Shown here: positions 1-40,000 of the stretch, one piece after another | Position numbering within the stretch: position 1 is the first letter of the stretch | Layout: every line of letters begins with the position of its first letter | NCBI RefSeq assembly: GCF_011050365.1 | Contig: NZ_DRFV01000016.1 | Span: forward strand, 69,549-109,548 | DNA: 40,000 nt | DNA from: Pseudohongiella sp. | GTDB taxonomy: Bacteria; Pseudomonadota; Gammaproteobacteria; Pseudomonadales; Pseudohongiellaceae | Direction: 5' to 3' | The notes under the pieces: model-generated | Told to the model about the DNA's origin: nothing | The model's database searches: none | The model's input: the letters and a program-made list of their open reading frames with translations, nothing else | Made by a program: the position numbers and the translations under genes

Positions 1-1348
1 CCTCGACTTCCTTGAGCAGCTGCCCCGGCTCTTTGTCCACACCCAAGCGCCTGGCCGTAGCCACGATGATCTCGATCGCCACCTCACGGGTCATCAGCCT
101 GGCGTTCATCGCCGCGACACACGCGCCCACCACCTGCTGCATGGCAGAGGCGTATTTCGTGGTATCTCGCTGCACCATCTCGGGCAGCTCACAGGTCACC
201 CAGAACGCGCGATCGGACGGGTCAATCGTTCTGTTATTGAACTGGGCCCACATGGAGATCACAAAGGTGCCGATCACCTCCAGCATGTACTTGAGCCGGC
301 GCTGACGCGCGGCCAGTATCTTGAAAGTCGGCTCATCCATCTCACCGGCCGTGCTGCGGTTCACATCACCACCACCACCGAACCAGTGCTCCGGGATTGT
401 TGCACCACCCAGAACATGGTTGCGAAACAGCCGCGCCGACTGGCTCGTGTCGGCTGCGTTCATCTCCGGCACCAGTGCAGTCCATTCCTCTGACTCGTTG
501 TGTACCCGAACGCCACCAGATTGCGGCACCTGGATGTTCTTTGCCTTGGCCTTGATATCCTCCTCGTTGGCGCCCTTGATCAATACGTCCCACATGAAGG
601 CACGCAAGCCCTGGTTGCGATCCAGCTCCCCAAACAGGAACTGATCATAGGCATCCAGCCAATCCATTTGCGGCAGCAGATCGGATCGGCCACGGGCGCC
701 CGATGCCAGCCCCCGGATGCGGAAGTAAAAACACTCACCATCGGTGAACGTCTTGCGCTTGCGCCTGGCGCGCGCACCGAACACAGACTCATCGGCGTTG
801 ATGATCACTTTGAAGCGTCGGTAATTGCCCTTGCCATCCTTCTTGGTTTTGATGCCGATCGGCTGACGCTTGTTGTCCGGGTCGGTGATCACATCGTCAA
901 TCTCAGCCGGATCCAGATAACCCAGGCGCACATGACCGTTCATCTGGTTCACAAACACCGGATAACACTGCTCACCGAACAGCGCGAGCTCGCGGGCGAA
1001 CTCCTCCAGGGACAGATCCATGTTGTTGATGGGGTCATACCAGAATTTCTCGATGATTGCCTGGGCTTCATCATCGGGCACCTTCAGCCGGACGCCATCA
1101 CTGAGCATGAACGCCAGGGGCAGCTCAATAATGCGATCGGCGATCAGGTTGGACTCCCACAGAAACTTTGCCAGCTTCTGCATCCGGTCCTGTTTCATCG
1201 GCTCCAGGTCGCGATCGTTATTACCGGTCAGCGGGCGCCATTGTTCCTCATCCGGATCAATGCTGCTGCCGGCCGCTTCAATGAACTTTTCAGTGCCTGA
1301 CTCAGCGGCCTGAGCGGTTTTTGTATCTGTCTTGGTAGCCATGGTCAT
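1..1348 (-). CDS. Phage portal protein (Mu gp29 position), N-terminal ~449 aa; C-terminus outside the window
   Basis: Absent from the ORF track because it runs off the edge. My reverse-strand translation from the ATG at 1348 is open to base 2 (MTMATKTDTKTAQAAESGTEKFIEAAGSSIDPDEEQWRPL...RFKVIINADESVFGARARRKRKTF...). It lies directly downstream of the large terminase. The plus-strand ORFs here (500..1300 and others) look like antisense shadows. Confidence 0.7.
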   Translation of the reverse strand, partial: MTMATKTDTKTAQAAESGTEKFIEAAGSSIDPDEEQWRPLTGNNDRDLEPMKQDRMQKLAKFLWESNLIADRIIELPLAFMLSDGVRLKVPDDEAQAIIEKFWYDPINNMDLSLEEFARELALFGEQCYPVFVNQMNGHVRLGYLDPAEIDDVITDPDNKRQPIGIKTKKDGKGNYRRFKVIINADESVFGARARRKRKTFTDGECFYFRIRGLASGARGRSDLLPQMDWLDAYDQFLFGELDRNQGLRAFMWDVLIKGANEEDIKAKAKNIQVPQSGGVRVHNESEEWTALVPEMNAADTSQSARLFRNHVLGGATIPEHWFGGGGDVNRSTAGEMDEPTFKILAARQRRLKYMLEVIGTFVISMWAQFNNRTIDPSDRAFWVTCELPEMVQRDTTKYASAMQQVVGACVAAMNARLMTREVAIEIIVATARRLGVDKEPGQLLKEVE

Positions 1349-1464
1349 AATCTCTGGTCAGTTGCGTTCATGAATCGATCCGCGAGCGTTGCGCGATTTC
1401 TCTGGCGTCATAGCGCCGGCACCGGGGAAAACGCCGTAGGCGAGCTCTCAGGGCCTCGGGCAAA

Positions 1465-3048
1465 TCAGCGGAACATTGTGGTACGGCGGCGGTTTTCCAT
1501 CCGCGATGGCAGCAGTCGATCAAGTGATGCTTCGATGTTCGCGCCAGCTGCTGGTTCTGTTTCTTCTAGGGCTGCTGCCCAGGCGAGCAAACCACCGATA
1601 GCAGAGTCACCGTGTCGGTACATGCCATCGCTGCCGCGATCGCGGCCATCACTCATGCGCGGACTGCCCTGGTGCAGCACAACCCGGCGATGGTCAGCAA
1701 TAACATCCTCGCTCTTGGGTACCAGAATGGTTTTGTCCTCGTAAGCCGATCTGTATTTGGGGAAATACTCGCTGTACCACTTCGGGGTGGCCATCACGCA
1801 ATCGATGCGCTGCTCGCCGTACTCCTGCAGTGCTGCTTCAGCATGTGACTGGCCGTTGCCCCTGGCATCAAACTTAGCGTGGTGAAACAGCGGCAGGCGG
1901 TCGATGATGAAAAACATGATGAGGCGCTGCACATCAAATGGGATTTTGCGCAGCTCCAGCATGAACGCCGTACGCCAGCGCCTCACTCCATTGGACTGCA
2001 TGATCCAGAGAACCGACAGGTCACCGTCGCGGCCAAAGTCCTGTCCGTACACCGAACGCTGATGCGTGGGCATGTTGTCGATCACCGGCTGCAGGACATC
2101 ACGGCACCACTGCTCAGCCTGTTCAATACGTCTGTCGTCTGTAACCCATTCAGCGGGTTTGGTGAAACGCAGCACCGGGATAGTCTGATCCTGGCACTGC
2201 TCGATCAACGTCCGCGTGAAATAGGCACCGCTGCCGGCCGAGGGTATACAACCGAGTTCTTCATCAGCGGCCGTGCCATACAGCGCATAGATCTTGTCCC
2301 GGAACTCGCGCTCTTTCTCCTGGGTCCAAAGCTCACCCTTGACCAGGCAGATGCGCTGGTAGAATCCCTGAGCCAGCGCCTCATCAAAGGTGACCCTGTG
2401 CACCGAGTATTTCAGCTTGCCGGCTTCGATCTCGCGCAGGATCTGATTGAAGGGATTGCCATCACCAAAATGTGTGCTGCAGATATCAACCCGGCCACCC
2501 CAGATCAGGAACGCCATGGCCGCATCGATCAGCGCCTGCAGGTCATCATGGAAAGCCGCTTCATCCAGGCGGGCATGGCCTTGGTGACCACGAAGGTTTG
2601 ACGGCTTGCTGGACAGGGCAACAATCTCATGACCAGATGCCATGCGGATCCGGTAGCGCAGGATGTCTTTGTCTTCGTCATCAATGACAGACTTGTCCAG
2701 GGAAACGGAAATCTCTGATGCGACCACCTGGTAAGCTTTGGCAAAACTGGCGCAGTCACCGATGAACTCAGCCGCCATCTCTTTGTTGTAGCCGACGTAG
2801 TATTGGTTCATGCCATTACGGTGCGCAGCCTCAAGGGTCGCCTCTGCAGCCAGACAGCCCCAAGTGCCACCAATACGACGGGACTTGACCAGTACCCGCA
2901 CCGGGCTCATGTCCTGGTGCCAGCGTATCTGATACGGCAATAGAACATCAGGCACTTCGCTGGCGTTAAACTGGCCAACGCGCTCGCGCTGAATGTCATC
3001 GACCTGGTCCAGCAGCTCGCGCTGCTGCGCGGCGCTCAGATTAGCCAT
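1465..3048 (-). CDS. Terminase large subunit (Mu gp28-like)
   Basis: 527-aa ORF. Size, position between the gp27-like gene and the portal, and an N-terminal ATPase-like region (VKSRRIGGTWG) are typical of Mu-type TerL. The start overlaps the upstream gene stop by 8 nt. Confidence 0.8.
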   Translation of the reverse strand: MANLSAAQQRELLDQVDDIQRERVGQFNASEVPDVLLPYQIRWHQDMSPVRVLVKSRRIGGTWGCLAAEATLEAAHRNGMNQYYVGYNKEMAAEFIGDCASFAKAYQVVASEISVSLDKSVIDDEDKDILRYRIRMASGHEIVALSSKPSNLRGHQGHARLDEAAFHDDLQALIDAAMAFLIWGGRVDICSTHFGDGNPFNQILREIEAGKLKYSVHRVTFDEALAQGFYQRICLVKGELWTQEKEREFRDKIYALYGTAADEELGCIPSAGSGAYFTRTLIEQCQDQTIPVLRFTKPAEWVTDDRRIEQAEQWCRDVLQPVIDNMPTHQRSVYGQDFGRDGDLSVLWIMQSNGVRRWRTAFMLELRKIPFDVQRLIMFFIIDRLPLFHHAKFDARGNGQSHAEAALQEYGEQRIDCVMATPKWYSEYFPKYRSAYEDKTILVPKSEDVIADHRRVVLHQGSPRMSDGRDRGSDGMYRHGDSAIGGLLAWAAALEETEPAAGANIEASLDRLLPSRMENRRRTTMFR

Positions 3049-3604
3049 CGATTTTTATCCCGAGGAATTTGGCGCGCACGCGCTCAAACTGCATATCCGA
3101 CAACCCGGCCTCAGCCTGGATCTCGCTGATCGCCTCGGCGGTTTTGCGCGCGAGCTCCTCACGCACTTTCTTGGCCCATTGCTTTTGTGGCAGGGACGCC
3201 CGGCTGATGTTGCCCAGGGCGCGGAACAGCATGGTGATTTCCTTCACGTTGATCTTCTGGTCCGGATCATCCGCATCGTACTGGTTCATCAGCTGGAAAA
3301 TCAGATCCTGGGCGAGCGCGACGTTGGCCATGCCCAGGGCATCGCCTTCATCGTCCATGGTCTCATTCAGCAGCTTTGCAGCTGCTGTACTGGAGCGGAT
3401 TTTCTCAATCCGGTCTTTCAGGGTTTTGCCGTAGATGCCCAGGCCCGACCGGCTGACCGTCAGCTCCAGCTCATGGGCTGCCAGCTTGCCATTGAGCTGC
3501 TCGGTCAACTCGTCATAGTTGCCAAAGGCGTTGGCCACAAGCTTGGAGTCAAGCCAGGCTTTCACCTCTGATGGCAGCTGCTGTATTTTGCTGACGGCCG
3601 GCAT
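3041..3604 (-). CDS. Mu gp27-like protein (DUF3486 type), putative terminase small subunit
   Basis: 187 aa. The N-terminus (MPAVSKIQQLPSEVKAWLDSKL...TVSRSGLGIYGK) resembles gp27/DUF3486 proteins as I recall them. It sits immediately upstream of TerL with overlapping stop/start. Confidence 0.6.
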   Translation of the reverse strand: MPAVSKIQQLPSEVKAWLDSKLVANAFGNYDELTEQLNGKLAAHELELTVSRSGLGIYGKTLKDRIEKIRSSTAAAKLLNETMDDEGDALGMANVALAQDLIFQLMNQYDADDPDQKINVKEITMLFRALGNISRASLPQKQWAKKVREELARKTAEAISEIQAEAGLSDMQFERVRAKFLGIKIDG

Positions 3605-3915
3605 CAGAAATCTTCCGGATGAGCAACACCCAGATGGCGATCGCCAAGGCCGTCCAGGAAGTCAACGCCATCGGCGCTGATCTTCGCCATCCAGCGATCG
3701 TCATTGCGAAGCGTGATGATCACCAGGCCACGCTCTGACAGGTAGTCCAGGGAGTTGCGGATGTTAAACTTGGTAAAGCTCAGATCCACATCGCCGCGCA
3801 GCACCTGCGCAATCAGGCCATCACCGATTGGCTCTGGCCTGTTCTGGGACAGCGCCTGCAGGATGCGTAATCGACGCAGCCGGTGCCTTTGAGTTTCCAT
3901 ATCATTGAGTCCCAT
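3604..3915 (-). CDS. Small phage protein, possible winged-helix fold (Mu gp26 position)
   Basis: 103-aa ORF with SD AGAGGAA 6 nt upstream of the ATG at 3915. Its stop shares one nt with the next start (TGATG). The function is only positional. Confidence 0.6.
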   Translation of the reverse strand: MGLNDMETQRHRLRRLRILQALSQNRPEPIGDGLIAQVLRGDVDLSFTKFNIRNSLDYLSERGLVIITLRNDDRWMAKISADGVDFLDGLGDRHLGVAHPEDF

Positions 3916-4342
3916 TTGTTGTTCCTCTGCTGCTGACCGCTTTGATCAGATCTTGGATTTCCCGGTTGAAGTCTTTGCGTAGCTCATCCACCTTGCGCTC
4001 AAGGTTGAGCGCATGCTCCAACCAATCATCTCGTTTGATGTACTCGCCAGCCACCTGCTCGCGGAACTCCTGCAGGCGTTTGTCGACATCGGAGATGCGC
4101 GCCTCCATCCGCTCTCGCGCTGTGGAAAACTCGCCTTTGTTCTCGCGCACCTGGCCAGCCAGCTGGCTCACCAGGTTCTGCAGGTTGTCATTCACCGTGC
4201 CCCAATACTCTTTTTGGCTTTTCGCCTCTTGCGCTTTCCTGCTCTCTTCGCGCATGAAAATCCATTTCAGAGCGCCGCCCATCCCAGCGATCATAAACAG
4301 GATGATCGGCACCGTAATTTTCAGGATGTCTACCAGCTCCAT
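3902..4342 (-). CDS. Membrane-anchored coiled-coil protein of the lysis cassette (i-spanin-like or DUF2730-like)
   Basis: 146 aa with an N-terminal TM helix (ILKITVPIILFMIAGMGGALKWIF) followed by a long charged helical region. The start overlaps the holin-like gene stop (TAATG). Confidence 0.55.
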   Translation of the reverse strand: MELVDILKITVPIILFMIAGMGGALKWIFMREESRKAQEAKSQKEYWGTVNDNLQNLVSQLAGQVRENKGEFSTARERMEARISDVDKRLQEFREQVAGEYIKRDDWLEHALNLERKVDELRKDFNREIQDLIKAVSSRGTTNGTQ

Positions 4343-4752
4343 TACTTAGTTTCCTTTGTGAAGAGGCCTTTAACGTGTGGTGCAATTTTCTCGCCGCTTC
4401 GCCCGACCACGTAACCGCCGATGCCGATCTTCAGTAGGTCCCATGCCTCGTCAGAAAGCCGGAACGCCAGGAAGCCAAAGGAGTCGCATACCACCAGGAC
4501 CAGGAAGGTGAGCATGGCGATCGGGCGCCAGGATCTTTGCAGCCAGCTTTCACCCTGGGCCTCGGCCATGATCACTTTGGCCTGTGACTCCAGGATCTTC
4601 GCCTCGTACTCCAGCACCTGGCCTGTAACGGTGTTCTGCAGATTCAGCATCTGCGCTCGAAGCTCCAGACGCTCACCATCGCTGGTGTGCATTTTGTCGA
4701 TCAGCGAGGTGACCGGCGTGATGGCATCTGCCAGGAATGAGAGGATCTTCAT
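4342..4752 (-). CDS. Holin-like membrane protein (resembles the GTA/DUF3154 3-TM holin type)
   Basis: 136 aa: helical N-terminal region, then a WRP motif and hydrophobic segments (SWRPIAMLTFLVLVVCDSFGFLAF; IGIGGYVVG). It lies directly downstream of the endolysin and overlaps it by 4 nt. Confidence 0.55.
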   Translation of the reverse strand: MKILSFLADAITPVTSLIDKMHTSDGERLELRAQMLNLQNTVTGQVLEYEAKILESQAKVIMAEAQGESWLQRSWRPIAMLTFLVLVVCDSFGFLAFRLSDEAWDLLKIGIGGYVVGRSGEKIAPHVKGLFTKETK

Positions 4753-5291
4753 GAGTAAGCCCTGTTTTTCCAGCCGTTGTGAAAGACGCCCTGGGTAGGA
4801 TCGGCAGCGATGATCAGCCGGTAATGTCCATAGGCTTCTGAGCGCATGGCAGCCAGCGGGTTGAGCTGATCACGGATATCGTTGATGGCGGCGAAGGTTT
4901 TGGAGCCCAGCAGGCCATCTTCAAGCACCGGTTTATTGCAAGCACGCAGCGCCCGTTGGATGATCTTCACGGCAGGTTTAGAGCGCATGTTGACCAACAG
5001 GTCAAAGGCTTTGATGGCCACCAGATCATGATTGATCTCGTCGAGCCGGTAGTAGTCCCAGAAGTGTTTGCGATACAAGCGGGCGACTTCACCAGGTGTC
5101 AGGGCGGTGATGTCTGCTTCGGTCACGTGGCCGTCGCCATCGATGTCGCCGTCCAGGTCGGGCAGACCTTTCAGAAAGCGCAGCGATATCCCATAGTCAG
5201 TCACGCCACCCCGGTCAGCCTTATGGTCAACCAGACGGCCCTCTTTTTTCAGGGTCTGCTGCAGTGCTGCGAGAAACGCGTTGGCGCTCAT
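4749..5291 (-). CDS. Endolysin, GH108-type muramidase with C-terminal peptidoglycan-binding region
   Basis: The N-terminal motif KKEGRLVDHKADRGGVTDYGIS matches the GH108 EGG...DxGG.TxxGI signature. ATG at 5291 with SD AGGAG upstream; the track's GVG-type start at 5303 has no SD. First gene of the leftward late/lysis operon. Confidence 0.8.
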   Translation of the reverse strand: MSANAFLAALQQTLKKEGRLVDHKADRGGVTDYGISLRFLKGLPDLDGDIDGDGHVTEADITALTPGEVARLYRKHFWDYYRLDEINHDLVAIKAFDLLVNMRSKPAVKIIQRALRACNKPVLEDGLLGSKTFAAINDIRDQLNPLAAMRSEAYGHYRLIIAADPTQGVFHNGWKNRAYS

Positions 5292-5383
5292 GGGTAGAAT
5301 CACTCCTATGTTGGAGTGATCCTAATCGCGCGGGGCGGGAGGAGGCTTTTAACCTAAGTTAGTAAATGGGGATAAAGCACAAA

Positions 5384-5743
5384 TCAGAAGGTGCCCGCAC
5401 GGAGCTTTACGTATGTTTTATTGTCGGACGACGCTAGAAACTTACGTCCATCGACGATTTTACCTATAAACGTGACTTCCTTTTTACGACCACCAAGTAG
5501 CAGGCCAGCCAAGAGTCCCACTGGACCCAAAGCCAGCGCACCAGCGGCACCCCATCCAACTGTCCCTGCCGCTTTCTTGACTGTCTCTTCAGTGGCGATC
5601 TCGAATTCAATATCACTGATTTTGATTTCTTCGGGCCAAAATTCACCATCCACTGGGAAGAGTATTTTCTCGTCTTTCACGCGAGCGGCGCCAAGTACGA
5701 ATGGCCCGGCGATAACCTTGATATTGCTCATTAGCGGTCTCAT
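5384..5743 (-). CDS. Small glycine-zipper membrane protein, unknown function; start uncertain (5743 or 5731)
   Basis: The ORF is co-oriented with the repressor gene and 55-67 nt downstream of it. It has a central GxxxG-rich TM segment (GTVGWGAAGALALGPVGLLAGLLLGG) flanked by two short beta-rich soluble segments. Confidence 0.55.
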   Translation of the reverse strand: MRPLMSNIKVIAGPFVLGAARVKDEKILFPVDGEFWPEEIKISDIEFEIATEETVKKAAGTVGWGAAGALALGPVGLLAGLLLGGRKKEVTFIGKIVDGRKFLASSDNKTYVKLRAGTF

Positions 5744-5798
5744 CGATGCGGGCTCACGGCGAAAAGCGCCCAATTAAATGTGGATTGCTCTCTCGTGC

Positions 5799-6320
5799 TC
5801 AGTCTTCTATTTCTACCATGATCAACGCATCAAGCACAGACCTTACTGTATCGACGCTTGGCGCAGTGCGGCTGTTGGACAGCGTTTTATTTTGATAAAT
5901 GATCGACACGGCCTTAGAAAACACCTTTGGCGGCAACGTCTCGTAGTCTTTGTTGTCTAGTATCACAGCCCAGATACCCTGCACAATTTTGTTCATCAGG
6001 TCCATATCGAGGTCTTTGCTGGTGGTGAGCGCGTATTTTGCACCATCCTCAGCAATATTAAGCAAGCTGCTTTCCGCTGTATCGATCTCATGCAGATTCT
6101 CGCTCCTGACCCCGGTTACGATGTATTGCACATCCGCACCTAGCCGTGCAATTCGCGCCAAATAATCTGCCGAAGGCGAACCGTTTCCCAGCTCGTACCT
6201 CGACTGCGAGTTCCTCGCCACGGCTCCTTGAGCCGCAAATTCAGGCTGCAGATAGCCTAGCCGTTCTCTTTCTTCCTTAATTCGGCCTGCTATTTCTACA
6301 ATTAACGTGATATTTTTCAT
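5799..6320 (-). CDS. Prophage repressor, XRE/Cro-CI-type HTH (Mu c analogue)
   Basis: N-terminal HTH (IAGRIKEERERLGYLQPEFAAQGAVARNSQSRYELGNGSPSADYLARIARLGADVQYIVTG). It is divergent from the Ner-like gene across a palindromic operator. I prefer the ATG at 6320, because the longer ORF start at 6359 would place the palindrome inside the coding sequence. Confidence 0.75.
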   Translation of the reverse strand: MKNITLIVEIAGRIKEERERLGYLQPEFAAQGAVARNSQSRYELGNGSPSADYLARIARLGADVQYIVTGVRSENLHEIDTAESSLLNIAEDGAKYALTTSKDLDMDLMNKIVQGIWAVILDNKDYETLPPKVFSKAVSIIYQNKTLSNSRTAPSVDTVRSVLDALIMVEIED

Positions 6321-6328
6321 TTTAATAT

Positions 6329-6358
6329 TGACTATTCTACAGTTTTGTAGAATAGTCA
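6329..6358. promoter_or_regulatory. Operator: perfect inverted repeat TGACTATTCTAC-N6-GTAGAATAGTCA with overlapping promoter-like hexamers
   Basis: The arms at 6329-6340 and 6347-6358 are exact reverse complements. On the plus strand, TTGACT (6328-6333), a 17-nt spacer and AATAGT (6351-6356) face the Ner-like gene. The symmetric hexamers face the repressor gene. Confidence 0.6.
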
Positions 6359-6424
6359 CCTTGTAAGTTTACTTTTATTACCCTGCTGCGAATCAGGGAA
6401 ATTACAAAACAGGAGTATAGCACC

Positions 6425-6709
6425 ATGAATACCGAGCGTATTCGAGAACTGCTTGGACAGCACGGCTATAGCTTGTCCCGCATAGCCAAGCTGCTCGATG
6501 TTCAACCATCCTATGTGTCCCTTGTAGTGGCGCGGAAGCGCAGAAACCACCGTGTAGCGATTGCCATTGCTACTGCCATTGAACGACCAGTCGACAGTGT
6601 CTTCCCCGACGTTCCGCTTTATCATGGCCCTCTTACAACTGCCGAGCAGCGTGATGCCGAGCTGGCCAGGCGCCTTCAATCTCAAGGCGTTATTCGGCGG
6701 TCCGCATAA
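6425..6709 (+). CDS. ner: Ner-like DNA-binding early regulator
   Basis: 94 aa. The HTH plus downstream IA.A...P....P pattern is collinear with Mu Ner / E. coli Nlp as I recall them. It is the first gene of the rightward early operon, with SD AGGAG upstream. Confidence 0.7.
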   Translation: MNTERIRELLGQHGYSLSRIAKLLDVQPSYVSLVVARKRRNHRVAIAIATAIERPVDSVFPDVPLYHGPLTTAEQRDAELARRLQSQGVIRRSA

Positions 6710-6938
6710 TGCAAGGCGCTGCAATCTGCCGCCGCCAATCGACTGACAGCTCCAGAGCAGTGAGCGGCACACCGTCTGTAAAAATCAGCTCCAGCAACAC
6801 CTCAGCTGATCGATCCAGGGCCCTCTCACGGACAGATGGAGGCATCATTGCGCTTATCGCCTGTGTCAACTGCCCGATAATCAAAGCCTGGTTAAGTGCC
6901 AGAGTCTCCAACCTTTCTAACCTCTTCAAGTTCGCCAT
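6690..6938 (-). CDS. Small helical hypothetical protein, antisense to the early operon
   Basis: 82 aa from the ATG at 6938 with a strong SD (ACGGAGAG, 4 nt spacing). The sequence looks protein-like (MANLKRLERLETLALNQALIIGQLTQAISAMM...), whereas the competing plus-strand ORF 6709..7068 is S/R-rich junk. Its 3' end overlaps the ner 3' end by 20 nt. Confidence 0.45.
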   Translation of the reverse strand: MANLKRLERLETLALNQALIIGQLTQAISAMMPPSVRERALDRSAEVLLELIFTDGVPLTALELSVDWRRQIAAPCIMRTAE

Positions 6939-7067
6939 TTCGCTCTCCGTCTTCGTTACCAAATGCGTCGCTCCGACGCTTTTGAGACAAGCCTATAGCC
7001 GGCCGTTCGCGGCGGATAGAGCGCAAAACCGCTTTTGTTTAGAACACGCCTCCAGAGGACATTTCTA

Positions 7068-7553
7068 ATGTCGCGAATAAATTGGAACAAGGTCCAACCA
7101 ACCAGTATTACGCATGCGATGGAGCTGTGTGTGGGCTGTGCCAGGGAAAAAAAGAACCTGTCTGTAGAGCGTATTGCAGAGTTGATGGGCTTGGCTGGCC
7201 ACCACTCACTGTACAAATGGATGGCCGAGGGACGGATGCCAGCAGTGCTGGTAAGACCCTTTGAGCATGCCTGCGGCGCCAGTTTCGTCAGCCGTTACAT
7301 GGCTCATTCAGCCCAGTACCTAACGTTGAAAATCCCGAGCGGATCGAAGGCGGACGCCCGCGACATCAATGCCCTTCAATCGAGCCTGACAAGCGCTGTC
7401 GGCGCTTTGATCAAATTCCATGATGCCCAATTGTCCCAGGACGACTGTATCGCCGCCCTGACCGGTGCGCTGGAGAACTTGGCATGGCACCGGGCGAATG
7501 TGGAAAAAGCCGACACACCTGAGCTGAGTTTATTTGAGGAGGAGATCCAGTGA
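7068..7553 (+). CDS. Phage regulatory protein with HTH, CII (CP76/186-CII)-like
   Basis: ATG at 7068 with SD AGAGGA 8 nt upstream. HTH segment: NLSVERIAELMGLAGHHSLYKWMAEG. The overall layout resembles 186 CII-family proteins (from memory, not aligned). Confidence 0.5.
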   Translation: MSRINWNKVQPTSITHAMELCVGCAREKKNLSVERIAELMGLAGHHSLYKWMAEGRMPAVLVRPFEHACGASFVSRYMAHSAQYLTLKIPSGSKADARDINALQSSLTSAVGALIKFHDAQLSQDDCIAALTGALENLAWHRANVEKADTPELSLFEEEIQ

Positions 7554-7628
7554 AGCGTCGATCACAACCGAAGCAATCTAAAAGCCGCAACACCTATGCA
7601 CCGAAGAAAGCGGCCGGAACCATGATGT

Positions 7629-7997
7629 ATGGACCGCACCCGCACACTCAGCACCAACATCGAATTCGCCAGGGCGCTGGCCAGGAGTCACCACGACATG
7701 GCTGAGAACATTCATGAGCGCGTTTGCCAAATGATCACGGCCATGGCTGGCCATGAGGTTCATGGGCTACGCAATTCAGAGCTGGCCGATGCCCTAAACG
7801 TCTCTCGCCCAACAATTACCCGCGACCTGGCTTCACTGCAGCGCATTGGCATTGTTGAGCAGATTCCGGGAATGCAGGGCCGGTGGCGGCTCGGCCCCAA
7901 GATCATTCAGATATCGCGCGCCCATGCTGAGGGCATGGCGCGGGTTAAATCCGCTGTTGCAGAGATCGAGCAACGCTTTTCACGCAACCCACTTTAG
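7629..7997 (+). CDS. Winged-HTH DNA-binding protein (IclR/MarR-type N-terminal domain)
   Basis: Contains LRNSELADALNVSRPTITRDLASLQRIGIVEQ, a typical wHTH. The start is uncertain (7629 or the internal ATG at 7698, which follows AGGAG). Confidence 0.6.
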   Translation: MDRTRTLSTNIEFARALARSHHDMAENIHERVCQMITAMAGHEVHGLRNSELADALNVSRPTITRDLASLQRIGIVEQIPGMQGRWRLGPKIIQISRAHAEGMARVKSAVAEIEQRFSRNPL

Positions 7998-8007
7998 GAG
8001 AGACATC

Positions 8008-8967
8008 ATGGCAGCTGACGCAAATGAAAAACGCAAACCAGGGCGACCGAAGGAAACTGCAGCCGCAGAGAAAATCGGCCCTGAATTCGTTACAGAGACC
8101 CCGAAGGACATGCAACAGGCCGAAGCTGCCTGGCACGGGGAGCAAATTGAGCATGATCGGAACCTGGTGGTGATAGACAAGCAATACGGCGACAGCTTGC
8201 CTTACGACATAACACGCCTGGAGAACGAGACAAGATTCTATTTGGGTCAAAGTGCAGAATCCATGGTACAGGCCGGCAAGAGGCTCGTAGTAATCAAAGA
8301 GCACGAAGGCCACGGTCAGTTTTTGTCCTCGCTTCAACGAATCGGGCTGGAACCTCGCACAGCCCAGCTAATGATGAAAGCTTCCATCAAGTTTGGCACG
8401 GCAAATGCGAAATCGATTACGCATTTGGGCAGCACAAAGCTTTTTGCACTTCTGACCCAAGATGATGAAGATCTGGAAGCCCTCAGTGATGGTGGCACGG
8501 TTGCTGGCCTGAAGCTGGATGATATCGAAAAGATGTCAGTGCGGGAGCTTAAGGCAGCGCTGAGAGCTGAGCGCGAACTGCGCGCAGAGGATGCCGACGT
8601 GAAAGAGCGCCTACTGGCAAGCAAGGAGCAAAAGGTCAACCTTCTCGAAAGGGAACTTGATGAGCGAAAGCTGCGAGTCAAGAAGTGGGACGGGGTGGTT
8701 TCTGAAATCACTTCTAACGTCACCATCATGGCTGGTGGTGCCATCCAGCAAATAAATCACCTGCGCACACAGATCGAACAAATCCAGGAAGAATCCAAAA
8801 AGTTCGATCTCTCAAAACAGGAGATGGAAGCGATCGTCAAACCATTCGCTGATCACATCTCGACTCTGGGCGAATATTTCCGCGAGCTAGAAGCTGAGTT
8901 CGGACTCAACCTCTCAGTCTATATGCCAGCGCATGGTGGCAACTTTATTGAGCACTCTGAGGACTAA
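8008..8967 (+). CDS. DUF3102-like early protein with C-terminal coiled coil
   Basis: ATG at 8008 with SD TAGGAGAGA. The track ORF from 7846 overlaps the previous gene and looks like a false extension. Motif AGKRLVVIKEHEGHGQFLSSLQRIGLEPRTAQLMM is typical of DUF3102 proteins of Mu-like phages and plasmids. Confidence 0.6.
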   Translation: MAADANEKRKPGRPKETAAAEKIGPEFVTETPKDMQQAEAAWHGEQIEHDRNLVVIDKQYGDSLPYDITRLENETRFYLGQSAESMVQAGKRLVVIKEHEGHGQFLSSLQRIGLEPRTAQLMMKASIKFGTANAKSITHLGSTKLFALLTQDDEDLEALSDGGTVAGLKLDDIEKMSVRELKAALRAERELRAEDADVKERLLASKEQKVNLLERELDERKLRVKKWDGVVSEITSNVTIMAGGAIQQINHLRTQIEQIQEESKKFDLSKQEMEAIVKPFADHISTLGEYFRELEAEFGLNLSVYMPAHGGNFIEHSED

Positions 8968-8971
8968 AGGC

Positions 8972-10744
8972 ATGAACCAGCTAGCCACAGATATCATTCG
9001 TCAGCTGGCCATGAGGCTCGACACCGCGCCTCATGGCAGCAAACGTGCTGAGGTTGAACAGGTAGCTGAGGCGCTTGGCTGGTCACCGCACAAGGTCTAC
9101 GAGCACCTCAAAAAAGTCGGCTGGAGCTCAGGTCGTAAAAAACGCTCTGATGCCGGCACAACGACTGTGAGTGACCAGATGCTAAGTGATCTGGCAGCGG
9201 TGGTTGTAACCTCCATCAGAGCCAATGGCAAAGTCATCATGGATGTGCCCAATGCCCGCAGCATGCTGCAGGCGAACGGCCGTGATTTCGAAGTCAGCAA
9301 CGGCCACTTGAACCGGCTGTTGCGCAAAAGGCAGATGAACGCGCCAGCGCTCAAGCGGGCAACGCCTCACGTTCAAATGAAGTCGCTGCACCCAAACCAT
9401 GTGCACCAGGTAGACCCCTCGTACTGCGTGCTGTACTACCTGCCTGGTAAAAAAGGGCAGGATGTCCAGCGCTTCGCCAGTGACGATGAGTTCTACAAAA
9501 ACAAACCTCAGAATATCGAGCGCAACGCCTCACTTCGGGTGTGGCGATATGTGCTGACCGATCACTACTCAGGGACAGTGCTGGTGCGCTACTACCAGAG
9601 CGCTGGCGAGACGCAAGCCAACCTGTGGGACTTCCTGTTGTGGTGCTGGGCGAAGATGGCTGGCAGGCCGATGCACGGTGTCCCGACGCTGTTGATTTGG
9701 GACAAAGGCAGTGCCAACACGTCCTCTGCGATCAAGAATGCGCTGACGGCGCTGGATGTCAAAGATATCCCTCACAAGGCACACAACGCCCGCGTTAAAG
9801 GTCAGGTTGAAGGTGGCAACAACCTGGTGGAGAAGCTCTTTGAGAGCCGTTTGCGATTCCAGCCGGTGCATAGCGTCGATGAGCTTAATGAAGCCGCTGA
9901 GCGCTGGTCGACCGCCTTCAACGCAAATGCCATACCGTATTTTGACAGCCGTCTGGCTCGCGATGGGATGGCCCAGCCGCTTGCCCGTTTTGCGCTGTGG
10001 CAGACCATCCGTAAAGAGCAACTTCGAATACTGCCCGATATCGCCTTGTGCCGCACTTTGCTGGCCTCAGCGCCGCAGTCACGAGTGGTCAGTCAGGCCA
10101 TGACAATCAGCTTTAAACACCCGCAGGCTGACAGATCGCTGACCTATGATCTGCGTGGTCTGCCTGCTGTCCACCCTGGTGCAAAAGTGGACGTGTGTCC
10201 GCTGGTCTTTGGCGATCGGCAGGTGAAGGTGATTGCTACCGATTACAAGGATGAGAAGCACAGCTTCAGTGTGTCGCCGGTCGAGTTCAATGATCTGTCT
10301 GGCTTCCGTGTGGACGCGCCGGTCTGGGGCGAGGAGTTCCAGTCGATGCCGGACAGCGTTCAGGACGCCAATCGCAAAGACGCCATCCGCAATGCTTATC
10401 CGGAAAAAACGGATGAGGAAATCGAAAAGCTCAGGCGCAAAAACGTGGCGCCGTTCGGTGGCCTTGATGCGCACAGCCATCTGGGCAACGTGTACAAGCC
10501 TTCCTACATGCCGCGCCTGGGCACGGATATCGAACTTCCCAACACCAACACGATGGAAACCAGGCCGCTGTCGATCATCGAAGCCTGCAAACGCATTCGC
10601 TCCACCCTGGGCAGATCACTCTCGCCCGAGGAGAACCAGATCATCAGAGACCGGTACCCAAGTGGTGTGCCAGTGGATGAGTACGACCAGCTCGTTGAGC
10701 TGATTAATGGACCGCCGGAGGCGAAACTGGCCCTGGTGAAATAA
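8972..10744 (+). CDS. Transposase, DDE (DD35E) retroviral-integrase superfamily; MuA functional analogue
   Basis: 590 aa from the ATG at 8972. N-terminal HTH region. Catalytic candidates are D in HQVDPSY, D in LIWDKGS and E in KGQVEGG; I counted exactly 35 residues between the second D and E. Confidence 0.85.
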   Translation: MNQLATDIIRQLAMRLDTAPHGSKRAEVEQVAEALGWSPHKVYEHLKKVGWSSGRKKRSDAGTTTVSDQMLSDLAAVVVTSIRANGKVIMDVPNARSMLQANGRDFEVSNGHLNRLLRKRQMNAPALKRATPHVQMKSLHPNHVHQVDPSYCVLYYLPGKKGQDVQRFASDDEFYKNKPQNIERNASLRVWRYVLTDHYSGTVLVRYYQSAGETQANLWDFLLWCWAKMAGRPMHGVPTLLIWDKGSANTSSAIKNALTALDVKDIPHKAHNARVKGQVEGGNNLVEKLFESRLRFQPVHSVDELNEAAERWSTAFNANAIPYFDSRLARDGMAQPLARFALWQTIRKEQLRILPDIALCRTLLASAPQSRVVSQAMTISFKHPQADRSLTYDLRGLPAVHPGAKVDVCPLVFGDRQVKVIATDYKDEKHSFSVSPVEFNDLSGFRVDAPVWGEEFQSMPDSVQDANRKDAIRNAYPEKTDEEIEKLRRKNVAPFGGLDAHSHLGNVYKPSYMPRLGTDIELPNTNTMETRPLSIIEACKRIRSTLGRSLSPEENQIIRDRYPSGVPVDEYDQLVELINGPPEAKLALVK

Positions 10745-10759
10745 CCCGCAACACTGACC

Positions 10760-11998
10760 ATGACGGAGAGAGCAATGGCAGCACCAAACACCGTTACACA
10801 CATCCCTGGCGCCACCCTGATGCTGAAACGCGTGATGTTTCGCCTCGGTGTTAGCCAGGTCCAACTGCACCGCGTAGTCGGGATCCCGACCAGCACGCTG
10901 TGCGAGATCATCAACCACAACAACTGGCCCACCAATCATGACCACCAGATGATTCGCCGAGCCACCGAGGAGCACATGCTCCAATGCGGCGCATTAACGC
11001 AGGACATCAAGACGCTGTGGCAGTTCGATGAGGATGACACGCCAGTGACTTACCACGGCCACCTGGTCCGCATGCGTAAAGCTAACCCAGTTGTCGACTC
11101 ATCGAAAAAAACTGCTTTTATCAACGAAGAATTACCGGAGAACGAGATGCTGAGCCAGAAAGCCAAACAGCTTTTTAAACTGTTCAATGATCCATTTATT
11201 GATGATGTGACATGCCCGGATGATGTCTTTATGTCGCCCGATCAGCAGTACGTTCGCGGGGCCATGTACCAGACTGCCAAGCGCGGCGGGTTCATCGCTG
11301 TTGTTGGCGAGAGTGGTGCAGGCAAAACCACTTTGCGCCGGGATCTGCTGGACCGGATCAACCGCGAGGATCCGAATATCCGGGTTGTGTTCCCCAGGAT
11401 TATCGACAAATCGCGCATCAATGCCAGCAGCATCTGTGATGCGATTCTCGCTGACATGGATGTACGGCCCAAGTCGTCGCTGGAAGCAAAAGCCAGGCAG
11501 ATCGAAGTGCTGCTGTCTGAATCAGCACGGGGCGGCAACGCTCACGTGATCATGATCGAAGAGGCACACGACGTGCCGATCCAGACGCTCAAATTTATGA
11601 AGCGGTTTTGGGAGCTGGAGGACGGCTTTAAGAAATTGATCAGTATCATCCTGGTCGGCCAGCCCGAGCTGAAAAACACCCTCAATGAACACATCCATCC
11701 GGAGATCCGCGAAGTGTCGCGCCGGTGCGAAATCATCGAGCTGCAGCCGCTCAACGGCAACCTGGAGAAATACCTGGAGCTGAAGTTCAAACGGGTCGGC
11801 CGCAGCCTGGCGGACATCTTCGAGAAAGATGCCTTTGATGCCATCCGGGCGCGCCTCAGCGTCCATAGGGGCACGAGTCGGGTGCCAGTCAACATGATGT
11901 ACCCGCTGATCGTGAACAACTGCGTGACCGCTGCCATGAACTCCTGCGCTGAGCTGGGTATGGCGAAAATCAATGCTGAACTGATCAAGGAATTGTAA
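10760..11998 (+). CDS. Transposition ATPase, MuB/TniB-like AAA+
   Basis: Walker A VVGESGAGKTTL and Walker B VIMIEEAHD, with an N-terminal HTH-like segment. It lies directly after the transposase. An alternative start at 10775 has the better SD (GGAG at 10765). Confidence 0.85.
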   Translation: MTERAMAAPNTVTHIPGATLMLKRVMFRLGVSQVQLHRVVGIPTSTLCEIINHNNWPTNHDHQMIRRATEEHMLQCGALTQDIKTLWQFDEDDTPVTYHGHLVRMRKANPVVDSSKKTAFINEELPENEMLSQKAKQLFKLFNDPFIDDVTCPDDVFMSPDQQYVRGAMYQTAKRGGFIAVVGESGAGKTTLRRDLLDRINREDPNIRVVFPRIIDKSRINASSICDAILADMDVRPKSSLEAKARQIEVLLSESARGGNAHVIMIEEAHDVPIQTLKFMKRFWELEDGFKKLISIILVGQPELKNTLNEHIHPEIREVSRRCEIIELQPLNGNLEKYLELKFKRVGRSLADIFEKDAFDAIRARLSVHRGTSRVPVNMMYPLIVNNCVTAAMNSCAELGMAKINAELIKEL

Positions 11999-12000
11999 CC

Positions 12001-12534
12001 ATGCAATCTCTCATGCAATCGCTGACGTTTGCCCAGTGGCTCGATCTGGCGGTGCTGCTGGTAACCGGCCTACTGGTCCTGTTTGGGTTCTGGCTGATGG
12101 CCGGGGCCCAGCAGGACGACTCGCAGCCAGACTTGCACTACCTGGCAGAGATAGATGATTTCCGGGGTAATGCGGCGGTCGAGCACTGGGCCAACGTGTT
12201 TGTGCTCAACAACGTACCCAGGCGCTTCGGCCTGAGTTTTGCGCAGTTCATGACCAACCCGCGCGGCTACCTGCAGGTGCTGTTCTTCTATCCCGCCAAG
12301 GATGTACCAGAAGTGCGGCCGCTGCTGCCGGCACAGGTCGTGGTGTATGAGCGGCTGCTGCGCGAGGAGCTGGAGGCGGAGGAGCTGCAGCAGCTGCAGG
12401 ACAGAGAACTCGCTGCCCTGGAGAGCCGGTACCAGACGATCAGCAACAGCGGTGGCCGCATCACCAGCTCCATGGCCACCCGCAAGCAGCCTCGCAAGTG
12501 GCAGACACGCGGCACCCACCTGAAACACGCCTGA
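12001..12534 (+). CDS. Membrane-anchored hypothetical early protein
   Basis: 177 aa with an N-terminal TM helix (WLDLAVLLVTGLLVLFGFWLMAG) and an E/L/Q-rich helical C-terminus. SD AAGGAA lies 8 nt upstream. Confidence 0.6.
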   Translation: MQSLMQSLTFAQWLDLAVLLVTGLLVLFGFWLMAGAQQDDSQPDLHYLAEIDDFRGNAAVEHWANVFVLNNVPRRFGLSFAQFMTNPRGYLQVLFFYPAKDVPEVRPLLPAQVVVYERLLREELEAEELQQLQDRELAALESRYQTISNSGGRITSSMATRKQPRKWQTRGTHLKHA

Positions 12535-12561
12535 CCCCATTTTCTACTGAGGAGCATGACC

Positions 12562-13176
12562 ATGCAAAACGCTATTCCCGAAGGCTACCGCAAAAATGCG
12601 CGCGGCGACCTGGTCAAAGAGTCTGGCATCAAACCGATAGACCTGGCGCGCGATGAGTTGACCATGGAGATCGTTGCCAAGGCCAGAAATGTCAGTCAAC
12701 TGCTGAGCACCGTGAAGGCGTCGATCTACGGCGACATCGAAGCATTCGTCGAGATGTCAGCCGAGCAGTACGGGGTCTCCCTGGGCGGCAAAAAAGGCAA
12801 TCTGACGCTGCTCTCGTTCGACGGCCGCTACAAAGTGCTACGCGCCAACGCTGACAATATCGTTTTCGATGAGCGTCTTTACGCCGCCAAGGAACTGATT
12901 GACGAGTGTCTGCGCGACTGGAGCAAGGACGCCCACCCAGGCCTGATGATGATGGTCAACGATGCTTTCCGCGCTGATCGCAATGGCGAACTTCGCACTG
13001 CTCGAGTGCTTGCCCTGCGCCGGCACAACATCGATGACCCACGCTGGAACCGGGCCATGGATGCGATCAGTGATGCCCTGCAGGTGGTCGGCTCGAAGAG
13101 TTACATTCGCGTCTATGAGCGGGTCGGTGAGACTGATCAGTACAAGCTGATCCCACTTGATATTGCGGGGGCTTGA
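12562..13176 (+). CDS. DUF3164-family protein (conserved in Mu-like phages)
   Basis: 204 aa from the ATG at 12562 (SD GAGGAG, 7 nt spacing). The sequence and its position after the B gene match my recollection of DUF3164 proteins. Confidence 0.65.
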   Translation: MQNAIPEGYRKNARGDLVKESGIKPIDLARDELTMEIVAKARNVSQLLSTVKASIYGDIEAFVEMSAEQYGVSLGGKKGNLTLLSFDGRYKVLRANADNIVFDERLYAAKELIDECLRDWSKDAHPGLMMMVNDAFRADRNGELRTARVLALRRHNIDDPRWNRAMDAISDALQVVGSKSYIRVYERVGETDQYKLIPLDIAGA

Positions 13177-13178
13177 GC

Positions 13179-13814
13179 ATGCCAGCGAGCAAAGATATGA
13201 ATCGTCCTTTACTACCTGTCATCGGACTGCGGCTTGGTTATGAGCGGGATAGGCTCGGGCTCACGCAGGTTCAGCTTGCTGAAGTTGCAGGAGTGAAGAT
13301 TCGAGCACAGCAAAACTACGAAGGTGGTAAACGCGCTCCTAACGCGGAATACATTCTCAGGCTACACGAGGCGGGTGTCGACATTCTTTTCGTACTGACG
13401 GGAAAGCGCACGCCCAAGGCCGCACCGGAGCTGCCACGGCTGCACTCGCACGACAAAACTATAAGCGCTACGACAGCAGAAGCGATTCTGAAGCTGATTA
13501 TCCCAGGAAAGCAGAAAGATGCCGACTGGTACCCAGGCACCGACATGCCGTTCGTCGTGTCCAACGTGGGCAACGCCCAGGACGGACTCAACATGGTGGT
13601 GTTTGTGTGCATCGACGCCTCGCTGCCAGAGCACGTTGTTGCCCGACCAGTGTTCCTGGAAGTGGCGAATGTCCAGCCTCCGGTCATGCTGCCTCGCAGC
13701 CGCTTCCGGTTCTCACCAGGTGATGCCGCTGTGGCGGCTATGGGTCTCAAGGATGCGGTCACCCGGGTAATCAAACTGCGCAACCAGCAGCAATCAACGT
13801 CACTGGACGCGTAG
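13179..13814 (+). CDS. Second XRE-type HTH protein with a unique C-terminal domain
   Basis: The HTH (IGLRLGYERDRLGLTQVQLAEVAGVKIRAQQNYEGGKRAPNAEYILRLHEAGVDILFVLTG) is clearly paralogous to the HTH of the repressor at 5799..6320. Confidence 0.7.
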   Translation: MPASKDMNRPLLPVIGLRLGYERDRLGLTQVQLAEVAGVKIRAQQNYEGGKRAPNAEYILRLHEAGVDILFVLTGKRTPKAAPELPRLHSHDKTISATTAEAILKLIIPGKQKDADWYPGTDMPFVVSNVGNAQDGLNMVVFVCIDASLPEHVVARPVFLEVANVQPPVMLPRSRFRFSPGDAAVAAMGLKDAVTRVIKLRNQQQSTSLDA

Positions 13815-13833
13815 CGTCCCCAGGAGAGAGATC

Positions 13834-14049
13834 ATGAGTGGCATTTCAACATGTGATAAGCAGGCGATCCTCGTTTCAAGATCGAACGGCATTTGTCTGT
13901 TTACTTACCCCAACTCTCGCGAGCTGGCGGACGGTGCGATCAATCGCGCCTGGTCGGAAATGACCGACGCAGAGTGTGCGGCCTGGCTGCGGGCACGGGC
14001 TGATGAAGTCGAGGCCGAGACAGCGACTGAAGAGGTGACCCATGGATAA
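13834..14049 (+). CDS. Hypothetical early protein
   Basis: 71-aa ORF with SD GGAGAGAG upstream, packed in the early operon. Confidence 0.55.
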   Translation: MSGISTCDKQAILVSRSNGICLFTYPNSRELADGAINRAWSEMTDAECAAWLRARADEVEAETATEEVTHG

Positions 14050-14188
14050 CGCAGACCAGCTGGGCAAACAGATCCTCAAGGCCGTCGCCTACCTCATTTT
14101 CGTGTTCCCGTTTGTCTGGGTATGGCGAAAGCTGACTGGATCCAAGGCCGGTACCGAGCGGCCGGACGACGATCAGGGGGAATCATGA
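14042..14188 (+). CDS. Small single-TM protein (48 aa), below the ORF-track size cut-off
   Basis: My translation: MDNADQLGKQILKAVAYLIFVFPFVWVWRKLTGSKAGTERPDDDQGES. Its start overlaps the previous stop by 8 nt, and its stop overlaps the next start (ATGA at 14185-14188). This fills an otherwise unexplained gap. Confidence 0.45.
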   Translation: MDNADQLGKQILKAVAYLIFVFPFVWVWRKLTGSKAGTERPDDDQGES

Positions 14189-14514
14189 GCATCGCCCAGG
14201 AAATAGCGCTCAAAAATCGTCGCCACGTGGGCTCACCTGGTGTTTCAGCATACGACATCGATGCGTTGGTTTCGGATGCGCGCGATCAATGCATCGGCGA
14301 GTGGCACTACGATGACGTCGGTGTCAGCGACTACAGCTTCATTGATGGTAGCACCCTGCAGATCTTCCACGTGGTGGTTACCGCCAGCGATGAATCGGAT
14401 CCTCAGGGCCCAGCCGAGGAACTGATCGGCATTCAATCTGCACCCAAGAAAGCCATCGGCCGGGTTGGTCTGCTCAAGTCACTCACCAATCTCATCAGAG
14501 GTGCCCGCGCATGA
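14185..14514 (+). CDS. Hypothetical early protein
   Basis: 109 aa from the ATG at 14185 (MSIAQEIALKNRR...), translationally coupled on both sides. Confidence 0.6.
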   Translation: MSIAQEIALKNRRHVGSPGVSAYDIDALVSDARDQCIGEWHYDDVGVSDYSFIDGSTLQIFHVVVTASDESDPQGPAEELIGIQSAPKKAIGRVGLLKSLTNLIRGARA

Positions 14515-14789
14515 GGATCTGCGTCAAAGACAGCAACGGCACCTACAACGCCAAGGTCGACGGCACAGACATCAAAGCCAGCTGCACGGCCAGCCCTGCG
14601 CAGGCAGCAGCACGAGCCGCCTGCAAGGCATTCAACCTGGCACATGATGAGGTGGAAGTCGCCATTTCAGGCGGCGATCGTGAGCTGACCTGGTATACAG
14701 CAAAACCGACAGGTACCGGTGCCAGGGCTCGGGCAAACATGAGCTTTGAGGAGCTTTTTGACGAGGTGATCTGTGGCAAATCCGCGTAG
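14511..14789 (+). CDS. Hypothetical early protein
   Basis: 92-aa ORF with an ATGA overlap to the upstream gene. Confidence 0.6.
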   Translation: MRICVKDSNGTYNAKVDGTDIKASCTASPAQAAARAACKAFNLAHDEVEVAISGGDRELTWYTAKPTGTGARARANMSFEELFDEVICGKSA

Positions 14790-15270
14790 CGACATCGCCA
14801 TGATCAAGGTTGCCATCAAGCAGCTGGGCATCGCTGACGATGATGGCAACGAGGCTGCTGGCGTGCTGAGCACATACCGCCAGATGCTGATGTCAGTCAC
14901 CGGCAAAACCAGCGTCAGCGCCGATGCGATGACCGACCGTGAGCGCGCCAAGGTGCTGCGCCACCTGCGACAGCAGGGCTTCGTACCCAAGAGCACGAAG
15001 AAGCGGCCACGGCGCGTTGAGCGGGCACCAGGCATGCTATCCCAGGGAGAGCTGGGACTGATACATGTCCTGTGGCGTGCCCTGGAAGACGCCGGCGAGA
15101 TCAAGAGCCCAGGCAAAGAATCGTTGTGCGCCTGGGTGGAAAACTTTACCACTCAATTCAATAGTGGTAGAGGATACAGCGCACCTGAGTTCCTGCCGCA
15201 GTATGCGGCCGGAAAGGTGATAGAGCAGCTCAAGCAGTGGTGCCGACGCTGCCACATTGAATGGGAATAA
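14773..15270 (+). CDS. Mu gp16 / GemA-like protein (DUF1018)
   Basis: The N-terminus (DIAMIKVAIKQLGIADDD...YRQMLMSVTGKTS...MTDRERAKVLRHLRQQG) follows the DUF1018 pattern. It sits immediately before Mor, as in Mu-like phages. Confidence 0.7.
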   Translation: MANPRSDIAMIKVAIKQLGIADDDGNEAAGVLSTYRQMLMSVTGKTSVSADAMTDRERAKVLRHLRQQGFVPKSTKKRPRRVERAPGMLSQGELGLIHVLWRALEDAGEIKSPGKESLCAWVENFTTQFNSGRGYSAPEFLPQYAAGKVIEQLKQWCRRCHIEWE

Positions 15271-15284
15271 TGGAGAGTTCCGCG

Positions 15285-15635
15285 ATGTCAGTTCCTGAGA
15301 TCCAACAGGATGACGACATACTGATCGACTTACATCAGATCGCCGCGAGGCTGATCTGCAGCGACGGCGTGCCGGCCGAGCGTGCAGACGAGCTGGCCGG
15401 CCGCATCGCCCAGGAGATCCGATCGGCTTGGGGTGGGCAACAGATATACATCAAGAAAACCGACCTGGTGGAGCTGTCAGCCAGGAATCTGGATATCTAC
15501 AACGAGTTCAATGGTACCAACCACCACCAGCTGGCCAAAAAGCACGGCCTGGCTGTGCCTGTCATCTACCGCATCATCAAATCCGTGAAGCAGCAGGAGC
15601 GCGACAAGCGCCAGCACAAGCTTTTTCAGGAATGA
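15285..15635 (+). CDS. mor: Mor-family transcriptional activator (middle/late switch)
   Basis: The C-terminal HTH region (RNLDIYNEFNGTNHHQLAKKHGLAVPVIYRIIK) is typical of Mor/C family proteins. The best start is the ATG at 15285 (SD GGAGAG, 7 nt spacing); the track start is 15261. Confidence 0.8.
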   Translation: MSVPEIQQDDDILIDLHQIAARLICSDGVPAERADELAGRIAQEIRSAWGGQQIYIKKTDLVELSARNLDIYNEFNGTNHHQLAKKHGLAVPVIYRIIKSVKQQERDKRQHKLFQE

Positions 15636-15648
15636 ATTGACCGAGACA

Positions 15649-16578
15649 TCAGGAGTCGAGCTGGTTAGTCGTCAGCGAGAGCCTCCTTACCTGGCTTAGA
15701 TGTTTACGGTATAAGGCATCATCATCACCATCCAGCACCAGTGATATTTGCTCTAAGTTGCCAGGGCTCAAAAATCGCATGCCTATAGCCACAATACCCT
15801 CAGCGCGCTCTATCTTCCTTTCAAAACCTTGACACCATTCTGACCAATCCCGCAGACTACGGTGCTCCATGGTATCGATATCCAACTCAAGCAGTTCACG
15901 AAATTTGGCCTGAAGGTCGAGCACGAGCAGGTCCCGCAGATCGTTCTTTGAGTATAGAATTTCAATACCGGAGAGGGCCCCAACAACCTCTTCGACAATA
16001 TGCTCTTCGCTTGCTTTTCCAGCTCCCATCACCGAGGCCGTATCTCTTTCTTCCATGGTTGCCTGTCTGACACGAATGAGCTCGTGCCTCTGATCACGTA
16101 CCATTTTGGACAACAATTTCGCCACAGCATTTGGGCACCCTTTGCTCGGCGTGATCAGCGCCTGTACATTGCGATAGACCGCTGATCCTCCCTCATTTAG
16201 AACTTTGTCTAGCGACTCGCTATGGCGCTCTTCTTGCGAGAGGAATGATCCAACAATCTCCCTGTTGAGTTGAGCAGTCCTATCCCTTTCAAACACCTTG
16301 GTAAGCTGGTCGAACTCCACACCGAAATTGATTTTCCCACAGACAGTGCCAATGTTTGTCACAAGTCCCGTCTGAGTCGATACGACGTAACCTTTGTTGT
16401 GTGGCGTATGGCAATGGGATAGGCCGCAATGCTGCTTACTTGCAAAGACATACCTACCAATTATGGCCTCCAGAGCGTTATCTGTTGCATTCAGATTGTC
16501 AGTAAAGCCTGGTAAGGACTCAATTTCGTCCCACGACTCTACTTCTACAAACCCTCGTTCTGTACTTATCGTGATCAT
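15649..16578 (-). CDS. Orphan 309-aa protein with an N-terminal Cys/His cluster and a helical C-terminal two-thirds
   Basis: Long clean ORF with SD GAGGT 6 nt before the ATG at 16578. Cluster: HCGLSHCHTPHNKG...GTVCGK. It is in opposite orientation to the flanking phage genes, is AT-richer, and has no family that I recognise. Confidence 0.75.
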   Translation of the reverse strand: MITISTERGFVEVESWDEIESLPGFTDNLNATDNALEAIIGRYVFASKQHCGLSHCHTPHNKGYVVSTQTGLVTNIGTVCGKINFGVEFDQLTKVFERDRTAQLNREIVGSFLSQEERHSESLDKVLNEGGSAVYRNVQALITPSKGCPNAVAKLLSKMVRDQRHELIRVRQATMEERDTASVMGAGKASEEHIVEEVVGALSGIEILYSKNDLRDLLVLDLQAKFRELLELDIDTMEHRSLRDWSEWCQGFERKIERAEGIVAIGMRFLSPGNLEQISLVLDGDDDALYRKHLSQVRRLSLTTNQLDS

Positions 16579-16670
16579 CAAATTACCTCTGTGAGCTGGC
16601 TAGCGTTAAGGAAGTGAAATGATGATAGCACCCGTTTAAAAAGGTCGCTGACGAACTTAGAAAATTTAGG

Positions 16671-16697
16671 TCAAAAAATACCCGGCCGGAGCCGGGT
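16671..16697 (-). terminator. Rho-independent terminator on the minus strand
   Basis: The minus strand reads ACCCGGC-TCCG-GCCGGGT followed by ATTTTTTGA (7-bp GC stem, 4-nt loop, T6 run). It lies ~95 nt upstream of the 309-aa gene start. Confidence 0.55.
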
Positions 16698-16839
16698 CAA
16701 TGCTACAGCGTGCTTCCTGCTGGCGAATTTTGCGCTTTCTCTAAGTTTTATAGCAGCTGTGTGCACTTTTTTCTGAACTTTACTTTACGGTCCAATTGGT
16801 ATGTAGTGCAGACCACATACCACAGTTTGGAGAGAGACG

Positions 16840-17334
16840 ATGGCACGAAATATCCACGATATGGACGAAGATCTAAGTCGCTGGCAGGACAGCTACGCCG
16901 GACTCAGAATGGTGTTTCTAACCATTCCCGATACAATCTTAAAAGTGATCCAAAGTGGTAAGAGCAAGATTTCACAGGGTCACGCTTGTGCTTTCAGCGC
17001 TGCCGAAGTCACCCCGCAGCCGGAACGCGACGAGTTTAGGTTTCAATTCTTGTCCTGGCACTACTATTTTCAGTTTACCAGCGTTGTTAAGGCCGTCTCA
17101 GATGGATATAGCCTTGTCGGTAAAGTGACTGTGATGAAGAAATCCGTCCAGGCCACTGAAGATGAAGTAGGTGTCGATGTCGATGAATTCTATATCGACT
17201 CTCAAGGAGGCACTGTTGGCTGGAATGCCGGAAACCGTGACCTCACTGACAATTTCGGCGTTGAGGTGTTTCTTGTGGAGCTGCTACATAAAGAACTTGT
17301 CGCTGGCGCAAGAGCCGCAGAGGCCAACGCCTAG
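16840..17334 (+). CDS. Orphan 164-aa hypothetical protein
   Basis: ORF with SD GGAGAG 5 nt upstream of the ATG. The composition is protein-like, and I recognise no family. Confidence 0.7.
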   Translation: MARNIHDMDEDLSRWQDSYAGLRMVFLTIPDTILKVIQSGKSKISQGHACAFSAAEVTPQPERDEFRFQFLSWHYYFQFTSVVKAVSDGYSLVGKVTVMKKSVQATEDEVGVDVDEFYIDSQGGTVGWNAGNRDLTDNFGVEVFLVELLHKELVAGARAAEANA

Positions 17335-17374
17335 CCAGCCAGATGACCATAAGTGGCTGATCTACCTATTGGAT

Positions 17375-17449
17375 TATCCGGAAGTAGGGCACAGAGACGA
17401 GCTTGAGCCTGCCTCTGTGCCGGCAGCATGAGCTACGCATTTCCGGATA
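17375..17449. promoter_or_regulatory. Nested inverted repeats (two 9-bp stems) between the 164-aa gene and the rexA-like gene
   Basis: Outer arms: TATCCGGAA (17375-17383) / TTCCGGATA (17441-17449). Inner arms: GGCACAGAG (17388-17396) / CTCTGTGCC (17413-17421). No T-run follows, so it is not a canonical terminator. Confidence 0.5.
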
Positions 17450-17624
17450 TCAGTCACGCTTGACTGGACTTCGCTATTACCCAAATGGGTAGGTTGGCCA
17501 ATATTAGTTTCATTCTTGACAACAATATTTCATAATTGCGTTTGACCTTGATGACCTGCAGAGCTGGGACTTGCCCGGTTATATCTGCAGGCATTGCCAA
17601 TCATAAGAATAACGGAGGCAGTGG

Positions 17625-18578
17625 GTGAAGCTGAACTATTACGGGTACCTGGTAGAGAGACACTCCGACGAAGAGCAGTTCGTTTTCGACATCAACCCAC
17701 TCCTCAGCGCTTTTTACGAGCTGGATGCCCCTGAATTTAAGAGCCGATTCCACTATGGAGGTGAAAGCCTCTACCTAATCAGAATCCGTCAGAACGTATA
17801 TCTGTATCTGATGTCAAAATCCCAAGAGATTATCAAAAAAATCAAAGAGACCGATCTCACGGTCACCGGTATCTTCGATTTGCTCGAAGAGCATGAAAAA
17901 CTGGGGTTCGCGTCGTATTTGGTAGTTGGGGACGGCTATCTCGGTTTTGCATCGACCGTGCTTGCCCCCAAGGCTGTTTCATTCGGCAAGTTTATTAACG
18001 ATATTTTCGATTCTCTAGGCCTGGCCGATTACAAGTTCATCATGAGACCATTACTCCATGAAGCGACTGCAGCCGACGTGGTCCAGATGCCGATACATGG
18101 CAAAGCAATGATAGAGATCAACAACGCGAACACTATATTTAGGGAACTCCGAGATCTGTTTGGTGGTGATGTACAGGATTTCACTAATGTTGGCAGTATA
18201 GAGATTACGTTCAAGCCCCAATCACGAAAGAGTATTGACCCTGCTATCCGTAAAGTTATCGAGAATCTGCCCGCTGACGGGGTTGAACGATTTATGGTTC
18301 GAGCGAAAGAAAATGCGGCCGATCATCTGAGTGACATATTTATCACGGGGAAAGGAGCGATCTCCGACATGGTAAAAAAGGGCTCTGATCAAGAAGTATC
18401 GGAGAATATTAGGCTAGCAGTCCAAACCAACCAACTGCTTCAAGAAAAAGTCAATGAGCATGTGAATGATGCCAACACCCAACAAGCTACGCCTCAAGCT
18501 ATTAATGCTTATTTTCATGCTCCTGCCTGGGCCGCTGCTGTGGCTAGGTTACAGGTGCCTGACGACAATTTGGCCTAA
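17625..18578 (+). CDS. rexA: RexA-like protein (soluble component of a Rex-type abortive-infection/exclusion pair)
   Basis: GTG start preceded by GGAGG. It shows collinear similarity to lambda RexA as I recall it: EKLGFASYLVVGDGYLGFASTVLAP vs ESLGFPSFLFVEGDTIGFARTVFGP; YKFIMRPLLHEATAADVVQM vs ERVQIEPLMRGTTKDDVMHM; GSIEITFKPQSRKSI vs DSLDIVIKPKFKRDI. Confidence 0.75.
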   Translation: MKLNYYGYLVERHSDEEQFVFDINPLLSAFYELDAPEFKSRFHYGGESLYLIRIRQNVYLYLMSKSQEIIKKIKETDLTVTGIFDLLEEHEKLGFASYLVVGDGYLGFASTVLAPKAVSFGKFINDIFDSLGLADYKFIMRPLLHEATAADVVQMPIHGKAMIEINNANTIFRELRDLFGGDVQDFTNVGSIEITFKPQSRKSIDPAIRKVIENLPADGVERFMVRAKENAADHLSDIFITGKGAISDMVKKGSDQEVSENIRLAVQTNQLLQEKVNEHVNDANTQQATPQAINAYFHAPAWAAAVARLQVPDDNLA

Positions 18579-18954
18579 TATTGCATTGGGGCTGAGTGCA
18601 GAATCCAACTCCATAGCAGGCATTATTGCAGGCTTCTCCTTCACAATGCTCGGCTTTCTGGCTGCCGTGATTACGATCTTGTTTTCGGTATCAGGCAGCA
18701 AGTCGTATCAGCGGTACAGGAATGCTGGCAATTTGGAAGTGTTCTTTTTTATCTATTACCTGACTTTGGTATGTCTGGTGGTCACCGCTGGACTATCATT
18801 GGTAGCCCTTTCCTCGCTGTCGGAGCCTTGGGGAATAAAGGTTTTGTTGGGCTCTTTTGCAAACAACATTTTCCAGGTATTCGTGATCACGGTGATTATC
18901 TGTAATTTGGCAAGTAAGGGAGCGCCTAGAAACCCAGCGTCGCCGGCCTCCTAA
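18466..18954 (+). CDS. rexB: RexB-like 4-TM membrane protein; start uncertain (18466, 18505 or 18517)
   Basis: Four hydrophobic helices. The segment GLSAESNSIAGIIAGFSFTMLGFLAAVITILF...NLEVFFFIYYLTLVCLVVTAGLSLVALSS parallels lambda RexB (GLGATLSSYAGTMIAILIAALTFLIG...). The gene overlaps the 3' end of the rexA-like gene in another frame. Confidence 0.6.
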   Translation: MMPTPNKLRLKLLMLIFMLLPGPLLWLGYRCLTTIWPNIALGLSAESNSIAGIIAGFSFTMLGFLAAVITILFSVSGSKSYQRYRNAGNLEVFFFIYYLTLVCLVVTAGLSLVALSSLSEPWGIKVLLGSFANNIFQVFVITVIICNLASKGAPRNPASPAS

Positions 18955-19100
18955 GTAAAATAATTCGCTTTCATACCTGCTGGAACTAGTTTCACCCAGT
19001 GCAACTGGATTTCGATATCCTTCGTCCGGTATCATCCCGCTCCATCCCGATTCATCCAGTTATCGTGTTTTAGGCCGGTGGTTTATCTAGTTCGGGTTCA

Positions 19101-19290
19101 CACTGCCGAGTCGTCGGGGTGGGGTGCAGCTTGTGGAGCGTATGCGACCCTTGGACGGTCGCATCCGAGCCCCCCATGGATGGGTTCACGGGCGTCTCCT
19201 CAAGCTGCACCCCCACCACCGGCGACGCGACATTCGCCACCACCCGAGACCCGCACCCCCACGGCAGTGCCCTTATGGTGGGGCCGTAAA
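19101..19290. repeat. GC-rich REP-like nested palindromes upstream of lipA
   Basis: A 13-bp perfect stem (19121-19133 / 19201-19213, extendable after a 1-nt bulge) encloses an 8-bp hairpin (19142-19149 / 19157-19164). CACTGCCG (19101-19108) is complementary to CGGCAGTG (19262-19269). The motif GCACCCCCAC or its complement occurs three times. Confidence 0.5.
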
Positions 19291-19338
19291 TGCGGTATCA
19301 TGGCCGAATTGGTTTTTTGATCACAGGATCAGGTTCAG

Positions 19339-20391
19339 ATGAGTCAGCAGCAACGCCCGCCTTCCATTCCCAGTGGCAGCAAATTCCGCAGCGAGCAGGG
19401 CTTCACCGCGATCAAGGATGGCGTGAAGAAATCGTCCGGTGCCGTGGAGCAGGCTGTGCCCGTGACGCGCAAGCCCAAGTGGCTGCGCGCACGCATGCCG
19501 GGTGGTGAGCGTTTTGAAGCAGTGAAGGCCAACGTGCGTGAGAACCGTCTGAGTACCGTTTGTGAAGAGTCGCATTGCCCGAATATTGGCGAGTGCTGGA
19601 ATAACGGGACTGCCACCATCATGGTCATGGGCTCGGTGTGCACACGCGCCTGCAAGTTTTGCGCAGTGGATACCGGCAACCCCGGCGGCTGGCTGGATGT
19701 GGACGAGCCTGAGCATGTGGCCAAATCAGTTGAGCTGATGGGGCTGCGGTATATCGTGCTGACCTCGGTGGACCGGGATGATCTGGACGATGGCGGCGCG
19801 GCGCATTACGCGGCCTGCGTGGCAGCCATCAAGGCGCGCACCCCGCAGGTGACGGTTGAGGCGCTGACGCCTGACTTCAGTGGCGACACGGAGGCAGTGG
19901 CCCGTGTCGTGGAGTCGGGGTTGGAAGTGTTTGCCCAGAACGTGGAAACCGTCAGGCGACTGACTCATCCGGTACGCGACCCGCGCGCGGGTTACCAGAA
20001 AACGCTGGATGTGTTGGCCTTTGCCAAGCAGCACCGTCCCAACGTGCTCACCAAAACCAGTCTGATGTTGGGGCTGGGTGAAACCGAAGAAGAAATTTTG
20101 CAGACCATGGATGATTTGCGTGCCATAGGGGTGGATATTCTGACTCTGGGGCAGTACCTGCAGCCGACGCGGAATCACCTGAAGGTGGAGCGGTTTGTCA
20201 GTCCGGAAGAATTTAACCGGTATCGGGAGCTGGGGCTGGCGAAGGGTTTTATGGAAGTGGCTGCCGGCCCGCTGGTGCGTTCCAGCTATCGGGCTGACCG
20301 GGTATTCGAGAAGAACAATCTGGGTATTCCGTTGCCGGCGCTGCCCGAGCTTGCGGTAGATGATAATCTCATTCCGCTGAAGGCTGTTTAA
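19339..20391 (+). CDS. lipA: Lipoyl synthase
   Basis: 350 aa. Radical-SAM motif [10 protein letters not shown], the N-terminal cluster [12 protein letters not shown], and end-to-end resemblance to LipA. Confidence 0.95.
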
Positions 20392-20471
20392 CCTCGCTCA
20401 GGGCTGCTTCACCTCGCTCAGGGCTGCTTCACCTCGCTCAGGGCTGTTTAACCTCGCTCACGGCTGTTTAA
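20381..20471. repeat. 20-bp tandem repeat, about 4.5 copies, beginning in the last codons of lipA
   Basis: The copies start at 20381, 20401, 20421 and 20441, with a partial copy at 20461. Unit: GGCTG(T/C)TT(A/C)ACCTCGCTCA(G/C). Copies 1 and 4 carry GCT GTT TAA in the lipA frame. Confidence 0.9.
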
Positions 20472-20476
20472 ATCCT

Positions 20477-21580
20477 TTAAGTCCGCTCCGGAATGTCACT
20501 GACAATAATCTGGTTGCGGCCGTTTTCCTTGGCGATGTACAGTGCCTCATCGGCGCGTTTCAGCGTGGTCTCAATGCGTTCGCCGGGCTGGTAAATCGCC
20601 AGCCCCTGGGACACGGTGATGCGTTCGCCATCGGGCAGTTCGGGGAATGCCAGGCTGGCAACACAGTCCTGGATTCTTTCAGCCGTGCGCTGCGCCGCCT
20701 CCAGCGTGGACTCTGGCAGTATGACAATAAATTCCTCACCGCCAAACCGGCCCAGAAAATCTCCCTGCCGCATGATTTTACGTAACTCATTGCTGATGCG
20801 ACACAAAATGGCATCGCCGGCATCGTGGCCCCAGGTGTCGTTGATACGTTTAAAATGATCAACGTCGAGCATGCTGACACACAGCTCATGCTCATCTGCC
20901 GAACGCCGTTCAACCCGGGCAACCTCCTGTGTCAGCTGGCTCATCAGCGAGCGACGGTTTGGCAGTTGTGTGAGCGGATCACAAGCGGCCAGCTCCGCCA
21001 GTTCACGATTCTTTTCCTTCAATTTGAGGCGAATGCTGGCTATGTAGCTACCCAGATAGGCTACGGTGAGTAACACCGAGGCATAAGTGAACACGATAAT
21101 GAGCTCTACGCGCCAGTCCATGCGCTCGGGAGCAAACAGGTGCAGAGCTGTCAGCAGAGCCAGATAGCTGGTCAGAATGAAAGCCCCAACGGATAACATG
21201 CCGCGGCGCGTCAGTACAAATGAACCAAACATCATGCCACTGGTGGCGGCCAACAGAAAGGCTGTTCGCGCTTGCGGGTCGGCAACAAAGAACATAACAA
21301 AAACAGCCGGCCAGATCGGTGTGATAATTTGCGCTGCGGTCAGGCTGGGGTCCTTAAAGCGCAGATTGATATTGGATTGGATCAGCGCGACAAAAACGAG
21401 GTTCGCCGCCAGGATAAGCAGGAAATAGATCGCTATCGGCAGCCCTGGAATCATGCCAAACAGATAGAGTCCGGCGATAACCAGCCAGGTACTGACCTGT
21501 GAGCCAAACCCCCAGGTCATGCGCTTCAGGCGCAGCCTCTGGTCTTTGGCAATCGAGTCAACTGCTTCCTGTTGATCCAT
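20477..21580 (-). CDS. Diguanylate cyclase (GGDEF) with N-terminal multi-TM sensor region
   Basis: GGEEF motif (RFGGEEFIVILP), a coiled-coil linker, and 5-6 predicted TM helices in the N-terminal half. Confidence 0.9.
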   Translation of the reverse strand: MDQQEAVDSIAKDQRLRLKRMTWGFGSQVSTWLVIAGLYLFGMIPGLPIAIYFLLILAANLVFVALIQSNINLRFKDPSLTAAQIITPIWPAVFVMFFVADPQARTAFLLAATSGMMFGSFVLTRRGMLSVGAFILTSYLALLTALHLFAPERMDWRVELIIVFTYASVLLTVAYLGSYIASIRLKLKEKNRELAELAACDPLTQLPNRRSLMSQLTQEVARVERRSADEHELCVSMLDVDHFKRINDTWGHDAGDAILCRISNELRKIMRQGDFLGRFGGEEFIVILPESTLEAAQRTAERIQDCVASLAFPELPDGERITVSQGLAIYQPGERIETTLKRADEALYIAKENGRNQIIVSDIPERT

Positions 21581-21764
21581 TTGATCCCCGTGTTTTTTAT
21601 CCCGACATTCAAATTCGGGTAATTCATTTTTTTATAAGGCAGTATAGTGTCTTGGCCGCGTCCGAAATTCAAGTACCAAAACAGCGTCGTTCGTGGTATC
21701 CAATGATGATGTCAGTATAATACCCGACCGTATATCGGTTATCGTCCACTAACGAGTTTCGTTT

Positions 21765-22658
21765 ATGTCCAAGAGCACCTTTTTGCAGCTGATCAGGCCC
21801 GGGCTATGTATTGTTGCCGCTGCTTTGATGTTATCGACCGTGCCAGCCTGTATTGTGGCCGAAGAACTGGTTTATGAACCGGTTAACGGTAATGTCGCCT
21901 ATAGCGCAGTAGAGTCCTTGCGTTATCGTGAGCCCGATGCCCGTATTGCCTATGGTGACGACGCACTGCAGTTTGGTCTGTTGTGGCTGCCTGCTCTCGC
22001 AACCGATGAGACTGAGGGCGACACCAGGCCGCCAGTAGTGGTGTTGATTCATGGTGGCTGCTGGCTCAATGCCTATAATATTGCCCACACGTATGCGTTG
22101 AGCACAGCGTTGGCGGACTCAGGTTATGCAGTCTGGTCTCTGGAATACCGCCGCACCGGCGATGCCGGCGGCGGTTGGCCGGGCACCTTCGACGATGTTA
22201 TGTCCGGTATCGCGCATATAAAAACGCTGGACCGCTTTGCGCTGGATACCGACAGGTTTGTTATTGCCGGACACTCAGCCGGAGGCCATCTTGCGCTGCT
22301 CGCCGGTCGCGATAGCCCTGCTGCGACAGCGGTCCTGGGTCTGGCAGCCATTAGCGATATCAAGGCCTACGCCACTGGCAGCAACAGCTGTCAGATAGCA
22401 ACGCCCCGCTTCATGGGAGGGACGCCGCAAGAACGGCCGGACGCGTATCGCGAAGCGAATCCCCGCGAGCATCTGGCACATCCGACGACGGTGCTGCTTC
22501 ACGGCAGCTCCGATATTCTGGTCCCCGTGAACCAGGGATTGATGGTCGGTGCCCGTACTCTTTTTGTTGCAGGTGGTGGTCATTTTGATTGGGTGCATCC
22601 CGGCACGCGCAGCTTCAGGGTGCTGTTGTCAACATTGCAAAGCGTATTGGCGCAATGA
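21765..22658 (+). CDS. Alpha/beta hydrolase (esterase/formamidase-like) with signal peptide
   Basis: HGGCW oxyanion motif and the GHSAGGH nucleophile elbow, plus an N-terminal hydrophobic signal-like sequence. It is adjacent to kynureninase. Confidence 0.8.
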   Translation: MSKSTFLQLIRPGLCIVAAALMLSTVPACIVAEELVYEPVNGNVAYSAVESLRYREPDARIAYGDDALQFGLLWLPALATDETEGDTRPPVVVLIHGGCWLNAYNIAHTYALSTALADSGYAVWSLEYRRTGDAGGGWPGTFDDVMSGIAHIKTLDRFALDTDRFVIAGHSAGGHLALLAGRDSPAATAVLGLAAISDIKAYATGSNSCQIATPRFMGGTPQERPDAYREANPREHLAHPTTVLLHGSSDILVPVNQGLMVGARTLFVAGGGHFDWVHPGTRSFRVLLSTLQSVLAQ

Positions 22659-22679
22659 GTCAGGGTCCGGGTACGTACT

Positions 22680-23927
22680 ATGAGCGCTAGCAACATTCGC
22701 GACACTTTGGTACAGATGGATCGACAGGATCCTCTGGCGGGCAAATTTTCAGACTTCGAGCTGCCAGCCAGCCAGGTCTATCTGGATGGCAATTCGTTGG
22801 GCTGTTTGCCGGTGTCGGCAAAACAGCGCGCTCGCGAGGTCGTCGAGCAGCAATGGGGTCAGGATCTGATCAAGAGCTGGAACCTGCATCAGTGGATCGA
22901 TCTTCCGCTCAGCGCGGGTGAAAAAATTGCCCGACTTATTGGCGCTGCGCCGGGCCAGACCATCTGTTGTGATTCGATTTCGGTCAACCTGTTTAAACTC
23001 CTCAGTGCCGCCTTGATGATGCGGCCGGGGCGGCATGTGGTGGTGTCGCAACAGGGCAATTTCCCGACCGATCTTTACATGGTGCAGGGGCTGGGCAGTC
23101 TGTTGGGCGCTGACAAATGTTCCCTGCGTCTGGTCGCAGATGACGGCATAGAGGCGGCTATGACAGGTGATGTAGCCGTGCTGGTATTGTCACATGTGAA
23201 TTTTCGCAGTGGCGCTTTGTATGACATGAAAGCGCTGACGGCCCAGGCGCATGCCAGGGGCATCCTGGTCATCTGGGATCTGGCGCACAGCGCCGGCGTA
23301 GTGCCGGTTGCGCTGGATGCGTGCAAGGTCGATTTTGCCGTTGGCTGTGGTTACAAGTATCTCAACGGTGGCCCGGGTGCTCCTGCATTTCTTTACGTTG
23401 CCGAGCGGCATCAGTCGCAAGTCAGACAACCATTGACTGGCTGGATGGGGCATCAGGCGCCTTTTGAATTTGACAATGACTACCGGGCGGCGCCGGGTGT
23501 TGCCGGATTTCTCAGTGGCACGCCCCCTGTCGTCTCTCTGAGTATTCTGGATGCGGCGCTGGATGCGTTTGCCGGTGTCGACGTTGCGCAGCTACGGCGG
23601 AAGTCGCTGGCGTTGGCCAGCGTGTTTAAGCAGGGCGTCGAGCAGGCGTCGGCGTTGTCCGCTCTGGTACTGATTTCACCCGCGGATGAAACGCTGCGTG
23701 GCGCCCAGTTGGCATATCGGCATCCGCATGCCTTTGCTATTTGTCAGGCCTTGATTGCCCATGGCGTGATCGCGGATTTTCGGGCGCCGGACATTCTTCG
23801 TGTCGGGTTCAGCCCCCTGTATTTGCGTTTCGTTGATATCGGTCGTAGTGTCGAGGTACTTAATCAAATAATGCTGGATGACGTTTGGCGCGATCCGGTT
23901 TACGCGGTCAGGCACAAGGTCACCTGA
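22680..23927 (+). CDS. kynU: Kynureninase
   Basis: 415 aa, collinear with Pseudomonas KynU as I recall it (YLDGNSLG..., NFPTDLY, WDLAHSAG, GCGYKYLNGGPGAPAF). Confidence 0.9.
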   Translation: MSASNIRDTLVQMDRQDPLAGKFSDFELPASQVYLDGNSLGCLPVSAKQRAREVVEQQWGQDLIKSWNLHQWIDLPLSAGEKIARLIGAAPGQTICCDSISVNLFKLLSAALMMRPGRHVVVSQQGNFPTDLYMVQGLGSLLGADKCSLRLVADDGIEAAMTGDVAVLVLSHVNFRSGALYDMKALTAQAHARGILVIWDLAHSAGVVPVALDACKVDFAVGCGYKYLNGGPGAPAFLYVAERHQSQVRQPLTGWMGHQAPFEFDNDYRAAPGVAGFLSGTPPVVSLSILDAALDAFAGVDVAQLRRKSLALASVFKQGVEQASALSALVLISPADETLRGAQLAYRHPHAFAICQALIAHGVIADFRAPDILRVGFSPLYLRFVDIGRSVEVLNQIMLDDVWRDPVYAVRHKVT

Positions 23928-23929
23928 GC

Positions 23930-24691
23930 TCAGCCTGGTTCGGCCGAAAACCGACGGCGGTACTTGCGGCTCAGTCTGGCTATGGCTATGCCGCCAATGG
24001 CACCTGGCGCGACCCAAAACACCACACCCAGACCGGCAAAGCTGCCACTTTCCAGTAAAGGCTGCAGCAGCCTGGCAGCGCCAAAAACAAAAAACGCGGT
24101 ATACACGCCAATGCCAGACCCGATAAGGGAGCCCAGGTGCTCTACCCACCACTCCCTGGGGTGAGCCAGTTCGGCCTTGAAGCTGTAACGCAAAAATCCA
24201 ATGGCCAGCCAGGTTTCCAGTGCGCCAAAAATCAGCATTAGTATATTGCCACTGCTACCGCCAATCACCAGCAATGTCAGGCCCGCGCCCAATAGCGCCA
24301 GACACAAGGCGACATGGGCCGGTCTGCGCAGAGCGCGGCGGTCGTCTTTGTGCCGTATCACCAACCAGCCGTGTCGGGTGGTCGCCAGCACGAGTATGCT
24401 GAGCGAGAGCAGAAATGTAGCCGAGGCGCGAATGCCGGCGCTGATGGCAGTCTGTGCCTCTGCTGTGGTGGACTGGGCGACCGGATGTGTGACCAGAGGG
24501 CGCCATAAATCGAATGAGGCCATTAGCACGCCGGACCAGCCAACCGTGTACATGACAATGGCAAATATCCGACCGAAACGTTTGTGATTGCGAGCGCCTT
24601 TTTTGCTGACCACAGGAATCCAGAACATGATCAGCGCGATGACGCCAACAACGATGTGCAGATACAGAGCGGATTGGTGTAACCAATACAT
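23930..24691 (-). CDS. Integral membrane protein (DUF2306-like)
   Basis: 253 aa with about 6-7 hydrophobic helices; the antisense ORFs in this interval look like shadows. Confidence 0.7.
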   Translation of the reverse strand: MYWLHQSALYLHIVVGVIALIMFWIPVVSKKGARNHKRFGRIFAIVMYTVGWSGVLMASFDLWRPLVTHPVAQSTTAEAQTAISAGIRASATFLLSLSILVLATTRHGWLVIRHKDDRRALRRPAHVALCLALLGAGLTLLVIGGSSGNILMLIFGALETWLAIGFLRYSFKAELAHPREWWVEHLGSLIGSGIGVYTAFFVFGAARLLQPLLESGSFAGLGVVFWVAPGAIGGIAIARLSRKYRRRFSAEPG

Positions 24692-24802
24692 GTGTCGGGC
24701 CTCTTCAGGTTATTTTTGAGTTTTCACAGACCTGATATTGCGCCGGATAACTGTGCCGCAACAGTGCCAAAAGACATCTTGAGGGGCATGACTTCTGACC
24801 TA

Positions 24803-24850
24803 GGGAACCTCTGAATGCCAGAGTCACCTTATACTTATTCTGAGGTTCCC
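24803..24850. promoter_or_regulatory. 14-bp inverted repeat (13/14 match) upstream of the response-regulator gene
   Basis: GGGAACCTCTGAAT (24803-24816) and ATTCTGAGGTTCCC (24837-24850), separated by 20 bp and ending ~85 bp upstream of the ATG at 24934. Confidence 0.4.
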
Positions 24851-24933
24851 TGGTGGTCGAATTTATCCTTGTGTCATACTGTGGCAAGACTGTTATTTAG
24901 TCAGTGGCGGGTGGGCCGCTGCCGGAGCCCGGA

Positions 24934-25578
24934 ATGAAAATACGTGTCATGTTGGCGGAAGACCAGAACCTGGTGCGTCTTGGCATTTGCAGCCTGCTGG
25001 AACTTAGCAGTGCTATCGACGTTGTGGGTCAGGTGGAAGATGGTAGTCAGGTGGTGGACGGTATCAGCCGATTCAAACCTGACGTTCTGCTTATCGATAT
25101 TCGCATGCCCAAAATGACCGGCATTGATGCGCTGCATGCCATGCGTGATACCGGTTGCATGGTGCCCAGCATCATCCTGACCACTTTTGATGACAGTCAG
25201 TTGGTCATGGAGGGCATCGCGGCAGGTGCCAGGGGCTACCTGCTGAAGGATGTGTCGCTGGACAGTCTGGTAGGTGCTATCGAGACCGTGCATGCCGGAG
25301 GCACCCTTATGCAGCCGGCGCTGACGGAAAGAATCCTGAAAGGCCTGTCCACCATGGAGCCGCGGTTTGACGACACCATCGCACCGGAGACACTCAGCGA
25401 CAAGGAAATCGAAGTATTGCGCTTGATGGCGGGAGGGTTCAGCAATCGTGAGATTTCCAATACCATCCACAAATCAGAAGGCACCATCAAGAATCAGGTG
25501 TCTTCCATTCTGGAAAAGCTGGGCGTGCGTGACCGCACCCAGGCCGTCTTGCGCGCGATCAACCTGGGTTTGCTGTAA
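24934..25578 (+). CDS. Response regulator, NarL/FixJ (LuxR-type HTH) family; no kinase gene adjacent
   Basis: REC domain (MKIRVMLAEDQNLVRLG...DVLLIDIRMP) followed by a LuxR HTH (LSDKEIEVLRLMAGGFSNREISNTIHKSEGTIKNQVSSIL). ATG at 24934 with GGAG upstream. Confidence 0.9.
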   Translation: MKIRVMLAEDQNLVRLGICSLLELSSAIDVVGQVEDGSQVVDGISRFKPDVLLIDIRMPKMTGIDALHAMRDTGCMVPSIILTTFDDSQLVMEGIAAGARGYLLKDVSLDSLVGAIETVHAGGTLMQPALTERILKGLSTMEPRFDDTIAPETLSDKEIEVLRLMAGGFSNREISNTIHKSEGTIKNQVSSILEKLGVRDRTQAVLRAINLGLL

Positions 25579-25599
25579 CCGGTTTTGCCGGCAGGAGGT

Positions 25600-27120
25600 T
25601 CAGGACAGTGACTTGAACGCTGCCAGGGCAGCTTCGCGTGAGGCCTTCAGGTCTACCACCGGGCTGGGGTAGTTTTCATCCAGACGAACGCCGGCACTGC
25701 GTAATACATCTGCGGGGGCGTCAAACGGCGCATGGATATGTTTGTCGGGCAGTGAGGCCAGTTCGGGCACATATTTCCGCAAGTAATCCCCTTCCTTGTC
25801 GAATTTCCGACTTTGCAGCACCGGGTTGAATACCCTGAAGTAAGGCGAAGCGTCTGCGCCGCAGCCTGCTATCCATTGCCAGCTGGCGCTGTTGCTGGAC
25901 AAGTCAGCGTCCACCAGGCAATCCCAGAACCAGGCCTCACCGTCATGCCAATGTAGCAGCAGATTTTTGACCAGATACGAGCCCACCACCATACGCACCC
26001 GATTGTGCATGTAACCCGTCTGCCACAACTCGCGCATGCCCGCATCCACCAAGGGCATACCGGTGTTGCCCTGTTGCCAGGCGCGCAGCCGGTCCGCATT
26101 TTTTTGCCAGGGGAAATTATTGAAGCGTTTCTGGATGGCGTTGTGAGGCAGGTCTGGGTTGTGATAGAGCAGGGAGTAGGAGAATTCACGCCAGCCGATC
26201 TCTGACAGAAAAGTATCCAGATCGTTCTCCAGGCCACCGGCGGTGCCTGCCGATTGTGCTTCGTGCCATACCTGGCGCGGCGAGATCTCGCCAAAATGCA
26301 GGTAAGGGGAGAGGCGAGACACCTTGGCCCGGGCCGGGAAATTGCGTCCTTCCTGATAACCTTGCAAGCCGGTGTCGAGGAAGTTTTGCAGCCTCTGCCA
26401 GGCGGCCTTTTCGCCGATCTGCCAGCTGGCTGCCATGGTTTTGTCCCAGGGGATCGAGGGTAGCAGGCCCAGTTTGTCGATGCCGGCCTGGCCCAGGCAG
26501 TTTTTGAGCCAGGAGGCTCCCTGTTTGGCGGTGGCATCGACAACCGTCTTCTTGAGTTGACGTGGCACCGACAGCGGCGTCCCCGGCGGCTGCGCTTTCA
26601 GGCAGCCCCGGCGATAAAAGGGTGTGAACACCCGATAGGGTGTGCCGTCGTCCTTGAGAATACGCCACGGCTCCCACAGCAGCGATCCATTGCTGCTGTA
26701 GACAACGGTGCCGTTGTCATTGAGTTGTTTCTTGAGCTGACTGTCGCGCTTGATGCGCCAGGGTTCATAGCAACGGTTCCAGTACACATCGTCAGCCTGC
26801 ACCGTTTGCACCAGCCGGGGTATCAACGTCAGGGGATCCCCCTGCAGTATCAGCAGATTGCCATTCAGGGAAGCAGACAGAGCGCTCAGGGAGTGGTGTA
26901 GCCACCAGCGACTGGCGCCGCCCATGGCCCACTCGCCACTATGCTTGTCATCAAGAATATATACAGGAATGACGGCGCCATTGTTGCAGGCTTCATATAG
27001 CGCCGGGTTGTCGGCCAGACGAAGGTCCTGACGAAACCAGACGATGTTGATGCGTGATGATGAAATAACACAATCCTCCGGGGGCCTGATTAGTTGAGTG
27101 TTGTACGCTATCGGGCCCAT
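25600..27120 (-). CDS. phrB: Deoxyribodipyrimidine photolyase
   Basis: NIVWFRQDLRLADNPAL at the N-terminus and the FAD-binding C-terminal half (WREFSY..., GYMHNRVRM, SWQW) are typical of class I CPD photolyase. The exact start is uncertain, with about 20 extra N-terminal residues relative to E. coli PhrB. Confidence 0.9.
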   Translation of the reverse strand: MGPIAYNTQLIRPPEDCVISSSRINIVWFRQDLRLADNPALYEACNNGAVIPVYILDDKHSGEWAMGGASRWWLHHSLSALSASLNGNLLILQGDPLTLIPRLVQTVQADDVYWNRCYEPWRIKRDSQLKKQLNDNGTVVYSSNGSLLWEPWRILKDDGTPYRVFTPFYRRGCLKAQPPGTPLSVPRQLKKTVVDATAKQGASWLKNCLGQAGIDKLGLLPSIPWDKTMAASWQIGEKAAWQRLQNFLDTGLQGYQEGRNFPARAKVSRLSPYLHFGEISPRQVWHEAQSAGTAGGLENDLDTFLSEIGWREFSYSLLYHNPDLPHNAIQKRFNNFPWQKNADRLRAWQQGNTGMPLVDAGMRELWQTGYMHNRVRMVVGSYLVKNLLLHWHDGEAWFWDCLVDADLSSNSASWQWIAGCGADASPYFRVFNPVLQSRKFDKEGDYLRKYVPELASLPDKHIHAPFDAPADVLRSAGVRLDENYPSPVVDLKASREAALAAFKSLS

Positions 27121-27268
27121 CAAGGATCATCGGGCGGGCAGGGAAAGAGCGACCGGCAAACCGGGCAACAAAATGCCAGCCTAATCTGCTATCTTGTGTT
27201 GGATCAACAGTTTGGCCGCAATGCCCGACGTCAAAATCACTTTGCAACAATTAGCGCGGATAATCAAT

Positions 27269-27691
27269 ATGGACACTGTTATTTTCTGGTATGCGTTGGC
27301 AACGGTCATGTTGTTTCTGAAAATGGTGGCGATCTCGGTTTTTCAGGGCCAGCAACGGTTCAAATTCAAATCCTACAAGGCGCCGGAGGATGCCCGGGCG
27401 GTTGGTGTGGCGCCGGCGGCCGATGAGCTCCCGCAAGTACAGCGCGCAGCGCGAGCGTGGCTCAATGATCTGGAAAATATTCCGGCGTTCTGGGCACTGG
27501 GGTGGGTTTACATCGTCGTGGACGCATCCCCGCTTGTCGGGCCCTGGCTATTCATGATCTTCACCGGCGCGCGGATCGTTCATACCTGGTGTCATATCAA
27601 CGCCCTGCAGCCCTGGCGGGCACTGGCGTTCTTCGCCGGACTGCTTATGTTGCTGGTAATGAGCGTGATGATTCTGATGGCCATTTTATGA
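27269..27691 (+). CDS. MAPEG-family membrane protein (MGST-like)
   Basis: NDLENIPAF motif and 3-4 TM helices. I prefer the start at ATG 27269 (MDTVIFWYALATV) over the longer track ORF. Confidence 0.75.
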   Translation: MDTVIFWYALATVMLFLKMVAISVFQGQQRFKFKSYKAPEDARAVGVAPAADELPQVQRAARAWLNDLENIPAFWALGWVYIVVDASPLVGPWLFMIFTGARIVHTWCHINALQPWRALAFFAGLLMLLVMSVMILMAIL

Positions 27692-27725
27692 GCTGCCATT
27701 CTATAGGCTGGCTGGGAGGCTGACG

Positions 27726-28562
27726 ATGGCTGGTAGTGAGGTCAGAAGCACGCTGAGACAACGGCTGTATCGTCAGCTCTATGCCGGGGCCTGGGAAGGT
27801 GACGGCATGTCACCGGTTAACAGGCTGGTCTGTTTTCTGGTGCTGATTGCCGCCAGCGTCGCGGTGCTCGACACCGAAGTGACTCTGCGTGACCGGTTTG
27901 CCGATATATTTTTTGCCATTGAGCTGATTCTGTTTGTTTTCTTTTTGGTCGAATACATCGCCCGTGTCTATGCGTCCGGTGAAGACCCTCAATATCGCGG
28001 ATTTGTCGGCCGACTGAAATATATTGTCAGTTTTTGGGCTCTGGTAGATCTGTTGGCATTGATTCCGTTCCTGGTGACTCTGGGCGTCAGTGATGCGTTT
28101 GTGCTGCGCTTGATGCGCCTGCTCAGGCTACTGCGACTGGCCAGACTGGGGCGCTTCAGCGATGCCATAGACGCCGTGCTTTCAGCAGTGGGTGAGCGGC
28201 GTTACGAATTGATGCTGAGTTTGCTGGCGGCTATGTTTCTGTTGGTGGGCTCATCATCGGTGCTGTACCTGGTAGAAGCAGACGCCCAGCCGGAAACATT
28301 TGGCAGCATTCCCAGGGCACTGTGGTGGAGTGTGGCGACGCTGACCACGGTTGGCTACGGAGACGTGACGCCAATCACGGCGTTGGGGAAAATCTGTGCT
28401 GGTGTCACGGCTATAGCCGGCATTGGCCTGATTGCCATGCCAACGGGTGTTTTGGCCGCCGCCTTCAGCGATGCCTTGCAGCGCAAACGGGCCGGCGCAA
28501 AACCAATCCGTGACCTGACGATAGATGAAACACGTGACCAGGAAGAGAAAGATTATGACTAG
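27726..28562 (+). CDS. Voltage-gated-type potassium channel
   Basis: S4-like arginine repeat (LRLMRLLRLLRLARLGR) and the K+ selectivity filter TTVGYGD. SD GGGAGG lies 6 nt upstream. Confidence 0.85.
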   Translation: MAGSEVRSTLRQRLYRQLYAGAWEGDGMSPVNRLVCFLVLIAASVAVLDTEVTLRDRFADIFFAIELILFVFFLVEYIARVYASGEDPQYRGFVGRLKYIVSFWALVDLLALIPFLVTLGVSDAFVLRLMRLLRLLRLARLGRFSDAIDAVLSAVGERRYELMLSLLAAMFLLVGSSSVLYLVEADAQPETFGSIPRALWWSVATLTTVGYGDVTPITALGKICAGVTAIAGIGLIAMPTGVLAAAFSDALQRKRAGAKPIRDLTIDETRDQEEKDYD

Positions 28563-29532
28563 TACGACCTCTGAGCCGACGCCAACAGCGCGCTCAACAA
28601 TTCCGGTGGTGAATATTGTTTCACCGCGCTATGAGGACAGCTGGACCCACACCCGGGCCGGGGACCCGCGCGGTTTTATTGATGCCCATCAGCTCAGGGA
28701 ATTGTGGATTCATACCGGCACCGCCTGCAATCTGTCCTGTCCGTTTTGCCTGGAGGGTTCGAAGCCGGGTGACACACGTATTCCGGCGATGACACTTGAC
28801 GAACTCAAACCCTTTATCCATGAAGCGGTAGACATGGGAGTCGAACAATTTTCTTTTACCGGCGGTGAGCCTTTTGTCATCCGCGACTTTGTCAATATTC
28901 TGGATTACGCCAGCCGACACAAACCATGTTTTGTGTTGACCAATGGCACGCGGGTTTTGATGCAGCGTGGTCATCAGATTTTACCGTTGCTGGATAATCC
29001 GTTTCCGGTCAGTTTCCGCATCAGTCTGGATTACCCCGACGTGGCGCGCCATGATGCGGGGCGGGGCGAAGGCAGCTTTGCCGAGTCCTTGCAGGGTATC
29101 CGCTGGTTGCATGAGCAGGGCTTCAGGGTGTCGGTGGCGCGGCAGATGGAGGCCGATGAAGACAGTGAAGCAATTGAGACGCAATACCGGGAGGTTTTTC
29201 GCCAGCACGGTATTCCGCAAGCGGTCGCCTTCACTGCCTTTCCCGACTTTGGGGTGCCGGGCACTGAGGACGGCAGTCCGGAAGTGACAGAGAACTGCAT
29301 GGAGAAATACCCGACTACGCAGAGCCGGGAGCATTTTATGTGTACACATACCCGAATGCTGATCAACACAGAGCGGGGCGTGCGGGTTTATGCTTGCACA
29401 CTGGTGGATGACGATCCGGACTATGACCTGGGGGCCACCCTGGCGGAAAGTATGGAAACGCGCATCATGCTGCGACATCACCGCTGTTTCAGTTGTTACA
29501 GGTTTGGCGCCAGTTGCAGCGCTCCGGTTTAG
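28555..29532 (+). CDS. Radical SAM enzyme with C-terminal Cys-rich tail
   Basis: CNLSCPFCLEG (CxxxCxxC) plus C-terminal cysteines (HHRCFSCYRFGASCS). The ATG at 28555 overlaps the channel gene stop by 8 nt. Confidence 0.8.
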   Translation: MTSTTSEPTPTARSTIPVVNIVSPRYEDSWTHTRAGDPRGFIDAHQLRELWIHTGTACNLSCPFCLEGSKPGDTRIPAMTLDELKPFIHEAVDMGVEQFSFTGGEPFVIRDFVNILDYASRHKPCFVLTNGTRVLMQRGHQILPLLDNPFPVSFRISLDYPDVARHDAGRGEGSFAESLQGIRWLHEQGFRVSVARQMEADEDSEAIETQYREVFRQHGIPQAVAFTAFPDFGVPGTEDGSPEVTENCMEKYPTTQSREHFMCTHTRMLINTERGVRVYACTLVDDDPDYDLGATLAESMETRIMLRHHRCFSCYRFGASCSAPV

Positions 29533-29666
29533 GACAAACACCAGGCACGATGTGGTCAGGGATTATGACGGTAAATAACTGTAACGTTCCGCTGAGTTAC
29601 AAACCTCGACTTGTTGTGACCTCAGTAATGCTGACCGGGATGCAGCGCCCTGCTGCTGCCTGCGGC

Positions 29667-30452
29667 TCAACCGATGGCCGTACCTTCGAAGAAACGCCGC
29701 GTGGCTTCGTCGGCCGGGAAATAGCTTTCGATCATCAGTTCCTGAAGACCGGCATCCAATGCGGTGCCAAAACTGCTCAGGGTGGAGAACACGTTCAGCG
29801 ACTGGCCATGTATCTGTAGGTGAGATGTCAGCATCGGGCCCTCCCATGAATCAGGTGACGGTGTCTGCCAGTCCCGCGGCGGATCCATGCTGAGCAGTCT
29901 GTCCATCAGTTTCGCCAGACCGGCAGTAGGCTGGGTGCTCAGTTGCAGACGCAGGCGGCGCAATAGCAAAGAGGCCACGGTATCCCAGTTGGTCAGGTAG
30001 GGCCGTAGCCCCTGATGATGAAACAGAAGCACCAGCATATTCTCTGATTGAAGCAGGCGTTCCTTAGGCATCAAGGCAAGCATCATGTCCTGCATGGCCT
30101 GGTTGCTCATAAGCAGATTCCATTCAATGTCGAGCACAGCTGCCGGGTAGGGGTTGTGTTTATCCAGCATGATTTGCAAGGCTTCGCGCACCGGCAGCAT
30201 GGCACTGTCATCCAACGACATATCGGAAAACACGGGGGAATAACCAAAGGCGTTCATCAGCCGGTTGCAGTCGCGATGGCTCAGCCCCATTACCTCTGAT
30301 AATCTGAGCAACATATCCCGGCTGGGCTGGGCACGGCCGGTTTCAATAAAACTGATGTGGCGCGCCGAGACCTCGGCCTGCAGGCCAAGGTCAAGTTGCG
30401 ACAGGCGTCTGGCGCGCCTTATTTCCGTAAGAACGTGACCGGTTGCTGGCAT
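29667..30452 (-). CDS. XRE-family transcriptional regulator, MmyB-like
   Basis: The N-terminal HTH (LTEIRRARRLSQLDLGLQAEVSARHISFIETGRAQPS) plus a ~180-aa C-terminal ligand-binding-type domain is typical of MmyB-like regulators. Confidence 0.8.
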   Translation of the reverse strand: MPATGHVLTEIRRARRLSQLDLGLQAEVSARHISFIETGRAQPSRDMLLRLSEVMGLSHRDCNRLMNAFGYSPVFSDMSLDDSAMLPVREALQIMLDKHNPYPAAVLDIEWNLLMSNQAMQDMMLALMPKERLLQSENMLVLLFHHQGLRPYLTNWDTVASLLLRRLRLQLSTQPTAGLAKLMDRLLSMDPPRDWQTPSPDSWEGPMLTSHLQIHGQSLNVFSTLSSFGTALDAGLQELMIESYFPADEATRRFFEGTAIG

Positions 30453-30616
30453 GGATGCTGTTCCTTCTCAACGAAAACGCTGATTCTTGCGCAATTGTGG
30501 CAGCAAAACCATTACTTCCGAGGTAATTGAGTCACATAACTATGGGTTAGATGATGCATCCTGAGCTGACCCGGTCGGGTTGGCATCGACTCAATAATCT
30601 ATGCAGGAGCTCTGTC

Positions 30617-31027
30617 ATGAAAATTCCGGGATTAACTACAACCTTGCTTGTTAACGTCATCTGTTCCGCCATCGCCGGTACTGTGTTGATCGTATTGCCT
30701 GCGACCATGGCTGGCATCATGGGTGATGTGCCAGCCTGGCTTTGCCAACTGGTCGGCGCCGGACTTGTGCTGTTTGCGGTGTGGGTCTACTGGATATACC
30801 GGGGGCTGCCCGACGCACGCACCGGGGTCGCCTGGGTGTTTGCCCTGGACATGGTGTGGGTGGTTGGTGTGCCCGTCGTCATGGTTGCGTTCGCCAGTCA
30901 CCTGACGCTTTGGGGGCATCTGTTGCTGGGCGGTTCGGCGCTGTTGGTGGCGGATTTTGCCTGGCTGGAATGGTACTGGTTCAAGCGTATGCCTGGCACC
31001 AGCCAATTAAAAGCGGGAACAGCATAA
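30617..31027 (+). CDS. Small 4-TM membrane protein
   Basis: ATG at 30617 with SD CAGGAG at 7 nt spacing; hydrophobic throughout. It is divergent from the MmyB-like regulator. Confidence 0.6.
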   Translation: MKIPGLTTTLLVNVICSAIAGTVLIVLPATMAGIMGDVPAWLCQLVGAGLVLFAVWVYWIYRGLPDARTGVAWVFALDMVWVVGVPVVMVAFASHLTLWGHLLLGGSALLVADFAWLEWYWFKRMPGTSQLKAGTA

Positions 31028-31038
31028 CCGCCGGTTCG

Positions 31039-31551
31039 TTACTTATTAACGACCAGTCGGTTGTTATTGTCGCGGCTGCGCTTGATCGCCTCTTCGCTGT
31101 TGATGTCCTGCGTTGATTTGCACAGCCGGTCATACAGTACCACGTTGACGGATGCCGCCAGATTCATGCAGCCGATAGTTGGCACAAAGACAACATGGTC
31201 GGCGGCGTCTATGATCGCCTGCGGTAATGATCCATCTTCGGGGCCAAATAGGTAGATGGCTTGTTCAGGGTGTCGAAACTGCGGCAACAGGGTGGCCCCC
31301 TCGGCAAATTCGACACAGACCAGCTGTGTATCGCCGGTCAGGTCAGCCAGCAAGTCCGTGACATGGATCAACGGTATTTTTGACGTGACATTTTTGGTAT
31401 CGGTCTGATACTTCACTGCGCGCGAAAAGCGTTCGCCCGTGTAGCGCACCGCACTGGCCTGATAACAGCCGGCGGCACGCATGATTGAGCCGACATTTTC
31501 AGGACTTTTGGGGTTGTGCAAACCAATGACGATTGTTTGGCCAGGCTTCAT
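31039..31551 (-). CDS. SpoU/TrmH-family RNA 2'-O-methyltransferase
   Basis: 170 aa; motifs NPENVGSIMRAAG and LFGPEDGSLP...VFVPTIGCMNLAASV are typical of SPOUT methyltransferases. Confidence 0.8.
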   Translation of the reverse strand: MKPGQTIVIGLHNPKSPENVGSIMRAAGCYQASAVRYTGERFSRAVKYQTDTKNVTSKIPLIHVTDLLADLTGDTQLVCVEFAEGATLLPQFRHPEQAIYLFGPEDGSLPQAIIDAADHVVFVPTIGCMNLAASVNVVLYDRLCKSTQDINSEEAIKRSRDNNNRLVVNK

Positions 31552-31584
31552 GATTGTTTAAATGTGGTTTCGGTTAGCAGCGCA

Positions 31585-32406
31585 TCAGTCATCCCGGAAC
31601 TCCGGCGAGCGCTTCTCAAAATAGGCCATGACCGCTTCATTCTGATTAGCGGAGCCGATCAGTTGGTGGATTTCCTCGCGCTCGGCGGCGAATTGTTCGG
31701 CAGCCTCAGCCCTGAGTTTACGCGTCAGCAGTCGTTTGGCGGCGCGCACAGCGTCAGGGCTGCGGCTGGCAATCTCGGTGGCCAGGGTTTGCGCCGCCAC
31801 CAGTGGATCTTCGGATAATTGGGTAACCAGCCCCAATGCGTGACCCTCGTCTGCTTTCAGAATTTTTGCAGTGTAAACCAGCTTTCGCGCAACGTCCGGC
31901 CGAACCAGGTGCGACAGCATCAGGGTGCCGGTCATGTCCGGAATCAGGCCCCAGAAAACTTCGCGCACGGACAACTGCGTATCGGGGTGGGCAATTCGAA
32001 TGTCAGCACATAGCGCTATCTGCATGCCGCCGCCCAGTGCGTGGCCCTGCAGGGCGGCAATCACCGGCACCGGAATTTCCTGCCAGACCCAGCACACCTG
32101 TTGAGCCAGGTGAGTGATGGCATCGTCGCCGACCATGGTGCCGATAGTGGAGGTTTTGCCATCCCGCTGTGACATGCCTTTGAACGATCCGAAGTCCAGC
32201 CCCGCACAAAAGGATTCGCCGGCGCCGGACAGCACCACCGCGCGTAGGCCCGGCAAAGTCTTGAGTGCTTCCCCGGCGGCAGCGAGTGATGTGAACAGTG
32301 CATCGTCCAGCGCATTGCGCTTGTCCGCCCGGTTCAGACGTACATCGGCAATGCCCCCGTGCACGTTGACGGTGACCCGGTTGTCTGTGATTCCCTGAAT
32401 ATCCAT
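31585..32406 (-). CDS. Enoyl-CoA hydratase/isomerase (crotonase) family protein
   Basis: Crotonase fold signatures: RADKRNALD, SGAGESFCAGLD, ALQGHALGGGMQIALCADIRIA. Confidence 0.85.
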   Translation of the reverse strand: MDIQGITDNRVTVNVHGGIADVRLNRADKRNALDDALFTSLAAAGEALKTLPGLRAVVLSGAGESFCAGLDFGSFKGMSQRDGKTSTIGTMVGDDAITHLAQQVCWVWQEIPVPVIAALQGHALGGGMQIALCADIRIAHPDTQLSVREVFWGLIPDMTGTLMLSHLVRPDVARKLVYTAKILKADEGHALGLVTQLSEDPLVAAQTLATEIASRSPDAVRAAKRLLTRKLRAEAAEQFAAEREEIHQLIGSANQNEAVMAYFEKRSPEFRDD

Positions 32407-32424
32407 GGCGTCTCCCGGGTGCGT

Positions 32425-33054
32425 TCAGCGCATTCTTGCGTAAATGAAAATATCGATTGTATCGGGCTCGCCGTCGTTACTGACGGTTTTGCGATCCAGA
32501 TCAATCACCTCGAATCCGGTTGCTTCGAGAGTTTCGATGACAAGTTCCGGGTCATGATAATAGGTGCAGACCCAGTCTACGTCATTCCGGGTTTGCAGTC
32601 CCGATGCAGTATAGTCACCCGCCATGAAGCTGATATAAAAAACCCCGTCAGCATTCAGTCTGTTTCGTGCGTCAGAGATGAAGGCCCTGACTTCTCTCCG
32701 GCTCAGGTAGGGGAAACAAAAGCCGGCGACTATTGCGTCATAGTGTTGGTGCAGCGTAGAGATCTTCCTGCAGTCCATCACGTCAAAGGTGGCTGCGGGG
32801 TTGTTCAGCCGGGCGCGGGCCACCATCTTTGCGGACAAATCAATGCCGTGAAGCTTCCGATCGGGAAACCCCTGCAACAGGAAACTGGCAATGTTGCCGG
32901 GACCACAGGCTGCATCCAGAATCACAGCGTCAGCGCTCAGCAGTTCAGACAATAGCCTGTAGGTCTCCACGTAAGGCGCGTGGTTCATGTACCTGCTTTC
33001 GTATTCAACAGCGTACTTGTCGAACGTGTTGATGGTTTCTTTGACAGGATCCAC
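32425..33054 (-). CDS. Class I SAM-dependent methyltransferase
   Basis: Motif I ILDAACGPGNIA, and a ~210-aa size. Confidence 0.8.
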   Translation of the reverse strand: MDPVKETINTFDKYAVEYESRYMNHAPYVETYRLLSELLSADAVILDAACGPGNIASFLLQGFPDRKLHGIDLSAKMVARARLNNPAATFDVMDCRKISTLHQHYDAIVAGFCFPYLSRREVRAFISDARNRLNADGVFYISFMAGDYTASGLQTRNDVDWVCTYYHDPELVIETLEATGFEVIDLDRKTVSNDGEPDTIDIFIYARMR

Positions 33055-33102
33055 GTTATTGTCTCAGTTTCACCGCCGCAGCGGCATCAGAGTTTCAGCG
33101 CA

Positions 33103-33648
33103 CTATGCGTCTGCTGGCAGGTCCTGCAGCAGTCCGGCCATGTCATCGGCATGTTCTTCTTCCTGCGCCAGGATATCTTCCAGGATGCGTCGTGACGTGG
33201 GGTCCTGGTCTCCCAGGTAGACGATGACTTCCCGGTAGCTATCAATGGCAATACGTTCCGCGATCAGATCCTCTTTGATCATTTCTCTGAGAGTGTCGCC
33301 TTCGATGAATTCTGCATGGGAGCGGCTCAACAGCCCCTCGGGTGAAAAATTCGGTTTGCCGCCAAGTTGCACTATGCGCTCGGCCAGCCAGTCGGCATGC
33401 TGCTGCTCCTGATTGGCATGCTCCAGAAATTCCGCAGCCGCCACGTTGGCATTGATGCCGTCGGCACGAAAATAATGGCTCTTGTAGCGCAGCGTACAGA
33501 CGATCTCGGTGGCCAGCGCCTCATTGAGGATCTTGATGACGTTCTCCCTGTTGGCCCTGTAGCCTTCGGTCACAGCGCCATCCTCTATATGTTTGCGCGC
33601 ACGTTCGCGCAGGGTTTTAACATCGGTCAGAAATGGTTTGTCAGTCAC
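33103..33648 (-). CDS. Ferritin-like protein (bacterioferritin/Dps superfamily)
   Basis: Di-iron ligand pattern (EIVCTLRY...E..H...H; EEEH). I prefer the GTG start at 33648, preceded by ACGGAGG at 6 nt spacing, over the longer track ORF. Confidence 0.8.
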   Translation of the reverse strand: MTDKPFLTDVKTLRERARKHIEDGAVTEGYRANRENVIKILNEALATEIVCTLRYKSHYFRADGINANVAAAEFLEHANQEQQHADWLAERIVQLGGKPNFSPEGLLSRSHAEFIEGDTLREMIKEDLIAERIAIDSYREVIVYLGDQDPTSRRILEDILAQEEEHADDMAGLLQDLPADA

Positions 33649-33867
33649 TATAAGCCTCCGTTTACATCTCAAGGGTTCAGGCATTCGTACACCTGTGGTA
33701 TCCCTCTACTATGGCGCAAGGCGGTCGGTTTTTCCACCCCGTCTGTTTGCCGGCTTCCGTTGCGGAGCCACCCTCAGCCTACAGTCTACATGAACGATTT
33801 CTTGCAGATTCTCCGTATTTTCGCGAGGATGGCAGCTCATAGGTATAACAACAATGACAGGCTGGTT

Positions 33868-34644
33868 ATGGATAAGGGTTTATTTGATCTCAGCGGTAAA
33901 GTGGCACTCATCACCGGCGGCAATGGCGGTATCGGTCTGGGGTTTGCCATGGGTATTGCCCGACAGGGCGGTGACGTCTGCATCTGGGGACGCAACGAAA
34001 ACAAGAATCGGCAAGCGGTGGAGCAATTGCAGCCGTTCGGAACGCGTGTGCATGCAATCAACTGTGATGTCGTTGACGAGGCAGTGGTGGAACGCGCGTT
34101 TGCTGACACCCTGGCCGAATTTGGACGCGTGGACGCGTGTTTCGCCAATGCCGGTGTCGGTGGCGGCGGGCGCTTTGATGAGCTGACGCTGGCACAGTGG
34201 CGTCAGGTGATGTCGGTCAACCTGGACGGGCTGTTTCTAACCTTGCGCGCTGCAGCGCGCCACATGAAGGCGCGTGCAGAAACCGGCGACATCGGAGGGC
34301 GACTAATCGGTACATCGTCTATCGGTGCCAAACTGGGCATGGTCGGCGGGGAGGCCTATGCGGGCAGCAAAGGTGCGGTGTTGTCCATCATGAAAGGTCT
34401 GGCGGTGGAATATGCGCGCTACGGTGTTACCGCCAATTCGGTTTTGCCGGGCCATATCGAGACCGCGATGACCGCGGAAACCTATAAAGGCGAGAAATTC
34501 CGCAATGCCATCATGCCGCGTATTGCGGCGCGTCGCTGGGGAACGCCGGCAGACTTTGAAGGCATTGCGGCCTATCTGATGAGTGACGCCAGTTGTTACC
34601 ACACCGGCGACAGCTTTGTGATTGATGGTGGTTTTATTATCTGA
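33868..34644 (+). CDS. Short-chain dehydrogenase/reductase (SDR)
   Basis: TGGNGGIGLG cofactor motif, NAG, and the catalytic YAGSK. The N-terminal 167 aa of the track ORF 33367..34644 are antisense to the ferritin-like gene and are rejected. Confidence 0.85.
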   Translation: MDKGLFDLSGKVALITGGNGGIGLGFAMGIARQGGDVCIWGRNENKNRQAVEQLQPFGTRVHAINCDVVDEAVVERAFADTLAEFGRVDACFANAGVGGGGRFDELTLAQWRQVMSVNLDGLFLTLRAAARHMKARAETGDIGGRLIGTSSIGAKLGMVGGEAYAGSKGAVLSIMKGLAVEYARYGVTANSVLPGHIETAMTAETYKGEKFRNAIMPRIAARRWGTPADFEGIAAYLMSDASCYHTGDSFVIDGGFII

Positions 34645-34664
34645 TGCAGCCGCGACGAGCTGGC

Positions 34665-35150
34665 CTACATCTCCCGCAGTGAGTTGTAGGCCTTGCTCAG
34701 CGCAATGCGCTCTTTCTTTTCGCCGGCCTGCAGGTCTGCAAACACGTCGCGTACGTCCGGCACATTGGTGCCCTCGCGCAGCACGGACAACAACTCTTCA
34801 ATGTAGTCATCGGCACGACTGCCCAGCGCGTAGAAGTCATCGGGGTCCAGGCCAGCGGCAGCCTCGGGTTTCAGTTCCGCTTCAAGCTTGCCCAGGAACT
34901 CGTTCGGATCTTCCGGATAGGATTTCTGGAGCATGGTGTTGAGGATGCGATCGGGCGCTGTTTGCTGATAAGAGGTCAGTGTTTCGACCAGGCGCAGTTC
35001 CCGTCGCTGCATTTCTTCGGCCAGCAGTTTGGAGTATTGGTTGTCCATCATGGCGGTCAGACGACCATACATATTCGCCAGTTTTTCATGAAATTTGATC
35101 AATATTGTCAGCAGATGTGCGACTTTGTCGTAACTGGGTACACGGGGCAT
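34665..35150 (-). CDS. Hypothetical helical protein
   Basis: 161-aa clean ORF with protein-like composition and no recognised family. Confidence 0.6.
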   Translation of the reverse strand: MPRVPSYDKVAHLLTILIKFHEKLANMYGRLTAMMDNQYSKLLAEEMQRRELRLVETLTSYQQTAPDRILNTMLQKSYPEDPNEFLGKLEAELKPEAAAGLDPDDFYALGSRADDYIEELLSVLREGTNVPDVRDVFADLQAGEKKERIALSKAYNSLREM

Positions 35151-35351
35151 TGGGTCTCCTTGTCCTTACTGAGCGGGTTCTGACTGAGACATTCAGCATA
35201 CCGGTTTCCATCCGGTTCGTCAGCCCAGGCCAGTGTAAAGTCACGATATTGCCATTGAGAGGTTTATGTCTGCGCGGTTTTGGGAGAAAATGCAGCTCCT
35301 TCCGCGCCGACTAACGGTGTGGTAGTGGGCATTTCAGGGGATAGCCGCCAT

Positions 35352-35930
35352 ATGATCTTGATGATCGACAACTATGACTCATTTACCTACAACATCGTGC
35401 AATATCTCGGCGAGTTGGGGGCGGATGTGCAGGTTTATCGCAACGATACCTTGACCCTGGCAGACATCGACGCACTGGCTCCGGCCAAGATCGTGATTTC
35501 GCCCGGGCCATGCTCGCCCAGCGAGGCCGGTATCTCCATTGATGTGATCAAACACTTCGCTGGCAATATCCCGATTTTGGGCGTTTGCCTGGGACACCAA
35601 AGCATCGGCCAGGCCTTTGGTGGCGATGTGATCCGGGCGCGGCAGGTCATGCACGGCAAGCTGTCGCCGATTTACCACAACAATACCGGTGTGTTCAGCT
35701 CGCTGCCCAGCCCGTTCACGGCGACCCGCTATCATTCGCTGGTAGTGGACAGCAAGACTCTGCCCGACTGCCTGGAGGTCACAGCCTGGACACAACTGGC
35801 TGATGGCAGCGTGGACGAAATCATGGGTCTGCGGCATAAGACTCTGGACCTCGAAGGCGTGCAATTTCATCCGGAATCCATCCTCAGTGAACATGGCCAT
35901 CAGTTGCTGAAGAATTTTTTACAGCGCTGA
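35352..35930 (+). CDS. trpG: Anthranilate synthase component II (glutamine amidotransferase)
   Basis: [23 protein letters not shown], the catalytic GVCLGHQ, and the HPES C-terminal motif. It is followed by trpD and trpC. Confidence 0.9.
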
Positions 35931-35957
35931 CCGGAACAAGACAAAAACAGGTGTTTT

Positions 35958-36989
35958 ATGGATATCAAGCAGGCAATCCGCCATCTCACCCAGCGCCAGG
36001 ATTTCAGTGCCGAGCAAATGGCGGTATTGATGCGCGAACTCATGACCGGGCAGTGCACCGACGCGCAGGTTGCAGCTGTGCTGGTCGCCCTGCAGATGAA
36101 AGGTATTAAAACGCCCGAATTGCTCGGTGCCGTGCGTGTCATGCGCGAACTGGCGACGCCGGTGGCAGTGCCGCCGGACGCACATCTGGTGGATACCTGC
36201 GGTACCGGGGGCACCGGCACTGATACTTTCAATATTTCAACCTCGGCAGCGATGGTAGCGGCCTGTGCCGGCGCCAGAGTGGCAAAACATGGTAACCGCA
36301 GCGCCACCAGCAAAAGCGGCAGTGCCGATCTGCTGGAGGCGGCCGGGGTCAATCTGGCGATTAGCCCGGAGCAAGTGGCGGCCTGTATTGAAGAGCTGGG
36401 CGTCGGCTTCATGTTTGCCCCTGGCCATCACAGTGCGATGAAGCACGTGATCGGCGCGCGCCGGGAGATCGGTGTGCGTACCATATTCAATATGCTGGGG
36501 CCGTTGACCAACCCTGCGTCGGCACCGAACCAGGTCATGGGCGTTTTTGATCCGGTCTGGATAGAGCCGGTACTGGATGTTCTGAAAGAGCTGGGTTCGC
36601 GCCACGTACTGGTATTGGCGTCAGACGACGGCCTTGATGAAATCAGCGTCTGCGCCGCGACCCAGATCGGGGAGCTGCGGGATGATCACATCGTGCGCTA
36701 CTCCGTCAGCCCGGCAGACTTTGGCATGGTACAGCGTGACGGCATAGCCATGCTGCAAGTCAGTTCGCCGCAGGAAAGCCTGGCGATGGTGCGGCAAGCC
36801 TTGACCTATGAAAACGAGGCGGCTGGCGATATCGTTGCACTGAATGCAGGGGCGGCGATTTATGCCGCCAATCTGGTGGATGATCTGCCGGCGGGTGTGG
36901 CCCGCGCGCAGGCGATATTGCGCAGCGGTGAGGCGCTGCACAAATTGCAGGCTCTGGCTGACTTCACGTCCGCGCTGAATGCAGACTGA
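35958..36989 (+). CDS. trpD: Anthranilate phosphoribosyltransferase
   Basis: DTCGTGGTGTDTFNISTSAA and KHGNRSATSKSGSADLLEA motifs. Confidence 0.95.
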   Translation: MDIKQAIRHLTQRQDFSAEQMAVLMRELMTGQCTDAQVAAVLVALQMKGIKTPELLGAVRVMRELATPVAVPPDAHLVDTCGTGGTGTDTFNISTSAAMVAACAGARVAKHGNRSATSKSGSADLLEAAGVNLAISPEQVAACIEELGVGFMFAPGHHSAMKHVIGARREIGVRTIFNMLGPLTNPASAPNQVMGVFDPVWIEPVLDVLKELGSRHVLVLASDDGLDEISVCAATQIGELRDDHIVRYSVSPADFGMVQRDGIAMLQVSSPQESLAMVRQALTYENEAAGDIVALNAGAAIYAANLVDDLPAGVARAQAILRSGEALHKLQALADFTSALNAD

Positions 36990-37038
36990 AGCCGCGATCG
37001 TCAACTGTCCCGGAAACGCTTGATCAAGAGATGACATT

Positions 37039-37836
37039 GTGAATACCAGCACTATTCTGGAAAAAATCCTGGCGCATAAACAGGTTGAGATACAGCGCAA
37101 CAGCCAGCGCACAAGTCACGCTGTTCTGGAGAAGCAGGCGGTCGCCAGCATGACTGACCGCCGTGGGTTCATCCGGGCATTGCGTGAACGTATGGACGCG
37201 CAACAGGCTGCGGTTATCGCCGAGATTAAAAAAGCGTCACCCAGCCAGGGCCTGATCCGGCCGGATTTTGATCCGGTGCTTATCGCGCAGCAGTACGCGG
37301 AAGCAGGTGCCACATGTCTTTCTGTGCTGACAGACGAGCAGTTTTTCCAGGGCAGCACCGGATATTTGCAGCAGGCGCGAGCAGCCTGCACGTTGCCGGT
37401 GATCCGCAAGGATTTCATTATTGATCCTTATCAGGTCGCCGAGGCGGGTGCCATGGGTGCCGATTGTATTTTGTTGATTGTGGCGGCGCTGAACCCTCCG
37501 CGGCTGCGCGATCTGGCGGCATGTGCGCATGATCTTCAGCTGGACGTGCTGGTGGAGGTTCACAACGAAACCGAGCTTGATATCGCCCTGTCTGCCGGGT
37601 TTGATCTTATCGGCGTCAATAATCGCAATCTGCATGATTTTCATACCGATCTGGAGACCACGTTCCGTCTGGCCGCCCTGGCCCCTGATGACAAACTCAT
37701 TGTCACGGAAAGCGGCATTGCCCACGCAGGCGATGTCAAGCGTATGATGTCTCAGGGAATTTACGGATTCCTGATCGGAGAGACTTTCATGCGTGCCGAC
37801 AACCCGGGCGACAAACTCCGGGAACTGTTCGCCTGA
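37039..37836 (+). CDS. trpC: Indole-3-glycerol phosphate synthase
   Basis: ILEKILAHK, VIAEIKKASPSQG, CLSVLTDEQFFQG and IGVNNRNL motifs. GTG start. Confidence 0.95.
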   Translation: MNTSTILEKILAHKQVEIQRNSQRTSHAVLEKQAVASMTDRRGFIRALRERMDAQQAAVIAEIKKASPSQGLIRPDFDPVLIAQQYAEAGATCLSVLTDEQFFQGSTGYLQQARAACTLPVIRKDFIIDPYQVAEAGAMGADCILLIVAALNPPRLRDLAACAHDLQLDVLVEVHNETELDIALSAGFDLIGVNNRNLHDFHTDLETTFRLAALAPDDKLIVTESGIAHAGDVKRMMSQGIYGFLIGETFMRADNPGDKLRELFA

Positions 37837-37915
37837 CACTAAATTGTTGAGCTCAGCAGCCGATACTGAAAGAAGGTCACCTTTATCCTTCTGAAGGCTT
37901 TCGCGCGGGTTGAGC

Positions 37916-38632
37916 ATGCTTGCTTCCTACTTTCTGACAACGCTGTTCCTGTTATGCCTGATGATGGCGGGGTTGCTTATTGCGCAGCAGGCCGGCCAGC
38001 GACAGGGGCAGCACGTTAATCGACTGTCCCGCCTGTCAGCGCTGGAGTCACGGCGCAAACAGGTGCATCAGACGGCGCGCGCGCTGCAACAGATGGAAAC
38101 CGACCCGGAAGTGCTTGCGCTGCTGTTTGGCAGCCTGCTCGAGGATCTGCAGACCATCAAGTCGCTGGACCCGGTACGCTCCGACCTGGACAAGCAGATC
38201 AAAGAGGCAGAAGCAGCCAGCAAGCAGAGCGCCGGCGGCGGCAATGCCGGCAGCAGTGCGGCGGTGGCAACAGAAGAAGAGCTGACCATGACGCAGCGCC
38301 ATATTCAGCGTGCTCTGAAGATTTTTGTGTCGATGTACCAGAGTGACAAGATCAGTGCCAGTCAGTACCAGGCCTGCCGTGACAGACTCCGCACGCTGGG
38401 ACTGAGGATAGCAGTGAATTCCTGCCTGCTGATGGCACAGCGAGCGGTCGACAGCGAAGATACCATTAAGGCCATGTCGTGCTTCCGTCGTGCGGAAAGC
38501 TTTTTGGGCATGAAAGGGTTGCCGGGCACCGAGATTGTCGAGAAAAGGACCTATATCAAAACTGAGCGCGAAAAGCTGATAGCACAATCGGAAGCCGGGC
38601 GGGGTTTGTTACTGATGGCGACGGCTGATTAA
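37916..38632 (+). CDS. Membrane-anchored hypothetical protein
   Basis: N-terminal TM helix (FLTTLFLLCLMMAGLLIA) followed by a helical soluble region. It lies between trpC and crp. Confidence 0.6.
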   Translation: MLASYFLTTLFLLCLMMAGLLIAQQAGQRQGQHVNRLSRLSALESRRKQVHQTARALQQMETDPEVLALLFGSLLEDLQTIKSLDPVRSDLDKQIKEAEAASKQSAGGGNAGSSAAVATEEELTMTQRHIQRALKIFVSMYQSDKISASQYQACRDRLRTLGLRIAVNSCLLMAQRAVDSEDTIKAMSCFRRAESFLGMKGLPGTEIVEKRTYIKTEREKLIAQSEAGRGLLLMATAD

Positions 38633-39264
38633 CGGGTGCCGTAGACAACGATGGTCTGACCGCTGACAGCTATCAGTTGCTGTTCTTCCAGCGTCTTTAA
38701 TACCCGCCCGGCCATTTCGCGTGAACAGTTGACCAGGCGCCCCAGTTCCTGACGGGTGATTTTTATTTGCATGCCGTCCGGGTGCGTCATGGCGTCCGGC
38801 TCCCGGCTCAGCTCAATCAGCGTGCGGGCGACGCGACCGGTGACATCGTAGAATGCCAGATCGCCAACTTTGCGAGTGGTGTTGCGCAACCGACTGGCCA
38901 TTTGCTGACCAATGGTGAACAGAATTTCCGGGTGCATACGGATGTACTGGTTGAATTTTTCGTAGCTGATTTCAGCGATCTCGCACTCGGTCTTGGCACG
39001 GCAACTGGCGCTGCGTGCTTTGCGGGTATCAAACAGGCCCATCTCGCCAAAAAAATCGCCCGGGTTGAGATAGGCAACAATAACTTCCTTGCCGTCGTCG
39101 TCTTCCAGTACGACAGACACGGTGCCGCGCATGATGTAGTGCAGGGTAGTGGGTTCATCGCCTGCGTAAATCAACGTCTGATTGCGATCGTATTTGCGCA
39201 GGTGACTGTAACTCAGGAAATTTTCCAGATCTGCGATGTGCGGGGTGATGGCCATCAATGCCAT
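38629..39264 (-). CDS. crp: cAMP receptor protein (Crp/Vfr family)
   Basis: A cNMP-binding domain (IYAGD...GDFFGEMGLF) and a C-terminal HTH (ITRQELGRLVNCSREMAGRVLKTLEE), collinear with Vfr/Crp. I chose the ATG at 39264 (SD CAGGAGA, 8 nt spacing). Confidence 0.9.
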   Translation of the reverse strand: MALMAITPHIADLENFLSYSHLRKYDRNQTLIYAGDEPTTLHYIMRGTVSVVLEDDDGKEVIVAYLNPGDFFGEMGLFDTRKARSASCRAKTECEIAEISYEKFNQYIRMHPEILFTIGQQMASRLRNTTRKVGDLAFYDVTGRVARTLIELSREPDAMTHPDGMQIKITRQELGRLVNCSREMAGRVLKTLEEQQLIAVSGQTIVVYGTR

Positions 39265-39399
39265 TAAAGTAGTCTCCTGACCCATAGTCCTGATTCAATC
39301 CTACCCCATTGTAAACCGGCTGGCTAACCTTTGGCGATGGTCTGTGGTAATCTTGCGATCCGCGACAGCAGGCGTTGGACGAACGGAAGGAGAGGGTTG

Positions 39400-39819
39400 A
39401 TGAAGGCAACAGTGCGTTGGGTAGATAATGCCATGTTTCTGGGTGAGTCCGGCAGTGGGCATACCGTGGTCATGGATGGTCCGGAGGCCAATGGTGGTCG
39501 CAATGTCGGCATTCGGCCCATGGAAATGCTGCTGCTTGGCGCCGGTGGTTGCTCCTCATTCGACGTTGTCAGTATTTTGAAAAAATCCCGTCAGCACGTC
39601 ACCGGATGTGATGCGGAAGTCACGGCGACACGCGTCGACGCAGTGCCCGCCGTTTTCGAATCAATGAACCTGCACTTCCGCATCAGCGGTAAAGATCTCA
39701 GCGAAAAACAGGTACAGCGGGCTGTCGAGCTGTCGGCTGAAAAATATTGCTCGGCGACCATCATGCTGGCCAACGGCGGCGTCACGGTCAGCCATAGCTT
39801 CGAGATTATTGAGGACTGA
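39400..39819 (+). CDS. OsmC-family peroxiredoxin-like protein
   Basis: 139 aa from the ATG at 39400 (SD AAGGAGAGG). The motifs PMEMLLLGAGGCSSFDVVSIL and EKYCSAT contain the two conserved OsmC cysteines. Confidence 0.85.
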   Translation: MKATVRWVDNAMFLGESGSGHTVVMDGPEANGGRNVGIRPMEMLLLGAGGCSSFDVVSILKKSRQHVTGCDAEVTATRVDAVPAVFESMNLHFRISGKDLSEKQVQRAVELSAEKYCSATIMLANGGVTVSHSFEIIED

Positions 39820-40000
39820 TCAGGACTGGTTGCGCTGCAGCAGTTCGAGTTCGATGGACTTCAGCAACAGGTTCAGGCTCAGTGTCGGAATATCCTGGTC
39901 CGCAAACTGCCGGGCAAGTTCAGAGCAGGTGTCGGCAAAATTGCACCCCTCACGCAGTGCGCTCAGGAAACAGTGCATGTGCGCATTGATGCGCTGAAAT
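39820..40000 (-). CDS. C-terminal fragment of an unidentified gene; 5' part outside the window
   Basis: My minus-strand translation is open to the window edge (...FQRINAHMHCFLSALREGCNFADTCSELARQFADQDIPTLSLNLLLKSIELELLQRNQS*). The competing plus-strand ORF 39809..39997 is S/R/C-rich and looks spurious. Confidence 0.4.
   Translation of the reverse strand, partial: FQRINAHMHCFLSALREGCNFADTCSELARQFADQDIPTLSLNLLLKSIELELLQRNQS

What the first reader, a model, noticed from the sequence alone, without database searches (positions are those of the whole stretch)
15649..19100. AT-richer cargo island between Mor and the prophage end: a likely lysogen-expressed defence locus
Four genes sit between the last conserved early gene (Mor, ends 15635) and the inferred phage terminus (~19100). 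None belongs to the canonical Mu gene set. They are in mixed orientation and separated by unusually long, structured intergenic regions (259 and 290 bp).

My hand counts of single 60-nt lines give about 42-50% GC here, against about 60% in the transposase gene. One pair is RexAB-like, which marks the island as an anti-phage/exclusion locus. The other two genes (309 aa and 164 aa) match nothing I recognise. They are the best candidates in this window for an undescribed system, either standalone or working with the Rex-like pair.
Basis: partly seen in the sequence, partly recalled or inferred. Interest (0 to 1): 0.75.

Follow-up and report, generated by a model that had tools for sequence, protein, structure and literature searches.

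The report
Variable defence-cargo island at prophage end
A 3.45-kb AT-richer block of four accessory genes sits at the tip of a transposable prophage, in a slot that related prophages fill with other cargo; two genes are clear relatives of the lambda RexAB anti-phage system, and the other two are uncharacterised, one from a family widespread in enterobacterial prophages.

Summary
Four genes lie between Mor (ends 15635) and the prophage right end, which three-way comparison puts at 19101. They are gA 15649-16578(-), gB 16840-17334(+), rexA 17625-18578(+) and rexB 18466-18954(+). Island GC is 47.7% against about 56% on both sides, lower than any equal-sized stretch elsewhere in the window.

The prophage has the B3-like layout, with an inverted early operon, not the Mu layout. 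In B3-like phage JBD67, Mor lies 245 bp from the genome end, so the island is an insertion at that junction.

The slot is a cargo hotspot. Related prophage arms carry RexAB, PD-Lambda-5, or unknown one- and two-gene sets.

RexA and RexB are members of their families by sequence. gA belongs to phrog_7003. It is a solitary gene that usually sits antisense inside lytic transcription units, for example between Q and the holin gene of Salmonella and E. coli prophages. It has an invariant CCHC motif and a confident model with no PDB or BFVD relative.

gB is a real but tiny family, seven members (one found only by context), all in this phage lineage. It is hypervariable behind a conserved promoter region.

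The modules assort independently. Defence is well supported only for RexAB, and by homology alone. The kind of locus is known; gA is the best new lead.

The parts
15261..15635 (+). Mor, the last gene of the early operon and the left boundary of the island. It is convergent with gA, with a 13-bp gap and no terminator between them.
   Evidence: Pfam Mor E=6.7e-27. No terminator-like site between Mor and gA. Sequence read.
15649..16578 (-). gA: a 309-aa solitary accessory protein of the phrog_7003 family. It has an N-terminal beta domain with an invariant C51/C56/H60/C80 motif, followed by a long helical bundle.
   Evidence: phrog_7003 E=1.4e-56. No Pfam, PADLOC or NCBIfam hit. 129 homologous clusters. 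Invariant columns in alignment A1. AF2 model pLDDT 88.3, pTM 0.74. No significant Foldseek hit in PDB or BFVD.
16672..16839 (+). Conserved upstream region of gB. It holds a minus-strand terminator-like hairpin (16680-16697, followed by a T-run on the minus strand), a putative extended -10 promoter (TTTACT 16779-16784, TGgTATGTA 16797-16805) and a GGAG ribosome-binding site. Its left edge is a mosaic breakpoint.
   Evidence: Alignment A3: the stretch is near-identical in the window, L001, L064, L065 and L067, although the gB proteins are only 32-41% identical. Terminator scan. Homology with L001 starts at 16672. The promoter assignment is inference from invariant columns.
16840..17334 (+). gB: a 164-aa acidic (pI 4.8) protein with a helix / six-strand sheet / helix fold. 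It is hypervariable and restricted to this phage lineage.
   Evidence: Five relatives among 1.84 billion cluster representatives, all 163-168 aa and full-length, plus one more in L079. AF2 model pLDDT 84.9, pTM 0.80. No PDB hit by fold or sequence. 25 substitutions in 495 nt against L001, compared with 2 in 954 nt for rexA. Identity to L064 drops from 93-100% to 45-60% at about 16790-16840. pI.
17388..17421 (+). Strong hairpin (9-bp perfect outer stem) 54 nt after the gB stop. It has no U-tract. It lies in the strongly folding left half of the 290-bp spacer.
   Evidence: Fold z = -4.65 for 17335-17624. Sequence read. Its function as a terminator or processing site is inferred.
17476..17624 (+). 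rexAB control region: perfect palindrome TACCCAAATGGGTA (17478-17491), putative promoter GTTTCA (17507-17512) / 18 nt / CATAAT (17531-17536), a leader hairpin, and a GGAGG ribosome-binding site before the GTG start.
   Evidence: These blocks are conserved between the window and L002 although the surrounding sequence differs. Homology with L002 resumes at 17476. Promoter and operator roles are inferred.
17625..18578 (+). rexA homologue, 317 aa.
   Evidence: Pfam PF15969 RexA E=1.2e-58, profile positions 1-234 of 235. PADLOC RexA E=1.2e-52. Lambda RexA structure 8TWQ matched by sequence, E=2.2e-19, residues 42-263.
18466..18954 (+). rexB homologue, 162 aa if it starts at 18466/18469 (alternative starts at 18505 and 18517). 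It has four hydrophobic segments and overlaps the rexA 3' end by 113 nt.
   Evidence: PADLOC RexB E=3.2e-17, profile positions 8-140 of 141. Kyte-Doolittle segments at about 8-30, 49-79, 87-120 and 126-153. The overlap and the N-terminus are conserved in L002.
18955..19101 (+). Right-end region of the prophage, ending ...TTATCTAGTTCGGGTTCAC. It presumably holds the transposase-binding sites.
   Evidence: Conserved in L001 (97.5%), L002, L064, L066, L067 and L079. Homology to L001 and L002 stops at 19101, with unrelated host DNA beyond.

Best explanation
The segment 15636-19101 is a horizontally acquired accessory island inserted between the terminal early gene (Mor) and the right end of a B3-like transposable prophage. 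The host is probably a Pseudohongiella-like gammaproteobacterium. In this phage lineage the junction is a cargo hotspot.

The island is a mosaic of three independently exchangeable modules.

1. **rexAB** is a two-gene operon with its own control region. By homology it works like lambda RexAB: a cytoplasmic DNA-binding sensor (RexA) activates a four-helix membrane protein (RexB) that damages or depolarises the membrane. The infected cell stops growing and the superinfecting phage is aborted.

2. **gA** is a solitary protein with a zinc-binding-type CCHC beta domain on a long helical bundle and no enzymatic motif. It is placed convergent to the early operon. I infer that it is made in the lysogen and silenced by read-through lytic transcription when the prophage is induced. 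Its most likely role is a binding-type (non-enzymatic) exclusion or defence factor.

3. **gB** is a small acidic protein behind a conserved promoter region. It is diversifying rapidly, is restricted to this phage lineage, and its role is unresolved: a specificity, immunity or counter-defence factor.

**Shown:** the anatomy, composition, boundaries, variability of the slot, and family memberships.

**Inferred:** expression timing, the Rex mechanism in this host, and the functions of gA and gB.
For: **Island and hotspot**
- Composition and GC3 are distinct from both flanks.
- Homology to relatives breaks at 15625-15640, 16672, about 16800, 17476 and 19101.
- In B3-like phage JBD67 the gene order is identical (CII-like, A, B, DUF3164, GemA, Mor) but Mor lies 245 bp from the genome end. 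The literature describes B3-like phages as having an inverted early operon (PMC5977238).

**Cargo in the related arms**
- L001: 740 bp of unrelated DNA, then gB and RexAB.
- L002 (same as L009): gA, an unrelated 166-aa gene X, and RexAB.
- L064: gA, a gB allele 41% identical, a 295-aa gene Y and a 55-aa gene.
- L066: gB plus an inverted pair of a 335-aa protein and a 216-aa membrane protein.
- L067: gB, SRAP, PAS-GGDEF-EAL and three more genes.
- L076: a 236-aa and a 229-aa protein plus PD-Lambda-5 A and B, E=2.8e-68 and 7.4e-111.
- L079-81: Mor, gB, reversed gA, a Y homologue, then the end, found in two host sites.

**RexAB**
- Sequence evidence.
- Mechanism from lambda RexA (PMC11077077) and P. 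putida RexAB (PMC12894663). In the latter, RexA binds DNA, and RexB causes growth arrest and membrane permeabilisation.

**gA**
- It is solitary in every context examined.
- In Salmonella and E. coli lambdoid prophages it sits between Q and the holin or nanS-like gene, on the strand opposite to late transcription.
- It lies next to stxA in phage phi467 and next to cI in Klebsiella and Pseudomonas phages.
- It is also carried as Tn3 cargo and on a plasmid.
- In the window it is convergent with Mor, 13 bp away, with no terminator between them.

**gB is a real gene**
- Full-length homologues of 163-169 aa.
- A ribosome-binding site conserved in all of them.
- A coding-type GC1 > GC3 > GC2 pattern.
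- A confident structure model.
Against: - There are no expression data, so 'lysogen-expressed' rests only on gene orientation and predicted promoters. The consensus promoter scan reported none of the promoters I propose.
- RexAB here is not next to the repressor gene as it is in lambda; the repressor is at 5799-6319, about 11 kb away.
- Lambda RexA also biases the lysis-lysogeny switch, so defence need not be its only role.
- gA and gB have no PADLOC hit and no structural relative. Their link to defence is guilt by association.
- In the cI-adjacent contexts, the position of the lytic promoter relative to gA is unknown, so the antisense-silencing pattern is not universal.
- The hotspot sample is small: nine independent arms, several from short contigs.
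Confidence: 0.72

Rival explanations
1. All four genes form one system: gA and gB are accessory sensors or regulators of the RexAB effector pair.
For: - The genes are physically adjacent.
- gB sits directly upstream of rexA in the window and in L001.
- gB is acidic and RexA is a DNA-binding protein, so a DNA-mimic regulator is conceivable.
Against: - RexAB occurs without gB in L002/L009 and without gA in L001.
- gA and gB occur with Y instead of RexAB in L064 and L079.
- gA is solitary in lambdoid prophages, in Tn3 and on plasmids.
- Mosaic breakpoints separate the modules.
Confidence: 0.06
2. gB is not host defence. It is a phage-side factor, either counter-defence or self-immunity (analogous to anti-Tab or to anti-CRISPR genes behind a conserved strong promoter), and it is expressed early in lytic growth.
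For: - Every known family member lies in the Mor-proximal arm of this one phage lineage.
- In L079-81 it follows Mor by 66 nt on the same strand, inside the early operon.
- It is small and acidic, and highly diversified (32-41% identity) behind a near-identical promoter region.
- Against L001, 15 nonsynonymous and 10 synonymous substitutions are concentrated in gB.
- It co-occurs with gA in 4 of the 5 gA-bearing arms.
- Tab and anti-Tab provide a precedent (PMC10884400).
Against: - gA is 96% identical between the window and L064 while gB is only 41% identical. That is not what a specific gA-gB binding pair would show.
- gB occurs without gA (L001, L067).
- In the window it has its own promoter region and lies outside the early operon.
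- There is no structural or sequence link to any known anti-defence protein.
Confidence: 0.3
3. The RexAB homologues mainly serve the prophage's own lysis-lysogeny decision, or stabilise phage or host proteins, rather than excluding other phages.
For: - Lambda RexA binds DNA non-specifically and biases the bistable switch towards lysis independently of RexB (PMC11077077).
- A conserved palindrome upstream of rexA suggests regulated expression.
Against: - The intact RexA plus four-TM RexB pair is conserved at almost 100% between the window and L001.
- The same slot carries PD-Lambda-5 in a relative.
- RexAB homologues tested in E. coli, actinobacteriophages and P. putida all exclude phages.
- The two roles are not mutually exclusive.
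Confidence: 0.12
4. gA is a lysogenic-conversion or virulence-type moron, or an anti-defence protein, unrelated to phage exclusion.
For: - In E. coli prophages it occupies the Q-to-lysis slot where stx genes sit in Stx phages, and it lies next to stxA in phi467.
- It has no PADLOC hit.
- It is also carried by Tn3 and by a plasmid.
Against: - It has no signal peptide and no transmembrane segment in the sequence, so it is cytoplasmic.
- It occurs in free-living marine bacteria as well as in enteric ones.
- Here and in L079 it lies in a slot whose identifiable cargo is defence.
- Being placed antisense to lytic transcription fits a product harmful to phage growth.
Confidence: 0.25
5. The island is decaying junk, and gB is a chance ORF.
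For: - Substitutions between the two gB alleles fall almost evenly across codon positions (9, 6 and 10), with dN/dS of about 0.5.
- The family is tiny.
Against: - Seven full-length homologues of conserved length, with 18 invariant residues.
- A conserved ribosome-binding site.
- A confident fold prediction.
- No frameshift or stop codon in any copy.
- rexAB is under strong purifying selection: 2 synonymous changes in 1,330 nt.
Confidence: 0.03

Closest known systems
Phage lambda RexA/RexB exclusion system (structure 8TWQ; PMC11077077) and the P. putida prophage RexAB (PMC12894663)
   Same: - A two-gene operon in the order rexA then rexB.
- RexA matches the RexA Pfam and PADLOC models over their full length, and matches lambda RexA at E=2e-19.
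- RexB matches the PADLOC RexB model and has four hydrophobic helices.
- It is carried by a prophage.
   Different: - Only about 25% identity to lambda RexA, with a roughly 50-aa C-terminal extension.
- rexB overlaps rexA by 113 nt.
- It is not adjacent to the repressor or transcribed with it. It sits at the genome end of a transposable (B3-like) phage, with its own control region.
- All 19 RexA-bearing isolated phages in the phage collection appear to be lambda or lambdoid phages; none is a recognisable transposable phage.
Prophage and satellite defence hotspots (P2/P4 hotspots, PMC9122126; accessory regions of Pseudomonas Mu-like phages, PMC4378225)
   Same: A fixed junction between conserved phage features, filled with different, mostly AT-richer, one- to few-gene cargo in close relatives. 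The cargo includes known defence systems (RexAB, PD-Lambda-5).
   Different: - The location is different: between Mor and the transposon-type right end of B3-like phages.
- The hosts are marine Pseudohongiella.
- Most of the cargo has no match to any known system.
B3-like transposable phages (Beetrevirus, e.g. JBD67)
   Same: - Inverted early operon.
- The same order: CII-like, A, B, DUF3164, GemA, Mor, end.
- Transposase 35% identical.
   Different: - JBD67 has no genes between Mor and the end (245 bp).
- The window prophage has 3.45 kb of cargo there.
BstA (prophage abortive-infection protein with cognate self-immunity, PMC8585504) and Tab/anti-Tab (PMC10884400)
   Same: What gA resembles in lifestyle: a single prophage-borne gene of about 300 aa with its own promoter, often near the immunity region or antisense in a lytic operon, whose activity must be neutralised when the prophage itself goes lytic.
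   Different: - gA has no sequence match to any PADLOC-DB model. From recollection, PADLOC-DB includes a BstA model; I did not check the model list or run a positive control.
- gA has no KilA-N Pfam hit.
- The gA fold is different: a CCHC beta domain plus a helical bundle.
- No self-immunity element has been identified.
PHROG family phrog_7003 (unknown function)
   Same: gA matches it over its full length (E=1.4e-56, residues 2-285 against profile positions 1-289 of 309).
   Different: The family has no assigned function, so membership names gA but does not explain it.

Membership tests
RexAB (lambda-type exclusion system) | The RexA protein matches the RexA family model above its curated threshold. 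| tested here: met
   PF15969 at 198.9 bits against a cut-off of 25, E=1.2e-58, profile positions 1-234 of 235. PADLOC RexA E=1.2e-52. Lambda RexA 8TWQ E=2.2e-19.
RexAB (lambda-type exclusion system) | A RexB partner: a small polytopic membrane protein (four TM helices) encoded immediately after rexA. | tested here: met
   PADLOC RexB E=3.2e-17, profile positions 8-140 of 141. Four hydrophobic segments. The gene overlaps the rexA 3' end.
RexAB (lambda-type exclusion system) | Located in the immunity region and co-transcribed with the repressor in the lysogen. | tested here: not met
   The repressor-like HTH gene is at 5799-6319, and rexAB is 11 kb away at the opposite end of the early operon. 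Rex genes are also inverted or relocated in some actinophages, so this is a lambda-specific feature rather than a strict criterion.
RexAB (lambda-type exclusion system) | RexA binds DNA and activates RexB; membrane depolarisation or damage follows and other phages are excluded. | not testable with these tools
   Needs EMSA, toxicity and plaque assays of the kind run for P. putida RexAB.
Prophage cargo/defence hotspot | The same junction, flanked by conserved phage features, carries different gene sets in related elements. | tested here: met
   Nine related arms with at least six different cargo sets between Mor and a conserved right-end sequence. The JBD67 junction is empty.
Prophage cargo/defence hotspot | The cargo includes recognised anti-phage systems. 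| tested here: met
   RexAB in three distinct arms (the window, L001, L002; L009 is the same element as L002). PD-Lambda-5 A and B in L076. Other cargo (gA, gB, X, Y, the 335-aa plus 216-aa pair) has no PADLOC hit.
phrog_7003 | Full-length match to the family profile. | tested here: met
   E=1.4e-56, residues 2-285 against profile positions 1-289 of 309.
BstA | Match to the BstA model and an N-terminal KilA-N domain. | tested here: not met
   No PADLOC family at E<=1 and no Pfam family at E<=0.1 for gA. That PADLOC-DB contains a BstA model is from recollection, not checked here.
Diversity-generating retroelement target (considered for gB hypervariability) | Adenine-specific substitutions relative to a template repeat, with a nearby reverse transcriptase. 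| tested here: not met
   The 25 substitutions against L001 involve all four bases with no adenine bias. None of the ORFs scanned in or flanking the island matched a reverse transcriptase. The pattern fits allele replacement by recombination.
B3-like (Beetrevirus-type) transposable phage | A DDE transposase A plus AAA+ B, DUF3164, GemA and Mor in an early operon directed towards a genome end, with late genes divergent. | tested here: met
   Pfam hits for rve, AAA_22, DUF3164, GemA and Mor on the plus strand. Terminase, Mu gp27, holin and GH108 endolysin are on the minus strand. Transposase 35-44% identical to Pseudomonas transposable phages. JBD67 gene map.

The most novel reading that the evidence does not exclude
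gA (phrog_7003) is a new single-protein prophage defence with a fold not represented in the PDB. A zinc-binding CCHC beta domain senses a component of an invading phage, and the helical bundle blocks that phage's development by binding rather than by catalysis.

The prophage gets self-immunity from gene placement. gA lies antisense inside a lytic transcription unit (after Mor here, between Q and the lysis genes in enterobacterial prophages), so induction shuts it off.

gB would be a second new element: a lineage-specific, rapidly diversifying specificity or counter-defence protein driven by a conserved promoter cassette that also serves as the recombination handle for swapping cargo.
Probability: 0.25. 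Interest if true: 0.65.

Novelty: new member of a known kind. Interest (0 to 1): 0.5.

Why it matters
**A new place to look for defence genes.** The Mor-to-end junction of B3-like transposable phages behaves as a defence and cargo hotspot. That gives a simple anchor (Mor plus the conserved end sequence) for harvesting candidate systems from poorly studied marine bacteria. Most cargo found there (gA, gB, X, Y, the 335-aa plus 216-aa membrane pair, and the 236-aa and 229-aa proteins) matches nothing in PADLOC.

**gA is immediately testable in model organisms.** The family is common in Salmonella, Enterobacter, Citrobacter and E. coli prophages, where it occupies the slot that holds Shiga toxin genes in Stx phages. 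It has a confident structural model with no known relative.

**RexAB context.** As far as the collections searched here show, this also extends RexAB from lambdoid and actinobacterial phages to a transposable phage.

Tried and rejected
**Function of gA and gB by sequence.** Pfam, PADLOC and NCBIfam gave nothing. PHROGs gave only an unnamed family for gA. PDB profile searches gave nothing.

**Left end of the prophage.** A search for an inverted repeat of the right end found nothing in the window. The left end is off-window because the late genes run off position 1.

**gB and X as homologues.** BLASTP E=0.99 and hhalign probability 0.8%, so rejected.

**DGR-type mutagenesis of gB.** Rejected.

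**Known RNA families in the long spacers.** None found.

**More copies of the conserved gB-upstream element.** None in viral contigs.

**Remnant of gA in the L001 replacement segment.** No similarity by blastn or tblastx.

**Literature.** No paper mentions phrog_7003.

**More relatives through Mor in viral contigs.** Only distant Mu-like phages (<=49% identity) were found, and they were not analysed further.

Full report
**1. What is in the sequence**

Between Mor (15261-15635; Pfam Mor E=6.7e-27) and the host gene lipA (19339-20391) there are four well-formed ORFs.

- gA, 15649-16578(-), 309 aa from the ATG that matches the homologues' N-termini.
- gB, 16840-17334(+), 164 aa.
- rexA, 17625-18578(+), 317 aa.
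- rexB, 18466-18954(+), 162 aa.

All four have Shine-Dalgarno sequences. The spacers are 258-261 bp and 290 bp. Mor and gA are convergent and 13 bp apart, with no terminator-like site between them.

Island GC is 0.477, against 0.561 for the rest of the prophage and 0.565 for the host flank. No equal-sized stretch elsewhere in the window falls below 0.521. GC3 of the four genes is 0.51-0.59, against 0.64-0.74 for core genes.

The 'structured spacers' remark holds well only for the second spacer (fold z = -4.65). The first spacer has z = -1.0 but contains a strong minus-strand terminator-like hairpin at 16680-16697.

**2. What the surrounding element is**

The early operon on the plus strand contains:
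- a Ner-like HTH gene and a CII-like regulator;
- a DDE transposase (8933-10744) and an AAA+ B protein;
- DUF3164, an HTH protein, GemA and Mor.

The late genes lie on the minus strand, to the left of the repressor, and run off the left edge of the window. They include the large terminase, a Mu gp27-like gene, a 3-TM holin and a GH108 endolysin.

[quoted passage not shown] The transposase is 35-44% identical to those of Pseudomonas transposable phages.

In the B3-like phage JBD67 the order is the same: CII-like, A, B, DUF3164, Gam, GemA, Mor. There, Mor is the terminal gene, 245 bp from the genome end. The window's 3.45 kb between Mor and the end is therefore an insertion relative to the basic plan.

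**3. The end and the hotspot**

Two related prophages, each in a different host site, lose homology to the window at exactly 19101. They are L001 from Pseudohongiella acticola and L002, a metagenome contig that is the same element as IMG/VR contig L009. All end in ...TTATCTAG(T/-)...TTCAC. The same end sequence is recognisable in L064, L066, L067 and L079, so these are all right arms of one phage lineage.

Their cargo between Mor and the end differs each time.

| Arm | Cargo between Mor and the end |
|---|---|
| window | gA, gB, RexAB |
| L001 | 740 bp of unrelated DNA, gB (91% aa identity), RexAB (identical protein) |
| L002/L009 | gA (75%), unrelated 166-aa X on the other strand, RexAB (about 80%) |
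| L064 | gA (96%), gB allele (41%), Y (295 aa with a central hydrophobic helix), a 55-aa gene |
| L065 | gA, another gB allele (35%), partial gene |
| L066 | gB, plus an inverted pair: 335-aa protein and 216-aa polytopic membrane protein |
| L067 | gB, SRAP, a 985-aa PAS-GGDEF-EAL protein, three more genes |
| L076 (Pseudohongiella MAG, Mor 77%) | 236-aa membrane protein, 229-aa protein, PD-Lambda-5 A and B (PADLOC E=2.8e-68 and 7.4e-111) |
| L079-81 | Mor, gB, reversed gA, Y homologue, end; found in two host sites |

This is the behaviour of a cargo hotspot, and the identifiable cargo is anti-phage defence. That is not the case, so the interpretation survives the test.

**4. The island is a mosaic of three modules**

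Homology breakpoints fall at the following positions:
- the Mor stop;
- 16672, where L001 joins;
- about 16790-16840, where identity to L064 drops from 93-100% to 45-60%;
- 17476, where L002 rejoins;
- 19101, the prophage end.

**5. rexAB**

RexA matches Pfam PF15969 over the whole model (E=1.2e-58), PADLOC RexA (1.2e-52), and the crystallised lambda RexA, 8TWQ (E=2.2e-19, about 25% identity).

RexB matches PADLOC RexB (E=3.2e-17) and has four hydrophobic segments. The rexB frame overlaps the rexA 3' end by 113 nt, and the overlap is conserved in L002.

Upstream, the blocks conserved between the window and L002 are:
- a perfect palindrome, TACCCAAATGGGTA (17478-17491);
- a GTTTCA / 18 nt / CATAAT promoter-like pair (17507-17536);
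- the ribosome-binding site and start codon.

I read these as an independent, possibly regulated, promoter. That is inference: the generic consensus scan did not call it.

Between the window and L001, rexAB carries 2 synonymous changes in 1,330 nt, which indicates strong constraint or very recent common ancestry.

The mechanism by homology is as follows. RexA is a dimeric, non-specific DNA-binding protein (PMC11077077). In P. putida, RexA overproduction triggers RexB-dependent growth arrest and membrane permeabilisation, and the pair excludes phages (PMC12894663).

The departure from lambda is context. The pair is not beside the repressor but at the tip of a transposable phage. None of the 19 isolated phages with a RexA match is a recognisable transposable phage.

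**6. gA**

gA has no Pfam, PADLOC or NCBIfam hit, but it is a full-length member of phrog_7003, a family of unknown function (E=1.4e-56).

A profile search finds 129 clusters of uniform length, about 300 aa. All are annotated 'hypothetical', none is fused to another domain, and many come from Salmonella, Enterobacter, E. coli, Citrobacter and Pectobacterium.

Invariant residues are concentrated in the first 90 aa: W16, G41, Y43, C51, C56, H60, G63, N75, G77, C80, G81, F85 and F89. This is a CCHC metal-site pattern. R215 is also invariant.

The AlphaFold model is confident (pLDDT 88.3, pTM 0.74). It shows a small beta domain followed by long paired helices with a beta-hairpin insertion. Foldseek finds nothing significant in the PDB or BFVD, and a PDB sequence-profile search also finds nothing.

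The context is informative. gA is always solitary.
- In Salmonella and E. coli lambdoid prophages it lies between the Q antiterminator and the holin or nanS-like gene, on the strand opposite to late transcription. This is the slot that holds stx in Stx phages.
- In phage phi467 a split copy lies next to stxA.
- In a Klebsiella phage and a Pseudomonas phage it lies beside cI.
- It is also cargo of a Tn3-family transposon and of a plasmid.

In the window it is convergent with the early operon. I infer that it is a moron expressed in the lysogen and shut down by convergent lytic transcription. That placement makes sense for a product harmful to phage development. The lack of any catalytic motif points to action by binding. 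This remains inference, and a conversion or anti-defence role is not excluded.

**7. gB**

The word-indexed search found one relative, 91% identical, in P. acticola. The exhaustive HMMER scan of 1.84 billion representatives found four more, at 32-41% identity. L079 adds a seventh member.

All are 163-169 aa and acidic (pI about 5), with 18 invariant residues. All lie in this phage lineage's Mor-proximal arm.

The model is confident (pLDDT 84.9, pTM 0.80). It shows a long N-terminal helix, a six-stranded antiparallel sheet and a long C-terminal helix. It has no significant PDB neighbour.

Two features stand out.

First, the ~170 nt upstream is almost identical in five loci whose gB proteins are only 32-41% identical. 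That stretch holds the hairpin, the promoter-like CTTTACT...TGgTATGTA, and GGAG.

Second, between the window and L001 the gene carries 25 substitutions in 495 nt (15 nonsynonymous, 10 synonymous, none adenine-biased). The flanking spacers are about 1% diverged and rexAB about 0.15%.

This pattern fits allele replacement by recombination at a conserved regulatory 'handle', followed by rapid diversification. It does not fit a DGR.

gB is found with gA in four arms, without it in at least two (L001, L067), and in swapped order in L079. There it follows Mor by 66 nt inside the early operon. Its role is unresolved. A phage-side specificity, immunity or counter-defence factor is as likely as a host-defence gene.

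**8. Comparison with what is known, and verdict**

The locus as a whole is a new example of a known kind of feature, a prophage-borne defence and cargo hotspot like the P2/P4 hotspots, placed at a junction not previously highlighted.

- RexAB are new members of a known family in an unusual phage context.
- gA is a member of an existing but uncharacterised family with an apparently unrepresented fold, and it is the best candidate for something new.
- gB is a tiny, lineage-restricted, hypervariable family.

The evidence argues against a single four-gene system. Nothing here demonstrates expression in the lysogen or any phenotype.

Interest is moderate. A specialist would not be surprised by the concept. 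The hotspot anchor and the gA family are nonetheless concrete, cheap-to-test leads.

Noticed in passing
window 1-6400: The prophage has the B3-like divergent layout. The late genes are on the minus strand and run off the left edge of the window: large terminase 1465-3048, Mu gp27-like 3041-3604, 3-TM holin 4342-4752, GH108 endolysin 4749-5303. The left prophage end is therefore not in the window.
   Followed up: partly
window 5384-6500: A second lower-GC patch (0.47-0.50) covers the immunity region. It contains an HTH repressor-like gene (5799-6319, minus strand) and a 129-aa gene (5384-5773, minus strand) that matches only PHROGs of unknown function. This may be another accessory slot beside the repressor.
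   Followed up: no
window 18466-18578: The rexB reading frame overlaps the last 113 nt of rexA in a different frame. Both the RexA tail and the RexB N-terminus are conserved in L002, so the overlap looks real rather than a start-codon artefact.
   Followed up: partly
window 17478-17491: A perfect 14-nt palindrome, TACCCAAATGGGTA, lies about 15 nt upstream of the putative rexA -35 element. It is conserved in L002 although the neighbouring sequence diverges. It is a candidate operator for an unknown regulator.
   Followed up: no
window 17335-17475: The stretch after gB folds unusually well: z = -4.65 for the whole 290-nt spacer, with a 9-bp perfect-stem hairpin at 17388-17421 that lacks a U-tract. 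No Rfam family matches it.
   Followed up: partly
window 19121-19213: Just outside the prophage end, upstream of lipA, an 18-nt inverted repeat (19121-19138 / 19196-19213, 94% complementary) overlaps a weak Rfam match to Ysr224 (E=0.67, far below the gathering score). It is probably a host regulatory or REP-like hairpin.
   Followed up: no
L079 6944-9587 (also L080, L081): A related prophage found in two different host sites carries the same modules in a different order: Mor, gB, reversed gA, a Y homologue, then the end. gA and gB are therefore shuffled as separate cassettes.
   Followed up: yes
L067 1927-8006: Inside the phage arm of one relative, the cargo includes an SRAP-domain protein and a 985-aa PAS-GGDEF-EAL protein (c-di-GMP signalling). 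Not all cargo in the slot looks like defence.
   Followed up: no
L066 1018-2672 and L064 2228-3306 / L079 6944-7834: Recurrent unknown cargo in the same slot: a 335-aa protein overlapping a 216-aa polytopic membrane protein (a sensor-plus-membrane-effector layout like RexAB, but unrelated in sequence), and the Y family (about 295 aa with a central hydrophobic helix), seen in two relatives. None has a PADLOC or Pfam hit.
   Followed up: partly
L008 4004-4878 (Escherichia phage phi467): The gA homologue next to stxA in this Stx phage is split into two overlapping ORFs. It is probably a frameshifted pseudogene.
   Followed up: no
L001 9096-9833: In P. acticola the gA position is occupied by 737 bp with no similarity to any fetched locus and no ORF over 78 aa. 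It begins with a hairpin right after Mor. Its nature is unknown.
   Followed up: partly

Follow-up and report, generated by a model that had tools for sequence, protein, structure and literature searches.

Introduction

Among abortive-infection systems, Rex has been known for the longest time, but how it works and what triggers it are unsettled matters, and nearly all work has been done on the pair of phage lambda. There, too, neither the trigger nor the channel activity is fully established. The two genes belong to a temperate prophage, lie on one strand in the order rexA-rexB with a gap of 15 nt between them, and are co-transcribed with the repressor gene cI. Their products are represented by the Pfam families PF15969 (RexA) and PF15968 (RexB) and by the PADLOC 'Rex' models, and the structure of lambda RexA is available as PDB entry 8TWQ. 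Lambda RexA possesses a hinge and undergoes an open/closed change, and its residues R219 and K221 are required for DNA binding and for exclusion of T4rII (PMC11077077). Moreover, lambda RexA plays a part of its own in switching between lysis and lysogeny (PMC11077077).

Rex genes have also been described in the phages Sbash (gp30/31), Butters and Rubeelu, where further genes are located between the rex genes and the immunity repressor (PMC11077077). Hence, repressor linkage does not define the Rex family. These phages, which we compare here by their published description, are integrase-type siphoviruses of Actinobacteria with RexA proteins of 337–372 aa. Our literature search returned no paper that describes RexAB on a Mu-like phage; those containing both terms use Rex as an analogy only.

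Here we analysed a stretch of 40,000 nt of a Pseudohongiella sp. contig (NZ_DRFV01000016.1, positions 69,549 to 109,548; hereafter the window). An initial annotation, made from the sequence alone, had proposed a distant RexA/RexB-like pair at 17625–18954 that is carried by a Mu-like transposable phage and uncoupled from the repressor gene. As in lambda, the window pair consists of members of the same two families, arranged rexA-rexB on one strand of a temperate prophage, with a predicted matching two-domain fold and the basic RAK motif in RexA and four collinear hydrophobic helices in RexB. In contrast to lambda, RexA is only 25% identical and 38 aa longer, RexB is recognisable by profiles only, and the two genes overlap by 113 nt instead of being spaced apart. 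The pair is placed outside a cI-type operon, at the genome end and at a distance of 11.3 kb from the repressor candidate, and the carrier is a transposable and not a lambdoid phage of a marine gammaproteobacterium.

Results and discussion

The RexA protein

The rexA-like gene (17625–18578, forward strand) encodes 317 aa from a GTG start codon. By inspection of the sequence, a Shine-Dalgarno motif GGAGG (17614–17618) precedes this codon by 6 nt, and an ACGG.GGCAG block is kept in the homologues. The protein matched the Pfam RexA model over positions 1–234 of 235 with E=1.2e-58 and 198.9 bits (cutoff 25), the PADLOC RexA model with E=1.2e-52 and the PHROG family 'RexA-like exclusion protein' with E=2.2e-26. 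A direct BLASTP comparison with lambda RexA aligned 219 residues collinearly at 25% identity (E=1e-22). Within this alignment, EKLGFASYLVVGDGYLGFASTVLAP of the window protein pairs with lambda ESLGFPSFLFVEGDTIGFARTVFGP; this is the block at 17895–17972 for which the initial annotation had given the lambda sequence, correctly. The similarity is far beyond chance, and the protein is a member of the lambda RexA family, as first supposed.

Lambda RexA (8TWQ) was also the top PDB match by sequence (E=2e-19). An AlphaFold2 model of the window protein was built from 14 homologues and had a mean pLDDT of 84. When searched against the PDB with Foldseek, its top hits were 8twq_B and 8twq_A (E~1e-15, probability 1.0), and these two chains were the only significant fold matches, the next being CENP-N-type kinetochore proteins at E~0.08. 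A split globular domain joined to a dimerisation domain, as in 8TWQ, is thus the predicted fold. The TM-scores against 8TWQ are low (0.43–0.49), which probably reflects a different inter-domain angle in the model.

The alignment places the DNA-binding residues R219 and K221 of lambda RexA at R226 and K228 of the window protein. The RAK motif that they form part of is conserved, and A227 between them is invariant across the family alignment. The N-terminus MKLNYYGY is kept across the family as well. Lambda D215, one partner of the D215-R261 contact between domains, has no conserved counterpart, being aligned with R222 of the window protein. The window protein has a C-terminal extension of ~40 aa with a conserved Trp, which the family alignment identifies as a feature of a long form of RexA. 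This long form is the common one, most family members having 305–320 aa. The family as a whole is small: of 1.84 billion cluster representatives, those of 299 clusters (50% identity) belong to it.

The RexB protein

The downstream rexB-like gene (18466–18954, forward strand) encodes a protein of 162 aa from an ATG start codon, with four transmembrane helices, a predicted N-in/C-in topology and basic residues on the predicted cytoplasmic side. Pairwise BLASTP between this protein and lambda RexB was not significant and the Pfam RexB model PF15968 gave no match, so that homology had to be traced with a profile of the family and the model of PADLOC. The PADLOC RexB model matched residues 15–151 with E=3.2e-17. 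A profile of 11 family members, compared with lambda RexB by hhalign, yielded a probability of 96.5% and E=1e-9 over 121 collinear columns, and the four hydrophobic segments follow in the same order in both proteins. The AlphaFold2 model consists of helices throughout, four of them long, at low confidence (pLDDT 64). Taken together, the product is a member of the RexB family and a predicted four-helix inner-membrane protein, in line with the RexB-like topology that had been proposed for it. One detail of that proposal did not stand: the shared GL(G/S)A..(S/N)S.AG segment was paired out of register, since hhalign sets lambda GLGATLSSYAGTM against window NSIAGIIAGFSFTM, ~7 residues later.

The Pfam RexB model is lambda-centred. 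It scored lambda RexB with 305 bits, while the RexB proteins of three related loci (L005, L006 and L022, see below) reached 16–20 bits in collinear alignments, under the cutoff of 27.

The carrier prophage and its end

Positions 1–19100 of the window belong to a transposable prophage. The late and lysis genes, including those for the large terminase (1465–3048), Mu gp27 (3041–3604) and a GH108 endolysin (4749–5303), are located on the reverse strand. On the same strand follows a candidate immunity repressor of 186 aa (5799–6359), which matched Pfam HTH_3 and the PHROG repressor families and, below cutoff, an RstR-like NCBIfam model. It is the first annotated gene of an operon that diverges from the early operon. 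The early operon extends on the forward strand from 7035 to 15635, toward the near genome end. It comprises a cII-like gene (7035–7553), the genes for a DDE transposase (8933–10744; phrog_310, E=1.2e-78), a MuB-like AAA+ transposition protein (10760–11998; phrog_296, E=1.2e-58), DUF3164 (12556–13176) and GemA (14773–15270), and finishes with the gene for a Mor-family late activator (15261–15635; Pfam Mor, E=6.7e-27).

The transposase and the MuB-like protein are 35–44% identical to those of Pseudomonas B3-like phages. The layout is shared with the Beetrevirus JBD67, in which the early operon likewise runs toward the near end with GemA and Mor last and the late and lysis genes are transcribed divergently, away from the regulatory region. 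The carrier is therefore a B3-like (Beetrevirus-type) transposable phage, and its Mu-like character had been recognised correctly. Unlike the window prophage, JBD67 has no rex genes. Its Mor gene lies 246 bp from the genome end, and the corresponding 3.46 kb of the window (15636–19100) is therefore an accessory insert.

The insert contains four genes. The first is orf310 (15649–16581, reverse strand; phrog_7003, E=1.4e-56), located between Mor and rexAB, of which a copy with 75% identity occupies the corresponding position in a related viral contig of marine origin (L002/L003). It is followed by orf164 (16840–17334, forward strand), a lineage-specific reading frame for which family searches gave no match and of which no homologue was found in any fetched locus, and then by rexA and rexB.

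Homology to the marine viral contig (L002/L003/L017) stops at 19100/19101, beyond which the flanks are unrelated. The prophage end at ~19100 is thus 146 bp past rexB, and the host gene lipA (lipoyl synthase) begins at 19339. The terminal region (18990–19100, forward strand) ends with ...GGGTTCA at 19100 and carries 18-nt direct repeats at 19020–19037 and 19040–19057, which are probably transposase-binding sites. The last ~110 bp of the prophage are better conserved than its genes. The mapped end reads ...TTCA; the other end, needed for reading TG...CA termini and a target-site duplication, lies outside the window. Both the identity of the carrier and the terminal position of rexAB are thus established.

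The HTH_3 gene is the only divergently transcribed repressor candidate and lies 11.3 kb from rexAB, which agrees with the ~11 kb estimated initially. It is on the strand opposite to rexAB, with an opposite-strand gene between them, so a lambda-type co-transcription of rexAB with this candidate does not occur in this prophage.

Upstream region

Between orf164 and rexA there is a leader of 290 bp (17335–17624), the length given in the initial annotation. It includes a conserved block (17476–17536, forward strand) with the inverted repeat TTACCCAAATGGGTAGGT at 17477–17494 and a -10-like CATAAT at 17531–17536. Both the Mu-like relatives and the Tn7-associated locus L005 retain this block, and sequence further upstream is unrelated. 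The conservation supports a self-contained regulatory region, and we consider the block a candidate rexAB promoter/operator. As the consensus sigma-70 scan called nothing in the rexAB leader, promoter function is proposed from the conservation and not from a promoter call. The repeat TTACCCAAATGGGTAGGT does not recur elsewhere in the window, including the regulatory region at 6962–7035, and no link to the phage repressor was found. The consensus terminator scan called nothing after rexB, and tRNA and Rfam scans of the whole window were empty.

Related loci and mobility of the cassette

We inspected the genomic context of 20 RexA loci. A close relative is the marine viral contig already mentioned (L002/L003/L017), which represents the same phage type and carries rexAB at the same end after Mor, with a RexA that is 80% identical. 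In L005 the cassette is found bare, adjoining a Tn7-like transposon (TnsA/B, TniB, TniQ), and homology is restricted to window positions 17598–18920. These two copies, one at the same end of a related phage and one beside a transposon, demonstrate the mobility of the cassette. In L006, rexAB is located in a region with P2/P4-type genes, and rexA-rexB pairs of the window subfamily occur in many other phage contexts.

Several carriers are themselves transposable phages. A classic Mu-layout prophage was found in a Desulfuromonadaceae MAG (L011/L028), in which a CI-like repressor gene, orf131, rexA and rexB form one leftward string toward the end, and ner, A and B are transcribed divergently from it. 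In the B3-like or Mu-like viral contigs L019, L020, L022 and L029, rexAB closes a same-strand string on the repressor side of the divergent early promoter; in the last three of these, a homologue of the window HTH_3 protein heads this string. All of these loci share with the window the RexA subfamily (27–38% identity), a rexB that overlaps the rexA 3' end, and a carrier with a DDE transposase, a MuB-like protein and DUF3164. They differ from it by having rexAB in the HTH/CI-like repressor operon next to the divergent early promoter. In total, at least six of the 13 IMG/VR loci are on transposable phages, and at least five transposable-phage contigs other than the window have rexAB in the repressor-side operon, as in lambda. 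RexAB is therefore recurrent on transposable phages and is usually linked to the repressor there, the lineage of the window being the exception. The initial description of an uncoupled pair in a different phage lineage was accordingly right about the arrangement, but overstated its novelty, given the actinophage precedent and this recurrence.

A collection of isolate phages (50,697 records) contained no transposable phage among its RexA matches. The best match there, Salmonella phage MS2 LVA, is a Lederbergvirus by classification and not a transposable phage. We also considered a conserved third gene. A divergent 166-aa gene, unrelated to orf164, occupies the slot of the latter in L002 and L005 (45% identity); it was found only in these two and is absent from the window and all other loci. 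Genes of ~240 aa upstream of rexA in L018, L020 and L022 are not mutually homologous.

Proposed function

On all features of the Rex family that can be read from sequence, the window pair agrees with the family, and it departs only from the repressor linkage specific to lambda. We consider it probable, at roughly 70%, that rexAB constitutes a functional Rex-family two-gene exclusion (abortive infection) module, carried as an accessory 'moron' cassette at the end of a B3-like Pseudohongiella prophage. By homology with lambda, a cytoplasmic dimeric RexA would sense an infecting phage and, once activated, open or activate the four-helix RexB in the inner membrane, so that loss of the membrane potential would abort the infection (for lambda: Parma et al. 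1992, as represented in a citing paper; PMC11077077). The genes are probably expressed from their own conserved upstream region, independent of the repressor operon. Expression in the lysogen, the function of the promoter, the trigger, depolarisation and exclusion are inferred, and abortive infection by membrane depolarisation is a prediction from homology only.

The pair might instead mainly serve the development of its own prophage. RexA, as a dimer that binds DNA non-specifically, would then bias the switch from lysogeny to lytic growth as in lambda, while the part of RexB would be to modulate proteolysis or survival of the host. In lambda, the effect of RexA on the bistable switch is independent of RexB, and RexA homologues bind DNA (PMC11077077). 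The conserved RAK motif of the window protein would fit such a role, as would the repressor-side operons of the five other transposable-phage contigs. The window pair, however, is found amid accessory genes at the genome end, with 11.3 kb between it and the repressor candidate, and the cassette beside the Tn7-like transposon is accompanied by no phage switch genes, which fits an autonomous defence cargo better. We therefore consider a primary role in development unlikely and prefer the exclusion module.

As such a module, the locus adds a diverged but intact pair from a marine gammaproteobacterium, on a transposable phage and physically apart from the immunity switch. This makes it a reasonable candidate for testing exclusion without linkage to repressor expression. 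What is new is the host and the carrier; the kind of system is known, and the picture of what Rex systems are remains unchanged.

The overlap of the two genes

The 3' end of rexA and the 5' end of rexB overlap at 18466–18578 (forward strand, 113 nt), with rexB in the +1 frame relative to rexA. This is the maximal overlap noted initially, and the comparison with homologues bears it out. The ATG at 18466 does not vary among four close homologues (the close copies being L003/L004 from the marine phage, L005 and the window), and the internal methionine codons M14 and M18 of rexB are not conserved among them. We then compared nucleotide identity by codon position in three copies of ~72–75% nucleotide identity, for which Fisher p-values are indicative only. 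For codon positions 1, 2 and 3, identity was 84, 93 and 45% in the rexA-only part, 77, 90 and 40% in the rexB-only part and 76, 74 and 76% in the overlap. In the overlap, the third position is therefore free in neither frame. Along rexA, third-position identity rose from 33–59% just upstream of the overlap to 69% at 18466–18516 and 87% at 18517–18578. The overlap is real and dual coding, and both genes are intact and under purifying selection. In most other loci of the subfamily, the maximal rexB reading frame overlaps the rexA 3' end by 83–113 nt.

The position of the rexB start has to be weighed against a downstream alternative, M18 at 18517 or a TTG at 18586, in which case the overlap would be short or absent and RexB would have three membrane helices instead of four. 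The public gene calls agree with a shorter protein (145 aa at NCBI, 122 aa at JGI), a strong Shine-Dalgarno sequence is absent before 18466, and the constraint on the rexB frame is weaker in 18466–18516 (69%) than in 18517–18578 (87%). Nevertheless, the invariant ATG and the lack of conservation at M14 and M18 argue against a downstream start. In L006, the more distant rexA-rexB pair (43% identity) does not overlap, and yet the N-terminal part of its RexB is equally long and shares the basic segment and the first helix, which supports the long form of 162 aa. The PADLOC RexB alignment also begins early, with residue 15 at model position 8. In view of this ATG and of how the homologues begin, the shorter RexB is the less likely form, with only a small chance of being correct.

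With the long form, the overlap probably couples translation of rexB to that of rexA. In lambda, the ratio of RexA to RexB matters, and a rexB start inside the rexA 3' end is a plausible means to fix this ratio.

The long-form features also allow a broader, rather speculative reading. The long-form clade, characterised by a RexA of ~310 aa, its Trp-containing C-terminal extension and a rexB start inside the rexA 3' end, might constitute a distinct Rex subtype that favours elements with DDE transposases, namely transposable phages and Tn7-like transposons. RexA might then sense intermediates of transposition or replication, or act on them, beyond foreign-phage complexes. We regard this as unlikely. 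If it were true, the end-located and repressor-independent copy in the window would offer a natural system separating defence from the switch-modulating role.

It is highly improbable that rexAB is merely a remnant, inactive or in decay, without current function: the public label 'hypothetical protein' for RexA, the shortening of rexB to 122 or 145 aa and a related rexA in Methylovulum (L014) that is seemingly split into two fragments could be read in this way, but both reading frames are intact here, purifying selection has left a strong signature across three divergent copies, and conservation extends to the start codons, the Shine-Dalgarno sequence and the upstream block.

Annotation of the pair

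For annotators, the locus is instructive. A protein identical to the window RexA is deposited as WP_294134162.1 under the name 'MULTISPECIES: hypothetical protein [Pseudohongiella]', and RexA is called a hypothetical protein in the public copies that we found. NCBIfam holds no matching model for either protein. Because of the overlap with rexA, gene callers systematically truncate rexB, and the 162-aa form is absent from the databases searched. Existing models nevertheless recognise the pair directly, RexA by both PADLOC and Pfam and RexB by PADLOC.

The repressor-rexAB string of a Mu-layout prophage

A prophage of classic Mu layout carries rexAB in a Desulfuromonadaceae metagenome-assembled genome (locus L011, 9145-11267; identical in L028). 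Here, a CI-like repressor gene (Phage_CI_repr), orf131, rexA and rexB follow each other on the same strand, tightly packed and heading towards the phage end. The ner-like gene and the genes for MuA (HTH_Tnp_Mu_1 and Mu-transpos_C domains) and MuB are oriented divergently from these four genes, which constitute a Mu counterpart of the cI-rexA-rexB operon of phage lambda.

In the prophage of the window, where the repressor candidate is encoded in the divergent operon (5799-6359, - strand), the early operon contains a second HTH_3 protein of 213 aa (13173-13814, + strand). At other rexAB loci, the homologues of the repressor candidate have an HTH similar to the N-terminal part of this second protein, as seen from tblastn cross-hits in L006, L022 and L029.

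Genes and sequence elements flanking rexAB

Immediately upstream of rexA and divergent from it, a gene of ~166 aa with unknown function was found at 9157-9657 (- strand) in the marine Mu-like phage contig L002 and at 4784-5287 (- strand) in L005, where the rexAB cassette lies beside a Tn7-like transposon. The gene is common to a phage and a transposon neighbourhood; the two copies are 45% identical. It may represent an optional third partner or a regulator of the rexAB cassette. In the window, its slot is occupied by the unrelated orf164 (16840-17334, + strand).

A further accessory gene of this phage end is orf310 (15649-16581, - strand), which matches PHROG 7003 (unknown function) with an E-value of 1.4e-56 and of which a related marine phage possesses a copy with 75% amino acid identity at the same position after Mor. 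Upstream of the orf310 start, the - strand of the orf310-orf164 intergenic region carries a strong terminator-like hairpin (16680-16697); its stem has 7 pairs, including 6 G-C pairs, and a T-run comes after it.

Directly after orf164, the rexA leader contains a 16-nt inverted repeat (GGCACAGAGACGAGCT / AGCCTGCCTCTGTGCC; 17388-17421), the 3' arm of which (17409-17418) is also complementary to the Shine-Dalgarno region of rexA (17612-17621). The repeat shows no conservation in relatives and may have arisen by chance.

On the downstream side, the stretch from the end of rexB to the start of host lipA (18955-19339) yielded no terminator-like site. The lipA gene is on the same strand as rexAB and starts 238 bp past the phage end; rexAB transcripts could read through the prophage end into it.

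Annotation of rexA and rexB and a probably disrupted relative

No NCBIfam model fits RexA or RexB of the window. The 162-aa rexB (18466-18954) is shortened in public annotations, with a length of 122 aa in JGI and of 145 aa in NCBI and elsewhere, apparently because gene callers avoid its 113-nt overlap with rexA. In Methylovulum psychrotolerans (L014, 10001-10761), the match to the rexA homologue falls into two pieces, one covering query residues 1-107 and the other residues 163-303; this rexA is probably disrupted, while the adjoining rexB homologue was still found by tblastn (query residues 40-152).
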